Origin: Candidatus Binatia bacterium
GTDB taxonomy: Bacteria; Desulfobacterota; Binatia; UBA12015
DNA: 62,173 nt
NCBI GenBank assembly: GCA_019749875.1
Contig: JAIEPK010000143.1
Location: forward strand, 73,531-135,703
Reading direction: 5' to 3'
Position numbers and translations under genes: made by a program. The notes beneath the pieces are model-generated. The model saw only the letters and a program-made list of their open reading frames with translations. It did not search any database and was not told the DNA's origin. Of this stretch, positions 1 through 62,173 are shown one piece after another. How positions within the stretch are numbered: the stretch's first letter is position 1; each line of letters starts with the position of its first letter.

Positions 1-139
1 CCGCTGCGCGTCGCCGCGGCTGCCGGGGTGAGCCGCGTTCCGACGATCTGGTCCGAAAAGTCTCTCGCCGAGCGCTTGAGACGCTCCTCCTAGCTGCCGA
101 AAGAGGATAAACAGCTGCAGGTACGGCTGGAGGCGCACG

Positions 140-733
140 ATGAAGACGACGCGAATCGGACTCCTGGTCGCAGGGCTGCTGCTCAGCGGCGTACCTACGG
201 TGGCGTATGGCCAGGGAGCGCCGCCGATCACGCACGATTGCGACTACGTCGATCCCGAGCGTCCCTACGTTTGCGACGTCGGTCCGCCCAAGCCGTTGTC
301 GATGCGGAGCTTCCAGGAGATCCTCGCACACGACTCTGCCGTGCGCGCCGTGGTGCGTCGCATCGGGATGCCGTATGCGGCCGAGATGCAGCGCGTCCGT
401 GCGGAGAGTCCCTGGTTCTCGTGGGAGCTTCGCACCTACTACCCGTCGTACGACCGCATGTACGCCTTCTCGCGCGCTTTCATTCTGAACGTCCCCGAGG
501 TCTCGCTCCTGCGCTTCGAGGGCAAGATCCCACGCGACCGCTGGACTTCCGTCTCGGCGGTCCAGCAAACGACGTATGCCGGCGCCGACGCCGACGGAGC
601 AGCGGGACGTGCCGAGCGCGCCGCCGACGAAGCCGAGCGTCTTGCGGATCAGGCGACGCGCTACGCCGACCAGGCAGAGGCCATCGCCGATCAGGCGGAT
701 CAGGGATTCAAGCAGTCGCTCGTCAAACACTAG
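140..733 (+). CDS. Secreted hypothetical protein with C-terminal alanine-zipper coiled coil
   Basis: Signal peptide (MKTTRIGLLVAGLLLSG..AYG); GGAGG RBS upstream; C-terminus AAGRAERAADEAERLADQA...FKQSLVKH resembles OprI/Lpp-type alanine zippers. Confidence 0.7.
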   Translation: MKTTRIGLLVAGLLLSGVPTVAYGQGAPPITHDCDYVDPERPYVCDVGPPKPLSMRSFQEILAHDSAVRAVVRRIGMPYAAEMQRVRAESPWFSWELRTYYPSYDRMYAFSRAFILNVPEVSLLRFEGKIPRDRWTSVSAVQQTTYAGADADGAAGRAERAADEAERLADQATRYADQAEAIADQADQGFKQSLVKH

Positions 734-779
734 CGCGTCCCGCCCGGCGCTGGGCGGGTGCGACGGGCGATCAGCCTCG

Positions 780-1733
780 ATGCGTGCGCTGACCTGGGAT
801 GGTCACCGGCTCCGACTGGTGACCGATGCCCCCGATCCTGTTCCGGCATCCGGAAGCGCCGTCGTGCGTGTGCGGCTGGCAGGGATCTGTTCGACCGACC
901 TGCAGATCCTGCATGGCTACTTGGGGTTCCGCGGCATCCTCGGTCATGAGTTCGTCGGCGACGTCGTTGCCGGCCCCGAAGCGCTCATCGGTAGACGGGT
1001 GGTCGGCGAGATCAACTTCGCCTGTCGACGCTGCGTGCAATGCCTCGCCGGCCGCCATCGGCACTGTCCGTCGAGAACCGTGATGGGGATTCTCGGGGCC
1101 GACGGTGCCTTCGCGGAACTGGTGCGGGTTCCTATCGAGAACTTGCGCTGTGTCCCCGAGGACATTGCAGACGATGCAGCGGTGTTTGCCGAGCCGCTGG
1201 CCGCTGCCGTCGAAGCTTGCGACCAGACCACGGCATTCGCGGGCGCACGAGCGCTGGTGGTGGGCGCCGGGAAGCTAGGACTCCTCGTCGCGCAGGTGCT
1301 AGCCGTTCGCGGAGATCGCGTCGACGTGCTGTCGCGCAATCCTCGATCCGCAGCGATCGTCGAGACGCTTGGGCTCCGTTCGATTGGCGCCCAGTCGCTT
1401 CCACGCGGTTACGATCTGGTCGTCGATGCCACCGGTGACTCGACAGGCCTCGCGATCGCGATCGATGCTGTGCGACCGCTGGGGGCGATCGTGCTCAAGT
1501 CCACGATCGCGGCTCACCACGATGTCGACCTGGCACCGCTGGTGGTCAACGAGGTGACCCTGATCGGCTCGCGGTGCGGAAACTTCGACGCCGCTCTGCA
1601 GCTTCTCGAGAAGCGGCGAATCGAAGTGGAGCCATTGATCGAGCGAATCATGCTCCTCGATCAGGGAATTGAAGCCCTTGAGAGCGCCGGCCGAGCCGGC
1701 GCTCTCAAGGTTCTGTTGAAGCCAGACGCCTGA
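780..1733 (+). CDS. Zinc-dependent MDR alcohol dehydrogenase
   Basis: GICSTD, GHEFVG, structural Zn cluster CRRCVQC..C, GAGKLG nucleotide-binding motif; start moved to ATG 780. Confidence 0.92.
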   Translation: MRALTWDGHRLRLVTDAPDPVPASGSAVVRVRLAGICSTDLQILHGYLGFRGILGHEFVGDVVAGPEALIGRRVVGEINFACRRCVQCLAGRHRHCPSRTVMGILGADGAFAELVRVPIENLRCVPEDIADDAAVFAEPLAAAVEACDQTTAFAGARALVVGAGKLGLLVAQVLAVRGDRVDVLSRNPRSAAIVETLGLRSIGAQSLPRGYDLVVDATGDSTGLAIAIDAVRPLGAIVLKSTIAAHHDVDLAPLVVNEVTLIGSRCGNFDAALQLLEKRRIEVEPLIERIMLLDQGIEALESAGRAGALKVLLKPDA

Positions 1734-1736
1734 GAA

Positions 1737-2174
1737 TCAAGCGGACTGACGGAGGTGGCGTTCGCGCAGCGTGATCGAATGTCTCTTGCCGTTCACGCGA
1801 CGGAACGGGAAGCGATAAAGGCCGGAACGACCGTTCATTCGCTCCTTGCGCCACGCCTGCAGGCCTCGCCGGAGCGATTCCGGTTCGAACTTGAGCGCCG
1901 CGCAGATGTTTTCGAAAGAGTACGGCCAGCTCGTATCGGTCGAATTGATCCAGCTTTCGGCCTCCTCGAACAGTCGCTGGTTGCGACGCCCGGGATCGAC
2001 CGCGAAGCGTTGATACGTCGCGACGGCGTCTTCCATGACGGCCAGCATCAGTCGGATCTCCGGACGATCGGTCGATTCTGCCTGGATCCGGTCGCGATGC
2101 TGCTCGGGCGTGATCAGGTCGGGTTCGAATAGTCGAACGACGTTGTCTTCTGGCGCGGAGTACGCTGAATCCAT
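1737..2174 (-). CDS. Conserved-type hypothetical protein (RLMLAVMEDA...WPYSFENIC motif)
   Basis: ATG at 2174 with GGGAGG RBS and a sigma54 promoter directly upstream; protein-like composition. Confidence 0.75.
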   Translation of the reverse strand: MDSAYSAPEDNVVRLFEPDLITPEQHRDRIQAESTDRPEIRLMLAVMEDAVATYQRFAVDPGRRNQRLFEEAESWINSTDTSWPYSFENICAALKFEPESLRRGLQAWRKERMNGRSGLYRFPFRRVNGKRHSITLRERHLRQSA

Positions 2175-2204
2175 AGTGCCTCCCGTAGACGTGCGCGCCT
2201 CGGC

Positions 2205-2220
2205 AGCAGGTTCCGTGCCA
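2205..2220 (-). promoter_or_regulatory. Sigma54 (-24/-12) promoter
   Basis: Minus strand TGGCACGGAACCTGCT vs consensus TGGCAC-N5-TTGCW; about 30 nt upstream of ATG 2174. Confidence 0.7.
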
Positions 2221-2324
2221 TTTCCGAACTGCGCTCCGTGGCCGGCCGCTGTTGATCCGCCCCTCGTCTCGTGTTGGATTGCGACAGCTCGGAGTGTCCC
2301 GAGTGCGATCGACCGTGTTGCGTT

Positions 2325-2846
2325 ATGCCTCCCGAAGAAAAGCCCAAGCCGCCTCCGCCTCCGACTCTGAGTCGTCTCGCGGAGGACGCGCTCGTCGAGA
2401 GTATCGACGGCCCCGTGGAGATCGTTAAGCTCGCCGGGAAGGTCATGCCGGTGCTGACCAGATTCCGGGACGGTGCCCTCGGTTTCCGCATGATGACTGC
2501 TGTCCGACAGCTCGACGACGGCGACCTCTTCGAGCTGCTGAATGCCGATGAGCAACGCGTCCGCCTGGGCGGCGATCACGTTCTCGTTTGCGAAGATGGC
2601 TCAGAGGTGCGCGTGCGCGATCTGCAGGTGGGTGACCGACTGCACGCCGGATGGACGTATCTCCCAGGCTACACTCCACCGAACGCTGCCGAATACGCGC
2701 CCGGTGTTCGGGGACGGCCATGGGATCGGGCTGTGGTCGTGACCGCGGTTCGGAGCGTCGGTCGCGGTGCGCAGTACGGGTTTTCGGTCAACGAGACCAA
2801 GCGCTACTTCCTGAGCTTCGGAGCGATGAGCCGGGCGCAGGTTTGA
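2325..2846 (+). CDS. Stand-alone degenerate Hint (intein-like) domain protein
   Basis: Block A-like RLAEDALVESIDG, block B-like LGGDH, DLQVGDRL, block F-like VTAVRSVGRGAQYGFSV; lacks Cys1 and terminal His-Asn. Confidence 0.65.
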   Translation: MPPEEKPKPPPPPTLSRLAEDALVESIDGPVEIVKLAGKVMPVLTRFRDGALGFRMMTAVRQLDDGDLFELLNADEQRVRLGGDHVLVCEDGSEVRVRDLQVGDRLHAGWTYLPGYTPPNAAEYAPGVRGRPWDRAVVVTAVRSVGRGAQYGFSVNETKRYFLSFGAMSRAQV

Positions 2847-2860
2847 GTCCGAAAGCACCG

Positions 2861-3598
2861 ATGCAGGCGGTGCACGGCGCAGCTGCTTGCATGCGACGCG
2901 GTCCCGGAACGCGACATGGTGCGAACGAGGGCCGGTCGATTCCCAGGACGCGTCGTCAGGACACGAGCAATCTGATCCGGCTGGCAGCGCTGCTGATTCT
3001 CGCCATCCAAATCCCGGCTGGGCCGTCGCGCGCGGCAGATCCCGTAGGAACCGAGGCCTCGCGGGCGGCGCTGGCAACGTGTCACAGCGGCCAGGCCGCA
3101 GCCGATCGCGAGTCGACGGACCTCCTGGCGCTGAGTCTCGAGCAGGCTGATCGAGCGATCGCGGCAGACGACCACGACGCCCTGGCCTACTTCGCTCGCT
3201 TTTGTGCACTGGGCGAGCAAGCCCGTCGGTCGGGAGCCTCGTTGTCCAGCCTCGTCAAGCTCTGGGCAATCCGGGACGCCGTCGATCGCACGCTCGTCCT
3301 CGCGCCCGATTTCTCGGACGCTCTGTACGGGAAGGGCGCCTTTCTGTGCTCGGTACCTCGCCTGCTCGGTGGCGACCCCGACGAAGGGGAGCGGCTCGTT
3401 CGTCGTGCGCTCGAGGTCGATCCGGAGTTCGTCGGAGCGAGGCTTTTTCTCGCCCAGCGACTCTTCGATCGTGGGGACCGGGCGGGAGCAGCGGCGCAGG
3501 CGACGCGCGCGCTCGAGGCTGCGGAACGCAAGAACGACCCGTCGGCGATCGCGAAGGCCCAACGGGTCCGGGATGCCACGGCGGCACCCGCGAAGTGA
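2861..3598 (+). CDS. TPR-like helical repeat protein, probably exported
   Basis: TPR-like helices (ALYGKG..L, RRALEVDPEFVGARLFLA); hydrophobic signal-like segment [14 protein letters not shown]; start uncertain. Confidence 0.7.
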   Translation: MQAVHGAAACMRRGPGTRHGANEGRSIPRTRRQDTSNLIRLAALLILAIQIPAGPSRAADPVGTEASRAALATCHSGQAAADRESTDLLALSLEQADRAIAADDHDALAYFARFCALGEQARRSGASLSSLVKLWAIRDAVDRTLVLAPDFSDALYGKGAFLCSVPRLLGGDPDEGERLVRRALEVDPEFVGARLFLAQRLFDRGDRAGAAAQATRALEAAERKNDPSAIAKAQRVRDATAAPAK

Positions 3599-3603
3599 GC
3601 GGG

Positions 3604-4218
3604 TCACTCGCCCGAAGGCACGCCCATGCTCGCGAACTCCAAGGCCCGTCGGGCGTAACGCGCGAGCATGTCGATCTCGAGATTGACGGAATCGCCCACC
3701 GCCCGGCGTGAGAGAGTCGTCACCTCGAAGGTATGGGGGATCAGAGCGACGGCGAACGACGACTCGCGCACGTCGCACATCGTCAGGCTGATCCCGTCGA
3801 CCGCGATGGATCCCTTGTCGACCAGGTACGGCGCGAGCGACGGATCGGTCTGGACCCGAAGCGTGTAACCGGCGCCGGCTGGTTCCAAGGCGCTGACTCG
3901 CCCCACGCCGTCGACGTGACCGAAGACGAAGTGGCCGCTCAAGCGGTCGCCGAGTCGCAGCGAACGCTCTAGGTTGACCACGTCGCCCACGCGCAACGAG
4001 CCGAGTGTCGTGCGCCGCAGCGTCTCCGCGCTCAGATCGGCAGCGAAGGCACCCGGAGGAAAGGCCACCGCCGTCAAGCATACACCGCTGGTCGCGATGC
4101 TCTCGCCGATGGTCAGCTCCGCGGCGCCGAAACCGTGACGGACGACCAAGCGCGCGTCGTCACCGCGCTTGTCGAAGGACTCGACGGTTCCGAGCGACTC
4201 GATGATCCCGGAGAACAC
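3604..4218 (-). CDS. ribE: Riboflavin synthase (alpha chain)
   Basis: N-terminal MFSGII, GHFVFGHVDG, KGSIAVDGISLT, VNLEID. Confidence 0.96.
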   Translation of the reverse strand: MFSGIIESLGTVESFDKRGDDARLVVRHGFGAAELTIGESIATSGVCLTAVAFPPGAFAADLSAETLRRTTLGSLRVGDVVNLERSLRLGDRLSGHFVFGHVDGVGRVSALEPAGAGYTLRVQTDPSLAPYLVDKGSIAVDGISLTMCDVRESSFAVALIPHTFEVTTLSRRAVGDSVNLEIDMLARYARRALEFASMGVPSGE

Positions 4219-4235
4219 GGTTCCGCGAGCTGGTG

Positions 4236-4535
4236 CTACTTCTCGACGCCCTCGACCGCGCGGACCCCGGGAATCCGGAGGCCGTCGCGCTCGCGCGCGG
4301 CCGCTTCGTCGAGAAATGCGTGGTTGGCCGCGACGGCATCGAGCGGCACGCTGCCGTCCGCGACTGCCTGGACCAGCGCCATCAGATCCACGACCTCCGC
4401 GTGCCAGCCATGTTGCCGGGCGCGAGGCTGCTCGATCAGCTCACGGTCCCGCTTCGCGAAGAAGAGATCTTCCCGCGCATGCTCAAGATCACGCAGCTTG
4501 TCCCCGAGACGATCTTTACCCGAATCCGCGCTCAC
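4236..4535 (-). CDS. Small hypothetical protein with IF1-like charged N-terminal helix
   Basis: DRLGDKLRDLEHAREDLFFAKRDRELIE; GTG start; co-oriented between a small membrane gene and ribE. Confidence 0.6.
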   Translation of the reverse strand: MSADSGKDRLGDKLRDLEHAREDLFFAKRDRELIEQPRARQHGWHAEVVDLMALVQAVADGSVPLDAVAANHAFLDEAAARERDGLRIPGVRAVEGVEK

Positions 4536-4538
4536 GAC

Positions 4539-4757
4539 TCACCTGCCTCCTGCCGCCGCGGGATCGATGCCACCTCGCCGAGGGTACAGACGAGACGACG
4601 CAGCCGGGTGCGACGCGAGGAACGGTAGCCCGACCCCGGTCACGACCAGTCCCAGCAGGATCCAGAGCGGAACACCGTTCACGACTCCGATGAGAAGCAT
4701 GGCCAGGCCCCACAGCGAGATGGCCAGCGAAGCGATGAAGCGAGTGACGGACAACAT
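4539..4757 (-). CDS. Small membrane protein (two TM helices)
   Basis: MLSVTRFIASLAISLWGLAMLLIGVVNGVPLWILLGLVVTGVGLPFL; 3-bp gap to next gene. Confidence 0.6.
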   Translation of the reverse strand: MLSVTRFIASLAISLWGLAMLLIGVVNGVPLWILLGLVVTGVGLPFLASHPAASSRLYPRRGGIDPAAAGGR

Positions 4758-4883
4758 GGCTGCGTTCGCCGTACCACGGGTCCGGCGCTGCCACCAGTTC
4801 GGGCATTCGCGCTTGTGGGCCCGACGATCGTGGTTACGTTCTCCGCGCCGCTGCCGGACGGTGGCGGTTGAGGGGGTACGAGA

Positions 4884-7508
<2,625 letters not shown>

Positions 7509-7559
7509 CGTCGCAGGCGACGGGTCGATGATGGGCCCCGTCGGCTGCGAAACAGCGGC

Positions 7560-7575
7560 TTGACATCGCGGGTCA
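7560..7575 (+). promoter_or_regulatory. TTGACA -35 hexamer overlapped by TGAC-N7-GTCA inverted repeat (possible TetR autoregulatory site)
   Basis: TTGACATCGCGGGTCA upstream of TetR gene; no well-spaced -10 found. Confidence 0.35.
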
Positions 7576-7608
7576 GCAGGGGATCTTCTAGCTTCTCGCG
7601 GTGAAGCG

Positions 7609-8187
7609 ATGGATGCCCGGACGAAGATCCTCGAGACCGCCACACGGCTGTTCGCGACGCACGGTTACGACAGCACCTCTCTGTCGCACGTGGCGAAGGC
7701 CGCGAGCGTCAGCAAGGCCCTGATCTTCTGGCACTTCGAGACCAAGGAGAACCTGTTTCAGGCGGTCCTCTCGCGCACCATCGAGCCCTACACGATCGAC
7801 ATCGACGACCTCGACGGGCTCAACGAGCCGGAGCAGCTGCGTCGCCTGATCGACCTCTACTACGAGTTCGTGACCGAGAACGTCTTCTCGGTGCGCTTCT
7901 TTCTGAGACTCTTTCTCCGCGAGGAGAAGCGTCCAGACAACCTCTTCGGGCGAATTCTCGATCTCTACCGGCTGTACCAGCAGCTGCTGGCCGACGTGAT
8001 CGCACGAGGCCAGGGCCGGGGAACCTTGTCGCGCGAAGTGGAGCCGAGCCTGCACGCGGCGTTGATCCTCAGCACGCTCAACGGGGTCTTGGTCCAAGGG
8101 TTCATGGGCGAGCCGGAACCCCATCCGCCGCAGCGCTTGGTCGAGCAGCTCAAGACGACGCTCGTTGACAGGCTGCGAGTGCAGTGA
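7609..8187 (+). CDS. TetR/AcrR family transcriptional regulator
   Basis: N-terminal HTH ILETATRLFATHGYDSTSLSHVAKAASVSKALIFWHF. Confidence 0.93.
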   Translation: MDARTKILETATRLFATHGYDSTSLSHVAKAASVSKALIFWHFETKENLFQAVLSRTIEPYTIDIDDLDGLNEPEQLRRLIDLYYEFVTENVFSVRFFLRLFLREEKRPDNLFGRILDLYRLYQQLLADVIARGQGRGTLSREVEPSLHAALILSTLNGVLVQGFMGEPEPHPPQRLVEQLKTTLVDRLRVQ

Positions 8188-8265
8188 AAAGGTCTCCCGC
8201 CGTTGGCGGCTACCTCGTCGAAGCGCTGGCTTCGATCGGTGGCGGAGGAGGGGCGCGGGGATTTC

Positions 8266-8778
8266 ATGCGCGACTGGTTTCGTTCGATGGCTGACAAGGC
8301 GCTCCAGAAAGTGGAGTCGCAACCGCGTGCGCCGCGCCGCGGGAATCGTGAGAAGGAGCTCTTCGCGATCCGCGCTCGAGAGGTGAAGGGCCTCTTCCAG
8401 CGGCTCGAGGCGCTCTCGCAGGCCATCAACAAGGAGGCATCGTCGACGCTGATCAGCGCCCAGCGTTCGATCAGTGCGAAGAACCTCGGTGGCATCGAGG
8501 TCCCGGATGGAGCGCGACTCGTCCTCAAGTTCCTCGATCGACGCCTCGAGGTCGTGGTCAATCCCCTGCAGAGCGTCGGCGGTCGCCCGGTGCCCATCGG
8601 CGGCCTCGCGTCCGCGTCGGTGATTCAATACGACGCGAGCGATCCGACAGGCGCGGACTGGTTCGACGTCACTCTCCGCGAGGACGGCTGGCACAAGAAG
8701 GTCGGCGACAACGAGGCCGGTGCGGCTGCCCTCGGCGACAAAGAGCTGCGAAAGCTCATCGAGTGGCTGATCTCCTGA
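8266..8778 (+). CDS. Hypothetical protein
   Basis: Open frame with typical codon bias; GGAGGAG upstream; start 8203 or 8266. Confidence 0.65.
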   Translation: MRDWFRSMADKALQKVESQPRAPRRGNREKELFAIRAREVKGLFQRLEALSQAINKEASSTLISAQRSISAKNLGGIEVPDGARLVLKFLDRRLEVVVNPLQSVGGRPVPIGGLASASVIQYDASDPTGADWFDVTLREDGWHKKVGDNEAGAAALGDKELRKLIEWLIS

Positions 8779-8782
8779 GAGC

Positions 8783-9487
8783 TCACCAGCCGCGCAGCTG
8801 CGCGTAGACCGACAGCAACGTGTAGTACGCCGGGTAGGCGAGGGAGATTGCGGCGAGCGTCGTCGCCCGCTCCGGCAGGAGAACGAGGATCGCGGCGACC
8901 GCGACCGCCCACACGAGCCCGAGCCCGACCGTCGATGCGCGCATCCATGCCATGCGCGAGGGGTACAGGAATCGTAGCGGTGCGAAGACCATCGCTGCCA
9001 GGAAGAACGTCAGAGCCGCGCACGCGTCCGGGCCTACCGCGAAGACGTAGAGGTAGAGCGCGACGATGTTCCAGTATGACGGGAAACCCGTGAAGTAGTG
9101 GTCGGCCGTCTTCGCGTCGGCGTGACAGAAGCGGTACGCCGACGCGAGGAGTGCGAGCGATCCGGCCGCGATCCCGACCGCCCCCTGCAGCATCCCCACT
9201 TCCACCATCAGCACGATCGGCACGAGGACGAAAGTCAAGTAATCGACGATGTCGTCGAGCTTGGCACCATCGAACTGCGGCAGATGACGCTTGACGTCGG
9301 CCGCACGCGCCAGCACGCCGTCGCTCGCGTCGACGGCAACGGCGACGTACAGCCACCAGAACGCCATGGTGACGTCGCGCGCGAAGATCGCATGCAGAGC
9401 GGCGAAGGCCGCGACCGCACCACTCGCGGTGTAGAGATGAACTGCCCAGCACGCCGACAGGCGCAGCAGCGACGGCCGCTCGTTCAC
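8783..9487 (-). CDS. CDP-alcohol phosphatidyltransferase, phosphatidylcholine synthase (Pcs)-like
   Basis: DASDGVLAR...G..LDDIVDY signature; FTGFPSYWNIV; multiple TM helices. Confidence 0.85.
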   Translation of the reverse strand: MNERPSLLRLSACWAVHLYTASGAVAAFAALHAIFARDVTMAFWWLYVAVAVDASDGVLARAADVKRHLPQFDGAKLDDIVDYLTFVLVPIVLMVEVGMLQGAVGIAAGSLALLASAYRFCHADAKTADHYFTGFPSYWNIVALYLYVFAVGPDACAALTFFLAAMVFAPLRFLYPSRMAWMRASTVGLGLVWAVAVAAILVLLPERATTLAAISLAYPAYYTLLSVYAQLRGW

Positions 9488-11151
9488 GGGCTCACGCGGA
9501 CCACGCTGCCGTCGGACGGAAGCGCGACCAGGATGCTGCCATCCGGCGAAGTCAGCATGGCGATCGGGCGGGGATCAGATTCGGCGTCACCGAAGGCAAG
9601 GCCGGTCGCGATCTTGCGATGCGAGCCGTCCGGGTCGATGCGGACCAGCGAGCTGGTCCGCGTTTCCGCGACGAACACGTGACCGCTCGAATCCGCGGCT
9701 ACCCCGCCCGGAGCCGCGAGACCCGTCGCGACCAGAGCCGGCGGGCTCCCCTCGCGGATCGCCAGGACACGCCCGCCGGTCGGTTCCGTGGTGAGGATCT
9801 GTCCGCCGCGGGCGGCGAGGCCGAGCGGACTCACGAGGCCGCTTGCGAGCGTCCGTGTACTGCCGTCCGCGTCGACGCGGACGATCCGCCCGGCGCCCGT
9901 ATCCGCGACGACGACGCCGCCGTCGGACAGAGCCAGGATGCTGGTCGGGCGATCGAATCCCCCAGCGACCTTTTCGCTCGTCCGCGCTGTGAGATCGATC
10001 CGGTGTACCTCGCCGAGCTCCGGCACCGTGATCCAGGCGACGCCGCCGGACCCTAGAGCGAGCGCGAACGGCGGCGGAATGGCGTCGATGGTGGTCGCGA
10101 CGAGAATGTCGGCGCCACCACCGCGAAGCCGTCGAACCGACACCCCGTCGCTCACCAGAAGATCGTCGCCCGTCTGAGCGAGTCCGCTCGGCATCACGAG
10201 ACCGCCGCCCTCGAGGACGCGAGGGGCGGATGGCCACGGCTTGTAGGCCGTGACTTCGCCCGTGAGGAAGTTCGAGACCACGACCGACTCGCCGCAGGTG
10301 GTCAGGTCGCCGATACCTGGCGCGAGCCGGACGGTTTCGGTCGGTTCCTGCGCGGCGCCGCTCGTCGAAGGCAGCGCATGGACGGCTCCGGTCGCCGTCT
10401 CGAGCACCACGAGTTCGCCTTTGGCGGCACGCTTGACCGCGACCGGCGCATGCAAGCCGCTCGCGAGCGTCGTCTTCGTCCCGTCGCTCGTTTGGACGCG
10501 GACGACCGACCCGGCCGCGCGGAGCGGGACGACGAGTGAGCCATCGGCATCGGCCGTCATCGCGCCAGGACAGGAAAGCCCGCTCGCGACCGTGTGCGGC
10601 GCACTCTGAGCGCCGCTGCCAAGCTCCAGCAACTTGCCGTCGGACGCACACGATCCAACGAAGATTCGGCCAGCATCGTCGATCGCGATGCCACTCGGGT
10701 CGGCGATGCCACGCGCGATCGGCTCCCAGCCTCCGTCGGAGGCGCGACGTCGCCACACGTCACCGGTTGCGGTCGCGATGACGAGAAGGTCGCCGTTCGC
10801 TGCGAACGCGACGTCGCCCGGCTCTCGTGCGGCCGTCGGAAGCGCGACGCTCGCGAAGGTTCCATCGGCAGACACGAGGAGCACGCGATTGCCAAGGGTC
10901 TCCGTCACCATGAGCTGGCGGTCCCGGCAGGCGAGGCCGTTCGCGCCGCGCAACGGGGTGGCGCGGTGCACGAATGCGAGCGTGGTCGGCGGCAACGCGA
11001 CCGGACCACTCGCGAGGGCTTGGTCGGCCTCCCGAGAACCGACCGCAAGGGCGACGCGGGCCGCGGTGTCGTCGGAGAGCCGTCGCGCCGCGCACCCTGT
11101 CGTCAACGCCAACGCGAGCGCCGCCGACCCGGCGATCGCGCTGGACCTCAC
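9484..11151 (-). CDS. Lipoprotein with tandem beta-propeller (NHL/SMP-30/Vgb-like) repeats
   Basis: Lipobox LTTGC; repeated A(S/T)GL..P.G(I/L)A blades; 4-bp overlaps with both neighbours. Confidence 0.8.
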   Translation of the reverse strand: MRSSAIAGSAALALALTTGCAARRLSDDTAARVALAVGSREADQALASGPVALPPTTLAFVHRATPLRGANGLACRDRQLMVTETLGNRVLLVSADGTFASVALPTAAREPGDVAFAANGDLLVIATATGDVWRRRASDGGWEPIARGIADPSGIAIDDAGRIFVGSCASDGKLLELGSGAQSAPHTVASGLSCPGAMTADADGSLVVPLRAAGSVVRVQTSDGTKTTLASGLHAPVAVKRAAKGELVVLETATGAVHALPSTSGAAQEPTETVRLAPGIGDLTTCGESVVVSNFLTGEVTAYKPWPSAPRVLEGGGLVMPSGLAQTGDDLLVSDGVSVRRLRGGGADILVATTIDAIPPPFALALGSGGVAWITVPELGEVHRIDLTARTSEKVAGGFDRPTSILALSDGGVVVADTGAGRIVRVDADGSTRTLASGLVSPLGLAARGGQILTTEPTGGRVLAIREGSPPALVATGLAAPGGVAADSSGHVFVAETRTSSLVRIDPDGSHRKIATGLAFGDAESDPRPIAMLTSPDGSILVALPSDGSVVRVSP

Positions 11152-12041
11152 ACCAGTCGCTCGAGGGGATGGGTGAGGGCGCGGCGCAAGGTCGACGCAA
11201 TGCGCGCTCCCGTCACGCCGTCGATGAACCGGTGGTCGAAGGTGCAGCCGAGCGTCAACATCGGGCGAATCAGAATCTGCTCGCCGACCACCGCGGGCCG
11301 TCTCTGGATGTTGTTCACCAGCACGACGATCGGCACGTGGCTGAACGGCACGAGCGGCGCCAACGCCAGGCCGAGACCGGCGTCGATCGAGCCGATGCTG
11401 GTGACCATCGCGCTCCCGAACTGGTCGTACGCGATGCCGAAACGGCTCAAATCCAGGCCGAGGTCGTAGGTGAGGAAGCTCACCGCTCGCATCGCCGGAC
11501 CCAGCAGCCAGTCCGGAATCCGAGCCAGGCTCTCCTTCGACCTCTCGACTTCGCGATCCTTCCGCGCACGCAGCTGCGCGACCCGCGAGTTGAGCCTCTG
11601 GGCGATCTCGCGCAGCGGCATGCGATCGATGCCGAGAAGCTTCACGCCCGATAGGTCGCGTCCATCCTCGCTCGCAACCTGGCAGAAGATGTCGACCTCG
11701 TCGCGCTTATACAGCCGCTTGCCGATGATGAGGCCATTACCGTCCGGATGGTCTCGAAGCCCCAGCGCGAGAGCCTTCGCGACGAGATGGGTCACGGTGA
11801 CGTGCAGTCCGTCGGTGGCGCGCAGGCGCTCGATCAGCGCGAGCGACTCCGTCATGTCCACCTCGATGGTGCCGTAGACCGTCGGGTTGTCCGGAGGCGC
11901 CCAGGTGCCGAGCGCGAGCCGTCTCCAGCTCGTTGGATTCTGGACCCGATCATAGGGCGGCTTGCGCCGCGCCATTTCGGGTGCGAGGGCCGACTCCTCG
12001 TTTGCCGGACTGACCGTGCTCGGTTTGTGCATCGACGTCAC
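11148..12041 (-). CDS. Stand-alone 2-oxoacid dehydrogenase E2-type acyltransferase catalytic domain (no lipoyl domain)
   Basis: DHRFIDG catalytic motif, TSIGS; only 297 aa; AGGAG RBS before GTG. Confidence 0.85.
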   Translation of the reverse strand: MTSMHKPSTVSPANEESALAPEMARRKPPYDRVQNPTSWRRLALGTWAPPDNPTVYGTIEVDMTESLALIERLRATDGLHVTVTHLVAKALALGLRDHPDGNGLIIGKRLYKRDEVDIFCQVASEDGRDLSGVKLLGIDRMPLREIAQRLNSRVAQLRARKDREVERSKESLARIPDWLLGPAMRAVSFLTYDLGLDLSRFGIAYDQFGSAMVTSIGSIDAGLGLALAPLVPFSHVPIVVLVNNIQRRPAVVGEQILIRPMLTLGCTFDHRFIDGVTGARIASTLRRALTHPLERLV

Positions 12042-12106
12042 GCCTCGCTCCTGTTGTTCTTAACCTCAGGCCCCTGATATGCGATGTATCGTATGAAGGG
12101 GGATTT

Positions 12107-12445
12107 ATGAAATTTCGTCGAGGTCGTGAGAGGATCATCGCGGCGCTCGGGGCGCTCGCTCTGATCAGCTGTCTGGCGTCCCCCGCCCGTGCCCAGGCGC
12201 AGTACGACGATGGCCAGGCCCATCCGCTGCGGATGCTGGCCTACCTGGTCGCGCCCGCCGGCTATCTCGCGGAGTGGTTGGTCACCCGGCCACTGTTCCG
12301 AGTGGTTTCTCAGGAAGACAACGCCCCGATCTTCTCGTACACGCCGCAGGGTGGCTTCGATTACGAGACGTACGAGGAGGGCTTGTCGACCGGTGTGACA
12401 TTCGAAAGCCCGTACCGCGTCATGCAGCAGAACGGGACGCCCTAA
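12107..12445 (+). CDS. Small secreted hypothetical protein
   Basis: Signal peptide ending PARA; AAGGGGG RBS; YDDGQAHPLR motif. Confidence 0.7.
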   Translation: MKFRRGRERIIAALGALALISCLASPARAQAQYDDGQAHPLRMLAYLVAPAGYLAEWLVTRPLFRVVSQEDNAPIFSYTPQGGFDYETYEEGLSTGVTFESPYRVMQQNGTP

Positions 12446-12454
12446 GCGCGACGT

Positions 12455-14719
12455 TCACGACATCACCTCGAGCGGTGCGAAGCGCGCGATGAGCTTCTTC
12501 AGGCCCGCGCGCTCGAATTGCACCGTCAGCTTCGTTCCCGCCCCCGATCCTTCTCGTCTGCGGACGACCCCGACGCCGAACTGCGGGTGACGCACCCGCG
12601 TCCCGATGGGCAGCGCCCCGCCGGCGTCGGTTTCTTGGCTCGCGCTGTAGTCGATCTCCGGCTCGGTGCGCACCGTGACGCCGGCCGAGGCGGCCATTGC
12701 GCGCTTCGGTGAACCGCCCCAGTCGTCCACGGGCTCGACCCAGGTCTCGTCGCTCGCGCGGCGCTGAACGGGCTCCGGCTCGACACCAAAGGTCCGCACC
12801 AGCTCCGCGGGAATTTCACGTAGGAACCGCGACGGTGGGTTGTTCTGGCTGCTGCCGAACAGGATCCGATGGCGCGCCCGCGTCAAGACCAGACGTTCCC
12901 GCGCACGGGTCATGCCGACGTAGCAGAGCCGACGCTCCTCCTCGAGACCTCCCTCGTCGAGTGCGCGCGCATGCGGGAAGACGCCCTCCTCCATCCCGAC
13001 GAGATACACTGCGGGAAACTCGAGACCCTTCGAGTTGTGCAGCGTCATCAGGCTGATCGCCCCGCGCGCGACATCGTCGTTCTCCAGGTCCGAAACGAGT
13101 GCTGCCCGCTCGAGGAACGCCTCGACTGCGCTCGTGCCCCGTGGCGCTCCGTCCATCGCGTCGAGCTCGCGTGCCGCGGCAACCAGCTCTTCGAGATTGT
13201 CCGCACGCGCTTCGGCCTCCTGCGTGCCTTCGGCTTGCAGCCGCGAGAGGAGGCCGGTCTCAGCCAGCACCGTCTCGATGATGTCCGCCATCGTCCGCTC
13301 ACCCATCGCAGCGCGCAGACGCGCCACCATCGCCCAGAAGTCCGCCACGCGGCCGCGGCTCGCGTTGGCGAGCACGAGCCGATCGTCGTCGAGGCCGTCG
13401 AGGATCCGAGCGACCGGAACCCCGAGGGTCTTCGCAGCCTCGGTCAAGACGGCCACGGTGGTGGCGCCGATGCCGCGGGTCGGAACGTTGATCACGCGAG
13501 CGAGGCTCACGTCGTCGGCCGGGTTCACCAACAGCCGCAGGTAGGCGAGGACGTCCTTGACCTCCTTGCGATCGTAGAAGCGCGTGCCGCCGATCAGGAC
13601 GTAACGGATGCGGCGGAAGAGCAGCTCCTCCTCGAGGAGACGCGACTGGGCATTGGTTCGGTAGAACACCGCGACGTCGGAAGGCACGCGGCCCTGGCCG
13701 AGCACGCGCTCGATGTCGCTGGCGACGTAGCGCGCCTCGACGCGATCGTCCGGCAGCGTCGCGACGGTCACGGGCTCGCCCGGTCCGTTCTCGGTCCACA
13801 GCGTCTTGCCGTGGCGGTCCGCATTGCGACGGATCACGGCGCTCGCAGCTGCGAGGATGTTGCCCGTCGAGCGGTAGTTCTGCTCCAGTCGGATGACGTG
13901 CGCATCCGCGTGGTCCCGTCCGAAGTCGAGGATCGCGCGGACGGTCGCGCCGCGGAACGCGTAGATCGACTGGTCGTCGTCGCCCACGACGTTCAGGTTG
14001 CCGTGCCCCCCGGAAATCGCGCGGACGAGCTGATACTGCGCGCGGTTGATGTCTTGGTACTCGTCGACCAGCACGAACCGGTAGCGCGCTCGATAGGCGT
14101 CGCGCACCACCGGCTGTTCGTTCAGGAGTCGCAGCATCGCCGTGATGAGCGAGCCGAAATCCAGGGCACCGGCGCGCTGCAGCAGCAGCTCGTAGCGTGC
14201 GGCACCGCGCAGGAGAGCCTCCATGCGCTGCGGTCCCTCGTAGGTCTCGTGTCGGTCGAGAGGCTCGGCAGCGTTGCGTCGGCGCTCGATGTACGACCGC
14301 AGCGCGGACGCGGTGAGGAGATGTTCGCTGACGACCACCTCGGCGAGCGCGCGCCGACACAGCGCGATCTGATCGGCGTCGTCGTAAATCGCGAAGCTCG
14401 ATGGCAGGCCGAGCTTCGGCGCCTCGCGTCTCAGCCAACGTGCGCAGACGGAGTGGAACGTCCCGACCGTCAAGCCATGAACGTCGCCGTCGAGGAGCTT
14501 CTCGAGGCGCTCGCGCATCTCGCGTGCGGCCTTGTTGGTGAACGTGACCGCGAGGATCTGCTCCGGACGCACGCCGCGCTCCGAGACCAGGTGCGCGACG
14601 CGGTAGGTCAGGACGCGGGTCTTGCCGCTGCCCGCGCCGGCGAGAACGAGCAGCGGACCATCGCCGTGCAGGACCGCCTCGCGCTGCGGCGGATTGAGCG
14701 AATCGAGGTCCATGCGCAT
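12455..14719 (-). CDS. uvrD: ATP-dependent DNA helicase UvrD/PcrA
   Basis: AGAGSGKT, VDEYQD, VGDDDQSIY, TLHNSKGLEF, EERRLCYVGMTRA, C-terminal Tudor-like domain. Confidence 0.96.
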   Translation of the reverse strand: MRMDLDSLNPPQREAVLHGDGPLLVLAGAGSGKTRVLTYRVAHLVSERGVRPEQILAVTFTNKAAREMRERLEKLLDGDVHGLTVGTFHSVCARWLRREAPKLGLPSSFAIYDDADQIALCRRALAEVVVSEHLLTASALRSYIERRRNAAEPLDRHETYEGPQRMEALLRGAARYELLLQRAGALDFGSLITAMLRLLNEQPVVRDAYRARYRFVLVDEYQDINRAQYQLVRAISGGHGNLNVVGDDDQSIYAFRGATVRAILDFGRDHADAHVIRLEQNYRSTGNILAAASAVIRRNADRHGKTLWTENGPGEPVTVATLPDDRVEARYVASDIERVLGQGRVPSDVAVFYRTNAQSRLLEEELLFRRIRYVLIGGTRFYDRKEVKDVLAYLRLLVNPADDVSLARVINVPTRGIGATTVAVLTEAAKTLGVPVARILDGLDDDRLVLANASRGRVADFWAMVARLRAAMGERTMADIIETVLAETGLLSRLQAEGTQEAEARADNLEELVAAARELDAMDGAPRGTSAVEAFLERAALVSDLENDDVARGAISLMTLHNSKGLEFPAVYLVGMEEGVFPHARALDEGGLEEERRLCYVGMTRARERLVLTRARHRILFGSSQNNPPSRFLREIPAELVRTFGVEPEPVQRRASDETWVEPVDDWGGSPKRAMAASAGVTVRTEPEIDYSASQETDAGGALPIGTRVRHPQFGVGVVRRREGSGAGTKLTVQFERAGLKKLIARFAPLEVMS

Positions 14720-14771
14720 GGCGGACGCGGCAACGTAACGGACGCCGTCCAAAAGGAAAGTAGCGACACGC

Positions 14772-15407
14772 GTGCGCGCGCTGCTAACTTCCGCCGTGGC
14801 CGGTTACGAGCGCAAGGACGCGGTGTACCGCCGTGCGAAACGCGAGGGCTTCCGCTCTCGAGCGGCGATCAAGCTCGAGGAGCTCGATCGGCTCTTCTCG
14901 CTTCTTCGCCCCGGGCAGCGCGTCGTCGATCTGGGCTGCTGGCCGGGCGGCTGGTTGCAGGTGTGCGCCGATCGCGTCGGTGCCCGGGGGCGCGTAGTCG
15001 GCGTCGACGTCGCGGAAACGCAGCAGATCGAGCGCCCGAACGTCGTGGTCCTAAACGCCGACGTCTATGCCGATGGCTTGGTGCAGCGTGTCCGCGATGC
15101 TCTGGGCGGCCCAGCCGACTTGCTGCTGTCCGATCTCGCCCCGAAGATGAGCGGCATCGCTGCGAGCGATTCCGCACGCCACGCGGCCCTGGTGCACCGT
15201 GCTCTCGATCTGGCCCGGGCATTGCTCGCGCCGGATGGGATTTTTCTCGCGAAGCTCTTCATGGACGCGGAGTACCAGGGCCTGATCCAGGAAATCCGGG
15301 GGACGTTCGCCGCCGTAAAGGCCCGCAAGCTCGATACCACCCGCAAGGGGTCCTCGGAGCTCTACGTGTGCGGTCGTGGCTTGAAAGGAGCCGTTCCGCC
15401 CACGTAA
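14772..15407 (+). CDS. rlmE: 23S rRNA Um2552 2'-O-methyltransferase RlmE (FtsJ/RrmJ)
   Basis: FRSRAAIKL, DLGCWPGGW, SDLAP and K-D-K-E tetrad. Confidence 0.92.
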   Translation: MRALLTSAVAGYERKDAVYRRAKREGFRSRAAIKLEELDRLFSLLRPGQRVVDLGCWPGGWLQVCADRVGARGRVVGVDVAETQQIERPNVVVLNADVYADGLVQRVRDALGGPADLLLSDLAPKMSGIAASDSARHAALVHRALDLARALLAPDGIFLAKLFMDAEYQGLIQEIRGTFAAVKARKLDTTRKGSSELYVCGRGLKGAVPPT

Positions 15408-15429
15408 GCTGACGCGGCCGGGACCAGCG

Positions 15430-17523
15430 TTGCCCCCGCGAATCATCCTGCGAATCCGCGCCGGAAATCGTTCCGCCCGGCGTTCGAAGAGACGCCGCTC
15501 GTCGTCCGTTCCGGAACACACCTTGCGCTCCATCGTCCAAAAGGCCCTCGCGCTGCTGCCGCTCCTGGCGGCGGCGGTCGCACTTGCCGGCCCGGCGCCC
15601 GCCCGTGCACTCGATACCAGCAACGTTTTGGTGCTCGAGGATGATGGAACCATCCTCACGCCCGCAGATCCCGTGCCGCTGGCCGGGAAGAGGCTGACGT
15701 TCGTTCCCGGCGCCGACGGCGGTTACGCGACCCGGATCGGACCCAGCCGGGGCTTACTCCGTCGCGGAACGCCGGTGGACTTCGCTGCGCAGATGGACGG
15801 TGTCGCGCGGATCGCGCTCGCGACTCCGGTCACGTTCTTCGGCGAAAAGTACGCCGAGATCTATGTCCACCCGCAGGGGGTGGTCTCCTTCGGCGCTCCA
15901 CTGGCGGCCACCGCGCGCGCCGACGGGAGCGGCCAGCTGCTCAGCGGCGTGCTCTCGGGGCCGCCCGCGGTCGCCGTGTTGTGGAACGAGCTGCAGCCGC
16001 CGTCGGGAAATCTCGGTCGCGGCGTCTTCGTCGACCAGAGCGGCGGGGCGGTCATGGTCACCTGGTATCAGACGCCGTCGACGCGCCCGGCCGGGCAACC
16101 CAATACCTTTAGATTGACGCTCGCCGCGGACGGCACGATCGATCTCGATTACGGCGCCCTGGCCACGCGGTGGGGCATCGTCGGCGTCAGCCCCGGCAGC
16201 GCGCGCGACGGCGTCAAGATGACCGATTTCGCGGGTGCCCCGAAGATCGCCGCGCGAACGGCAACCCTCGCCTGGTACCACGACCTGCCGCAACTCAACG
16301 AGATTGCTTTGGCGCGCGCCGTCTATGCGCGCGTTCCCGATCGCTTCCAGTTCCTCACGGCGTTCACCACCCAGCCGGTCGATGGCCCGACGCCGGTGTG
16401 GAGCACGACCGTCCGGAACGCGGACCGGGGGATCGGCATGCCGATCTTCGACCACGGCGCAGTGTTCGGCAGCAGCACGCTGGAGCACGTGGTGGTGATG
16501 AACGACCTCGCGCTCTACGCCGACGACCCGACGAAGGGCCCTGCCGCCGCCGGCTACGCGTACGCGCCGTCGACGCTCGCGATCCTCGCACACGAGGTCG
16601 GGCACCGGTGGCTCGCCTATGCAGGAGCGTCCGAGCAGGGGCTCGCTGGCCCGGACGGACACTGGAGTTACGTGCTCGACACCGGCGCATCATTTCTCGG
16701 TGGCAACGACATCCGTGCCAACCCGGACGGCAGCTTCTCCACCACCGGAGCGATGCAGACCTACGGCCCGCTCGACCGGTACTTGATGGGCTTCGCCCGC
16801 GCGAACGAGGTGCCGCCCTTCTTCATCGTCGACGATGCACACGACTTCGAGCCGCCTGCGAATCATTCGGGAGAGGCGCTCGGTCCCGAGTCTCACCCCG
16901 AGGCGGGAGTACGCTTCCAGGGCACGCGTCGCGATCTCACGCTGGACGATGTTCGGGCCCGGATCGGTGATCGGCAGCCGGACGCGCAGAGCGCGCGGAC
17001 CGCCTTCCGCATGGCCGCCGTGCTGGTCGTTCCCGCCGGCGGGCGCGCCGAAGCGGCCCAGGTCGAGAAGGTGGAGCGGATCCGCCGGGCCTTCGGGCCG
17101 TTCTTCCGCGAGGCTACCGGCCACCGCGCGCGCTTGGCAACCTGGCTCCCGGCGAGCCGGGGTGACGCCTCGCCGATGGCCGATCCGCTGCTTCTCGCCG
17201 GCCGTCCGCGGCTCCTCGATGGCAGCGTCCGTCGCGATGCCTCGGGACGCGGCGAGGTCGTACTCGACTATGCCGACTTCGACGGCGACCTGACGTCCCT
17301 GCAGGTCACGACGGATGCGGCCGACGGCGCCCCGCCGGTCACGGTCGACGTCGCACAAGGGACCGTCGGAAACCGCCGCGGCTCGCTTTCGTTCGTGCTG
17401 CGCGACCTGCCGGCCGACGCGAAGCAGCTGCAGCTGGCGCTGGTCGACAATCGCGGGCTCACCAGCCGTGCGACATTGGCCCTCGCCTCGAGCGGCGCGG
17501 ACGCGCAGATCGCCTCGCGCTGA
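15430..17523 (+). CDS. Secreted multidomain zinc metalloprotease-like protein
   Basis: Signal peptide (LLPLLAAAVALAGPAPARA), HEVGH motif, GHW, LDRYLMG; true start probably near 15523. Confidence 0.75.
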   Translation: MPPRIILRIRAGNRSARRSKRRRSSSVPEHTLRSIVQKALALLPLLAAAVALAGPAPARALDTSNVLVLEDDGTILTPADPVPLAGKRLTFVPGADGGYATRIGPSRGLLRRGTPVDFAAQMDGVARIALATPVTFFGEKYAEIYVHPQGVVSFGAPLAATARADGSGQLLSGVLSGPPAVAVLWNELQPPSGNLGRGVFVDQSGGAVMVTWYQTPSTRPAGQPNTFRLTLAADGTIDLDYGALATRWGIVGVSPGSARDGVKMTDFAGAPKIAARTATLAWYHDLPQLNEIALARAVYARVPDRFQFLTAFTTQPVDGPTPVWSTTVRNADRGIGMPIFDHGAVFGSSTLEHVVVMNDLALYADDPTKGPAAAGYAYAPSTLAILAHEVGHRWLAYAGASEQGLAGPDGHWSYVLDTGASFLGGNDIRANPDGSFSTTGAMQTYGPLDRYLMGFARANEVPPFFIVDDAHDFEPPANHSGEALGPESHPEAGVRFQGTRRDLTLDDVRARIGDRQPDAQSARTAFRMAAVLVVPAGGRAEAAQVEKVERIRRAFGPFFREATGHRARLATWLPASRGDASPMADPLLLAGRPRLLDGSVRRDASGRGEVVLDYADFDGDLTSLQVTTDAADGAPPVTVDVAQGTVGNRRGSLSFVLRDLPADAKQLQLALVDNRGLTSRATLALASSGADAQIASR

Positions 17524-17525
17524 CG

Positions 17526-19901
17526 TCAGCGCAGCCAGGCGATGGTCGCGCCACCGCCGCCTTCGCGCCGATCTGCCTGAGCGAAGCGGGCGACGTATGG
17601 AGACGAGCCCAGATACTCGCGCACCGCGTCGCGTAGTGCACCGCTTCCCATGCCGTGGATGATGCGCACGATGCCGACGTTTTCGAGCGTCGCACGATCG
17701 AGGAACGACTCGAGCTGGGTGAGCGCGGGTCGGACTCGCGATCCGACGAGGTTCAGCTCCATCAATGCGATTCCGGGAAGTGCCGTCTCGGGCCCGGGCT
17801 CGTTCTCACTCGAGGGTGCGACCGCGATGCGAACGGTCGTGGCGCGCGCGTTCTGCGGACCGCCGATCCGACGCAGCTGGCTCAGGCGAACGTCGAATCG
17901 GATGCCACCGCGGCTCACCTGTGCGCGGTCGCCCGACACGGATTCGAGACGTCCACGCAGCTCGCTGCCCGTGACCTGCACCTCGTCGCCCACGCGGGGC
18001 TGCGGACCGCTCGGTGCGGCGTCGGCACCGGCTGCTGCCGCCAGCGCGCGCTCCTGCGCGCCGATGCGCGTGCGCTGCTCGGCCGCCGCGTCACGCAGCT
18101 GACGACCGAGCTCGTTCGGACGCTGTCGTGCCTCGTCGAGCATGCGCTGCCCTTCACGACGCAAGTCGTCGGCGAAGCGGCGTGCGGCGCCGAGCTCGTC
18201 GGCCCAGCGGCGCTTCTTCTGGACCGCCAGCTCCTGCGCGAGATCCTCGTAGCGCGTGCGTGCCGCCTCGAGCGCGGCACGCTCCGTCGCGGTCTCCTGC
18301 GCGAGCTGCTCGTAGCTGCGCCGCTCGTCCTCCAGCGCCCGCGCGGCGGTGGCCAGATCGACGCCGAGGCTGCCCCGCTCGCGCTCCGCGGCCTCGACCA
18401 GCGCGGGCGGGAAGCCCAGGCGTCTGGCCATCTCGAGGCCGAGGCTCGGTGCGATGCTGCGCTCGATCAGCCGGTAGCGCGGCGCGAAGGTCTCGGGGTC
18501 GAAGTCGACCGCGGCGACGCGCGCACCCGGATACGAGAGCGCGAAGGCCTTCACGCTCTGGAAGTGCGTCGTCGCGAGCACGCGTGCGCGACGACGCACG
18601 AGCTCTTCAAGGAGCGTCCGGGCGAGTGCCGCGCCGTCTTCGGGGTCCGTTCCGGTGCCGGGCTCGTCGAGCAGCACCAGCGAGCGGCCGGTCGCGCTGG
18701 TCAGGATCTCGCCGAGGTTGCGGACGTGTCCGGAGAACGTGGATAGATCGCCGGCGACGTTCTGCGGATCACCGATGTCGGTCCAGACGCCGTCGAAGAC
18801 CGGCAGCGTGGAGTCGCGATCGGCGAGAACCGGGATGCCGGACTGCACCATCAGGGCTGCGAGCCCGAGCGTCTTCAAGGCAACGCTCTTGCCGCCGGTG
18901 TTGGGTCCGCTGATGACGAGCAGCCGGGTATCCACGTCGAGCACGACGTCGATCGGGGTCACCGCGCGGCCGGTCAGCTCCAACAGCGGGTGGCGTGCGT
19001 TGCCGAGCCGGACGACGCCCTCGTCGAGCCGCGGGCATACGGCACGGTGGCGGCGCGCGAACGCGACCCGTGCCCCGAGGCAGTCGAGCTGCGTCAAGGC
19101 ATCGAAGCTCTCCGCGAGCGCGTCGCGATGGGCGCCGACCGCGGCAGTCGTTTCCGCGAGGATCCGTGCGACCTCCTGCGCCTCCTCGCGTGCCGCGATC
19201 AGCAGGCGGTTGTTGTGTTCGACGGCGAACAAAGGCTCGACGAACAGCGTCTCGCCCGAGGTCGAGCGATCCTGGACGATGCCGGCGAGGCGGCTCGCCG
19301 ACTGCGCGCGCACGGGCACGACGTAGCGCCCGTTGCGGACGGTCACGTAGGTGTCGGCGAGAGCGGCCGACGACGATTGCTGCGCGAGCCGCCCGAGCCG
19401 GCGCTCGATGTCCGCACGCAGCTCGCGCAGCTCGCGACGGAGCGAGCGCAGCGTCGGGCTCGCGTCGTCACGCACCTCGCCCTCGTCGTCGAGCGTGCTG
19501 GACAGAAGCCGGTCCAGCTCGGGCAGCGGATGCAGCACGTCGAGGAAGAGCAGCAGCAAGGACCCTTCGGCGGCGCGGGACCGCAAGAACGATCGCAGCT
19601 GCCGGACGGTCCCGAGCGTGCTCGCGATCTCGAGCAGCTCACGTCCCGACAGGCGGGCACCCGGCGTGCCCGAGACGGCCAGCGCCGGGCGGATGTCCGG
19701 GAAGTCGCCGAGCGGAGCCGGCTCGTCCTCGGTGATCGCGCGCAGCTCGTCGACGCGGGTGAGCTCCTCGCGCACCATGGTCGGCGACGTCTCCGGAAAG
19801 AGCGCGAGGCACGCCTCGCGACCCGCTGCGGATGCGGCATGGCGCGCCACCGCATCGAGGAGCCGCGAGAACTCGAGGTTGGCGAGATCGACCGGCCGCA
19901 C
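17526..19901 (-). CDS. mutS2: Endonuclease MutS2 (MutS-like ATPase with Smr domain)
   Basis: GPNTGGKS Walker A, DIGDPQ, LDEPGTGTDP, TTH, coiled coil, Smr IIHGMGSGALR. Confidence 0.95.
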   Translation of the reverse strand: MRPVDLANLEFSRLLDAVARHAASAAGREACLALFPETSPTMVREELTRVDELRAITEDEPAPLGDFPDIRPALAVSGTPGARLSGRELLEIASTLGTVRQLRSFLRSRAAEGSLLLLFLDVLHPLPELDRLLSSTLDDEGEVRDDASPTLRSLRRELRELRADIERRLGRLAQQSSSAALADTYVTVRNGRYVVPVRAQSASRLAGIVQDRSTSGETLFVEPLFAVEHNNRLLIAAREEAQEVARILAETTAAVGAHRDALAESFDALTQLDCLGARVAFARRHRAVCPRLDEGVVRLGNARHPLLELTGRAVTPIDVVLDVDTRLLVISGPNTGGKSVALKTLGLAALMVQSGIPVLADRDSTLPVFDGVWTDIGDPQNVAGDLSTFSGHVRNLGEILTSATGRSLVLLDEPGTGTDPEDGAALARTLLEELVRRRARVLATTHFQSVKAFALSYPGARVAAVDFDPETFAPRYRLIERSIAPSLGLEMARRLGFPPALVEAAERERGSLGVDLATAARALEDERRSYEQLAQETATERAALEAARTRYEDLAQELAVQKKRRWADELGAARRFADDLRREGQRMLDEARQRPNELGRQLRDAAAEQRTRIGAQERALAAAAGADAAPSGPQPRVGDEVQVTGSELRGRLESVSGDRAQVSRGGIRFDVRLSQLRRIGGPQNARATTVRIAVAPSSENEPGPETALPGIALMELNLVGSRVRPALTQLESFLDRATLENVGIVRIIHGMGSGALRDAVREYLGSSPYVARFAQADRREGGGGATIAWLR

Positions 19902-19904
19902 CGC

Positions 19905-20405
19905 TCACCCGACGCCGGTACCGCCCTCGTCCGTGTCGGCGTCCGCCCTGCCCGCTCCGCTGGCCTCGTCGACGGTCTGCCAGACACCGTCGCGACACGC
20001 CTGATCGCCGATCCACACGGCGCCGCCGGAGAAGAACTCCTTCTTCCAGATTGGCACGACCTCCTTCAGACGGTCGATCGTGAAGCGGGCGGCTTCGAAC
20101 GCGGCTCCACGGTGCGCGGAGGACACGGCGATCACGACGCTCGCCATGCCGATCGGGACCACCCCGGTTCGGTGCACGACCGCGATGCGCGCGATCGGCC
20201 AGCGCGACTCCGCCGCCGAGGCGATCTTGGCGAGCTCGCGCTCGGCCATGCCGGCATAGGCCTCGTACTCGAGGCGCTGCACGTCGCGGCCCTCGTTGTT
20301 GTCGCGCGTCATGCCGATGAACACGACCACGGCACCGGCCTTCGGGTCGGCGACCGCGGCCAGCAGCTCGTCGAGCACGATCGGCTCGGCCGTGAGGCGG
20401 ATCAT
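19905..20405 (-). CDS. moaE: Molybdopterin synthase catalytic subunit MoaE
   Basis: GAVVVFIGMTR, LEYEAY, HRTG, SSAHR, LKEVVPIWKKE. Confidence 0.93.
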   Translation of the reverse strand: MIRLTAEPIVLDELLAAVADPKAGAVVVFIGMTRDNNEGRDVQRLEYEAYAGMAERELAKIASAAESRWPIARIAVVHRTGVVPIGMASVVIAVSSAHRGAAFEAARFTIDRLKEVVPIWKKEFFSGGAVWIGDQACRDGVWQTVDEASGAGRADADTDEGGTGVG

Positions 20406-20412
20406 CCGGCGA

Positions 20413-20679
20413 TCATGCTGAAGGGACGAGAGTGCGGCAACCACCGCTCACGGGCGGGATCAGTGCGACCTCGTCCCCGTCGCTGAGCGGATGGCGCGCA
20501 TCGACGTACTCGGCGTTGACCGCGATCGAGACGCGTCCGGAGCTCGCGAGGTCCGGAAATTCGGCGCGCAGCGTTCGCAGCAGATCATCGACGGTCGCAC
20601 CGGGCGACAGCTCGCGCGATGCCTCCGACGTCCGGAGCCGCTCGCGCAGCGAGGCGAAGAAGCGCACCCGGACGGTCAC
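20413..20679 (-). CDS. moaD: Molybdopterin synthase sulfur carrier MoaD with 8-aa extension after GG
   Basis: VRFFASLRE...DGDEVALIPPVSGG followed by CRTLVPSA-stop; GTG start overlapping moaB stop. Confidence 0.88.
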   Translation of the reverse strand: MTVRVRFFASLRERLRTSEASRELSPGATVDDLLRTLRAEFPDLASSGRVSIAVNAEYVDARHPLSDGDEVALIPPVSGGCRTLVPSA

Positions 20680-21224
20680 GGCGCCAGCAGCCCGATCATG
20701 TGGCCGAGCTCGGGCGCGATGAGCCTGGTCACACCGAGCTCGACGGCCTTGGTCGAGCCGGGCAACGCAAAGACCACGGTACGACCGATCACCCCGCCGA
20801 GCGCGCGCGACAGCATCGCGGCGGAGCCGATCTCGGCGTACGACAGGCTGCGGAAGAGCTCGCCGAAGCCGTGCAGGGGCTTCTCGAGCAGCCCGTCGAT
20901 CGCCTCGTAGGTCACGTCCCGCGGCGCGATGCCGGTGCCGCCGGTGAGCACCACCGCATCGATCTCGGGATCGGCGACTGCCGCGCGAACGAGCGCGCTG
21001 ATGGACGCTCGGTCGTCGGTGACGATCTCGCGACTCCGGACCACGTGGCCTGCCGCGGTGAGCAGATCGCTCGCGCGCTGACCGCTCTTGTCGCTGGCGA
21101 GATCCCGCGTGTCGCTGACGGTGATCACCATGCACCGTGCCGCGCGCTTGCCGTGCGCGCGGTGCTGCTCGACGGGGCTTTGCGCGTCCTTGCCGGGGCC
21201 GTGCTGGTGGTGTCCGTGGCTCAC
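20676..21224 (-). CDS. moaB: Molybdenum cofactor biosynthesis protein MoaB/MogA
   Basis: ITVSD, DKSG, TGGTGIAPRDVT, GFGELFR, LPGS; His-rich N-terminus. Confidence 0.9.
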   Translation of the reverse strand: MSHGHHQHGPGKDAQSPVEQHRAHGKRAARCMVITVSDTRDLASDKSGQRASDLLTAAGHVVRSREIVTDDRASISALVRAAVADPEIDAVVLTGGTGIAPRDVTYEAIDGLLEKPLHGFGELFRSLSYAEIGSAAMLSRALGGVIGRTVVFALPGSTKAVELGVTRLIAPELGHMIGLLAP

Positions 21225-22168
21225 GCGACGCTCACCCCGGACGCCTGGCCACACGCGACCAGCTGCAGCGCGCCCGCCGGAGCGAGGTGGCCGAGCTCCG
21301 TTGGGTGCAGGATGCCCGCCAGGATCTCGGCCGACTCCGCAAGCCGTGGGCCGGGCCGGTTGAAGTACGAGCTGCCGTCGACCGCGAAGACACGTCCACT
21401 GCGGACCGCGGGCAGCGCCTGCCCGCGGGGCTCGCGAAGCAGCTCGCTCAGCTCGGCCACGGTGCGCGCGAGGGTGAAGCCGCACGGCATCGCGCAGAGC
21501 ACCTCGGGCCGATCGTCGACCAGCGCCTGCCACTCGAGCCACGTGCTGTGCGCGCCCGGCGACGCGAGCGTGCTCGTCCCCCCCGCAGCGGCTGCGAGAT
21601 CCGGCACCCAGTTGCCGGCGGCCATCAGGGGCGCGAGCCACTCGATGCAGGCGAGGCGCCGTAGCGGCAGCGCCGCGGTGCGCTCCGCGAGCGCGGACAC
21701 GCGCGCGCGCAGGCCGTTCGCCACCGCGCGGCCGCGCGGTGCGATTCCCGCGGCTTCGGCCACCGTCTCGACGTCGTGCCAAACGTCCTCGAGCCGGGCC
21801 GGTCGCAGCGAAACGATCTCGGTTCCGGGATGCGCGAGCTGCCGGACCGCGTCGCGCACGGTGTCGTACGACACCGCACAGACGTCACACTGGTCCTGGG
21901 TGACGATCAGGTCTGGCTGCAGGTCGCGCAGCCGATCGACGTCGATCGCATACAGGCCGAGGCCGTCCGCGAGCAGGGTGCGGACGTCGCGGTCGATGTC
22001 CGCGCTCGGTCGCGACGCATCGAGCTTGGCGCGTGTCAGGACGGGCAGTCCGACGACGTCCGCCGGGAAGTCGCACTCGTGCGACACCCCGACCAGAGCG
22101 TCACGAAGGCCGAGCGCGCAGACGATCTCGGTCGCGCTCGGCAGAAGAGAGACGATGCGCAGGCTCAT
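21221..22168 (-). CDS. BtuF-like (cobalamin/Fe-siderophore-type) binding protein without signal peptide
   Basis: RIVSLLPSATEIVCALG, GVSHECDFP, FNRPGPRL. Confidence 0.85.
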   Translation of the reverse strand: MSLRIVSLLPSATEIVCALGLRDALVGVSHECDFPADVVGLPVLTRAKLDASRPSADIDRDVRTLLADGLGLYAIDVDRLRDLQPDLIVTQDQCDVCAVSYDTVRDAVRQLAHPGTEIVSLRPARLEDVWHDVETVAEAAGIAPRGRAVANGLRARVSALAERTAALPLRRLACIEWLAPLMAAGNWVPDLAAAAGGTSTLASPGAHSTWLEWQALVDDRPEVLCAMPCGFTLARTVAELSELLREPRGQALPAVRSGRVFAVDGSSYFNRPGPRLAESAEILAGILHPTELGHLAPAGALQLVACGQASGVSVA

Positions 22169-22368
22169 GCGAGCAGCGACCGCACCGGTCGCGGCGGGTC
22201 TTCCATCTTGTCGCCGCACGAGCTGCCGCAGCGCACGCAGACGAATTCGTACTTGTCGCCCTCCGGCAGGCACAGCAGCAGGCGCTTGCGCACCGGCTGT
22301 GCGACGCGGCAGCGGGGACAGAGCAGAAGCGAGGCCTCGATCCCATCGAATTGCTTGCCCGGCATCAT
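22165..22368 (-). CDS. Small zinc-ribbon protein
   Basis: CPRC...CVRC in 67 aa; 4-bp overlap with downstream gene. Confidence 0.7.
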   Translation of the reverse strand: MMPGKQFDGIEASLLLCPRCRVAQPVRKRLLLCLPEGDKYEFVCVRCGSSCGDKMEDPPRPVRSLLA

Positions 22369-22461
22369 GCCCTGGCCATCTAGCCGCCTGTGCGGCTTCC
22401 AGACAAGACCCGCGTCGGTGTTGCGTTGCGGGGCGCGCGACCGCTTCGGTATGGGAAGCCG

Positions 22462-23835
22462 GTGCTGACGACCGAGCCCGACGAGCGGAACACCGCAGAC
22501 GGCGCACGGCCCGCGTGCGACGCCGGCCCGGCGGTACCGCGCCGGGTCTTCCTCGAGACCTATGGCTGCCAGATGAACGTGGCGGACTCCGAGCTGGTGA
22601 GCGGCATCCTGCGCCGCGCCGGCTACGAGCGGACGCCCGACCCAAGCAACGCCGACGTCCTGCTGGTCAACACCTGCGCCATCCGCGAGAACGCGGAGGA
22701 GCGCGTGCTCGGGCGGGTCTCGGACCTCCTTCGCCACAAGCTGGAGCGGCCGGGGGTCCAGCTCGGCCTGCTCGGCTGCGTCGCCACGCACCAGCGCGAG
22801 CGTCTGCTCGACCGCGCGCCCTACCTCGACGTCATCGTCGGACCCGACGGCTACCGCGACCTCCCCGACCTGCTGCGCCGCGACGACGAGCCGCAGCTCG
22901 AGCTCCGGCTCGACCGCGGCGAGACCTACGCCGGCCTCGCGCCAGACCTCGCACCGGGGCCGCGAGCCTTTCTCACCGTCATGCGGGGCTGCGACAAGTT
23001 CTGCACCTTCTGCATCGTGCCGTTCACTCGCGGGCGCGAGCGCAGCGTGCCCGCTGCCGCCGTGCTCGAGCAGGTGCGGGCCGCCGTCGACGCGGGCAAG
23101 CGCGAGGTGGTCTTCCTCGGGCAGACCGTGAACGCGTATCGCGCCGACGACGTGGACTTCGCGGAGCTCCTGCGGCGCACCGCGCGCGTCGACGGCGTGG
23201 AGCGCATCCGCTTCACCTCGCCGCACCCCTCCGATGTGAGCGATGGCCTGATCGAGGTCTTCGCGAGCGAGCCGAAGGTGATGCCGTACCTGCACCTTCC
23301 GCTGCAGTCGGCGTCGAACCGGATCCTCGAGGCCATGCGCCGTGACTACACGATCGAGGCGTACCTGCGGCTGCTCGAGCGCGTCCGCGCGGCGGTGCCG
23401 GGGATCGCGGTGTCGACCGACGTCATCGTCGGATTTCCCGGCGAGGAGGAGCGCGACTTCGCCGAGACCGAGGCGTTCCTCCGCGAGGCGCGCTACGACT
23501 TCGCGTATCTCTTCAAGTACTCGGCACGCGAGGGAACGCGCGCCGCTCGGATTGCGGAGACCGTTTCCGAGGAGCGCAAGCGAGAGCGCCTCGAAGGACT
23601 GATCGCGGTCCAAGAACGGATCGGGCTCGAGCTGAACCGCGCGTACGTCGGTCGCGAGGTCGAGATCCTGGTCGAGGGGCCGGCCAAGCGACCGCCGGCG
23701 CACGCAGCCGGGAAGACGCCGACGTTCAAGACGACGATCTTTCCCACCGACGACGTCCGGCCGGGATCCCTCGTGCGAGTCCGCGTGGAGGGCGCCACGG
23801 CGCACACCCTCACCGGCGTGGCCGTCGCCGGGTGA
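22462..23835 (+). CDS. miaB: tRNA-i6A37 methylthiotransferase MiaB
   Basis: TYGCQMN, NTCAIRE, radical SAM CDKFCTFC, DVIVGFPGE, C-terminal TRAM domain. Confidence 0.94.
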   Translation: MLTTEPDERNTADGARPACDAGPAVPRRVFLETYGCQMNVADSELVSGILRRAGYERTPDPSNADVLLVNTCAIRENAEERVLGRVSDLLRHKLERPGVQLGLLGCVATHQRERLLDRAPYLDVIVGPDGYRDLPDLLRRDDEPQLELRLDRGETYAGLAPDLAPGPRAFLTVMRGCDKFCTFCIVPFTRGRERSVPAAAVLEQVRAAVDAGKREVVFLGQTVNAYRADDVDFAELLRRTARVDGVERIRFTSPHPSDVSDGLIEVFASEPKVMPYLHLPLQSASNRILEAMRRDYTIEAYLRLLERVRAAVPGIAVSTDVIVGFPGEEERDFAETEAFLREARYDFAYLFKYSAREGTRAARIAETVSEERKRERLEGLIAVQERIGLELNRAYVGREVEILVEGPAKRPPAHAAGKTPTFKTTIFPTDDVRPGSLVRVRVEGATAHTLTGVAVAG

Positions 23836-25314
23836 TCAGAGCCCGCGCCGGTCGCGCCAGCGCCGGTAGCGGAACAGATGCTCGAGCGCCGTCGCTGCCT
23901 GGTGCGACGAGGCGTACGCGAACGCGCCCAGCTCCTTGAGCTTGACGATGCCGGGGTTGCCCGGCTGCGCATCGGCGAGCTCGGTCGCCACCAGCACCGG
24001 CTTTGCGTACTTGCGGGACAGCTCGACCGCCGCCGTCGCGTACCGGGTGTCCTGCCGTTCGTGGTACTCGACGATGCGCTCGAGGCCGTGTGCCGGGTAG
24101 AAACGGCTGCGCCGCTCGAGATCGCCGAGGTTCGACTGGATGCCGACGCCGAGCAGCACCACCGCGTCGACGTCGGAGTGCGCCACCGCCAGCTCGAGAC
24201 ACTCGAGCACCGTGTCGCGCGTCTCGCTGCCCGCCAGGTCCGCCGGGTTGTTGCGGCTCCAGCGCGGCGGCAGCTTGGCATCGAACGCGGCGCGCAGATC
24301 GGCGGGCAGCGGCAGAAGCTGCAGATCGCGCGACTGCGAGATGCGATCCGCGGTGATCACGCCCCAGCCGCCGGCCGTCGTCAGCACGAACACGCGCGGT
24401 CCGCGCGGCAGCGGCTGTGCTGCGAAGCTCGCTGCGATCTCGAACGCCTCCTCGACGGTCGCCGCACGGCTGAGCCCTGCTTGACGGCACATGCCGTCGA
24501 AGACGCGGTCGTTCGTCGCGAGCGCCCCGGTATGCGAGGCGGCGGCACGCGCTCCGCCTGCGGTGATGCCTCCCTTCAGCACGACGATCGGCTTCTGCGC
24601 CGCGGCCGCGCGTGCCTTCTCGAAGAAGGCGCGACCGTCGGCGAGCCCCTCGACGTAGATCAGGCTGACATCCGTCGCCGGGTCCGACGCGAAGTACTCC
24701 AGGTAGTCCGCGACGCTGGTCGATGCCGAGTTGCCGGCCGACACGGCGCGGCTCACGCCGACGCCGGTCGACCGCGCATAGTTCAGGAAGGCCTGTACGA
24801 AGCCACCGGACTGGCTCGCGACCGCGATCCGACCCGCGGGCGGGTAGGGCGCGATGATCTGGGCGCACAACCCGACCGGCGTCGAGATGATGCCCTGTCC
24901 GTTCGGACCCGCGAGCAGGATGCCCAGCTCGTCGCAGAGCGACGCGAGCTCGCGCTCGGCGCGAAGCCCCTCCTCGCCGGCTTCGCCGAATCCCGCGGAG
25001 CTCACGAACGCGGCCGTGACGCCCTTGTTCGCGCAGGAGCGCAGCAAGTCCGGGATCGATGCGGGCGGCGTGCAGACGAAGACCAGATCGGCCGCGCCGT
25101 CCGGGATCTCGTCGACCGAGCGATAGGTCTGCTCGTCGAGGATCGTGCCGCCCTCGCGGTTCGTCAAGAATACGCGGCCGGCATAGCCGTGCGCGAGGAT
25201 GTTGTGCGCCGCCACGAAGCCGAACTTGCCCGGGTGGCTCGATGCCCCGGCGACGATGACGCCCTTGGGTTCAAACAGCGCGCGGTAGCGTGCGAGATCC
25301 TGCGCGCAGCTCAT
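23836..25314 (-). CDS. ADP-forming acyl-CoA synthetase, CoA-binding (alpha-like) subunit
   Basis: CoA-binding domain, GPNGQG, SQSGG, ASHTGAL phospho-His, NNPADL. Confidence 0.88.
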   Translation of the reverse strand: MSCAQDLARYRALFEPKGVIVAGASSHPGKFGFVAAHNILAHGYAGRVFLTNREGGTILDEQTYRSVDEIPDGAADLVFVCTPPASIPDLLRSCANKGVTAAFVSSAGFGEAGEEGLRAERELASLCDELGILLAGPNGQGIISTPVGLCAQIIAPYPPAGRIAVASQSGGFVQAFLNYARSTGVGVSRAVSAGNSASTSVADYLEYFASDPATDVSLIYVEGLADGRAFFEKARAAAAQKPIVVLKGGITAGGARAAASHTGALATNDRVFDGMCRQAGLSRAATVEEAFEIAASFAAQPLPRGPRVFVLTTAGGWGVITADRISQSRDLQLLPLPADLRAAFDAKLPPRWSRNNPADLAGSETRDTVLECLELAVAHSDVDAVVLLGVGIQSNLGDLERRSRFYPAHGLERIVEYHERQDTRYATAAVELSRKYAKPVLVATELADAQPGNPGIVKLKELGAFAYASSHQAATALEHLFRYRRWRDRRGL

Positions 25315-25967
25315 CCCTCGACCTCGATCAAGGCATCCACGGCGATTGGCAGGCCGTTCGCGACGATCAATGGATTGACGTCGATCGAGCGAACGCGTGC
25401 ATCCTCCTCGGCGACCTTGCCGAGGCCGACGAGAACGTCGACCAGCCGCTCACGATCCACCGCGGGCTCACCGCGGAAGGGCCCGAGCCACGCCCGGTGC
25501 GTGAGGTCGTCGAGCATCTCCTCGGCGTCGGTGCGCGATACGGGGACCAGCCGGAAAACGACGTCGGCGAGGATCTCGGCGAAGATTCCACCGATGCCGA
25601 GCATCACGCAGCGCCCGAAGGTCGGATCGGTCGCGAGGCCCGCGATGAGCTCCCGTTTGCCGGCGACCATGCGTGCAACCAGCAGATCGACGCGACCATC
25701 CTCCGGGCGGGCGGCCGCGAGGAGCTCGGTCGATGCCGTGCGGACGGCGTCGCCGTCGCGTAGCCCGAGCCGAACCAGCCCGCGCTCGGTCTTGTGCGCG
25801 ATCGCCGGCCCGCAGAGCTTGACCGCGATCGGGAAGCCGAGCTCCGAGGCGGCGATGGCCGCCTCCTCCGCGCTGGAGCAGAGTCGCTCCTCCGCAACTG
25901 GAATCCCGGCTGCCGCGAGGCGGTGCTTCGATTCCCACTCCGAAAGGGTCGAGGTCGAGGGTGACAC
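25311..25967 (-). CDS. ADP-forming acyl-CoA synthetase, ATP-grasp (beta-like) subunit
   Basis: LSEWESK, GFPIAVK, HKTERGLV, DPTFG, DVNPL, AVDAL. Confidence 0.88.
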   Translation of the reverse strand: MSPSTSTLSEWESKHRLAAAGIPVAEERLCSSAEEAAIAASELGFPIAVKLCGPAIAHKTERGLVRLGLRDGDAVRTASTELLAAARPEDGRVDLLVARMVAGKRELIAGLATDPTFGRCVMLGIGGIFAEILADVVFRLVPVSRTDAEEMLDDLTHRAWLGPFRGEPAVDRERLVDVLVGLGKVAEEDARVRSIDVNPLIVANGLPIAVDALIEVEG

Positions 25968-26029
25968 GGCGCCTTGCGTACTATCCGGGGCCGTGACCGC
26001 AAGCGGTCCGCGCAGGGCCCGCCACGAAG

Positions 26030-26061
26030 AAGGGGGAGCGGGCTTTGCCCCGCTCCCCCTT
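26030..26061 (-). terminator. Intrinsic terminator-like hairpin after CAP gene
   Basis: 13-bp perfect stem AAGGGGGAGCGGG/CCCGCTCCCCCTT, followed on the minus strand by CTTCGTGGC. Confidence 0.65.
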
Positions 26062-26140
26062 CCGGATGTCGACCGCTCTTCACCCGAACCTGGTGGGTGA
26101 GGCCGCATCCGTTCGGCGGCCGTCGAAGCGCTTACGGACG

Positions 26141-27508
26141 TCAGTCGACGAACAGGCCGTTGGTCTTCATCTGGCCATCTCCCGACGCGGTGAACGTCTC
26201 GCCGTCTATCGTCACCGACACCGAGACGGTCCCGGCTGCGAGACCCGCGAGCGACTCTTCGCGCGCGACGAAGCGCATGGTCCAAGCTCCGTCCTTGCCC
26301 TGGGTGAAGTTGAGCGTCGTGCTCGCATCGTACTTTGCGCGGTAGGCATTGGCGCGCTTGTTGATCTCGAGGCACGCTGCACCGCCGCAGAGCCGTGGCA
26401 GCGTCTGCGACCAGTCTCCGCTGCGGCCGAACGAAAGCTCGACGACGACCGGTCCCGAGGTCGGGTCGAAGTTGGCGATCTGGGGCAGCTTCGCCTGGAC
26501 CTGCACCACCCCCTGGCTCGCGTTGGACTTGCCGGGCTTGAGCGCGACGCGCAGCTTGCGGAGCTTGCTCGGGTCCGGCGTCGGCGTCGGAGCGGGCGTT
26601 GGCGTGGGGGTCGGGACGACGTTCGGTCCGCCGCAGTCCTGGGTCGGCACGGCCGTCGTGCGCTCCGCACAGTACGCGCCGCCGGCACCGACGCCGACCA
26701 GGATGGCCTCGTCCTTGGGGAAGCGGTGACGCGTGCCGTCCGCCTTGATCGCCTCGAAGACCACCGGCACGCAGCCGCTGCCGGTGAACGATCGGCTCGC
26801 TCCGTACGTGCCGTAGGCGGCCTTACCGCCCTGGAGCGTGAGGTTGACGCAGCCCGTGCCGACGAGCGCCCGCACGGCCTGTGGCGCTCCGCCGTTGGCG
26901 CTGTAGTAGGTTACGGCGAGGTCGCGCGCCGCACTGTCTCCATTCTGCGGCTGCACCGCGCCACCGGGCAATGCCGGGTACGCGGTGGCCGACATCATGC
27001 CACGGCTGCCGAAATCCTCGGTCGCGAACGCCAGCTTGCCGAAGTTGGTTTGACCGAGCGCGACGCCGGCGCCGAAATCGCTGAAGTTTGAATTGAGGAT
27101 GTTCGCCCGGTGACCGGCGCTGGACATCCACCCGTCATGCAGGATTTGCGGATCGCTGACCGACGTGGCGACGTTCTCGCCCAGCGCGACCCAGGCCGGG
27201 TAGTAGCGCTGGACGCGCTTGTACCAGAGCTCGCCGTTGCACGAGTTGTGCAGATCGCAGTTGCCGCCGTGCGCCGCGAGGTCTTCGCTGTGCGCGAGCG
27301 CAGCCGCCGCCAGATCGTCGTTCCAGATCAGCGGTGGAACGTTCGCTGCCGCGCGCGCCTGATTGGCGAGCACCAGCAGCTGCATCTCCTCACCGCTTGC
27401 GTGTGCAGGAGATACGGCAGCTGCCGTCCACCCTGCGATCAACAGTAGCGCCGCGATTCGCACACCCTCGAATCGCGGCATCCCGCCGCACCCCACGAAC
27501 CACCTCAT
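26141..27508 (-). CDS. Secreted CAP (SCP/Tpx-1/Ag5) domain protein with Pro-Thr linker and C-terminal beta domain
   Basis: Signal peptide; NQAR..L.WN..LA.AA..HS, GENVA, WMSSAGHRANIL; PTPTPTPAPTPTP linker. Confidence 0.88.
   Translation of the reverse strand: MRWFVGCGGMPRFEGVRIAALLLIAGWTAAAVSPAHASGEEMQLLVLANQARAAANVPPLIWNDDLAAAALAHSEDLAAHGGNCDLHNSCNGELWYKRVQRYYPAWVALGENVATSVSDPQILHDGWMSSAGHRANILNSNFSDFGAGVALGQTNFGKLAFATEDFGSRGMMSATAYPALPGGAVQPQNGDSAARDLAVTYYSANGGAPQAVRALVGTGCVNLTLQGGKAAYGTYGASRSFTGSGCVPVVFEAIKADGTRHRFPKDEAILVGVGAGGAYCAERTTAVPTQDCGGPNVVPTPTPTPAPTPTPDPSKLRKLRVALKPGKSNASQGVVQVQAKLPQIANFDPTSGPVVVELSFGRSGDWSQTLPRLCGGAACLEINKRANAYRAKYDASTTLNFTQGKDGAWTMRFVAREESLAGLAAGTVSVSVTIDGETFTASGDGQMKTNGLFVD
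26574..26616 (-). repeat. Pro-Thr dipeptide coding repeat (linker)
   Basis: Encodes PTPTPTPAPTPTPDP; boundaries approximate. Confidence 0.6.
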
Positions 27509-27573
27509 CGTGTACTCCCCCGGAGGCCCCACCCTCCGTACCTCGTCGTGGACAACTTCCGTGTGACTGCGAT

Positions 27574-27589
27574 GGCAATCGGAGTGCCA
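27574..27589 (-). promoter_or_regulatory. Sigma54 promoter of CAP gene
   Basis: TGGCACTCCGATTGCC matches TGGCAC-N5-TTGC exactly. Confidence 0.78.
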
Positions 27590-28129
27590 TCGAGCCGATG
27601 GGGGACGTGCCACGTGATGCGACGTGCCCTGCGAGGCGGCGGTGGACACCGCAGCTGTCTGGACATCTGCGCAGCCAAGCCGCCAAGTCCGCGAGGAGAC
27701 TCGATGCTCGAGCCGGTCGACGACCCATGTGAGCAGCGCGCTGCTGGCCCGGGAGCCATGCGGCGCGTCGTGGGCGCGACGCCAAATTCCCGCCACTGCG
27801 GCACGCCCATGTCGGGTTTCCGCGCGCGCTCCGCGGCACTTCGACGTGGCCGCGAAACGGCAACCTCCCCACGCGCGCACGGCATGCGCGCCTCACCACC
27901 AGTCTCCCCGTCACTTGCGGATTCCCCGAGCCGCAGGCATCCCACACCTGCGTCAAGCACCCGCGGTCGTGGGAGCGGTACGACGGAACAAGTCGGGACG
28001 ACCGCGGGCTCCGGGTGAGTTAGCCTGCGGCTCACGGGTTGTTCAACCCGTTTCCTGCTCGCGGCGCCGATTTGCGCTTTGGGCGAGCGACCGCTTGCGC
28101 GGATCCTGTTGCGGGATGCGCCACGAAGA

Positions 28130-28157
28130 AGGGCCGCCGGATCTCTCCGGCGGCCCT
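28130..28157 (-). terminator. Intrinsic terminator-like hairpin
   Basis: 12-bp perfect stem AGGGCCGCCGGA/TCCGGCGGCCCT with 4-nt loop, about 50 nt after stop of 28209..29303. Confidence 0.7.
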
Positions 28158-28208
28158 CGTTTGCGGGTGCCGCTGCCTTGCCGCAGCGGCACCCGGCTCC
28201 GGGATCGC

Positions 28209-29303
28209 TCAGCCGTGGTCGGCCGGCTGGCAGACGCCGAACAGGTTCAGCTGCCAACCGAACGACTTGCGCTCCCACGTCTTGACGCCCGTGGTCCACG
28301 ACTGGCCGCCGACGGTGAACGCGGTCGTGATGTCCGGGTTGTCCGATGGCAGGGTGGTGTCGGGCTGCAGATCCTTGCTGTAGCCCTGGATGTCGAGGCG
28401 GAAGGCACCGGGGGCGTCGTCACGCTCGGCGAGCTTGATCTTGAAGATGCCGCCCGTCACGTCGGCGTTGTTGTTGGTGTACGTGAACGCGTCTCCACCG
28501 TTCACCAGCGAGCCCGGGGGCAGCGTGAACGAGAAGATCTGACCGCCCGAGTTGCTCATCGCGACGGTGAACGGCTGCGTCGCCGGGTTGAAGCCTGGGC
28601 CCGGCACGATGATCGCGTGCACCTCGAAGAAGTCAGGCTTGTTGAAGTCGCCGATGAAGCGAATCTTGTTCGGGCAGAGGTGCGGGCAGTCGCACGGCTG
28701 GTTGCCCTGCTGCGGGGTCACGAACGTGCAGCCCTCGGCCGAGCAGCTGACGCAGCCCTGATCCGGCGGCGTGATGCAGGCGGTCAGCGCGCAGACGCCG
28801 GTGCCGGCGCGGATGCCCAGCGGCGGGCCGGAGTCGGCGATCATTTTCAGCTTGATGGTCGCCACGGCCACCGGGGTGTTGTTGTTCGGCAGCGCGATGC
28901 CCCCGGCCGCGAGATTGATCACGACTGCGGTTGCACCCTGCGCGGCGCAGCTCGTCACCTGACCGGTCTTGGTCACGCAGCCGGCCTGCGGACCCGCGAC
29001 GAACTGGATGGCGCCCGACTGCTGGGTGGAGCAGCCGCAATCCGTACAGCCGAGATCGATCGTGATCGGTCCGTTCAGCGTCGCCGGCGCGGCCGGACCC
29101 GGAGGAAGCGGCGTCTGCGAGCTCGTGTTGACGACCGAAACCGTGACTTCGAACTCCTCACCCGGCGCGAGCTGCAGCTGCTTCGACGGGGAGAGGATGA
29201 TCGAGCCGCTGGCCTGGATCGCATGTGCGGCCGGTGCCGCGATCAGGCCGATTCCGGCCAGCATCGCCAGCAGCGCGAGGGTGGTGCGAACCGCTCTTCT
29301 CAT
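28209..29303 (-). CDS. Cys-rich secreted hypothetical protein
   Basis: AAGGAG RBS; signal peptide ending PAAHA; about 12 Cys in N-terminal/middle region; beta-rich C-terminal domain. Confidence 0.8.
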   Translation of the reverse strand: MRRAVRTTLALLAMLAGIGLIAAPAAHAIQASGSIILSPSKQLQLAPGEEFEVTVSVVNTSSQTPLPPGPAAPATLNGPITIDLGCTDCGCSTQQSGAIQFVAGPQAGCVTKTGQVTSCAAQGATAVVINLAAGGIALPNNNTPVAVATIKLKMIADSGPPLGIRAGTGVCALTACITPPDQGCVSCSAEGCTFVTPQQGNQPCDCPHLCPNKIRFIGDFNKPDFFEVHAIIVPGPGFNPATQPFTVAMSNSGGQIFSFTLPPGSLVNGGDAFTYTNNNADVTGGIFKIKLAERDDAPGAFRLDIQGYSKDLQPDTTLPSDNPDITTAFTVGGQSWTTGVKTWERKSFGWQLNLFGVCQPADHG

Positions 29304-29536
29304 CTTCCGATTCTCCTTGTGCGTGCTCCGGGGAGGAGCCACGTGCCCCGGCGGGGGCGATTGATCCGGACCAATAGGGGAGGGGGATCGGGTACCGTGT
29401 GCGACTCGATCGGGAGCACGCCGACCTCCACCACATAGACGAAGCTGGAGGCTCGACGATAACAGCAGAAATTCTGCTACCTTACCGGACAGCCACTGGT
29501 ACGATCCGCCCTCGCAAGAGTCAAGCGTTATTCCGG

Positions 29537-29552
29537 TGCAAGCCGCATACCG
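29537..29552 (-). promoter_or_regulatory. Possible sigma54 promoter
   Basis: CGGTATGCGGCTTGCA: GG-N10-GC spacing, good -12 box, imperfect -24 box. Confidence 0.35.
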
Positions 29553-29700
29553 CATGTACGGACGAGTGCCGTGTCGAGGATTCTTGCGACCCTGGCGGCC
29601 GACCCTGGATCGCGCGTCGCGCGACCAGACGATCTCGGTGCTCGCGAAGCCAACGCGTGTTGCCTGTCCGTAAAGCAGCGTGGACGCGACGACGCGCCCG

Positions 29701-29719
29701 CGTCTCACATCGTGAGACG
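29701..29719 (-). terminator. Hairpin immediately after Omp85-fusion stop codon
   Basis: CGTCTCAC-ATC-GTGAGACG; no U-tract. Confidence 0.3.
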
Positions 29720-29729
29720 TGGCGGCGGA

Positions 29730-32213
29730 TCAGAACGCCTGGCGTGTACCGAAGAGAACCTGAAAGTTGGTCTGGTCGCGATCGAGCCGAGTCGCCAGCT
29801 CGATGTAGGCACGTCCGGGGAAGAAGCCGAGGAAATCGTACAGGGCATTGATGCCCGTCCCCGCCGCGATCGCCCAGTGCTCAGGATTCAAGGCCCTGCC
29901 GGCGGAGTCGTCGACCTGGCCCGTATCGACGAACAGCTGGAGCTGCGGACGCCGGTAGATCAGCACGTCCAGCAGATTGAAGTCGACCTCGGGGAAGACG
30001 TCCTGGCGGATCTCTGCCCGCACCAGCCCGATGTTCCGGGCGAGCTTCTCGTTCACCGACACGCCGCGCAGCGCCCGCCGGCCACCGAGGCTGTACTGCG
30101 CCTGGATGGGAACCCCTTGGTCGCTCGTCGACTCCTCGAACCCGGTCAGCAGCTCGAGTGCACCGATGGTGCGCGGGGTGCCGAGAGGCGTCGTCCCGGC
30201 GACGCGCCCGCCGAACCGGACGAAGCCGTAATCACCGCCGAAATCGGCGTCGTACCAGTCGGCGAAGAGCCGAGCTTCGCGCTGGTTGGTCGGATTGTCG
30301 TAGTCGTACACGTTCGAGTAGTCGTAGCGGACGCCGAAGCCCCCGATCTGTCCGCGATCGCGCAGCTCGGGTTCCGAGTCGTCCTTGAAGCCGCTGTCCA
30401 GCCACTGGTGATCGTAGAACGCGTACAGGTTGTGGCGGAAGGTGTTGGCGTCGTTGCGCGGTCCGAAGTGGACGCGGGGTCCGGCATTCACGCCGTAGCC
30501 GCGTTCGGTCAGGTACGGGTTGATCGCCAAGTCCTTGGTGTAGTCGCCGCGCTCGCGCGCGACGAACAGCGCCGCGAGCCCGAATTCGGTCGAGCTGACT
30601 TCGACGTCGGCGGTGTCGAGCACCAGCTGATACCGCGACCGGTCTCGTGGCGGACGCAGCGCCGGATCGACGATCACCGGCACGTCGGCGGGAAGCGGTG
30701 GCGCCAGCGCGGCATCGAGCACGCCGTCGGCCGCGGCCGGCTCTTTGCCGGTCGCGGCGCCGAGCGTGTCGACAAACGGCCTACAGGGTGAGGCGAGCTG
30801 GAGGTCCACGGCGCGTGCGAGGTCTTCGGCGCCCACGCTGCGCTCGAGTCGAGCGAACGCGAGCCGCGCCGGCGGGTGGTTTCCGGAGTAGGTGAAGACG
30901 CTCTCACGCAGGTCGTCGTCGCTCTGCGCGTTGCGGAAGAATGCCTGTACGAAGGGAACCTTCGGCGCGGTCTCGAAGCGGTCGACGATGGCGAACACGT
31001 CGAACCAGTCGATCCAGTCGTGCACCGAACGATGGTCGGGATCGATCACGTCGACGTAACGGTCGGCCAGTGCCCAGGCGACACCGTCGCCCAGCCACCT
31101 GGGCTGCATCTCCGGACAAGCGCGCATCTCGTCCCGTAACAGCTCCGCGTAGACGGCCTGTGCGACCTGCGCCTCGTGGAACGGCCGCAGCAGCTCGTGG
31201 ACCCGCATCGCACGGTCGGAGACCACGACGATGCCGTCGCTCGGCGTCGTCAGATTCCAGCGGAGCGGCACCTGTACGACCGTCAACGTCGCCGGAGCCG
31301 CGAGCGATCCGGGACGCACCTCGATCGCTCGCTGGACCGCGGTGCGAAACAGCTCGGGGGCGATCGGGCCCGGCGCGAGACGTTGCTCGCGCAGTGGGCG
31401 CGGGGCGACGAGGGTGATCGTCGTGGTGCCGGTGTTCGCGGTGGTGACGTTCGCGTCGGGCAAGGCGATCAGCGCGAATGCCCGCACCGCCCGGGCCTCG
31501 ACCTGAACGTTCGCGGGATGCGGTGCTGGGAAAACGTCGCTTCCGGCGACGAGCGTCACGTCGGGAGGTGCGGTGATCGAGGCGCTCACGTCGGCCGACG
31601 CCGGTCCGGCGGTCCACAGCCAGGTGCCGTCCGCGGCCCGCGGCACGAGATACGGGTACCAGCCCGCGACCGCGGTATCGCCGAGCTCGGTGCGGCCGAA
31701 GGGACCGTAGCGCTCCGGCAGCCGCGTGGTGAAGCCGACGACGACGGTCGTCGACGCGCCGCCTTGCAGCCCGCTCGGGAGGTCGAGCTCGAGCGTGGTT
31801 TGCGCGGGAGTCTCGTCGCGCTCGACCAGGCGATGCGTGAGCGCCGTTCCGTCCGCGGCAGCGGCCGAGTCGATGGTGATGTCGCCCGCGATGAACTCGT
31901 TCTCCGGATACACGTGCATGCGCGTGATGTCGTTCACCTCGTCGCCGTCGTGCAGAAAGCGATTCGGATACAGCTGCAGGTACACGTGCTGCAGCGGTTC
32001 GCGACCGACGTTGGTGAACGTGATCGCGACGCTGCCGCCGATCACACCCGACGCTGCATCGAGAGTCGCGGTGACCGCGTAATGCGGGAGTGGAGCACGA
32101 GCGCGCGCGGGCACCGCGGACCACAGCAGGAGCACGGTGGTGAGCATGGCGTGCGTCGTCCAGCATCGCGCGCGGCGTGTCTTGCGCCGCAAAGCGGCGA
32201 CGTGCGGGTCCAT
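29730..32213 (-). CDS. Fusion of degenerate M1 aminopeptidase-like domain and C-terminal Omp85/BamA-type beta-barrel
   Basis: N-terminal YAVTATLD..G.I.G.V.ITFTN..VYLQLYPN; degenerate HEAQV; C-terminal YSLGGRRALRG, LFVDTG, terminal Phe; start 32213 or 32147. Confidence 0.7.
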   Translation of the reverse strand: MDPHVAALRRKTRRARCWTTHAMLTTVLLLWSAVPARARAPLPHYAVTATLDAASGVIGGSVAITFTNVGREPLQHVYLQLYPNRFLHDGDEVNDITRMHVYPENEFIAGDITIDSAAAADGTALTHRLVERDETPAQTTLELDLPSGLQGGASTTVVVGFTTRLPERYGPFGRTELGDTAVAGWYPYLVPRAADGTWLWTAGPASADVSASITAPPDVTLVAGSDVFPAPHPANVQVEARAVRAFALIALPDANVTTANTGTTTITLVAPRPLREQRLAPGPIAPELFRTAVQRAIEVRPGSLAAPATLTVVQVPLRWNLTTPSDGIVVVSDRAMRVHELLRPFHEAQVAQAVYAELLRDEMRACPEMQPRWLGDGVAWALADRYVDVIDPDHRSVHDWIDWFDVFAIVDRFETAPKVPFVQAFFRNAQSDDDLRESVFTYSGNHPPARLAFARLERSVGAEDLARAVDLQLASPCRPFVDTLGAATGKEPAAADGVLDAALAPPLPADVPVIVDPALRPPRDRSRYQLVLDTADVEVSSTEFGLAALFVARERGDYTKDLAINPYLTERGYGVNAGPRVHFGPRNDANTFRHNLYAFYDHQWLDSGFKDDSEPELRDRGQIGGFGVRYDYSNVYDYDNPTNQREARLFADWYDADFGGDYGFVRFGGRVAGTTPLGTPRTIGALELLTGFEESTSDQGVPIQAQYSLGGRRALRGVSVNEKLARNIGLVRAEIRQDVFPEVDFNLLDVLIYRRPQLQLFVDTGQVDDSAGRALNPEHWAIAAGTGINALYDFLGFFPGRAYIELATRLDRDQTNFQVLFGTRQAF

Positions 32214-32285
32214 GCACCTTCGGTCGTATCGCGAATCGTCCCGACAGCGTAGACTTGCGCGCACGACCTCGGCTACATTCGTCTC

Positions 32286-33815
32286 ATGCCTGAGGTGAAC
32301 CGCGCGCCCACGCGCACGCGCACCCTGGTCCTGATGGAGCCGCCCTTCTGCTTCTGGGATCAGAGCATGGACCGACTCCGCGAGGGCGAAGAGACCATTC
32401 CCGGCATCGGCATCCTGGTCTTGGCGGCGCTCGCGCGAGAGAAGGGCTACGCGGTCCACGTCGTCGACGCGAAGCGCGCCGGCACGACCAACGAGGAGGC
32501 CGCACGCCGCATCGTCGCGCTGCAGCCGGACGTGGTGGGTCTGTCGTGCACGACGATCTCGATCACGAACGGAAGCCGCGTGGCGAAGGCGATCAAGGCA
32601 GCGCTTCCGCGCTGTACGACCATCGTCGGCGGCGCTCACGTCAGCGCGATCCCCGAGCGAACGCTGAAGGAATTCGACGCGTTCGACTACGGCATCGCGG
32701 GCGAAGGCGAGCACTCGCTGTTCGAGCTGTTGCGGCGTCTGGAGGAGGGTCGCGACGTTCGCGACGTGCCGGGCCTTGCGTACCGCGATCCCGACGCGGG
32801 CGGTGCCGTTCGCGCGAACCCGCGGGCGGCGTACGTCGAGGATCTCGACGCGCTGCCGATGCCCGCTTGGGATCTGGTCCCGAACTTCCCGCACGCGTTC
32901 GCGCCGTCGATGTTCAACTACCGGCGCAGTCCGGTGGGAACGCTCATCACCCAGCGCGGTTGTCCGTTCTCCTGCACCTTCTGCGACCGCTCGACCTCGG
33001 GCCGCCGCGGACGCTGGCATTCGGTCGAGTACGTCGTTCGCATGCTGCAGCAGATGGCGGACTACGGCGTCAAGCACATCCTTTTCTACGACGATCTGTT
33101 CACGGTCAACAAGACGCGGGTGCGGCAGCTCTGCGAGGCGATGCTCGATCACCGCCTCGACTTCACGTGGAGTTGCAACAGCCACCCGAACCTGCTCGAT
33201 GCCGACACCATGGCGCTCATGCGCCGTGCGGGCTGCTGGCAGATCGCGTACGGCATCGAGTCGGGCTCGCAGCGCGTGCTCGACCACGTCAAGCACGAAG
33301 TCAAGCTCGATCGCCTGCTCGGCACGCTGCGCATGACGCGCGCGGCGGGACTGAAGATCAAGGGTCTCATGATGTGCGCGCACCCGACGGAAACCGTCGA
33401 GAGCCTCGAGGAGACCAACCAGTTCCTGCGCAAGGCGCCGCTCGACCTCATGCAGCTCACCAAGTTCACGCCGTACCCGGGAACGCCGTCGTATCCGACG
33501 ATCCACGAGTACGGCACGTTCGTCGAGAACTGGGAGAGCATGAACGCGATGAACTTCGTGTTCGTTCCCAACGGCCTCGACGCTGCCACGCTCGAGCGGT
33601 ACTTCCACCGGATGTACCGAACCTTCTACTCGCGTCCGGACGTGCTGCTCGGGCTTGCGAAGGTGGTGCTCGAGGAGCCGCGCTTTCTCGCACGGCTGGG
33701 CGGCTACGCGAAACCGTGGGTCGGTGAGGCGATGCGTCGGATGTGGCGAACCGCGGGCGCGACACGCGTGCCGCGAGCCGGCGTCGGACCGTCGGTCACG
33801 GGACGCGCCGCCTGA
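32286..33815 (+). CDS. Cobalamin-binding radical SAM protein (class B methyltransferase-like)
   Basis: N-terminal B12-binding domain (VVGLS..T, GGAHVS), CPFSCTFC, DDLF, GIESGS. Confidence 0.92.
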   Translation: MPEVNRAPTRTRTLVLMEPPFCFWDQSMDRLREGEETIPGIGILVLAALAREKGYAVHVVDAKRAGTTNEEAARRIVALQPDVVGLSCTTISITNGSRVAKAIKAALPRCTTIVGGAHVSAIPERTLKEFDAFDYGIAGEGEHSLFELLRRLEEGRDVRDVPGLAYRDPDAGGAVRANPRAAYVEDLDALPMPAWDLVPNFPHAFAPSMFNYRRSPVGTLITQRGCPFSCTFCDRSTSGRRGRWHSVEYVVRMLQQMADYGVKHILFYDDLFTVNKTRVRQLCEAMLDHRLDFTWSCNSHPNLLDADTMALMRRAGCWQIAYGIESGSQRVLDHVKHEVKLDRLLGTLRMTRAAGLKIKGLMMCAHPTETVESLEETNQFLRKAPLDLMQLTKFTPYPGTPSYPTIHEYGTFVENWESMNAMNFVFVPNGLDAATLERYFHRMYRTFYSRPDVLLGLAKVVLEEPRFLARLGGYAKPWVGEAMRRMWRTAGATRVPRAGVGPSVTGRAA

Positions 33816-33910
33816 GCGAGCGCGCCCAGCCCGAGCCGGTCGCCGTCGTTCGACAGGCGCTGCGCGGCACCGCCGTGCACCGGGCGTTTCCAACCGATCG
33901 AGCCCCAGTC

Positions 33911-34879
33911 ATGGCCCCCTCCTCCGACACCGTCCTCGACCACGAGAGGCTGACCGAAGCAGCGCCCGATGGACTGGCGGACGCGCTCGCGCAAGGACGC
34001 TTCCGGCACGATGGCCTCTTCTGGCGTCGGCTTGCGTATCGAGGATCGGCCGAGGGGCCGGAATGGTGGAAGCGCACGTCGCCGGCGGCGATCGCGACCG
34101 TCCTGTTCGCCGCGATCCCGACCAACCGGCGCGGCGTGATCGCCAATCTCCGGCGCATCGAGGGATCGCGGGGGCCGGTCGCGGATCGTTGGAGCGCGCT
34201 CAGGACGTTCGTCCAGTTCGCGTACTGCCTCACCGAGACGCTGGAACACGCGAGCCCCTACGCGCGGCCGCTGACCGTCGACGAGCCTCCCGAGATCTCC
34301 GCGTTCGAGGCGCTGCCGCGCGACCAAGGCGTCGTCGTGCTGACCTCGCACTTCGGCAGCTGGGAAATCGCGGCCAGCCTGATGCAGCGTCTCGGCCGGC
34401 GGGTGAACGTGGTGATGGCGCGTGAGGCGAATCCATCGGTGGAGGCATTCCAGAGCTCGCTCCGCGAGCGCTGTGGCCTGCGCGTACTGCACTCGGACTC
34501 GTCTCCCTTTGCGTCGCTCAACATGCTGCAGGCGCTGCGTCGTGGCGAGATCGTGGCGATCCAGATCGATCGTTCCGCGCCCGGGCACGTCACGCGGCCG
34601 ATCGAGTTCTTCGGCGCGCCAGCCCCTTTCCAGTACGGACCCTTCGCACTCGCGCGCCTCGCCGGCGTGCCGCTCTGGCCGGTCTTCGCGGTGCGCCTCG
34701 GCACGCGACGGTATCGGATTCTTCCCGAGCCGCTGCGAACGATTCCGCGTGATGCGAGTGAGCAGGACGTGCTCGCCGTGATGCGCGACGTGGCGTGCAG
34801 CTTCGAGCGGCACGTCCGCGCCTACCCGAACCAGTGGTTCCAGTTCGCGCCCTTCTGGGACCAGCGCGCCGGCCGCTGA
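33911..34879 (+). CDS. LpxL/HtrB-family lysophospholipid acyltransferase
   Basis: SHFGSWE, QIDR, FFGAPAPF, YPNQWFQF. Confidence 0.87.
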   Translation: MAPSSDTVLDHERLTEAAPDGLADALAQGRFRHDGLFWRRLAYRGSAEGPEWWKRTSPAAIATVLFAAIPTNRRGVIANLRRIEGSRGPVADRWSALRTFVQFAYCLTETLEHASPYARPLTVDEPPEISAFEALPRDQGVVVLTSHFGSWEIAASLMQRLGRRVNVVMAREANPSVEAFQSSLRERCGLRVLHSDSSPFASLNMLQALRRGEIVAIQIDRSAPGHVTRPIEFFGAPAPFQYGPFALARLAGVPLWPVFAVRLGTRRYRILPEPLRTIPRDASEQDVLAVMRDVACSFERHVRAYPNQWFQFAPFWDQRAGR

Positions 34880-34906
34880 CGACGACCGATCGACACAGGA
34901 GGACCA

Positions 34907-35695
34907 GTGCAGCAGCTACGAATTCCTGCGACCGACCTGAGCGAGGAATGGGTGACGCCGATCGGTGCCGCCGATGCCTCGGATCTGCGCGTGATGCTGA
35001 ACCGCATGATCTACCGCGGCATGCTGTTCTCGATGGGAACCATTGCCGTTGGCCTGCACCAGGTCAGTCCGGACGCGGCATGGAGCTTCGCCAAGCTGTC
35101 GGCGCGGAATCTCGCCCTTGCGACCGGCGTCGAGGTGAAGATCGTCGGCGCGGATAACCTGCCCGACGAGCCCAGCATCATCACTCCGAATCACGCAAGC
35201 CACTTCGACATCGCGGCGCTGCTCGGATACCTGCCGGGCCACAATCGCTTCGCAGCGAAGAAGGAGCTGTTCCGCGAGCCGGTGCTGGGCGTGGTCATGA
35301 AGACGCTCGGCATGATCCCGATCGATCGCGAGGACCCCGCGCAGTCCATCGCTCTGCTGAACAAGATCGCAGCTCGGCCCGCCGGCGCGTTCTCGCTGAT
35401 CATGTTCCCCGAGGGCACACGCTCACGTGACGGGCGCATGGGTGTCTTCAAGAACGGCGCATTCACCCTCGCCCTGCAGCTCGGCCGGCCGATCGTGCCG
35501 ATCGCCATTCACGGCACGTCGAGCATCATGCCGGCGGGCAAGTACCTGTCGATCCTGCCGGGAACGGTCGTGCTCGAGGTGCTCGAGCCGGTCGAGACCA
35601 AGGGCCGCGACGTGGAGGAGCGTCTGGCACTGCGGGATCTCGTCGCGGGCCGGATCGCGGAGCGTCTGGCCGCGGCGCGCGACGCCGACGGCTGA
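34907..35695 (+). CDS. 1-acyl-sn-glycerol-3-phosphate acyltransferase (PlsC family)
   Basis: NHASHFD (HX4D), AKKELF, FPEGTRS, PIVPIAI. Confidence 0.92.
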   Translation: MQQLRIPATDLSEEWVTPIGAADASDLRVMLNRMIYRGMLFSMGTIAVGLHQVSPDAAWSFAKLSARNLALATGVEVKIVGADNLPDEPSIITPNHASHFDIAALLGYLPGHNRFAAKKELFREPVLGVVMKTLGMIPIDREDPAQSIALLNKIAARPAGAFSLIMFPEGTRSRDGRMGVFKNGAFTLALQLGRPIVPIAIHGTSSIMPAGKYLSILPGTVVLEVLEPVETKGRDVEERLALRDLVAGRIAERLAAARDADG

Positions 35696-35720
35696 GGCTT
35701 CGGTGTCGAACGGCGAGACG

Positions 35721-36488
35721 ATGCTCGATCTGCCCGCACCCAGTCGAAACGGGACGCCGCTTCCCGCGCCACCGAGCGCCGGCGACACGGGCGTCGCGGT
35801 GGGCCAACGCACCGCCGCGTTGATCCCCGCTTTCGACTGCGCGCGGACCATCGCAGACGTCGTCCGCGGTGCGGCACGGCACTGCGAGCACGTGCTCGTC
35901 GTCGACGACGGGTCGACCGACGACACGGCCGCGCACGCGCGTCAGGCCGGAGCCGAGGTGATCCGCCACGAGCTGAATCGCGGCAAGGGCGCGGCGCTGC
36001 GCAGCGGACTCATCCGACTGCTCGCGCAAGGATACACGCACGCCTTCTCGATCGACGGTGATGGCCAGCACCTCGCGAGCGAGATGCAGCGCATGCTCGA
36101 CGCGTCGCGGGCCGCACCGAACGCGATCGTGCTCGGGGCGCGGCGCATCACCGAGGATCAGCAGGTCGCACCGATCAAGCGCTTCGGCAACGACTTCGCC
36201 AACTGGTGGGTCTCGCTCGCAGCCGGTCGCGAGTTCCGCGACACCCAGACGGGCTTTCGCATCTATCCGATCGCCGCGACGCTCGAGCTCGGCGTACAGG
36301 CCGAGCGCTACCAGTTCGAGAGCGAGGTCCTGATCCTGGCTGCGCGCCGCGGCATCGACATCCAGACCTGCGAGGTGGCGGTCTTCTACCCGCCGCCCGG
36401 AGAGCGGATCAGCCACTACGATCCGTGGGTCGATACCTACCGGATCATCGTGACCGTCGTGTCTTTCTTGGTCCGCCTTCGTACTTGA
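35721..36488 (+). CDS. Glycosyltransferase family 2 (DPM-synthase-like)
   Basis: IPAFD, VVDDGSTD, NRGKGAAL, DGDGQH, DTQTGFR. Confidence 0.92.
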   Translation: MLDLPAPSRNGTPLPAPPSAGDTGVAVGQRTAALIPAFDCARTIADVVRGAARHCEHVLVVDDGSTDDTAAHARQAGAEVIRHELNRGKGAALRSGLIRLLAQGYTHAFSIDGDGQHLASEMQRMLDASRAAPNAIVLGARRITEDQQVAPIKRFGNDFANWWVSLAAGREFRDTQTGFRIYPIAATLELGVQAERYQFESEVLILAARRGIDIQTCEVAVFYPPPGERISHYDPWVDTYRIIVTVVSFLVRLRT

Positions 36489-36523
36489 CGAAGCGCGTCC
36501 GTCGCGCCAGCAACTCGTTTCGA

Positions 36524-37294
36524 TCAGTACGGCCAGTTGGTGGTGATGAGGCCGCCGTCGACCTCCATCACCTTGCCCGTCACGTAGCTGCTCGCGGGGG
36601 ACGCGAGGTAGAGCGCGGCGATCGCGATGTCCTCGACGGCGCCCAGGCGCCTCATCGGCGTCATCGCTTCCATCTTCGCGCGCAGATCCGCGTCGAGGAA
36701 CGGCGTCAGCGCCGACGTCTCCACGGAGCCCACGGCGATCGCGTTCACGCGGACGCGCGGCGCGAGCTCGATCGCGAGCTCCTTGGTCATGAACGACAGC
36801 GCCGCCTTCGCCGTCCCGTAGGCGACGAAGCCCGACATGGGTAGACGCCCCGCGGCCGAAGAGATGTTGACGATGCTGCCGCCGTCGCGCTCGAGCATGT
36901 GCGGGATCGCGAGGCGGCTCAGCAGAAACGCCGACGTCACGTTGAAGCGCAGCGCCTCCTCGAAGTACTTCTCGCTGGTCTGCAGAGCCGGCTTCGGTGG
37001 CCAGCCGCCGGCGTTGTTCACCACGACGTCGATGCGCCCGAACTCGCGCATCGTCTCCGCGACGAGGTGCTCGAGCTGGTCGCGCTGGTTGACGTCGCAG
37101 GGGATGGCGAGCGCGCGCGGGCCCATGGCGCGGACGCGCTCGGCGGTCGCGTCGATCTCGTTCCGCGAGCGCGCGCTGCAGACGACGTGAGCCCCGCATT
37201 CGGCGAAGGCGAGAGCACAGCCCTGGCCGATCCCGCGCCCGGCACCGGTGACGATGGCGACCTTGTCGTCGAGACGGAAGCGATCGAGCAACAT
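36524..37294 (-). CDS. SDR family oxidoreductase (7-alpha-HSDH-like)
   Basis: TGAGRGIG, NNAG, NISS, YGTAK, RVNAIAVG. Confidence 0.92.
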   Translation of the reverse strand: MLLDRFRLDDKVAIVTGAGRGIGQGCALAFAECGAHVVCSARSRNEIDATAERVRAMGPRALAIPCDVNQRDQLEHLVAETMREFGRIDVVVNNAGGWPPKPALQTSEKYFEEALRFNVTSAFLLSRLAIPHMLERDGGSIVNISSAAGRLPMSGFVAYGTAKAALSFMTKELAIELAPRVRVNAIAVGSVETSALTPFLDADLRAKMEAMTPMRRLGAVEDIAIAALYLASPASSYVTGKVMEVDGGLITTNWPY

Positions 37295-37373
37295 GCTCGG
37301 CACGTATCTCCGAGCGTCCGCCCAGCGCAAGGAGTGATCGACCCTTGCGGGCTCGCGGTCGTCCCGCTAAATA

Positions 37374-37403
37374 CTGAGCATGCTCAATTCTGAGCCTGCT
37401 CAG
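37374..37403. promoter_or_regulatory. Tandem palindromic operator, probably bound by the adjacent TetR
   Basis: TGAGCATGCTCA (37375-37386, perfect palindrome) and TGAGCCTGCTCA (37391-37402) at the start of tetR, in the tetR/SDR divergent region. Confidence 0.7.
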
Positions 37404-38021
37404 ATCGGCTTGCGGCAGCGCAACCGCGTCGACAAGCTCGGCCGCATCCTCGCCGCCGGGCGGGAGCTCTTCTCGCGTGACGGCTTCGACACGACGACGA
37501 CGCGGGCCATCGCGCAACGGGCCGGCATCGGTACGGGAACGCTGTTCCTCTACTTTCCCGAGAAGCGCGATCTGCTGCTGCGGCTCTTCAAGGACGACAT
37601 CGAGCCGGTGCACCGTGCGGCCGTCGCTTCGCTCGATGCCGATGCGCCCCTGCAGGACGCCGTGTTGCGGGTCTTTCGGAGCCTCTACGACTACTACGCG
37701 CGGGATCCCCATCTCTCGCGCGTGTTCCTCTCCGAGCTCGCGTTTCTCGATCCGGCGCGTGGCGCCGACCTCGCACGCTTCACCTTCGACTTCCTGCACG
37801 CCATCGCAACGTTGGTGAGCGCAGCAAAGGCACGCGGCGAGCTCGCGCGCGACGTCGATCCGCTCGCGATCGCACGGACGATGTTCCGGCTCTACTACGC
37901 CGTGCTCATCGAGTGGATCGCGGGCCTTCTTCCGTCCCCGGCCGCAGCGGAGCGCGAGCTGCGCGCGAGCCTCGACCAGCTGCTGCGCGGCATCGGGCGG
38001 CCCCGCGAGAAGAGACGATGA
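37380..38021 (+). CDS. TetR/AcrR family transcriptional regulator
   Basis: LRQRNR..K..ILAAGRELF..GFDTTT..IA..AGIGTGTLFLYF; alternative TTG start at 37410. Confidence 0.93.
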   Translation: MLNSEPAQIGLRQRNRVDKLGRILAAGRELFSRDGFDTTTTRAIAQRAGIGTGTLFLYFPEKRDLLLRLFKDDIEPVHRAAVASLDADAPLQDAVLRVFRSLYDYYARDPHLSRVFLSELAFLDPARGADLARFTFDFLHAIATLVSAAKARGELARDVDPLAIARTMFRLYYAVLIEWIAGLLPSPAAAERELRASLDQLLRGIGRPREKRR

Positions 38022-38581
38022 TCACCGACACCGACACCCTGCTCTCCGCCCGAGACCGCTACCTGCGCGACAACGGCTTCGAGTCGTCGTACGAGGAGCG
38101 CTGGGTCAAGCTCAAAGCGGGCCCGATCCCGATCTGGTTCCCGAACGCTCCCGGTCGCGTGCGGGCCGTCAAGCTGCACGACCTGCACCATCTCGTCACC
38201 GGCTACACGACGGACTGGACCGGCGAGGCGGAGATCGGCGCCTGGGAGATCGCGAGCGGCTGCGGATCGTTCGCGTGGGCGTGGCTGCTGAACCTGTCGG
38301 CGATTCCGATCGGCCTCGTACTTGCGCCGCGACGGCTGTTCCGCGCCTGGGTGCGCGGCTGCCACTCACGCAACTTCTACCACGGCCGGACCGCGGTCGA
38401 CGACGCGCTGCTCGCGCGGCACGTGACGGCGGTTCGCGCCGAGATGGGCCTCGACGCGCCGCCCACGCGCCCGACGCTCGCGGACGTCGCGACCTTCGTG
38501 CTGGCGAGCGTGGTCGCCACCGCGTTCATGCTCGCACCCACGGCCATCATCGTCGCACTGGTCGTCGCATTGCGGGCGTGA
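38018..38581 (+). CDS. Coq4-like metal-binding protein
   Basis: HDLHH-X11-E motif (HDLHHLVTGYTTDWTGE); ATGA overlap with tetR; C-terminal TM segment. Confidence 0.65.
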   Translation: MITDTDTLLSARDRYLRDNGFESSYEERWVKLKAGPIPIWFPNAPGRVRAVKLHDLHHLVTGYTTDWTGEAEIGAWEIASGCGSFAWAWLLNLSAIPIGLVLAPRRLFRAWVRGCHSRNFYHGRTAVDDALLARHVTAVRAEMGLDAPPTRPTLADVATFVLASVVATAFMLAPTAIIVALVVALRA

Positions 38582-38657
38582 GCGGACGGCGCGCGCCGCC
38601 GTTTCCATCTCTGTCGACGTCTCTCGTGAGTCGACGTCCGCGCTGGTACGGTGCCGC

Positions 38658-39596
38658 ATGATCGCCGGTACAGCGAGCGATGCGATCGTCCTCGACTCCC
38701 CGGCCGCGCGTGCGCGGGCTTATCTCGGCTTGACGATCGCGACGGCATGCTGGGCGTCGGCATTCGTGCTCGGCAAGGTGGCGCTGCGCGAGATGACGCC
38801 GCTGGTGCTCGCGACGTGGCGCTACGTCGTCGCGACACTCGTCCTGGTGCCGTTCGTCGTGCGCGCCCGGGCCGTCGCGCCGCCTTCCCGCGCGCTTTCC
38901 GCGGGCGTGATCGGGCCGCTGGCCGTGATGGTGGTGACCGGTGGTGTGCTTTACCCGTGGCTCTTTCTCGCCTCGCTCGCGCGCACCAGTGCGGCGAACA
39001 CGTCCCTTCTGATCGCGCTGAACCCGATCCTCACCTTGCTGCTGTCGCCGCTCGTCGGTGAGCGGCTGGTGCGCAAGCAGGTTCTGGGCGCCCTGCTCGC
39101 CTTCGCTGGCGCCGTGGTCGTCATCAGTCGGGGCAATCTCGACGAGCTGCTCGCCCTGCGCATCGATACCGGGGACCTGCTCGCGCTCGTCGCGGCCGCG
39201 TGCTGGGCCACCTTCAACCTGACGTCGCGCCTGGTGGTCGGACGGCTGCCTGCGGCGACGGTCAATCTCGCCGTGTATGCCGGGGGCGCGATTGCCCTCG
39301 GGCTGCTCGGCCTCGGTGACGATCCGGTGACGCAGCTCGAGCATGCGACGCTCGCAGTCCTCGGAGCCGTGGTGGCGATGGCGATCCTGTCGTCGGTGGT
39401 CGCGGGCCAGCTCTTTCTCGACGGCGTCCGTGATGCGGGGGTTGGCCGAGCGGTGGTGTTCATCTATCTGGTGCCGGTGCTCACGGCGATGCTGTCCGTC
39501 ATCGTGCTCGGCGAGCAGCTGTCCGGCGCCCAGCTCGGCGGTGGGATCGCGGTGCTCGCCGGGTTGCTGCTCACCACGCGAGGCTCGGCGCGGTGA
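38658..39596 (+). CDS. DMT/EamA family transporter
   Basis: About 10 TM helices in two EamA repeats. Confidence 0.9.
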   Translation: MIAGTASDAIVLDSPAARARAYLGLTIATACWASAFVLGKVALREMTPLVLATWRYVVATLVLVPFVVRARAVAPPSRALSAGVIGPLAVMVVTGGVLYPWLFLASLARTSAANTSLLIALNPILTLLLSPLVGERLVRKQVLGALLAFAGAVVVISRGNLDELLALRIDTGDLLALVAAACWATFNLTSRLVVGRLPAATVNLAVYAGGAIALGLLGLGDDPVTQLEHATLAVLGAVVAMAILSSVVAGQLFLDGVRDAGVGRAVVFIYLVPVLTAMLSVIVLGEQLSGAQLGGGIAVLAGLLLTTRGSAR

Positions 39597-39982
39597 ACGA
39601 GCCGGCAGAGGACCGTGTACGCGTCGACCGCTGGCTGCTCGCAGCACGCGTCTACAAGACGCGCTCGCTGTGTGCCGAAGCGTGTGCCGGCGGCAAGGTC
39701 GAGCTCAACGGGCACCCTGCCACGGCCCACAAGCTCGTTCGCATCGGCGACCGCGTCGATGTCTCGACGGTTGCCGGCAGGCGTCAGCTGGTGGTGCGGG
39801 CGCTGGGTCTGCGGCGACTGTCCGCACCGGACGCGCGCGAGCTCTACGAGGACGTCACGCCGCCACCGACCGCGGAGGAGCTGGAGCGTCGCCGGTATGG
39901 CATGCCGGAGTTCCGCGATCCTGGCGCCGGCCGACCGACCAAGCGTGATCGCCGCGAGATGCAGCGCCTGCGGCGTGGTTGA
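39593..39982 (+). CDS. hslR: Ribosome-associated heat shock protein Hsp15 (S4 domain)
   Basis: RVDRWL.AAR.YKTRS, GGKV..NG, LYED, GRPTKRDRR. Confidence 0.9.
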   Translation: MNEPAEDRVRVDRWLLAARVYKTRSLCAEACAGGKVELNGHPATAHKLVRIGDRVDVSTVAGRRQLVVRALGLRRLSAPDARELYEDVTPPPTAEELERRRYGMPEFRDPGAGRPTKRDRREMQRLRRG

Positions 39983-40006
39983 TCCGCTGGCGCGCGACTG
40001 TGGCGG

Positions 40007-41230
40007 TCAGCCCTTCGCGGCCGAAGTCACACGCTGGCCGTCCTTCAGCGTGATCTCGCCGACCACGAGCGTCTCGCCGCCACGGAGACCCGACACCACG
40101 CGCACGCGATCGCCAGACTCGCCGGAGGTCTCGACACGGGCACGCCGCACGCGCCCGTCCTCGACGATCCACACGAAGCTGCCGTCGTTGTCTCGCTGCA
40201 GGGCACGAGCGGGCACCAGCACCGTCGGCGGCGCTTCGGCCGTGCCCGGCGCCGCACGCTCGCCGAGGAACGTCACGCGGGTGCTCATGTCGGGCAGCAG
40301 CTTGTCGTCCGGATCGAGAATCTTGACCTCGACCTTGAGCGTTCCCTTCTGTCGATCGACCTGCGGGTAGAGCTTCACCACGCGCGCCGCATAGTGACGG
40401 TCGGGGTAAGCATCCGGCGTCACGCGCGCATTGCCGCCCATGCGGACGCGCTCGAGGTCGGCCTCGTTGACGTCGACCTCGGCGCGCATGTCGGACAGGT
40501 TGGCGATGCGGACCAGGTCGCCGGAGCCGGCGAAGCCGCCGGGTACGGCGATCTCGCCGACCTCCTTCAGCTTGGCGAGGACGACGCCGTCGGTCGGCGC
40601 GCGCAGCGTCGTATATTCGAGATTGACGCGCGCCACCTCGAGCTCGGCTTCGAGCTGCGCGATGGTCGCGTGCGTCACGCTGGCCTTGTTCTCGAGGACG
40701 TCCAGCTCCTGGTCCGAGATGACGCCGCTCTTGCGCAGCGCGCGCCCACGTCGCAGCTCCGAGTCGGCCAGCTCGGTGTTGGCGCGCGCGAGCGCGAGGC
40801 CTGCCTCGATCCGTCCGACCGCCGCGCGGTAGTCGCGATCGTCGAGCTGGACGAGCGGATCGCCCTTCTTGACGCTCTGCCCTTCCTCGATGAAGTAGCG
40901 GTCGATCCGCCCGGCCACGCGGACGCCGATCGAGACGTAGCGATCGCCGGTGACGACGTAGCCGGAGCCGGACAGCACGGGCGCCGGCTCGAGGCTGCCC
41001 GCCTCGACCGCGGTCGCCTGCGCGACCTCGACCGACACCGCGCTGCCGCGAACGAGACGGACGCCGAGTGCCGCGACGGCCAGCGCGACGATCGCGATGG
41101 CGATCCGCGTGCCGCGTGACTTGCGGCCTCGGCGCGGCTGCTTGGTACGCGTGCTGGCCGGCGCACGCTCGATGCGCAGCGACTGGAGGTCGTCACGCAG
41201 GCGGTCGTCGCGTTCGCTCAGGGGGGTCAT
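40007..41230 (-). CDS. Efflux periplasmic adaptor (MacA-like membrane fusion protein)
   Basis: N-terminal TM anchor, lipoyl-like halves (GRIDRYFIEEGQSVKKGDPLVQLD), hairpin, LRAPTDG. Confidence 0.9.
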   Translation of the reverse strand: MTPLSERDDRLRDDLQSLRIERAPASTRTKQPRRGRKSRGTRIAIAIVALAVAALGVRLVRGSAVSVEVAQATAVEAGSLEPAPVLSGSGYVVTGDRYVSIGVRVAGRIDRYFIEEGQSVKKGDPLVQLDDRDYRAAVGRIEAGLALARANTELADSELRRGRALRKSGVISDQELDVLENKASVTHATIAQLEAELEVARVNLEYTTLRAPTDGVVLAKLKEVGEIAVPGGFAGSGDLVRIANLSDMRAEVDVNEADLERVRMGGNARVTPDAYPDRHYAARVVKLYPQVDRQKGTLKVEVKILDPDDKLLPDMSTRVTFLGERAAPGTAEAPPTVLVPARALQRDNDGSFVWIVEDGRVRRARVETSGESGDRVRVVSGLRGGETLVVGEITLKDGQRVTSAAKG

Positions 41231-41243
41231 GGCTCGGGGAATC

Positions 41244-42425
41244 TCAAGCTTTGCGGAGCGCCTCGATCGGCCGCAGCCTTGCCGCACGCCAGGCCGGTCC
41301 GAGCCCGCCCAGGACACCGACCAGCAGTGCAAGCCCGAGCGCTCCTATCAGATCGGACGGCGAAACGCGCAAGGTGATGACGTTGGTGGTGAAGGTCTGC
41401 GCGCCGAACGCGATCCCGCCCAGCAGCGCGTTCAGTACCAGCGCGAGCAGGACCGAGAGGACGGCGCCGATTGCGAAGCCGAGCAGCGCGAGGGCGATCG
41501 CCTCGATCTGGAAGGCGACCAGGATCGAGCGCTTGGAGAAGCCGAGGGCGCGCAGCGTGCCGATCTCGGCGGTGCGCGCCTGGACGGCAGCATACATCGT
41601 GTTCGCGGCGCCGAAGCCCGCGCCGACACCGGCGAGCACCGCGATGCCGATCACCAGCACGTAGAGCGAGTTCGCCGACTCCGACTGCTTGGCGTAGTAC
41701 TCGACCTCCGGCTGCGCATCGAGGGCGTAGCGCGGGTCGTCGTCGATGCGCTTCTCGAGGCGTGCGAGGTCCGTGGGCGACGCGGCCCGCAGGCGCACGC
41801 CCGAGTAGGGAAACGGGCGCTTCGCGTCGTTCGCGAGCTCGCGCACGTCGACCCACACCTCGCTCTCGAATGCCGAGCCGTCCGCATCGAAGACGCCCAC
41901 GACCTTCCAGCGTCCGCGGCCGAACTGCAGCTCCTTGCCGAGCTCCGCGTCGGCGTAGCGGCTCGCGACGCCGCGGCCGATGATCGCTTCGCCGGCGCTG
42001 GGCTGGAACATACGCCCCTCGACGATGCGCACCTTGTCGTGCACCTGAAGTGCTACCGGCTCGACGCCGCGCGCGAGCACGTTCTCCCGTCCGCCGTCCT
42101 TGGTGCGCAGGAACGGCTGCACGACCAGCTCGGGCGAGGCGAGCGGCTGATCCGCCGCGTCGCGGGCGATGCCGTCGAAGAAACGGATGGCCTGATACGC
42201 CTCGAGCGAGAGCTGGCTCGAGCCGTCGTTGTCGGAGCCCTTGCGCATGACGATCAGGTTCATGGGATCACCGCTGATCGCGACGGTGCGTTTGAGGCTC
42301 GTGATGAGGCCCAGGAAGAGCGTGGCCGCCACCACCACCAGCGCGATGACCCCGGCGGTCATCATGCTTCGCATCGGGCGCGCGAGGACGTTGCGCACGC
42401 TGTACGACACCGGCAGACCCATCAC
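41244..42425 (-). CDS. ABC transporter permease (MacB/FtsX family)
   Basis: YSVRNV..R..RS, periplasmic domain, RTAEIGTLRALGF. Confidence 0.9.
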   Translation of the reverse strand: MMGLPVSYSVRNVLARPMRSMMTAGVIALVVVAATLFLGLITSLKRTVAISGDPMNLIVMRKGSDNDGSSQLSLEAYQAIRFFDGIARDAADQPLASPELVVQPFLRTKDGGRENVLARGVEPVALQVHDKVRIVEGRMFQPSAGEAIIGRGVASRYADAELGKELQFGRGRWKVVGVFDADGSAFESEVWVDVRELANDAKRPFPYSGVRLRAASPTDLARLEKRIDDDPRYALDAQPEVEYYAKQSESANSLYVLVIGIAVLAGVGAGFGAANTMYAAVQARTAEIGTLRALGFSKRSILVAFQIEAIALALLGFAIGAVLSVLLALVLNALLGGIAFGAQTFTTNVITLRVSPSDLIGALGLALLVGVLGGLGPAWRAARLRPIEALRKA

Positions 42426-42527
42426 CCCGCCTCCTGCTGGAGGGGACGCGCGATCAAGCGGGCGTTCGGAGCGCGTGAAGGAGCCATCGGGCGCGACGTG
42501 TCCACGGGCAGATCGTACCAGGCGTCG

Positions 42528-43694
42528 TCAAAAGACTTCGTGCAGCGATTGGACGACCGACTTTCTTGCGGCACCGAACGACGGCACCACACCGGCGAGC
42601 ATGCCGACGAAGAGCGACAGGAACAGGCCCTGCACGACCACGAACGGCGTCACGATGAAGTTCCCGAGCGGTCCCAGCATCTCGCTGAAGCCGGCGGCGG
42701 CCTTCAGTGCTCCGGTCAAACCCAGCGCGAGCAGCACGCCGGCGACACCCGCGAAGATCGACAGGAGTGCTGCCTCGGCGAGCAGCGTTCCGAAGATCAC
42801 ACGGCGTGGGAAGCCGATCGCCTTCATCACCGCGATCTCCCCGGCCCGCTCGCGCACGCCCATCGAGGCCGTGTTGGCCGCGATGAAGACGATGCAGAGC
42901 GACACCAGCCCGGTGACGATGAGGATGATGGTCACCAGTCCTTGCAGCGAGCCGAAGAAGTTCGAGAAGAAGCTCTTCTCGGTCTCGGACGACGTCTCGG
43001 CCTCGCTGTTGCGCGACATCTCGTCGACCTTGCGCATGATCGAGCCGACCTGGCGCGGATCGGTCGCGCGGACCCAGATCGTACCGGCGATGCCGAGGCC
43101 GTTGCGGCCCTTCTCGCGCAGCGCCTGGTCGAGGTACTCGCGGTTGAACCAGAAGTGCGGCGCCCGGTCGTTGTCGATCACGCCGACGATGCGGAAGTCC
43201 AGATCGACCGGCCACACGGTGCTCTTCAGCGTGACCCGCTCGCCGATCTTCCAGCCGTACTTGTTCATGACTTGACGGCCGACGATCGCACCGTCGCGGT
43301 AGCGCTGGAAGTCCGCGAGCTGCTCGGGCTTGATCGGATAATCGGGGAACACCGCTCCGATCTGCTCCGCCTCGACCGCGAAGTTTGGGAACGTCACGCG
43401 GCCGTCTTCCTCGAAAGCGCCGCCGAACCACACCCACGCGACGGCCGCCGCGACGCCGTCGACCTGGCGAACCTTGCGCACGAACGAGTACGGCATCGAG
43501 TAGACGATGCCGGCCTTGTTGTGGACCGTCAGGCGGGTGTTGTTCGCGAAGTCGTTGAGCATCGCGTCCATGCCCGCCGGCATGGTCAGCAGCAGACAGA
43601 CCAGCACCACCGCGAGCATGATCGCGCCGCCCGTCATCGCGGTGCGGAGCTTGTTCCGCCACAGGTTCTTCCACACCAGATGCGCGTACTTCAC
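42528..43694 (-). CDS. ABC transporter permease (MacB/FtsX family)
   Basis: KNLWRNKLRT, RERAGEIAVMKAIGF. Confidence 0.9.
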   Translation of the reverse strand: MKYAHLVWKNLWRNKLRTAMTGGAIMLAVVLVCLLLTMPAGMDAMLNDFANNTRLTVHNKAGIVYSMPYSFVRKVRQVDGVAAAVAWVWFGGAFEEDGRVTFPNFAVEAEQIGAVFPDYPIKPEQLADFQRYRDGAIVGRQVMNKYGWKIGERVTLKSTVWPVDLDFRIVGVIDNDRAPHFWFNREYLDQALREKGRNGLGIAGTIWVRATDPRQVGSIMRKVDEMSRNSEAETSSETEKSFFSNFFGSLQGLVTIILIVTGLVSLCIVFIAANTASMGVRERAGEIAVMKAIGFPRRVIFGTLLAEAALLSIFAGVAGVLLALGLTGALKAAAGFSEMLGPLGNFIVTPFVVVQGLFLSLFVGMLAGVVPSFGAARKSVVQSLHEVF

Positions 43695-44479
43695 GCTGCA
43701 CCGCCCGGGCGGGCCGCACCCGCGGCCGACAGCAGACCGCCGCCCGCCGCGAGCTGCACCGCGCGATCGGCGCGCTCGGCGTCCTCGCCTTCGAGCAGCA
43801 ATCCCTTGTCGAGGTGGAAGGCGTGGTCGACGAAGCGCAGCGCCCGCGGATCGTGCGTGACCATGATGATGGTCTTGCCGAAGTCGTTCTTGAGTCGCCG
43901 CAGCAGCTCGAGAATGGCTTCGGCGTTGCGCGCGTCGAGGTCACCGGTGGGCTCGTCGGCGACGATGAGATCGGGGTCGGTGACGATGGCGCGGGCGATC
44001 GCGACGCGCTGCTGCTCGCCGCCGGACAGCGTGCGCGGATAGTGGTCGGTGCGTTCCTCGAGCCCGACGACGCGCAGCGCAGTCTCCGCGCGGCGCAGGC
44101 GCTCGGACTTCGCAAGGTCGGTCAGCAGCAGCGGCAGCGCGACGTTGTCGCGCGCGTCGAGGACCGGGATCAGGTTGAAGAACTGGAAGATCAGACCGAC
44201 GTGGCGCGCGCGCCACTCCGCGAGCTCGTCCTCGTCGAGCTCGCCCAGCGACTGCCCTGCAACCAGGACCTCGCCTTCGCTCGGGCGATCGATCCCGGAG
44301 ACGAGGTTCATCAAGGTCGACTTGCCCGAGCCCGATGGGCCCATGAACGCGACGAAGCGACCCGCCGCGATCGACAGCGAGACGTTCTCGAGCGCGTGCA
44401 CCTCGTCGACGCCCCGGACGTAACGTCGCGAGACGGAGAGGATCTGGATCAACGGCTCGCGCGCGGCAACGGGCTCCAT
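43691..44479 (-). CDS. ABC transporter ATP-binding protein (LolD/MacB type)
   Basis: GPSGSGKS, LSGGEQQRV, ADEPTGDLD, VTHD. Confidence 0.95.
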   Translation of the reverse strand: MEPVAAREPLIQILSVSRRYVRGVDEVHALENVSLSIAAGRFVAFMGPSGSGKSTLMNLVSGIDRPSEGEVLVAGQSLGELDEDELAEWRARHVGLIFQFFNLIPVLDARDNVALPLLLTDLAKSERLRRAETALRVVGLEERTDHYPRTLSGGEQQRVAIARAIVTDPDLIVADEPTGDLDARNAEAILELLRRLKNDFGKTIIMVTHDPRALRFVDHAFHLDKGLLLEGEDAERADRAVQLAAGGGLLSAAGAARPGGAA

Positions 44480-44569
44480 GCCGCGCGCGAGTCTATCGAA
44501 GCGGTACGCTCAGAGCGACCGCCGCGGGGCCCCCGTTGCCGTGGGCCCCGCGCCTGGTCGAGACGCGCC

Positions 44570-45208
44570 TCAGAATACGTACTTGGCGCCCCAGCCGAAC
44601 GAGAAGTGGTACAGATCGGACACCTCGTGGATCGGCATCGTATAGGCCGCGTCGAGGTAGACCGCGACATTCTCGGTCGCGAACAAGTCGACGCCGCCAC
44701 CGAAGCGTCCGGCGAAGTTCGTTCCGTCGACGTCCCAGTTGGTGCGTCGCAGGGCCTTGTCGGCATTTGCGTTGACGAACCCGACACCGCCCGACAAGTA
44801 CGGCTGGAAACGGCCGAGGGGAACGATCAGCTTGGCACTTCCCATGAACGTATTGGTCTGGATGTCGCTGCCGGGAACGACCTGGTGCGCGCCGAAATCG
44901 TCACCGTACTCGTAGAGCCCCTCGAACGCCCAGTACTCGTTCAGACGGTACCCGCCGCGCACGTTGAAGCCGAGCGTGTCACCAAAATCGGCGCTGCTCG
45001 CGCCGTCCTGGAAGCCCGAGATCATGTAGCTGCCGCCCACGCCGACGTAGGGGCCGGGTCGATTGTAGACGTCCCAATCGGACTGGGTCTCGGTGTAGGT
45101 GCTCTCGCTGCGCGTGTAGCTCGTCTGTGCGTGCGCTGCGGTCGCCGCGAAGGCGAAACCGAGCGCAATCGCGCCCGTCACGATCAGACTTCTCTCGAAC
45201 GGCCTCAT
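44570..45208 (-). CDS. Outer-membrane beta-barrel protein (OmpA/porin-like, probably 8-stranded)
   Basis: Signal peptide ending AAHA; alternating aromatic strands; terminal YVF; GAGGAGG RBS. Confidence 0.85.
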   Translation of the reverse strand: MRPFERSLIVTGAIALGFAFAATAAHAQTSYTRSESTYTETQSDWDVYNRPGPYVGVGGSYMISGFQDGASSADFGDTLGFNVRGGYRLNEYWAFEGLYEYGDDFGAHQVVPGSDIQTNTFMGSAKLIVPLGRFQPYLSGGVGFVNANADKALRRTNWDVDGTNFAGRFGGGVDLFATENVAVYLDAAYTMPIHEVSDLYHFSFGWGAKYVF

Positions 45209-45248
45209 CTTCCTGGAACCTCCTCGGACGCCGGTCCCGGCGACGTCC

Positions 45249-45287
45249 AAAAGAAACGCGGGGGAGCCGCTACCGGCACCCCACGCG
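45249..45287 (-). terminator. Intrinsic terminator inside the leader of the OMP gene
   Basis: CGCGTGGGGTGCCGGTAGCGGCTCCCCCGCG hairpin followed by TTTCTTTT, about 40 nt before ATG 45208. Confidence 0.6.
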
Positions 45288-45451
45288 GGCCCGCGGCGCG
45301 CACGGCGAATCGCCGCTGCGACACCACGAGGGGACTCCAACGTTCATCTTGTCGGCACCTCTCCGCGAACGACGCTCCCGGGACACGTGCATGACGCGAT
45401 CCGCACGAGCTCGCATGCGCTCCGAGAGGAGCCGGAACCACGTGCGCTGAA

Positions 45452-45467
45452 GGCAAGGTGCGTGCCG
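45452..45467 (-). promoter_or_regulatory. Sigma54 promoter
   Basis: CGGCACGCACCTTGCC (YGGCAC-N5-TTGC). Confidence 0.65.
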
Positions 45468-45575
45468 GGGCAAAATCTCGCGTTGTCGGGCTCCGCGGTC
45501 GCGCGCGCTGTAGCTGCTACCGATGGCGGATACCGGCTCTGCAAGTTCTTCACGCCAACTGCGCCATCGTGGCGG

Positions 45576-46640
45576 TCAGGAGCGTGGTGGTCGTGCGGTC
45601 TTCCTCGGCCGCGACGCCGTGCCCGAAGCGGTGCGACCCGAACGCCGCCGGTCGGCGACGGCGATGATCCGTCGGGGGCGCTCCGCGCCGAGACGCGGCC
45701 GCAACACCTTCTCCCAGAAGCGGAAGAATCCTTCCTGGTCGGGGCCGATCTGGTGCACGCACGCATGCGAGTGTCCGGCTCGCTCGGCCTCGCGGATCTT
45801 CTCGATCCAGGCGTCGGGATCGGGCCCGCAGACGACGTTGGCCGCGACCAGGTCCTCACCGATGGGCTCGAACGCCGCCTCGAAGTGCGCGGGTTGCGCG
45901 AGCTCGGTGAACAGCGGATCCGGCAACGCCGCGAGCGGCCAGATGCGATGTGCGGTACGCCGTGCGGCCTGCTCGTCAGCGGCCCAGCAGGCGGTGATCT
46001 CGACGTAGCATGGTTTGCCGCCGCCGCCGTTCTCGCGAAAGTGCTTGACGAGCTTCGCGCTGGGCTGGGTCGTGATCATCGCGCTCGCCTCGTGCGCCGC
46101 CAGCTCGGCGGCTCCGTCGTGGCTGGCGGCGACCATGATCGGCGGCGGCTCTTTCGGAAGCGAGAAGAGCTGTGCGTTTTCCACGGTGAAGTACTCGCCG
46201 CGATGATTCTCGACGCCGCCCTGCCAGAGCTGGCGGATCACGGCGATCGCTTCGGCGAGCATCTCGAGACGGACGTCGCCCGGCGGCCAACCCGCACCGA
46301 CCACGTGCTCGTTGAGGTTCTCCCCGGTTCCGAGGCCGAGCACGAATCGTCCGGGCATCATCGTGGCGGTGGTCGCGGCGGCCTGAGCGACCAGCGCTGG
46401 ATGGATGCGCATCGTGGGACAGGTGACCGCCGTGCCGAGCGTGATCCGTCGCGTCGCTTGCGCGATCGCACCGAGCACGCCCCAGACGAACGGGCTCTCT
46501 CCTTGACGGGTCGTCCAGGGGTGGAAGTGGTCGGAGATCAGCGCGAAGCCCATTCCTGCGGCTTCGGCGCGAGCAGCGAGCTCGACGAGAGCGGGTGCCG
46601 AGAACTCCTCGGCCGAGAGCTTGAAGCCGATGTCGATCAT
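45576..46640 (-). CDS. F420-dependent LLM-class oxidoreductase (G6PDH-like family)
   Basis: SDHFHPW, LGTAVTCP, GLGTGENLNEH; Arg-rich tail. Confidence 0.9.
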   Translation of the reverse strand: MIDIGFKLSAEEFSAPALVELAARAEAAGMGFALISDHFHPWTTRQGESPFVWGVLGAIAQATRRITLGTAVTCPTMRIHPALVAQAAATTATMMPGRFVLGLGTGENLNEHVVGAGWPPGDVRLEMLAEAIAVIRQLWQGGVENHRGEYFTVENAQLFSLPKEPPPIMVAASHDGAAELAAHEASAMITTQPSAKLVKHFRENGGGGKPCYVEITACWAADEQAARRTAHRIWPLAALPDPLFTELAQPAHFEAAFEPIGEDLVAANVVCGPDPDAWIEKIREAERAGHSHACVHQIGPDQEGFFRFWEKVLRPRLGAERPRRIIAVADRRRSGRTASGTASRPRKTARPPRS

Positions 46641-46920
46641 GGGAATCTCCCTGTAGGCGAACGTTTCGTGCGGCCGATCGCTGCGGATTGCCGTCGTGAA
46701 TGTCGGCCGCGCGCGATGCGCGGGTGGCGACGACGAGCCGTGCGCCGCAGGTCGACCTGCGCGAGCATCTCGCCGGCCCGGCTCAGCAAGCGACGTGCCC
46801 GACGGCGGCGGTGTCGGCGGTCCCGTCACATACTTGACGCTCGGGGCGGCGGCGCGTCACGACGGCGCGAAACGGGCTTCTCGTCGCAGGCACGCTCGGA
46901 TAAGGTCATCGCCGGACGGC

Positions 46921-47337
46921 ATGAGCTCGAAGGCACCATCCGACGCACGCGCCAAGACGCCGGCGTTGCCGGCTCCGCTGATCCTCCTCGTCGAAGACGA
47001 GGCGCCGATCCGCGAGGTGATCGAGGCCGTTCTCGAAGCGGAAGGCTACCGCGTGGTCAGCTCCGGCGACGGGTCCGACGCACTGGCGGTGCTGCGCTCC
47101 GGGCTGCGACCCTGCATGATCATCTTGGATCTCATGATGCCGGTGATGGACGGCTGGCAGTTCCGCCTCGCCCAGCTGCGCGACGCGGAGCTGCTCAAGA
47201 TTCCGACGGTCGTCTACACCGCGATCGGCAACGTGCGGGAGGTCGTCGAAGAGCTCAACGTCGCCGGTGGCTTCGAGAAGGGCGACTTCGTGGAGATGCT
47301 CCGCTTCGTCGGCCAGTTCTGCCCATCGCGGGCCTAG
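46921..47337 (+). CDS. Single-domain response regulator
   Basis: LLVEDE, ILDLMMPVMDG, YTA, EK. Confidence 0.9.
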   Translation: MSSKAPSDARAKTPALPAPLILLVEDEAPIREVIEAVLEAEGYRVVSSGDGSDALAVLRSGLRPCMIILDLMMPVMDGWQFRLAQLRDAELLKIPTVVYTAIGNVREVVEELNVAGGFEKGDFVEMLRFVGQFCPSRA

Positions 47338-47429
47338 TTCCCGGCAACATCTACATCGGGAGAATCGCTTCTGCCGCGAGTCCGACCACCGATCGTGTGA
47401 TGGTGGGACGGGCGGCGGGGCGCCCGCTG

Positions 47430-47445
47430 CGGCCCGCCGTTTGCT
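47430..47445 (+). promoter_or_regulatory. Probable sigma54 promoter
   Basis: CGGCCCGCCGTTTGCT, 30 nt upstream of ATG 47476 with GGAGG between. Confidence 0.45.
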
Positions 47446-47475
47446 CCCCGTCGCGAACGCGGAGGTCAGCGGACG

Positions 47476-47877
47476 ATGAAGCACGCCCCACCAAAGCCCA
47501 GTGAGCCGATCCTGCTCGTCGAGGACACCGAGGACAGCCGGGAGGTGATGGAAGCCCTGCTCGAAATGGAGGGCTACCGCGTCACTTGCGCGACGGATGG
47601 ACGCGAGGCACTCGATCGCCTCGAGGCCGGTCTCCGTCCCTGCCTGATCCTGCTCGACGTCTCGATGCCGCGGATGAACGGCATCGAGTTCCGGCGGATC
47701 CAGGCCGCGGACGAGAGATTCCGCGACATCCCGGTGATCCTGTACTCGGCGATCCACGAGATCGCCTGGCTGTACCCTTCGCTTGACGTGCCGGTGTGTC
47801 GCAAGCCCGTCGACGTGGACCACATCCTGCAGATGGTGGCCGAACGCTGTGGCCAAAGGCAGGTCGTGTCCGCCTGA
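47476..47877 (+). CDS. Single-domain response regulator
   Basis: LLVEDT, LLDVSMPRMNG, YSA, RKP. Confidence 0.92.
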   Translation: MKHAPPKPSEPILLVEDTEDSREVMEALLEMEGYRVTCATDGREALDRLEAGLRPCLILLDVSMPRMNGIEFRRIQAADERFRDIPVILYSAIHEIAWLYPSLDVPVCRKPVDVDHILQMVAERCGQRQVVSA

Positions 47878-47913
47878 CGCCGCCAGGCTTGCGCAGGACG
47901 TGCCGCTTCGCGA

Positions 47914-48705
47914 ATGATCCCGCGCGCCGCGCAGACGCCGGCGAGCGGGGTGATCGTGAGCGAGAGCAGAAAGATCGATCTGGGAACGCACGCTCTGCGC
48001 GTGCGTGAAGTCGGATCCGGTGCAGACGCGTTCGTGTGCCTGCACGGATTTCTCGACGACGCGTCGGTGTGGTCGGGTGTGGCGGATGCGCTGGCGGACG
48101 CGGGACGCGTGGTCCTCGTTCAGCAACGGGGCCAAGGCGACTCGACGGCGCCCGAAGGGCCGTGCTCGCTCGACGACCTGGCCACCGACGTCGTCCGGAT
48201 GCTCGACGCACTCGGCATCGAGCGAGCGGTGCTCGTCGGTCACGCACTCGGCGCGCTGGTGGCAGCCAAGGCGGCGCTGGCAGCGCCTGCGCGCGTTCGC
48301 GGGCTGGTCCTCGTCGCACCCTTCAGCGAGCTCGACACGCGGGCCGCCGGAGAATGGCGACACGTCGTTCGTGCCGGCGAGGTCAACAAGCTGCAAGGGC
48401 TCGCGCGCGCGGTCTTCGGCCCGACGTCGACGCGTCAGATCGACGGCGACGGCATCGCGCTCACCGAGATCGCGCGCGCCTTGCACGCGCTCGGTAGGGC
48501 GCCGGTGACGCCGCAGCTCGGAGCGATCGCCTGTCCGACGACGGTGCTCGTCGGCGAGTCGGACGCCGTCGGCGCGACCGCTGGACGGATCGTTGCGGGC
48601 GCAATTCCCGGGGCTCGGCTCGAAGTGGTTTCACAGCAGGGCGCCGACCTGCACGTGCGCGCTGCCGACGCGGTCGCCGGCGCGGCTCGGGCCGTCGCGC
48701 GCTGA
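47914..48705 (+). CDS. Alpha/beta hydrolase fold protein lacking the nucleophile (GHALG)
   Basis: LHG oxyanion motif, RGQGDS, GHALG instead of GHSxG, LVGESD; no canonical aGH. Confidence 0.8.
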   Translation: MIPRAAQTPASGVIVSESRKIDLGTHALRVREVGSGADAFVCLHGFLDDASVWSGVADALADAGRVVLVQQRGQGDSTAPEGPCSLDDLATDVVRMLDALGIERAVLVGHALGALVAAKAALAAPARVRGLVLVAPFSELDTRAAGEWRHVVRAGEVNKLQGLARAVFGPTSTRQIDGDGIALTEIARALHALGRAPVTPQLGAIACPTTVLVGESDAVGATAGRIVAGAIPGARLEVVSQQGADLHVRAADAVAGAARAVAR

Positions 48706-48900
48706 GCGCCGAGCCGTGCGGCGCTCTCGTTGCCATGGCCGATCGGTGGACGCCGGCGATCGCCGACGGCACGCGCGCGGAACGTTCGATGGGTCCAAGG
48801 CACGCGCTCGAAGCCGTCGGGTGCGGCGGAACGTGTGCGAGGCGGCGATCGAGCGTGGCCGGACGGTGAACGCTCCGCCGGCTTCGGCTGCGGTGCGGCG

Positions 48901-49833
48901 ATGACGCGAGTCGCGCGCCGCGGCCGTGCGCCGCGCAATCCGGCGGACTTCGTCTTGACCGCGCGCCTGCGCGAGCCCGTGCGATTCACCGACCTCAGCG
49001 AGCGGCTCGCGCTCAAGCTGTCTGCCCTGCCGGGCTACCTGTCGCGTGCGCATTTCGAGGTCTGGCATCGTCGCGTGGGAGCGCCCGACTTCGCGGATTT
49101 CCGCGGCGTCTTCACACCGCTGGTGCACGTCGATCTGGCGGTCACCGATCTGCCGATGGGATCGCCCGCGATGCGTCGGGCCGTGCACGTGCGGGGACAG
49201 ACGCACCTCGGGAAGACGCTGGACGCGTCGGGCGGCGTGCGCCATCTCGCGCGCGAAGGTCTGTACGAGGTCTCGGCGGAGTCGGGTGCGCTGGTCGGCC
49301 GCGCGCGCTTCGTCAACGTGTTCACGCGCTACGATGCCGATCCGGCGCGACGGCGCGTCACCGAGCTGCCGGCCGAGATGCGCCTCGGCTCCGTCCCGTC
49401 CCGGCTTGTCGACGTCCCCGACGTCGCCGAGCTGCTGCGCGCGGCCGGCTCTCGCGCTGCTGATCTCTCGGACGAGCGCGCGCACGTCTGGCACTACACC
49501 CAGACCGATGCGAACCGGCACGTGAACGGCATGGAGTACCTGCGCGGCATGGAGGACTTCGTCGCCGATGCTCTGGCGACGCGCGGCCACGATCTGCGCA
49601 GGCTCTATCCGGCGCGCGCGCGCATCGTGTACCGGAAGCCGTGCTTCCGTGGCGAGCGCTACCGGCGGATCGCTTGGCTGCTGACCGACGAGCCGCCGGT
49701 GCTGGTCGGGATCGTGCGCAAGGAAGGTGACCCGACGGACGCGCCACCGGCCGTCGCGATCGAACTGTCGTTCGCGGCGCATGCGGGGGACGCGTCCGCG
49801 CCGTCGCCCGCAGGTCCGCGGGCCACGTCGTGA
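48901..49833 (+). CDS. Acyl-ACP thioesterase-like hotdog-fold protein
   Basis: TDANRHVNGMEY resembles the D.N.HVNN..Y thioesterase motif. Confidence 0.65.
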   Translation: MTRVARRGRAPRNPADFVLTARLREPVRFTDLSERLALKLSALPGYLSRAHFEVWHRRVGAPDFADFRGVFTPLVHVDLAVTDLPMGSPAMRRAVHVRGQTHLGKTLDASGGVRHLAREGLYEVSAESGALVGRARFVNVFTRYDADPARRRVTELPAEMRLGSVPSRLVDVPDVAELLRAAGSRAADLSDERAHVWHYTQTDANRHVNGMEYLRGMEDFVADALATRGHDLRRLYPARARIVYRKPCFRGERYRRIAWLLTDEPPVLVGIVRKEGDPTDAPPAVAIELSFAAHAGDASAPSPAGPRATS

Positions 49834-49870
49834 AGGCACCGCGGCGCGGCGCACGCGTGTACCGCCGGGC

Positions 49871-50254
49871 TCAGCGTCGCGGCGGGATCGGGTAGAGGTC
49901 GTCCAGCATCCGGTTGCGGCGGATGCCGATCGCTTCGCGGTGGATCTGCAAGTTGCGGCGCGCTTCGATTGCCTCCTGCCGGAGAGCGTTGAACTCGCGC
50001 ACGCGCTCGTAGCGCACGAGCTCGTCGGGCGCCGTGTCGATCGCACGCCCGGCGAGCTCGAGACGGAGCAGCGCGTAGTTCAGCTTGTCCTCGGTGCGGC
50101 CGAGCGCCTGCGCCATCTCCTGCACGATCTCCGTCTCGAGGCGGGTGACGGCTTCGGCAGGATCGAGGCGCGCGCGCAGGCGGTCGAGGTACGGGCTCTC
50201 GTAGCCGGTGTCCTTCAGCTCGCGAACGAGCCGGCTCCACGGAGTCTCCCGCAC
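49871..50254 (-). CDS. Helical hypothetical protein
   Basis: 127-aa ORF with coiled-coil character and high-GC codon bias. Confidence 0.7.
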   Translation of the reverse strand: MRETPWSRLVRELKDTGYESPYLDRLRARLDPAEAVTRLETEIVQEMAQALGRTEDKLNYALLRLELAGRAIDTAPDELVRYERVREFNALRQEAIEARRNLQIHREAIGIRRNRMLDDLYPIPPRR

Positions 50255-50366
50255 GACGCGAGCCTAGTGCACCGCCGTCGAGATCGCATCACGCATCTTG
50301 CCGCCGATCGACGTCAATCTGCATGACGCGATCTCAACGACGGTGCACGAGCACGACGGCGCTCGG

Positions 50367-53066
50367 TCACGACCGCGGCCGTCCGCCGGCGAGCATCCCC
50401 TGCTGCCGGATCAGCTTTGCGACCAGCGACGTCCAGCCGGTCTGGTGTCCGGCGCCGAGCCCGCTGCCGTCGTCGCCGTTGAAGTACTCGAAGAACGGCA
50501 CGTAGTCGCGGAAGTGCGGATCCTTCTGCAGCAACTCGCTGTCGCCGAGCACCGGACGCCGACCGTCGGCATCGCGAGTGAAGATGCGGATCAGGCGGCG
50601 CGAAATTTCGTCGGCCACCTCGGCAAGCGTCAAGTATTTCCCCGAGCCGGTCGGGCATTCCACCGTGAAGTCGTCGCTGTAGTACCAGTGGAACTGCTGC
50701 AGTGCCTCGATCAGGAGGTAGTTGACGGGGAACCAGATCGGTCCGCGCCAGTTCGAGTTGCCGCCGAACAGCCCGCTGGTCGACTCGGCGGGCTGGTAGG
50801 CCACCTCGTAGCGCGCACCGTCGAACTCGTACACGTACGGGTGGTCGCGGTGGTACCGCGACACCGAGCGAATCCCGTACGGCGACAGGTACTCGGTCTC
50901 GTCGAGCATCCGCTTCAGCACGCACTTCATGCGATGGCCGCGCAGGATGGCCAGCAGGCGGCGCTCGCCGGCACCCGGATCGGTCCAGCGCGAGACCAGG
51001 CCGGCCATGTCGGGGCGGTTCTCGAGGAACCACTCGAGGCGTTGCTTGAACTCGGGCAGCTTCTCGAGCTCGTCCGGCTCGATCGTGGTGACGGCGAACA
51101 GCGGTACGAGCCCCACCATCGAGCGGATCTTCAGCGGCTCGGCCTTCCCGTCGGGGGTGCGCAGGACGTCGTAGAAGAAGTCGTCCTGCTGGTCCCACAG
51201 CGAGATGCCGCTGCCGCCCATGTCGTTCATCGCGGCCGCGATCTGCAGAAAGTGCTCGAAGAACTTGGTCGCGATGTCCTCGTAGGCACGGCGGTGCGTC
51301 GCGAGCTCGAGCGCGATGCGCAGCAGGTTCAGACAGAACATGCCCATCCAGCTCGTGGCGTCGCTCTGCTCGAGGTGGCCGCCGGTCGGCAGCGGCGCCG
51401 AGCGGTCGAAGACGCCGATGTTGTCCATGCCGAGGAAGCCGCCCTCGAAGACGTTGCTGCCCTCCTGATCCTTGCGATTGACCCACCAGGTGAAGTTCAG
51501 CAGCATCTTGTGGAAGACGCGCTCGAGGAAGTCGAGGTCGCCGCGGCCGGTCTGCTTGCGGTCGATCTGGTAGACGCGCCATGCGGCCCAGGCGAGCACC
51601 GGCGGATTGACGTCGCCGAACGCCCACTCGTAGGCGGGCGTCTGCCCGTTCGGGTGCTGGTACCACTCGCGACCCATGAGAACGAGCTGGTTCTTTGCGA
51701 ACTCGGCGTCGGCGATCGCGAGGGCGATGCAGTGGAAGGCGAGGTCCCACGCGGCGAACCACGGATACTCCCACTTGTCCGGCACCGACAGCACGTCCAT
51801 CGCGTCGAGATGGCGCCAGCTGTGGTTCCGTCCGTGCAGCCGCTCCGTGGGTGGCTTCGGCTGGCCGGGGTCGCCCTCGAGCCACCGTGCGACGTTGTAG
51901 TGGAAGAACTGCTTGCTCCAGAGCAGCCCGGACAGCGCTTGGCGCTGGATGGCGCGCTGGTCGTCGTCGACGTCGCCGACGTTCAGCTCGGTGAAGAACT
52001 CGTCGGCGTCGGCCTTGCGATCCTCGAAGACGCGCTCGAAGTCGAGCGCCGTGGCGGCCGGCGTGCGCCCCGTGCGCAGCTCCGGCTTGACGAGACGCAG
52101 GCGAGCCGTGGCGGAGCCGCCGGCCGGAATCGTGAACGCGTAGTGTGCGGCGGCCTTGGTGCCGGTGCGCGCCGGATTGATCGCGTCGCGACGCCCGTCG
52201 ATCAGCCGCGCATGAAACGCGTCCTTGACGTACGGCTGCGGGTTCGGGACGCCGAACAGGCGCTCGACGTTGCTCTCGTTCTCGGTGAACCACACGTCGG
52301 GCACGACGTGCGCCGCGTCCTGCGAGCTGTCGATGCGTCCCTCGAGGCAGCTGAGGCGGTAGTGGCCGAGCGTCGGATGATTGACGTCGACCGTGTGCGA
52401 GTCCGTGCTGGCGCAGCGCATCGAGGGCCGCGGCTCGCCGCTGCTCCACGACCAAGTGTTGCGGAACCACAGCGTCGGCAGCACGTGCAGCGGGGCCGGG
52501 TCGGGGCCGCGGTTGAACGCGGTGATGCGCACCAGGATGTCCTCGGTGTCGGACTTCGCGTACTCGACGAACACGTCGAAGTAGCGGCGCTCGTCGAATG
52601 CCCCGGTGTCGACCAGCTCGTACTCGCGGTCGTCCTTGCCGCGCTTCCGGTTGGTCTCGACCAGATCCGCGTAGGGAAACGCCGTCTGCGGGTACTTGTA
52701 GAGCATCCGCATGTAGGAATGGGTCGGCGTCGAGTCGAGGTACCAGTACAGCTCCTTGACGTCCTCGCCGTGGTTGCCCTCGTTGCCCGTCAATCCAAAG
52801 AAGCGCTCCTTGAGGATCGGGTCGCGTCCGTTCCACAGCGCGACCGCGAAGCAGAGCCGCTGCAGCTCGTCGCAGATGCCGGCGATGCCGTCCTCGTTCC
52901 AGCGGTAGGCGCGCGATCTCGCGGCGTCGTGGGAGAGGTACTCCCAGGCGTTGCCGAAGGGGCTGTAGTCCTCGCGTACGGTGCCCCACGCCCGATCGGA
53001 GACGTATGGACCCCACAATCGCCAGCGGCTGCCGCCGCTGCGCAGCCGATCGTGCTCGATCGTCAT
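50367..53066 (-). CDS. MGH1-like/GH63 glycoside hydrolase (glucosidase)
   Basis: [55 protein letters not shown]; GGAGGGGGAG RBS. Confidence 0.9.
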
Positions 53067-53284
53067 CTCCCCCTCCGTGGCCGCACCGGGCGCCCGCACC
53101 GGTCGCGAAGACCATATCGGCACCTGGCGCAGAAACCGAACCTCGTGCAGGCCCGCGGCGCGGCGGATCTGCGACATGGCGCGACGATTCCGCGATCCGC
53201 CGTGGGCTCGAACGTCATGCGGGGCGCATGGCCACGTGCGCGCTTGCGGGGTCGCCCGGCGTGGCGTTTGCTCACGCCCGGCTC

Positions 53285-55261
53285 ATGCTCCGCTTCGACC
53301 ACGCAGTGTGCGGTGATCTCGAGCAGGCCTTGCGGCGCGAGTGGCTCGAGACCAATGGCATCGGCGGCTTCGCGTCGTCGACGATCATCGGCCTCGACAC
53401 CCGGCGCTACCACGGTCTTCTGACCGCCGCGCTCCACCCGCCGGGCGATCGCTACCTTCTGTTGGCGAAGCTCGAGGAGACGCTGGTCATCGGCGATCAC
53501 CGCTACGAGCTGTCGGCCAATCAGTACCCCGGAACCATCCACCCGACCGGCTTCACGCTGCAGCGCGAGTTTCGCCTCGATCCCTTCCCCGTGTTCGCCT
53601 ACGCGGTCGACGGCTGCGTGCTCGAGAAGTCGGTCCTGCTGGTGCACGGCGAGAACACCGTCGTCGTGACCTATGCGCTGCGACGCGAGCCCGGCGCGCC
53701 CGACGGTGCGGTGCAGCTCGAGATCCGCCCGCTGATCGCCTTCCGCGACTTCCACGCGACCACGCACGAGAACGACGCGATCGCACGCGCGGTCGAGCTC
53801 GAGCCGGGCGTCGTCGGGATCACGCCGTATCGCGATCTCCCGACGCTGCACGTCGCGCACGACGCACGGCACGTGGATACCGGTGGTGACTGGTATCGGA
53901 GCTTCGAGTACGCAGCCGAGCGCGCGCGTGGGCTCGATTTCCGGGAGGATCTCTACCAGCCGTTCACGCTGCACTTCGATCTCGGGACGCGCGCACGCGC
54001 CACGGTCGTCGCGGGGACCGAGCGTCACGCTGCGTACGACGCCGACGCGCTCGTCGCCGCAGAGACGGCGCGGCGCGTGGCGCTGATCGCCGAGGTGCCC
54101 CGGACCGATACGCTACGGCGCACGCTGATCGCCTCGGCCGACCAGTATCTGGCGCGCCGTGGCGACGGGAAGACGGTGATCGCAGGCTATCCGTGGTTCG
54201 GTGATTGGGGCCGCGACACCTTCATTGCGATGCGCGGGTTGTGCCTCGCGACCGGACGGCTCGACGTCGCACGACAAATCTTGCTCGCCTGGACGGGCGT
54301 CGTCTCGGAAGGGATGCTCCCGAATCGCTTCGCCGACCACGGCGAGGCGCCGGAGTACAACTCGGTCGACGCCGCGCTGTGGTTCGTGGTCGCGGCGCGC
54401 GAGCTGATCGATGCCGCGGTCGCGGCCGGCGAACCTCTCCCGGCCGGTGAGACGGCGGCGCTGTGGGACGCGATCGAAGCGATTCTCGAAGGCTACCGTC
54501 GCGGTACCCGTCACCGGATCGCGCTGGACGCGAGCGACGGGCTGCTGTTCGCCGGCGAACCGGGCGTGCAGCTCACCTGGATGGACGCGAAGGTCGGCGA
54601 CTGGGTGGTGACGCCGCGGATCGGCAAGCCGGTCGAGGTCCAGGCGCTCTGGCTCGCAGCGCTCGACGCGGCCCGCGTGCGCGACGATCGCTGGTCCGCG
54701 TTGCTCGAGAAGGGCCGCGCAAGCTTCCGCGAGCGCTTCTGGAACGCGAGCGCGCGCTGCCTCTACGACGTGATCGATCCCGACGGACGGTCCGGCGCTG
54801 CCGACCCGAGCTTCCGCCCGAACCAGATCTTCGCGGTCGGCGGCCTACCGATCGTGCTGCTCGACGCCGAGCGGGCACGCGCGGTGGTCGACGGTGTGGA
54901 ATCCAGATTGTGGACACCGCTGGGTCTGCGGTCGCTCGCTCCCGGTGAGCCCGGCTATGCACCGACGTATCGCGGTGGACCGCGCGAGCGTGACGCGGTC
55001 TACCATCAAGGGACGGTGTGGCCCTGGCTGATCGGGCCGTTCGTGGAGGCATGGCTGCAGGTCCGCGGCGGGACGGACGACGCGAAGCGCATCGCCCGCG
55101 AACGGTTCGTGGCACCGTTGGCAGCGCATCTCGCCGACGCGGGCCTGGCGCACGTCTCCGAGATTGCCGACGCGGAGCCGCCGCATACGCCGGGCGGCTG
55201 CCCGTTCCAGGCGTGGTCCGTGGGTGAGCTGCTCCGGCTGGTATGCCGGATACTCGACTGA
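53285..55261 (+). CDS. Amylo-alpha-1,6-glucosidase (archaeal-type glycogen debranching enzyme)
   Basis: EWLETNGIGGFASST, AGYPWFGDWGRDT, LTWMDAK, YHQGTVWPWL, GCPFQAWS. Confidence 0.92.
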   Translation: MLRFDHAVCGDLEQALRREWLETNGIGGFASSTIIGLDTRRYHGLLTAALHPPGDRYLLLAKLEETLVIGDHRYELSANQYPGTIHPTGFTLQREFRLDPFPVFAYAVDGCVLEKSVLLVHGENTVVVTYALRREPGAPDGAVQLEIRPLIAFRDFHATTHENDAIARAVELEPGVVGITPYRDLPTLHVAHDARHVDTGGDWYRSFEYAAERARGLDFREDLYQPFTLHFDLGTRARATVVAGTERHAAYDADALVAAETARRVALIAEVPRTDTLRRTLIASADQYLARRGDGKTVIAGYPWFGDWGRDTFIAMRGLCLATGRLDVARQILLAWTGVVSEGMLPNRFADHGEAPEYNSVDAALWFVVAARELIDAAVAAGEPLPAGETAALWDAIEAILEGYRRGTRHRIALDASDGLLFAGEPGVQLTWMDAKVGDWVVTPRIGKPVEVQALWLAALDAARVRDDRWSALLEKGRASFRERFWNASARCLYDVIDPDGRSGAADPSFRPNQIFAVGGLPIVLLDAERARAVVDGVESRLWTPLGLRSLAPGEPGYAPTYRGGPRERDAVYHQGTVWPWLIGPFVEAWLQVRGGTDDAKRIARERFVAPLAAHLADAGLAHVSEIADAEPPHTPGGCPFQAWSVGELLRLVCRILD

Positions 55262-55280
55262 ATGCAGAAGATGCCGGAAG

Positions 55281-55541
55281 TCAGTGCCCCGCGATCGGCG
55301 GCGCGCCCGGCCCTCCTGCCCAGAGACACCGGTTCGACGGACGGATCGGCTCGTCGTCCTCGGACTCCTGGCTCGCGTTGCACACGATCACGATGGCGTT
55401 GAACAGCAGATCCCAGCGCGCGTGCAGGCAGTAGGATTCGAGCTCTTGGATTCCGCAGCCGAACGGCAGCAGCGGATTCTCCCAGAGTTCCACCGCCTGT
55501 CCGGCCACGAAGAAGCGTTGCGGGTTCGTTTGCTGTTGCAA
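55281..55541 (-). CDS. Small orphan protein (about 86 aa, TTG start)
   Basis: GGAG 6 nt before TTG; aromatic-rich protein-like sequence (ELWENPLLPFGC..YC...WDLLFNA); sigma54 site upstream. Confidence 0.5.
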   Translation of the reverse strand: MQQQTNPQRFFVAGQAVELWENPLLPFGCGIQELESYCLHARWDLLFNAIVIVCNASQESEDDEPIRPSNRCLWAGGPGAPPIAGH

Positions 55542-55647
55542 TTTGCTCTCCGGGCTCCCGACCTTGCGCAACGAAGGGCGCTCGCACGTGCGATTGCGGC
55601 TCGTCGTACGATCGCGGGAAGCCAGCCTTCCGACGTACGGAGGCGCC

Positions 55648-55663
55648 CGCAATTCGGATGCCA
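55648..55663 (-). promoter_or_regulatory. Sigma54 promoter
   Basis: TGGCATCCGAATTGCG. Confidence 0.7.
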
Positions 55664-55787
55664 GCAACAAGATTCCGTTGGCGGGGGGCTACCTGCGACG
55701 AGCTCGCGCCGTCGCCTCCCGAGATCGTCCGATGAAGACGATCGGAGCGTGCGCGTGGCGTCGGAGTCGGCGAAGCCGATACGGACC

Positions 55788-56285
55788 TCAGTCTGCGAGC
55801 CCGAGCGCGGCCCGGATCCGTTCCACGACCGTGCCCGGGGCGACATCCGCGTCCACCACGAGCACGTCTTGCGGCTCCTCGAGCGTGGCGAGCTGGCTCG
55901 CGAGCAGATCCGCCTTCGCGAAGTGGCCTTGCCGAGCTTCTAGCCGGTTGCGCAGGACCTCTCGACTGGCGCGCAAGTAGACGATGCGTACTTCCTCGGC
56001 ATCGTGGCTGCCCACGAGGCGTGCACGGTAACGCGCGCGCAGCGCCGAGCACGCGAGCACTGCGGGGCGGCTCTCGCGCAGCAGTCGATCGATCAGCGCG
56101 GCCAGAACGTCGAGCCATCCCGCGCGGTCTGCGTCGTCCAGCGGCTCGCCGCGCGCCATCTTCGCGATGCTCGACGGCGCGTGGAAGTCGTCGGCATCGA
56201 AGAACTCCCATCCCTGCGCGCGTGCCAGCAGCGAGCCGACGACCGTCTTGCCGGCGCCGGACACACCCATGACGAGAACGATCAC
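55788..56285 (-). CDS. gntK: Gluconokinase (GntK/IdnK family)
   Basis: GVSGAGKT, DADDFH, PLDDADR, CSALR, GHF..LL.SQLATLE. Confidence 0.92.
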   Translation of the reverse strand: MIVLVMGVSGAGKTVVGSLLARAQGWEFFDADDFHAPSSIAKMARGEPLDDADRAGWLDVLAALIDRLLRESRPAVLACSALRARYRARLVGSHDAEEVRIVYLRASREVLRNRLEARQGHFAKADLLASQLATLEEPQDVLVVDADVAPGTVVERIRAALGLAD

Positions 56286-56297
56286 GCCTGGCGATGC

Positions 56298-57572
56298 CTA
56301 CGACGGGCGCGCGGCTCGGTCGAGCCGCGCCGAGGGTTCCACGCGATCGAAGACCACCGGCACCAACACCCCGCCGCGCGCCGCTCCTACGAGGAGGAGT
56401 CGCGTCACCCGCTTCATCGTCGGCCGTTCCGCACGGTGCTCGGCGATCTCTGCGTCCGGCAGCTCGCCCGCCCGGAGGGCGCGGCTCGCGAGCACGGCGC
56501 CGAGCGCCCCCGCAGCACCCCAATCGCCGACCAGCCGGCGGAACGGCGCGTACGCCGGTCGGCGATCGTCGCGACAGAGCCGTTGCAGGATCGCGTCGTC
56601 GAGTGCGTCGCGCAGCACGAGCCCGTTCGCAGACCCGAGAACGCCGTCGAGCTCGGGGCCCGGAAAGTGCGCCAGCTCGAGCAGCTCCGATGCTGCCGCG
56701 TCCACGTCGCGCGGGAGGCCGTACGGCGAGCAATCCCCGCCCACCGCCCCGATGCGCGCGCCGGCGACCGTTGCGTAGGGCTTCGCCCCGCGTGCCGTCG
56801 CGCGCGATGCACGCTCGAGCACGAGCGCCGCCGCGCCCTCGCCGGGCACCACCGTCCCGTGCCGACTCGTTCGACGGCCCCGGCGCTGCTCGCCCTCCGG
56901 AGCCATGGCGTCCGGATGCAGAAGACGGAGGTCCGACAGCGCATCGAGCAGGACACTGCCCATCTCGTCGACCGCGGCGACGCACGCGACGTCGCAGGTG
57001 CCGCTCGCGAGCAGGTCGAGGGCGGTCGCGATGGCGACCTCGCCCGATGCCTCGTGCTCCGCGACGCAAACGTTGGGTCCGCGCACGTCGAGCTCGATCG
57101 CGGCGTAGCCCGCGGCAGCGTTCAGGACGAGATTCGGGAATAGAAGCGGCTGACCCGCAGCCGGGCCCGACGCGAAGACGCGCTTCAGGTACACCGCGGT
57201 CTCGCGCTGGTTGCCGTAGCAGGACCCTACGACCAGCGCGGTGCGCACGCTGGTCGCGTCGTCGAGCGGTACCAGGCCGGCGTCCTCGCTGGCCTGGCGG
57301 AGTGCCGCGACCGCCATGCGCGAGCACCAGTCCATGCGTCGCAGCTGCGCCGAGCGCACGTGCTCGCGCGGCTGGAAGCCGCGCACCCAGCCCGCGCGGC
57401 GCACGGCATCCGGAGCGGTCGGATCGACGCCCGTTGCGAGACGGTCGTCACCGGGCGCGAGCTCGCGAATTCCGCTTCGCCCGGCCACGAAAGCGTCCCA
57501 GACGGATTCGATCCCGGTACCGAGCGGACATACCGCGCCCAGGCCGGTGACGACGATCGGCTCGTTGCTCAT
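56298..57572 (-). CDS. Ketosynthase chain-length-factor (CLF)-like protein
   Basis: KS fold; active-site Cys replaced by Glu (AEHEASG); both His motifs lost (SANG, GDWGAAG); ATGA overlap with KS. Confidence 0.85.
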   Translation of the reverse strand: MSNEPIVVTGLGAVCPLGTGIESVWDAFVAGRSGIRELAPGDDRLATGVDPTAPDAVRRAGWVRGFQPREHVRSAQLRRMDWCSRMAVAALRQASEDAGLVPLDDATSVRTALVVGSCYGNQRETAVYLKRVFASGPAAGQPLLFPNLVLNAAAGYAAIELDVRGPNVCVAEHEASGEVAIATALDLLASGTCDVACVAAVDEMGSVLLDALSDLRLLHPDAMAPEGEQRRGRRTSRHGTVVPGEGAAALVLERASRATARGAKPYATVAGARIGAVGGDCSPYGLPRDVDAAASELLELAHFPGPELDGVLGSANGLVLRDALDDAILQRLCRDDRRPAYAPFRRLVGDWGAAGALGAVLASRALRAGELPDAEIAEHRAERPTMKRVTRLLLVGAARGGVLVPVVFDRVEPSARLDRAARPS

Positions 57573-58810
57573 GCGCGCCGCAGCACCAGCGAGCAGTTGT
57601 TGCCGCCGAACCCGTACGAGTTCGACAGCGCCGTCGCGATGGCGAGCGGGCGGCCACGATTCGGCACGTAGTCGAGGTCGCAGGCAGGATCGGGCTCGCG
57701 CAGGTGCAGCGTCGGTGGCGCCCAGCGGTCGTCGATGGCGATGATCGTCGCGATCGCCTCGACGGCCCCCGCGGCTCCGAGCAGATGCCCGATCAGCGCC
57801 TTGGTCGACGACACCGCCACGCGCGGCGCCGCTTCACCCAGCACGCGCTTCAAGGCCAAAGTTTCGCTGGCGTCGTTCTGCACGGTGCCGGTGCCGTGCG
57901 CATTGACGTAGTCGATCTCGCCGGGACGGACGCCGGCGTCGCGCAGCGCGCTCTCGAGCGCGAGCACCGCGCCGCGTGCCTCACCGTGCGGAGCGGTGGG
58001 ATGCGATGCGTCGCACGACATCCCTGCGCCCGCGAGCTCGGCGAGGGCGACGGCCCCGCGGGCGCGAGCGTGCTGCTCCGACTCGAGAACGAGGATGCCG
58101 GCGCCCTCGCCGAGCGACAGTCCGCGGCGCTCGCGGTCGAACGGGCGGCACGGCTCGCTGCTCAACGCCTGCAGCGCGTGGAATCCCGTGTAGGTCATCC
58201 GCGTCAACGCGTCCGAGCCGCCCGCGACGGCGACGTCGACCGCGCCGGATCGGATCCACGCCGCCGCCAGCGCGAGCGCGATCGCGCCGCTCGAGCAGGC
58301 GGTCGACGGCGACAACCGCGGACCCCGGGCACCGAGCACCGCTGCGACGAGATCCGTCGGAGCGGCCACGGTCGCGGCCGCGAGCCGCCTACGCCACACG
58401 TGCGACGTCTGCGCAGCGAGGCGCGTGCGAAAGTACGACTCTGTCTCGAGCATGCCGCCGGTCGAGCTGCCGATCGCCACACCCAGTCGACGGGGGTCGG
58501 CGAACGGCACGCTGAGCCCGGCGTGGGCGAGCGCCTCCTCCGCTGCGAGGAGCGCGAACCGATCCGAGCGCGACGCCCGAACGCGCGCAGCGCGCGGCAG
58601 CAGTCGCGGCTCCGGGACGTCACTCACCTCGCCCGCGATGTGCACCCGCAGCCCGTCGGTGTCGAACAGCGTGACGTCGCGGATGCAGGTTCGCTCGCCG
58701 TGCAGGGCCGCCCGCAAGGCCGCTGCATCGCCACCTGCTGCAGTGATCGCTCCGACGCCGGTCACCACGACGCGCGTCCGGGGCTCTTGGGGCCGCTCGC
58801 GATGCTCCAT
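57569..58810 (-). CDS. Beta-ketoacyl-ACP synthase (KS-alpha/FabF-like)
   Basis: TACSSG, YVNAHGTGT, KALIGHLLGAAG (C-H-H triad), SNSYGFGG. Confidence 0.95.
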   Translation of the reverse strand: MEHRERPQEPRTRVVVTGVGAITAAGGDAAALRAALHGERTCIRDVTLFDTDGLRVHIAGEVSDVPEPRLLPRAARVRASRSDRFALLAAEEALAHAGLSVPFADPRRLGVAIGSSTGGMLETESYFRTRLAAQTSHVWRRRLAAATVAAPTDLVAAVLGARGPRLSPSTACSSGAIALALAAAWIRSGAVDVAVAGGSDALTRMTYTGFHALQALSSEPCRPFDRERRGLSLGEGAGILVLESEQHARARGAVALAELAGAGMSCDASHPTAPHGEARGAVLALESALRDAGVRPGEIDYVNAHGTGTVQNDASETLALKRVLGEAAPRVAVSSTKALIGHLLGAAGAVEAIATIIAIDDRWAPPTLHLREPDPACDLDYVPNRGRPLAIATALSNSYGFGGNNCSLVLRRA

Positions 58811-58813
58811 GGC

Positions 58814-59554
<741 letters not shown>

Positions 59555-59590
59555 TCCGCTCCCGCGTTGAATAGTGGAACATGGAGTCCC

Positions 59591-61036
59591 GTGCCGCAAC
59601 CACCCGCCCGCCGCCGATCCTCTCCCGCAAGCGCCCTCGCGGCCGCCTTTGGCGAGGTGCGTCGCGCGGCCCCCGACGCGCTTGCCGTACTTGACACCGA
59701 CCGGGCGCTGCGGCTCACCCGGGACGACGTCGCGCGTGCGGCCGATGCGGCCGGGTGCCTGCTCGACGGGTTTCCGGCGGGTGCGATCCTCGCGCTCCAG
59801 ATGCCGAACGGTCCGGACTTCTTCGCGGCCGTGCTCGCTTGCTGGCAGCGCGAGCTGGTGCCGCTACTGGTCGATCAGGACGTCGCCACGGCGGCGCTGG
59901 ACGAGATCTGCCGCGGCACGGGCGCCGCGGCCGTTCTCCACGCCGACGCCGCGGACCGGCTGCTGGTGCGTGCGGCGGCGCGCGCGGACAGCGGCACCGT
60001 GGCGATGCCGGCCGGGGTGGCGCTGCTCAAGGTCACGTCGGGCAGCACCGGGGAGCCTCGAGCGGTGGTTCTGGAGGCGGACGCCCTGCTCGCGGGTGTC
60101 GGGCAGATCGTCTCCACGATGGGACTCGAGCCCACCGACCGGAACCTGGTGACCATTCCGCTCGCGCACTCGTACGCTTTCGACAACGTCGTCCTGACGC
60201 TGGTGCGCGACGGCATGGCGGCCGTGCTGGCACGCGATCTGACGCCGCGGCGATTGCTCGCGATCGCGCACGACGCGGGAGCCTCCGTCCTGCCGACGGT
60301 CCCCTTCCTGATCGACGTTCTCGCTCGTGCGCGGCCGTCTGGAGCGCTTCCCGCTCTGCGACGCGTGATCTCGGCCGGGGCGCCGCTGCCGGCGAGCGCG
60401 CGCGAGCGCTTCGCGGTGGCGTTCGGGGTGCGTCCGCGGACGTTCTATGGCGCGACCGAATGCGGCGGCATCGCCTTCGATCGGGCCGGTGACGGCGATC
60501 TGCCGGACGGCTGCGTCGGCGCACCGCTCGACGGCGTCCGCGTGCTGGTCGACGAGCCCGACGAGGACGGCATCGGCCGAATCCGCGTGTCGAGCGCCTC
60601 GGTGGCACGGGGCTATCTCCCCGAAACGACCGGTGCCTCCGGGGACGATCCCATCCGGCGCGGTGCGTTTCGCACGGCGGACCTCGGCCGTGTCGACAGC
60701 CGTGGCAGGCTCCACCTGGTCGGGCGCATCCACGACGTCGTGAACGTGGGCGGTCGAAAGGTCTATCCGGCCGAGGTGGAGCGCGTGATCCGTGCCGTGC
60801 CGGGCGTCAACGACGTGGTGGTGACGGGGGTCGCCCGCTCGGCCGTCGCCGACGCCCTCCGCGCGGTGGTCGCGGCCGAGCCGCACGTGACGCGGGACGA
60901 CGTCGCCGCAGCCTGTGAGCAGCGTCTCGCACGCTACAAGGTCCCGCGCTCGATCGAGCTGGTCCCCGAGCTGCCCCGCACCGGACGGGGCAAGATCGAC
61001 CGCCGCGCATTGGACGCCCGCTACCCGAACGACTAA
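59591..61036 (+). CDS. AMP-dependent acyl-ACP/CoA ligase
   Basis: TSGSTGEPR, YGATECG, TADLG, PRTGRGKID; GGAG before GTG. Confidence 0.9.
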   Translation: MPQPPARRRSSPASALAAAFGEVRRAAPDALAVLDTDRALRLTRDDVARAADAAGCLLDGFPAGAILALQMPNGPDFFAAVLACWQRELVPLLVDQDVATAALDEICRGTGAAAVLHADAADRLLVRAAARADSGTVAMPAGVALLKVTSGSTGEPRAVVLEADALLAGVGQIVSTMGLEPTDRNLVTIPLAHSYAFDNVVLTLVRDGMAAVLARDLTPRRLLAIAHDAGASVLPTVPFLIDVLARARPSGALPALRRVISAGAPLPASARERFAVAFGVRPRTFYGATECGGIAFDRAGDGDLPDGCVGAPLDGVRVLVDEPDEDGIGRIRVSSASVARGYLPETTGASGDDPIRRGAFRTADLGRVDSRGRLHLVGRIHDVVNVGGRKVYPAEVERVIRAVPGVNDVVVTGVARSAVADALRAVVAAEPHVTRDDVAAACEQRLARYKVPRSIELVPELPRTGRGKIDRRALDARYPND

Positions 61037-61073
61037 AGCATCCCGTCCCGGTTCGCGTGCCGGCCCAGCAGTC

Positions 61074-61346
61074 ATGACCAGAACGGAGATCGCCACCCGC
61101 GCCAAGGACCTCCTGATCAGCGGCCTGCGCCTCGAGATCTCGCCCGAGGACATCGTCGATGCCGACCCGATCTTCGGCGCCGGGCTCGGTCTCGACTCGA
61201 TCGACGCGCTCGAGTTCGTGGTGTTGATCGAGGAGAACTTCGGGGTCTCGATCCCCGACGAGAACGTGGCCAAGCAAGCGCTGGCGTCCATCGACGCGCT
61301 CGCCGACTTCGTCGAGTCCGAGCGCCGCCGTCAGAATCCGTCCTGA
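61074..61346 (+). CDS. Acyl carrier protein
   Basis: GLGLDSIDALE phosphopantetheine site; acidic, 90 aa. Confidence 0.93.
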   Translation: MTRTEIATRAKDLLISGLRLEISPEDIVDADPIFGAGLGLDSIDALEFVVLIEENFGVSIPDENVAKQALASIDALADFVESERRRQNPS

Positions 61347-61397
61347 GCGGCGCCGCCTCGTCTTGCGGTGCGGGCCGCCCCGGCGAAGGATGAGCTG

Positions 61398-62114
61398 ATG
61401 TCCTGCGCGAGGATGGTGCGCTCGGCGGCCCGGCCGAGCCGTCGGGCCCGGACGACCACGCTGCGGCTCTGCGGCGCCGTTGCGCTCGGTCTGGCGCTCG
61501 GCTGGACGGCCGTCGGCCGGGAGTCTGCAGCGCGCGCCGCCACGGATGCCGCCACGCCGGCCGCTGCCGGCTGTGGCAGCCCGCAGCAGTGCTTCTCGCG
61601 GATGGCCGACGCGCAGCGCGACGTGTCCCGGATTCGCGCGCAGTTCCGGCAGACGAAGCAGGTTGCGCTGCTTGCCGAGCCGCTGGTCTCGACTGGCCGC
61701 TTCTCCTTCGAGCGCCCCGACCGGGTGCGCTGGGAGATGCTGACGCCGGAGCCGCTGGTGGTGGAGATCGCCGGCGGAGCGCTGCGCGCCGGGCCGCCGG
61801 GTGCGGTCACCGACGTCGATGCCGGGCCGGCGGTGGGCTTGTTCCGCGACCTCGGTGGCTTGTTCTCCGGTGCTGCGGACTACGCAGGCGAGCAGCGCTT
61901 CGCGCTGTCGTCGGGCGGCTCGCCGTGGAGCTTCGTCTTGACACCACGCGACCCGTCGGTCGCACGCGTCATCGGCGCGATCGACGTCACCCTCGACCCC
62001 GCGACCGGTGGACCGCGCCGCGTCGCGATCAGCGAGCGCAGCGGCGACCGCACCGAGATCGAGCTGTTCGACGTGCAGGTCGAGCGCGCCGCCGCGCACG
62101 GCGGGGGCGCGTGA
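61398..62114 (+). CDS. LolA-like outer membrane lipoprotein carrier-family protein
   Basis: A.FRQTK...L..PL.STG.F.F.RP..VRW; signal-like hydrophobic segment; start uncertain (61368/61398). Confidence 0.8.
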   Translation: MSCARMVRSAARPSRRARTTTLRLCGAVALGLALGWTAVGRESAARAATDAATPAAAGCGSPQQCFSRMADAQRDVSRIRAQFRQTKQVALLAEPLVSTGRFSFERPDRVRWEMLTPEPLVVEIAGGALRAGPPGAVTDVDAGPAVGLFRDLGGLFSGAADYAGEQRFALSSGGSPWSFVLTPRDPSVARVIGAIDVTLDPATGGPRRVAISERSGDRTEIELFDVQVERAAAHGGGA

Positions 62115-62173
62115 GCGTCGTCGCTCGGCGCGGCACGGCTGCGCTCGGGCTGTGGCTCGTCGCAGGCTGCGCG
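62111..62173 (+). CDS. Partial lipoprotein gene running off the window end
   Basis: GTGA overlap; MSVVARRGTAALGLWLVAGCA with lipobox VAGC. Confidence 0.55.
   Translation, partial: MSVVARRGTAALGLWLVAGCA

What the first reader, a model, noticed from the sequence alone, without database searches (positions are those of the whole stretch)
32286..36488. B12-radical SAM + LpxL-type + PlsC-type + GT2 operon: unknown glycolipid tailoring unit
Seen: four co-oriented genes. Known: aryl-polyene and flexirubin-type clusters use an LpxL-like acyltransferase, a PlsC-like acyltransferase and a GT2 to attach the polyketide chain to a lipid anchor; anammox candidate ladderane clusters pair B12 radical SAM enzymes with KS/ACP genes. 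Inference: this may be the detached anchoring/tailoring half of the KS-CLF cluster at 56-62 kb, adding radical methylation or cyclisation to produce a new membrane lipid or pigment.
Basis: partly seen in the sequence, partly recalled or inferred. Interest (0 to 1): 0.62.

Follow-up and report, generated by a model that had tools for sequence, protein, structure and literature searches.

The report
Split aryl-polyene-type lipid anchor operon
These four genes of an uncultured Binatia bacterium most likely attach a special fatty chain to a sugar-phosphate-glycerol anchor, as the known aryl-polyene pigment-lipid genes of E. coli do. They carry one extra vitamin-B12 radical enzyme whose reaction is still unknown.

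Summary
Window 32286-36488 (+) holds four tightly packed genes: a B12-binding radical SAM (rSAM) enzyme, an LpxL-type acyltransferase, a PlsC-type acyltransferase and a GT2.

The GT2 and the LpxL-type protein are reciprocal best hits of the two halves of E. coli ApeJ. ApeJ is the fused glycosyl/acyl-transferase that builds aryl-polyene lipids (APELs). The PlsC-type protein is only an analogue of ApeD.

The KS/CLF/KR | ligase-ACP-LolA(-MMPL) cluster at 56-62 kb supplies the other APE-type parts. In other Binatia species the two blocks lie 7-9 kb apart or are contiguous. They also co-occur across 121 genomes.

The rSAM enzyme is not HpnJ (a true HpnJ lies on another contig), not BchE, and not the TIGR04072 "ladderane" rSAM. 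It belongs to a well-conserved, almost Binatia-only family with no curated model. It is an optional accessory: sister genera keep LpxL-PlsC-GT2 without it. Its chemistry, methylation or radical rearrangement, is unresolved.

The pathway lacks the ApeI-type dehydratase, so the chain need not be a polyene.

Verdict: a new variant of the known but product-less APE / "ladderane-like" cluster class. Interest is moderate.

The parts
32286..33815 (+). Class B (B12-binding) radical SAM enzyme, 509 aa. First gene of the operon. Member of a near Binatia-only family.
   Evidence: It carries PF02310 plus PF04055 and an invariant CX3CX2C motif at C226/C230/C233. No NCBIfam model reaches its cut-off: HpnJ 186/577.6, BchE 152/481, TIGR04072 121/360. 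The AF2 model (pLDDT 79) has the class-B fold: AprD4, MgmA, OxsB, TsrM and TokK all match at about 1e-19. In the tree it forms its own clade, apart from HpnJ, TIGR04072 and rSAM2.
33911..34879 (+). LpxL-type (Lip_A_acyltrans) acyltransferase, 322 aa. Homologue of the C-terminal half of ApeJ. Alternative starts at 33875 and 33743.
   Evidence: PF03279, 3e-21. HX4E motif SHFGSWE. The product on record is 322 aa. Its only hit in the E. coli CFT073 chromosome is ApeJ residues about 360-550 (1.1e-12), and ApeJ's best acyltransferase hit in this genome is this gene. All lipid A LpxL models score far below cut-off.
34907..35695 (+). PlsC-type lysophospholipid / glycerol-3-phosphate acyltransferase, 262 aa. 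Functional analogue of ApeD.
   Evidence: PF01553, 1.4e-27. HX4D (NHASHFD) and FPEGTR motifs, and an AGGAGG ribosome-binding site. Orthologues occur in 54/121 Binatia genomes, including 41/43 of those with the rSAM. In CFT073 its best hit is the housekeeping PlsC (8.5e-14); ApeD comes third (2.6e-6).
35703..36488 (+). GT2 glycosyltransferase of the polyprenyl-phosphate / lipid-phosphate sugar-transferase type, 261 aa. Homologue of the N-terminal half of ApeJ. Alternative start at 35721.
   Evidence: PF00535. Its best NCBIfam matches are PpgS and AglJ, both below cut-off, and there is no HpnI match. Its best hit in CFT073 is the ApeJ N-half (9.5e-23; the next hit is 5e-3). ApeJ's best GT2 hit in this genome is this gene.
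29730..32213 (-). Omp85-barrel protein with an M1-peptidase-like domain, divergent from the operon across a 72-nt gap. Conserved neighbour and possible outer-membrane partner.
Evidence: An orthologue lies directly upstream and divergent in L002, L007, L008, L010 and L104. The same holds in genus g6, which lacks the rSAM (L101, and a fragment in L103).
36524..37330 (-). SDR (FabG-like) oxidoreductase, convergent with the GT2. Conserved neighbour; membership uncertain.
   Evidence: adh_short_C2, 1.1e-65. Orthologues of 60-91% identity lie next to the transferase genes in L007, L101, L102, L103 and L110.
56298..57572 (-). Chain-length-factor-like KS partner (CLF) of the linked type II FAS/PKS block.
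   Evidence: ketoacyl-synt N domain only. Orthologues occur in 37/121 Binatia genomes, and 36 of those also have the PlsC orthologue.
57569..58810 (-). Ketosynthase (ApeO/ApeR-like).
   Evidence: PF00109 plus PF02801. It is the best hit of ApeO in this genome (39%, 3.6e-59).
58814..59599 (-). Ketoreductase (ApeQ-like SDR).
   Evidence: adh_short_C2, 1.5e-59. 54% identical to the KR of the L004 cluster.
59657..61036 (+). Acyl-AMP ligase (ApeH-like). Start not fixed. The ORF at 59864-61291 on the minus strand is a shadow frame.
   Evidence: The motifs TSGSTGEPR, YGATE and GRGKIDR are present. GC3 is 0.87, against 0.80 for the minus frame. The match to ApeH is weak.
61101..61346 (+). Acyl carrier protein (ApeE-like).
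   Evidence: PP-binding, 4.8e-10. 38% identical to ApeE.
61368..62114 (+). LolA-like lipid carrier (ApeL-like). The cluster is then cut by the contig end.
   Evidence: PF03548, 1.5e-10. It is the best hit of ApeL in the genome. In the 91% relative it is followed by a further ORF without any family match (not shown to be a lipoprotein) and then an MMPL exporter.

Best explanation
The operon is the lipid-anchor assembly module of an aryl-polyene-lipid (APEL)-type, 'ladderane-like' type II FAS/PKS pathway of an uncultured Binatia bacterium. It sits 20 kb from its chain-making genes.

Shown by homology:
- The GT2 corresponds to the N-half of ApeJ.
- The LpxL-type enzyme corresponds to the C-half of ApeJ. 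ApeJ is here split into two genes.
- The PlsC-type enzyme plays the ApeD role.

Inferred from the Xenorhabdus APEL model:
1. PlsC acylates a lysophosphatidic-acid-type glycerolipid.
2. The GT2 puts a hexosamine-type sugar from a UDP-sugar onto the lipid phosphate.
3. The LpxL-type enzyme O-acylates that sugar with the ACP-bound chain. The ligase, ACP, KS/CLF and KR at 56-62 kb make that chain.
4. LolA-like and MMPL proteins carry the lipid to the outer membrane. The divergent Omp85 protein may help.

The B12-radical SAM enzyme is an optional, lineage-specific tailoring enzyme of this lipid. Its phyletic pattern follows the PlsC orthologue more closely than the ketosynthase partner CLF (41/43 against 27/43 rSAM-bearing genomes), which suggests that it acts on the anchor glycolipid rather than during chain elongation. 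LpxL and GT2 were not profiled across genomes. My best guess is a cobalamin-dependent C-methylation (about 0.4). A radical rearrangement or dehydration of the sugar head group, as in HpnJ, AprD4 or OxsB, is the main alternative (about 0.25).

No ApeI/ApeP dehydratase, tyrosine ammonia lyase or ApeB methyltransferase was found in this genome. The chain may therefore not be an aryl polyene.
For: - ApeJ homology is reciprocal for both halves.
- The experimental roles of ApeD and ApeJ and the glycerol-phosphate-GalNAc structure of APELs come from doi 10.1101/2020.12.19.423268.
- The GT2's nearest curated families are lipid-phosphate sugar transferases (PpgS, AglJ), which fits a sugar-on-phosphate linkage.
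- The KS/CLF block has the APE-type parts KS, CLF, KR, ligase, ACP, LolA and MMPL, but no transferases.
- Compact versions exist in relatives. L102 and L110 have LpxL-PlsC-GT2 ... CLF-KS-KR | ACP-LolA(-MMPL) within about 13 kb. In L104 the blocks are 8 kb apart. In L004, L017, L018, L032, L048 and L076 the rSAM gene is contiguous with TIGR04072-KR-KS-CLF.
- Co-occurrence over 121 genomes: rSAM-PlsC 41/2/13/65; PlsC-CLF 36/18/1/66; rSAM-CLF 27/16/10/68.
- Position of the rSAM: directly followed by GT2 in 13 and by LpxL in 12 of 69 loci, and never directly next to a KS.
- The rSAM is dispensable. Genera g2 and g6 of the same family carry LpxL-PlsC-GT2 without it.
- Short, perfectly matching metatranscriptome contigs lie in the rSAM, LpxL and GT2 genes. 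This is weak evidence.
Against: - The PlsC-type protein is not an ApeD orthologue by best-hit criteria.
- No ApeI-like domain (PF22818) exists anywhere in this 96.8%-complete genome, and there is no ApeP, ApeK or ApeB homologue. A defining core of APE clusters is therefore missing.
- In Binatia family f4 (G004, G111) the rSAM and the PlsC orthologue exist with no CLF-like hit at all. In f11 the only CLF-like hits are 30-34% identical and look like FabF. The anchor genes therefore do not strictly need this KS/CLF.
- In genus g3 the operon is only rSAM-PlsC.
- The two blocks are 19.8 kb apart here, with unrelated transporters and glycosidases between them.
- Nothing distinguishes methylation from rearrangement. 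NCBIfam ties HpnJ with ApyD, and Foldseek ties AprD4, MgmA, OxsB, TsrM and TokK.
- No product is known for any cluster of this class.
Confidence: 0.7

Rival explanations
1. The operon makes a general envelope phosphoglycolipid from ordinary fatty acids, independently of the KS/CLF cluster. One example would be an acylated phosphatidyl-hexosamine. The rSAM would modify one of its acyl chains by mid-chain methylation or chain coupling. On this view the linkage to KS/CLF is only regional synteny.
For: - Binatia family f4 has the rSAM and the PlsC orthologue with no CLF-like hit at all. In f11 the only CLF-like hits are 30-34% identical and look like FabF.
- 14 genomes with the rSAM and PlsC lacked a CLF at E<=1e-35.
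- The PlsC-type protein is closest to housekeeping PlsC.
- The genome has no APE-type dehydratase.
- The blocks are 19.8 kb apart here.
- Genus g3 has rSAM-PlsC alone.
- The tightest co-occurrence is rSAM with PlsC (41/43).
Against: - The GT2 and LpxL-type proteins are specific reciprocal best hits of ApeJ, not of any housekeeping enzyme.
- 36 of 37 CLF-bearing genomes have the PlsC orthologue.
- At least ten species have the blocks contiguous or within 9 kb.
- The KS/CLF block has its own exporter but no transferases.
Confidence: 0.17
2. The rSAM and GT2 are paralogues of the hopanoid side-chain enzymes HpnJ and HpnI. On this view they modify bacteriohopanepolyols, with the rSAM contracting a glucosamine ring to a cyclitol ether.
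For: - HpnJ is the top NCBIfam match of the rSAM (186 bits).
- The organism has a hopanoid pathway, since a true HpnJ is present.
- In other Binatia the rSAM follows a CE4 deacetylase and a flippase-like/HpnL-like membrane protein. That echoes hpnI-J-K-L.
Against: - The score is a third of the HpnJ cut-off, and ApyD ties with it.
- A bona fide HpnJ (717 bits) lies on contig C459 and is only 28% identical.
- The tree gives no supported grouping with HpnJ.
- The GT2 has no HpnI match and is a best hit of ApeJ.
- No hpn gene turned up among the window genes scanned with Pfam, though the window was not searched for shc or hpn genes specifically.
Confidence: 0.04
3. The rSAM is a chain-cyclising or chain-coupling enzyme. 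It would either form rings in a polyunsaturated chain (ladderane-type) or join two acyl chains tail to tail (Mss-like), so that the operon yields a new hydrocarbon skeleton.
For: - The cluster class was first noted as 'ladderane-like' (PMC2649909; review PMC13459092).
- Relatives carry a TIGR04072 rSAM beside KS/KR.
- The rSAM-PlsC pairing would suit an enzyme that acts on glycerolipid tails.
- The synthase for membrane-spanning lipids is still unknown in some soil bacteria (PMC13159169).
Against: - This rSAM is not TIGR04072 (121 against 360 bits), and this genome has no TIGR04072 orthologue.
- No desaturase or dehydratase that could make a polyene is found here.
- I could not make a sequence comparison with Mss.
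- No lipid data exist for Binatia.
Confidence: 0.05

Closest known systems
Aryl polyene / aryl-polyene-lipid (APE/APEL) cluster apeA-R of E. coli CFT073 and Xenorhabdus doucetiae. The relevant parts are ApeJ (GT2 fused to an acyltransferase) and ApeD (PlsC-type acyltransferase).
   Same: The GT2 and the LpxL-type acyltransferase are reciprocal best hits of the two ApeJ halves. A PlsC-family acyltransferase is present. The linked block has KS, CLF, KR, acyl-AMP ligase, ACP, LolA-like and MMPL homologues.
   Different: - ApeJ is split into two genes, with the PlsC gene between them.
- The module lies 20 kb from the KS/CLF block.
- A class-B radical SAM gene heads the operon.
- There is no ApeI/ApeP dehydratase, ApeK thioesterase or ApeB methyltransferase, and only one ACP was seen.
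- PlsC is not an ApeD orthologue.
- No aromatic starter pathway was found in this genome.
'Ladderane-like' FASII / radical SAM clusters (Kuenenia stuttgartiensis kuste3335-3352, Desulfotalea psychrophila; the antiSMASH 'ladderane' type; marker TIGR04072).
   Same: These clusters also combine type II KS genes, B12-radical SAM enzymes, a glycosyltransferase, a polysaccharide deacetylase and a CoA/AMP ligase, and their product is unknown. Other Binatia have a TIGR04072 rSAM (395.6 bits, above the 360 cut-off) beside KR-KS-CLF and next to this rSAM family.
   Different: The rSAM in this window is a different family (121 bits against TIGR04072). This genome has no TIGR04072 orthologue. No phytoene-desaturase-like gene was seen. 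The organism is not an anammox bacterium.
Hopanoid side-chain genes hpnI (GT2), hpnJ (B12 rSAM), hpnK (deacetylase) and hpnL (flippase-like membrane protein).
   Same: The same set of enzyme classes is grouped around a lipid-linked amino sugar. HpnJ is the best-scoring curated model for the rSAM.
   Different: The rSAM scores below the HpnJ cut-off, and a true HpnJ lies elsewhere in the genome. The GT2 is of the ApeJ type, not the HpnI type. The deacetylase in relatives is CE4, not YdjC-type. No deacetylase or flippase-like gene is in this operon.
Flexirubin and xanthomonadin pigment clusters.
   Same: These are type II PKS pathways with an ammonia lyase, a halogenase, LolA/MMPL export and acyltransferases. 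Other Binatia place a CmlS-like halogenase and an ammonia lyase next to this rSAM.
   Different: The lyase of the relatives has the Ser-His switch of histidine ammonia lyases, not the His-Leu switch of tyrosine ammonia lyases (the switch rule is from my own knowledge). No lyase homologue and only a distant halogenase homologue (C586, 36-39% identity, probably a paralogue) are present in this genome. No dialkylresorcinol genes were seen.

Membership tests
APEL anchor module (ApeJ/ApeD type) | GT2 domain homologous to the N-terminal half of ApeJ | tested here: met
   29-31% identity. The E-value is 9.5e-23 in the whole CFT073 chromosome, with the next hit at 5e-3. ApeJ's best GT2 hit in this genome is this gene.
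APEL anchor module (ApeJ/ApeD type) | LpxL-fold acyltransferase domain homologous to the C-terminal half of ApeJ | tested here: met
   The only CFT073 hit at E<=0.01 is ApeJ residues about 360-550 (1.1e-12). The relation is reciprocal in this genome.
APEL anchor module (ApeJ/ApeD type) | GT2 and acyltransferase fused in one polypeptide, as in E. coli and Xenorhabdus ApeJ | tested here: not met
   They are two separate genes (33911-34879 and 35703-36488) with the PlsC gene between them. All 120 nearest LpxL-type homologues are stand-alone proteins of about 320 aa.
APEL anchor module (ApeJ/ApeD type) | ApeD-type glycerolipid acyltransferase | tested here: inconclusive
   It belongs to the PlsC family and has HX4D and EGTR motifs. 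Its best CFT073 hit is housekeeping PlsC, and ApeD comes third. ApeD's best hit in this genome is on C313.
APE biosynthetic gene cluster (core genes as listed by Grammbitter et al.: KS, CLF, ACP, DH, KR, transporter) | KS, CLF, KR, ACP and an MMPL transporter in one cluster with the transferases | tested here: inconclusive
   All are present on the same contig, but 19.8 kb away, and the MMPL gene lies beyond the contig end (it is seen in the 91% relative). The genes are contiguous or within 9 kb in other species.
APE biosynthetic gene cluster (core genes as listed by Grammbitter et al.: KS, CLF, ACP, DH, KR, transporter) | ApeI/ApeP dehydratase pair | tested here: not met
   There is no PF22818 (ApeI-like) match in the whole genome, which is 96.75% complete. 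BLAST finds no hit to ApeI or ApeP at 1e-4.
APE biosynthetic gene cluster (core genes as listed by Grammbitter et al.: KS, CLF, ACP, DH, KR, transporter) | The product is an aryl polyene chromophore | not testable with these tools
   The organism is uncultured and no lipid data exist. No TAL/HAL-type lyase, ThiH-like enzyme or ApeB homologue is in this genome; the only halogenase-like hit is a distant one (C586, 36-39% identity).
HpnJ (TIGR03471) | Score at or above the curated cut-off of 577.6 bits, and orthology to hopanoid HpnJ | tested here: not met
   The score is 186 bits. A true HpnJ of 717 bits lies at C459:5009-6418 and is 28% identical. The tree gives no supported grouping with it.
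TIGR04072 lipid-biosynthesis ('ladderane') B12 radical SAM | Score at or above 360 bits | tested here: not met
   The score is 120.8 bits. The rSAM beside KS/KR in L004 scores 395.6, so the model does detect true members in Binatia.
BchE (TIGR02026) | Score at or above 481 bits | tested here: not met
   The score is 151.7 bits. None of 61 Binatia genomes has any hit above the cut-off.
Class B (cobalamin-binding domain) radical SAM enzymes | N-terminal B12-binding Rossmann domain plus a radical SAM TIM barrel with CX3CX2C | tested here: met
   PF02310 and PF04055 are both present. C226, C230 and C233 are invariant. The fold matches AprD4, MgmA, OxsB, TsrM, TokK and CysS. Actual cobalamin binding cannot be tested here; AprD4, the top hit, is described as not using it (my own knowledge).
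Lipid A late acyltransferases LpxL/LpxM/LpxP | Curated NCBIfam cut-offs, and similarity to E. coli LpxL, LpxM or LpxP | tested here: not met
   The best model scores 61.9 against 273 bits. No hit to LpxL, LpxM or LpxP appears in CFT073 at E<=0.01. A second Lip_A_acyltrans paralogue lies on C483.

The most novel reading that the evidence does not exclude
The radical SAM enzyme is not a methylase. It would be an HpnJ/AprD4/OxsB-like radical rearrangement enzyme that remodels the amino-sugar head group of an ApeJ-type phosphoglycolipid, for example by ring contraction to a cyclitol or by deoxygenation. Binatia would then have an outer-membrane lipid with a head group so far known only from hopanoids and archaeal calditol lipids. 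The enzyme would be the first such one outside those two systems.
Probability: 0.15. Interest if true: 0.7.

Novelty: new variant of a known kind. Interest (0 to 1): 0.45.

Why it matters
Aryl-polyene-type and "ladderane-like" clusters are among the commonest lipid or pigment gene clusters in Gram-negative bacteria. No product is known for any version that carries radical SAM enzymes.

This Binatia version is useful because nature has taken the pathway apart:
- The ApeJ function is split into two genes.
- The anchor module is separate from the chain-making module.
- The radical SAM gene is present in some genera and absent in their sisters.

That gives a natural with/without comparison and a small four-gene unit that could be expressed with and without the radical enzyme to find out what it does.

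It also gives a name and a context to a large, well-conserved protein family. Pipelines currently label that family as a bacteriochlorophyll cyclase. That label has probably fed the published idea that Binatota carry chlorophyll-pathway genes.

Tried and rejected
- **HpnJ, HpnR, BchE and TIGR04072 identity of the rSAM.** All score far below their cut-offs. A true HpnJ lies elsewhere. The tree shows a separate clade.
- **Context of the nearest outgroup.** The 38%-identical homologues in Ca. Thiodiazotropha sit beside an ATP sulfurylase, a methyltransferase and a multihaem cytochrome. This says nothing about lipids.
- **Structure prediction and Foldseek.** The model is a confident class-B fold, but methylases and non-methylases tie, so the chemistry is not resolved. 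The sequence search of the PDB gave the same result.
- **Rfam over the whole window.** No riboswitch or other RNA family was found.
- **Promoter and terminator scan.** Nothing useful came out in this GC-rich DNA.
- **Context of the second rSAM family.** It sits on C27, a 2.75-kb contig. In the closest relative it lies beside a PhyH dioxygenase and unknown genes, which is not informative.
- **First literature search.** The spelling 'aryl polyene' combined with four other terms returned nothing. Later searches worked.
- **Comparison with the Thermotoga membrane-spanning-lipid synthase Mss.** This could not be done.
- **One wasted scan.** I first scanned the wrong frame for the ligase in L090. 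The frame was corrected by BLAST to ApeH and by motifs.
- **Cross-phylum spread.** The claim was dropped. The single 'Terriglobales' contig nests inside the Binatia sequences, so it may be mis-binned.

Full report
**1. What is in the sequence**

The window is GC-rich (about 68%) and full of shadow ORFs, so I relied on domain hits and codon-position GC.

Four co-oriented genes occupy 32286-36488:
- a B12-binding plus radical SAM protein, 509 aa;
- a Lip_A_acyltrans (LpxL-type) protein;
- a PlsC-type acyltransferase;
- a GT2.

Two inner starts need correcting:
- The LpxL-type gene most likely begins at ATG 33911. The product on record for this contig is 322 aa.
- The GT2 begins at GTG 35703 or ATG 35721.
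- PlsC begins at GTG 34907, behind AGGAGG.

The gaps are 95, 27 and 7 nt. The simple scans found no promoter-like site on the + strand and no terminator-like site inside. All catalytic motifs are intact. The window is C680:73531-135703 of a 7.8-Mb, 680-contig assembly that is 96.75% complete. The window end is also the contig end.

**2. Whose genes these are**

The rSAM protein belongs to a large, well-conserved family. Members are 58-91% identical, and about 150 columns are invariant across 24 sequences.

In species-representative genomes nearly all members come from Binatia MAGs, under various old names. A 38%-identical outgroup occurs in Ca. Thiodiazotropha. One 'Terriglobales' contig nests inside the Binatia sequences, so I do not trust it as a cross-phylum case.

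**3. The three transferases are a split ApeJ plus an ApeD analogue**

I fetched the characterised APE cluster of E. coli CFT073 and compared proteins.
- ApeJ (558 aa) matches the window GT2 with its N-half (29%, 4e-21).
- ApeJ matches the window LpxL-type protein with residues 362-549 (28%, 3e-12).
- Both relations are reciprocal. In this genome ApeJ's best hits are these two genes.
- In the whole CFT073 chromosome, the LpxL-type protein hits only the ApeJ C-half (1.1e-12). It does not hit LpxL, LpxM or LpxP. The GT2 hits the ApeJ N-half at 9.5e-23, with the next GT2 at 5e-3.
- The PlsC-type protein is only a family-level analogue of ApeD. Its best CFT073 hit is housekeeping PlsC.

Grammbitter et al. 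(bioRxiv 10.1101/2020.12.19.423268) determined APELs to be glycerol-phosphate-GalNAc lipids. From deletion mutants they proposed that ApeD acylates sn-2, and that ApeJ first adds GalNAc to the phosphate and then acylates the sugar with the ACP-bound polyene.

The window GT2's nearest curated families are lipid-phosphate sugar transferases (PpgS, AglJ). That fits such a sugar-on-phosphate linkage.

**4. Link to the KS/CLF block**

Window 56-62 kb carries CLF, KS and KR on the minus strand. Diverging from them on the plus strand are an acyl-AMP ligase, an ACP and a LolA-like protein. The ligase frame carries the motifs TSGSTGEPR, YGATE and GRGKIDR. The minus-strand ORF at 59864-61291 is a shadow frame.

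In the 91%-identical relative (contig of 310 kb) the block continues with an ORF without any family match and then an 845-aa MMPL exporter, and then ends. The block therefore has the APE-type chain-making and export parts but no transferase. The operon has the transferases and nothing else.

Synteny in relatives:
- In L102 and L110, LpxL-PlsC-GT2 and CLF-KS-KR | ACP-LolA(-MMPL) lie within about 13 kb.
- In L002, L009 and L104 the blocks are 6-8 kb apart.
- In L004, L017, L018, L032, L048 and L076 the rSAM gene is contiguous with a KR-KS-CLF block.

Co-occurrence among 121 Binatia genomes at least 80% complete:
- The rSAM family is in 43, the PlsC orthologue in 54 and the CLF orthologue in 37.
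- 41 of 43 rSAM genomes have the PlsC orthologue.
- 36 of 37 CLF genomes have the PlsC orthologue.
- 27 of 43 rSAM genomes have the CLF (odds ratio 11.5).

These counts ignore shared ancestry, so the Fisher P-values overstate the case. Where the genes share a contig they usually lie 6-95 kb apart. Two further genomes have a 42%-identical CLF 23-26 kb from the rSAM gene that the threshold missed.

**5. What the rSAM is not, and what can be said**

- No curated model is reached: HpnJ 186/577.6, ApyD 186/750, BchE 152/481, TIGR04072 121/360.
- The genome holds a true HpnJ on contig C459 (717 bits). It is only 28% identical to this protein.
- In a tree the family plus its Thiodiazotropha relatives form a clade (94/97). 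That clade is separate from HpnJ, TIGR04072 and the second cluster-associated family 'rSAM2', and the deep nodes are unresolved.
- Sequence and fold searches of the PDB give AprD4, MgmA, OxsB, TsrM, TokK and CysS at similar scores. These include methylases and sugar-rearranging enzymes alike, so the chemistry stays open.

Context is more informative:
- In 69 distinct loci the gene directly downstream is GT2 in 13, LpxL in 12 and PlsC in 1. A KS is never directly adjacent.
- The strongest co-occurrence is with the PlsC orthologue.
- Within the window's own family, genera g2 and g6 have LpxL-PlsC-GT2 without the rSAM. In g6 a TIGR04072-type rSAM lies 3 kb downstream instead. Genus g3 has only rSAM-PlsC.

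The rSAM is thus an optional accessory of the anchor module. I place its substrate on the anchor glycolipid. I give methylation about 0.4 (most characterised class-B enzymes are methylases, which is my own knowledge). I give head-group rearrangement about 0.25.

**6. The wider Binatia supercluster**

Other species gather further genes around this rSAM:
- a TIGR04072 'ladderane' rSAM (395.6 bits, above the 360 cut-off);
- a ThiH/NosL-like rSAM;
- a CmlS-like halogenase;
- an ammonia lyase with the Ser-His (histidine-type) switch;
- a CE4 deacetylase, a flippase-like membrane protein and an ICMT-like methyltransferase;
- a fatty-acid desaturase, BamE-like proteins and rSAM2.

This is the cluster class first noted in 2009 in Kuenenia and Desulfotalea (PMC2649909). 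antiSMASH reports it as 'ladderane' in many non-anammox phyla, and its product is unknown (review PMC13459092).

The present genome has a reduced set. It has no lyase, no ThiH-like gene and no TIGR04072, and only a distant halogenase homologue (C586, 36-39% identity, probably a paralogue). Only rSAM2 is present, on a 2.75-kb contig.

**7. Departures from a canonical APE cluster**

- No ApeI-like domain exists anywhere in the genome.
- No ApeP, ApeK or ApeB homologue was found.
- Only one ACP was seen.

With KS, CLF and KR but no dedicated dehydratase, the chain may be hydroxylated or may borrow FabZ. I cannot say that it is a polyene, let alone an aryl polyene.

Family f4 has the rSAM and the PlsC orthologue but no CLF-like hit at all. 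In f11 the only CLF-like hits are 30-34% identical and look like FabF. This keeps alive the rival that the anchor lipid can be made from ordinary fatty acids.

**8. Expression**

One bioreactor metatranscriptome holds short contigs of 151-220 nt, with no mismatches, in the rSAM, LpxL-type, GT2 and Omp85 genes. This is weak support for transcription. DNA carry-over cannot be excluded.

**9. Verdict**

The unit is a new variant of a known, still product-less class. ApeJ is split. The anchor module is detached from the chain module. The operon is headed by a Binatia-specific class-B radical SAM family with no curated model.

Earlier notes of this scan describe many related clusters in anaerobes. 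That agrees with the classification, but I did not use it as evidence.

Noticed in passing
window 32286-33815, and 61 Binatia genomes: [quoted passage not shown] The Binatota genome paper reports bchE as ubiquitous in the phylum (PMC8262859). Yet 0 of 61 Binatia genomes has any hit above the BchE cut-off (best 212 against 481 bits), while 55 of 61 have sub-threshold class-B rSAMs. The reported bchE is probably a mis-assigned paralogue. One caveat: no phototroph was among the control genomes, so I did not verify that the model detects true BchE.
   Followed up: partly
window 29730-32213 (-): The Omp85 / M1-peptidase-like gene lies divergent from the operon across a 72-nt gap. The same holds in L002, L007, L008, L010 and L104. 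In genus g6, where the rSAM is missing, it lies directly before LpxL in L101 (a fragment is also seen in L103). It travels with the transferases and may be the outer-membrane end of the lipid's export route.
   Followed up: partly
window 59657-61036 (+) against 59864-61291 (-): Two long ORFs overlap on opposite strands. The plus frame has adenylate-forming motifs (TSGSTGEPR, YGATE, GRGKIDR), a GC3 of 0.87 and a weak ApeH match. The 475-aa minus ORF has no family match and looks like a shadow frame.
   Followed up: yes
L004 12544-14064 and about 20 other loci: In many Binatia an ammonia lyase lies directly upstream of the rSAM gene (10 of 69 loci). It passes the HAL subfamily cut-off and has the Ser-His selectivity pair of histidine ammonia lyases, not the His-Leu pair of tyrosine ammonia lyases. 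If it feeds the pathway, the starter unit might be urocanate rather than coumarate.
   Followed up: partly
L006 = L012 (DASPMH010000474.1, labelled Terriglobales): This 11.6-kb contig carries the same gene set: rSAM, small ORF, LpxL, halogenase, rSAM2, PlsC, GT2. Its rSAM nests inside the Binatia clade (99/95 with P0015). It is probably mis-binned, or else a recent transfer.
   Followed up: partly
G000 contig C459:5009-6418: A bona fide HpnJ (717 bits, cut-off 577.6) is present. The organism probably makes bacteriohopanetetrol cyclitol ether hopanoids.
   Followed up: no
G000 contig C27:1255-2637; L107, L108, L111, L112: A second class-B rSAM family ('rSAM2', 64-66% identical to the copies in L004 and L006) is the usual divergent neighbour of the PlsC orthologue in other Binatia, even where the first rSAM is absent. 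Here it sits alone on a 2.75-kb contig. In the closest relative it lies next to a PhyH-type dioxygenase. PhyH genes also flank the first rSAM in L001.
   Followed up: partly
L008 4742-7080 (genus g3): In this genus the operon is only rSAM-PlsC, behind the Omp85 gene. No LpxL-type or GT2 gene lies in the next 9 kb. I could not check whether they are absent from the whole genome. If they are, the rSAM cannot act on the sugar.
   Followed up: partly
window 36524-37330 (-) and 37380-38021 (+): An SDR that scores just under the PRK07814 cut-off (344.7 against 346 bits) is convergent with the GT2. It is kept beside the transferases in L007, L101-L103 and L110. A TetR regulator diverges from it. Either could belong to the system.
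   Followed up: no
G000 contig C619:694-3306: The best MMPL/ApeM-like ORF of the genome starts near the beginning of contig C619. That contig may continue the KS/CLF cluster cut off at the window end.
   Followed up: no
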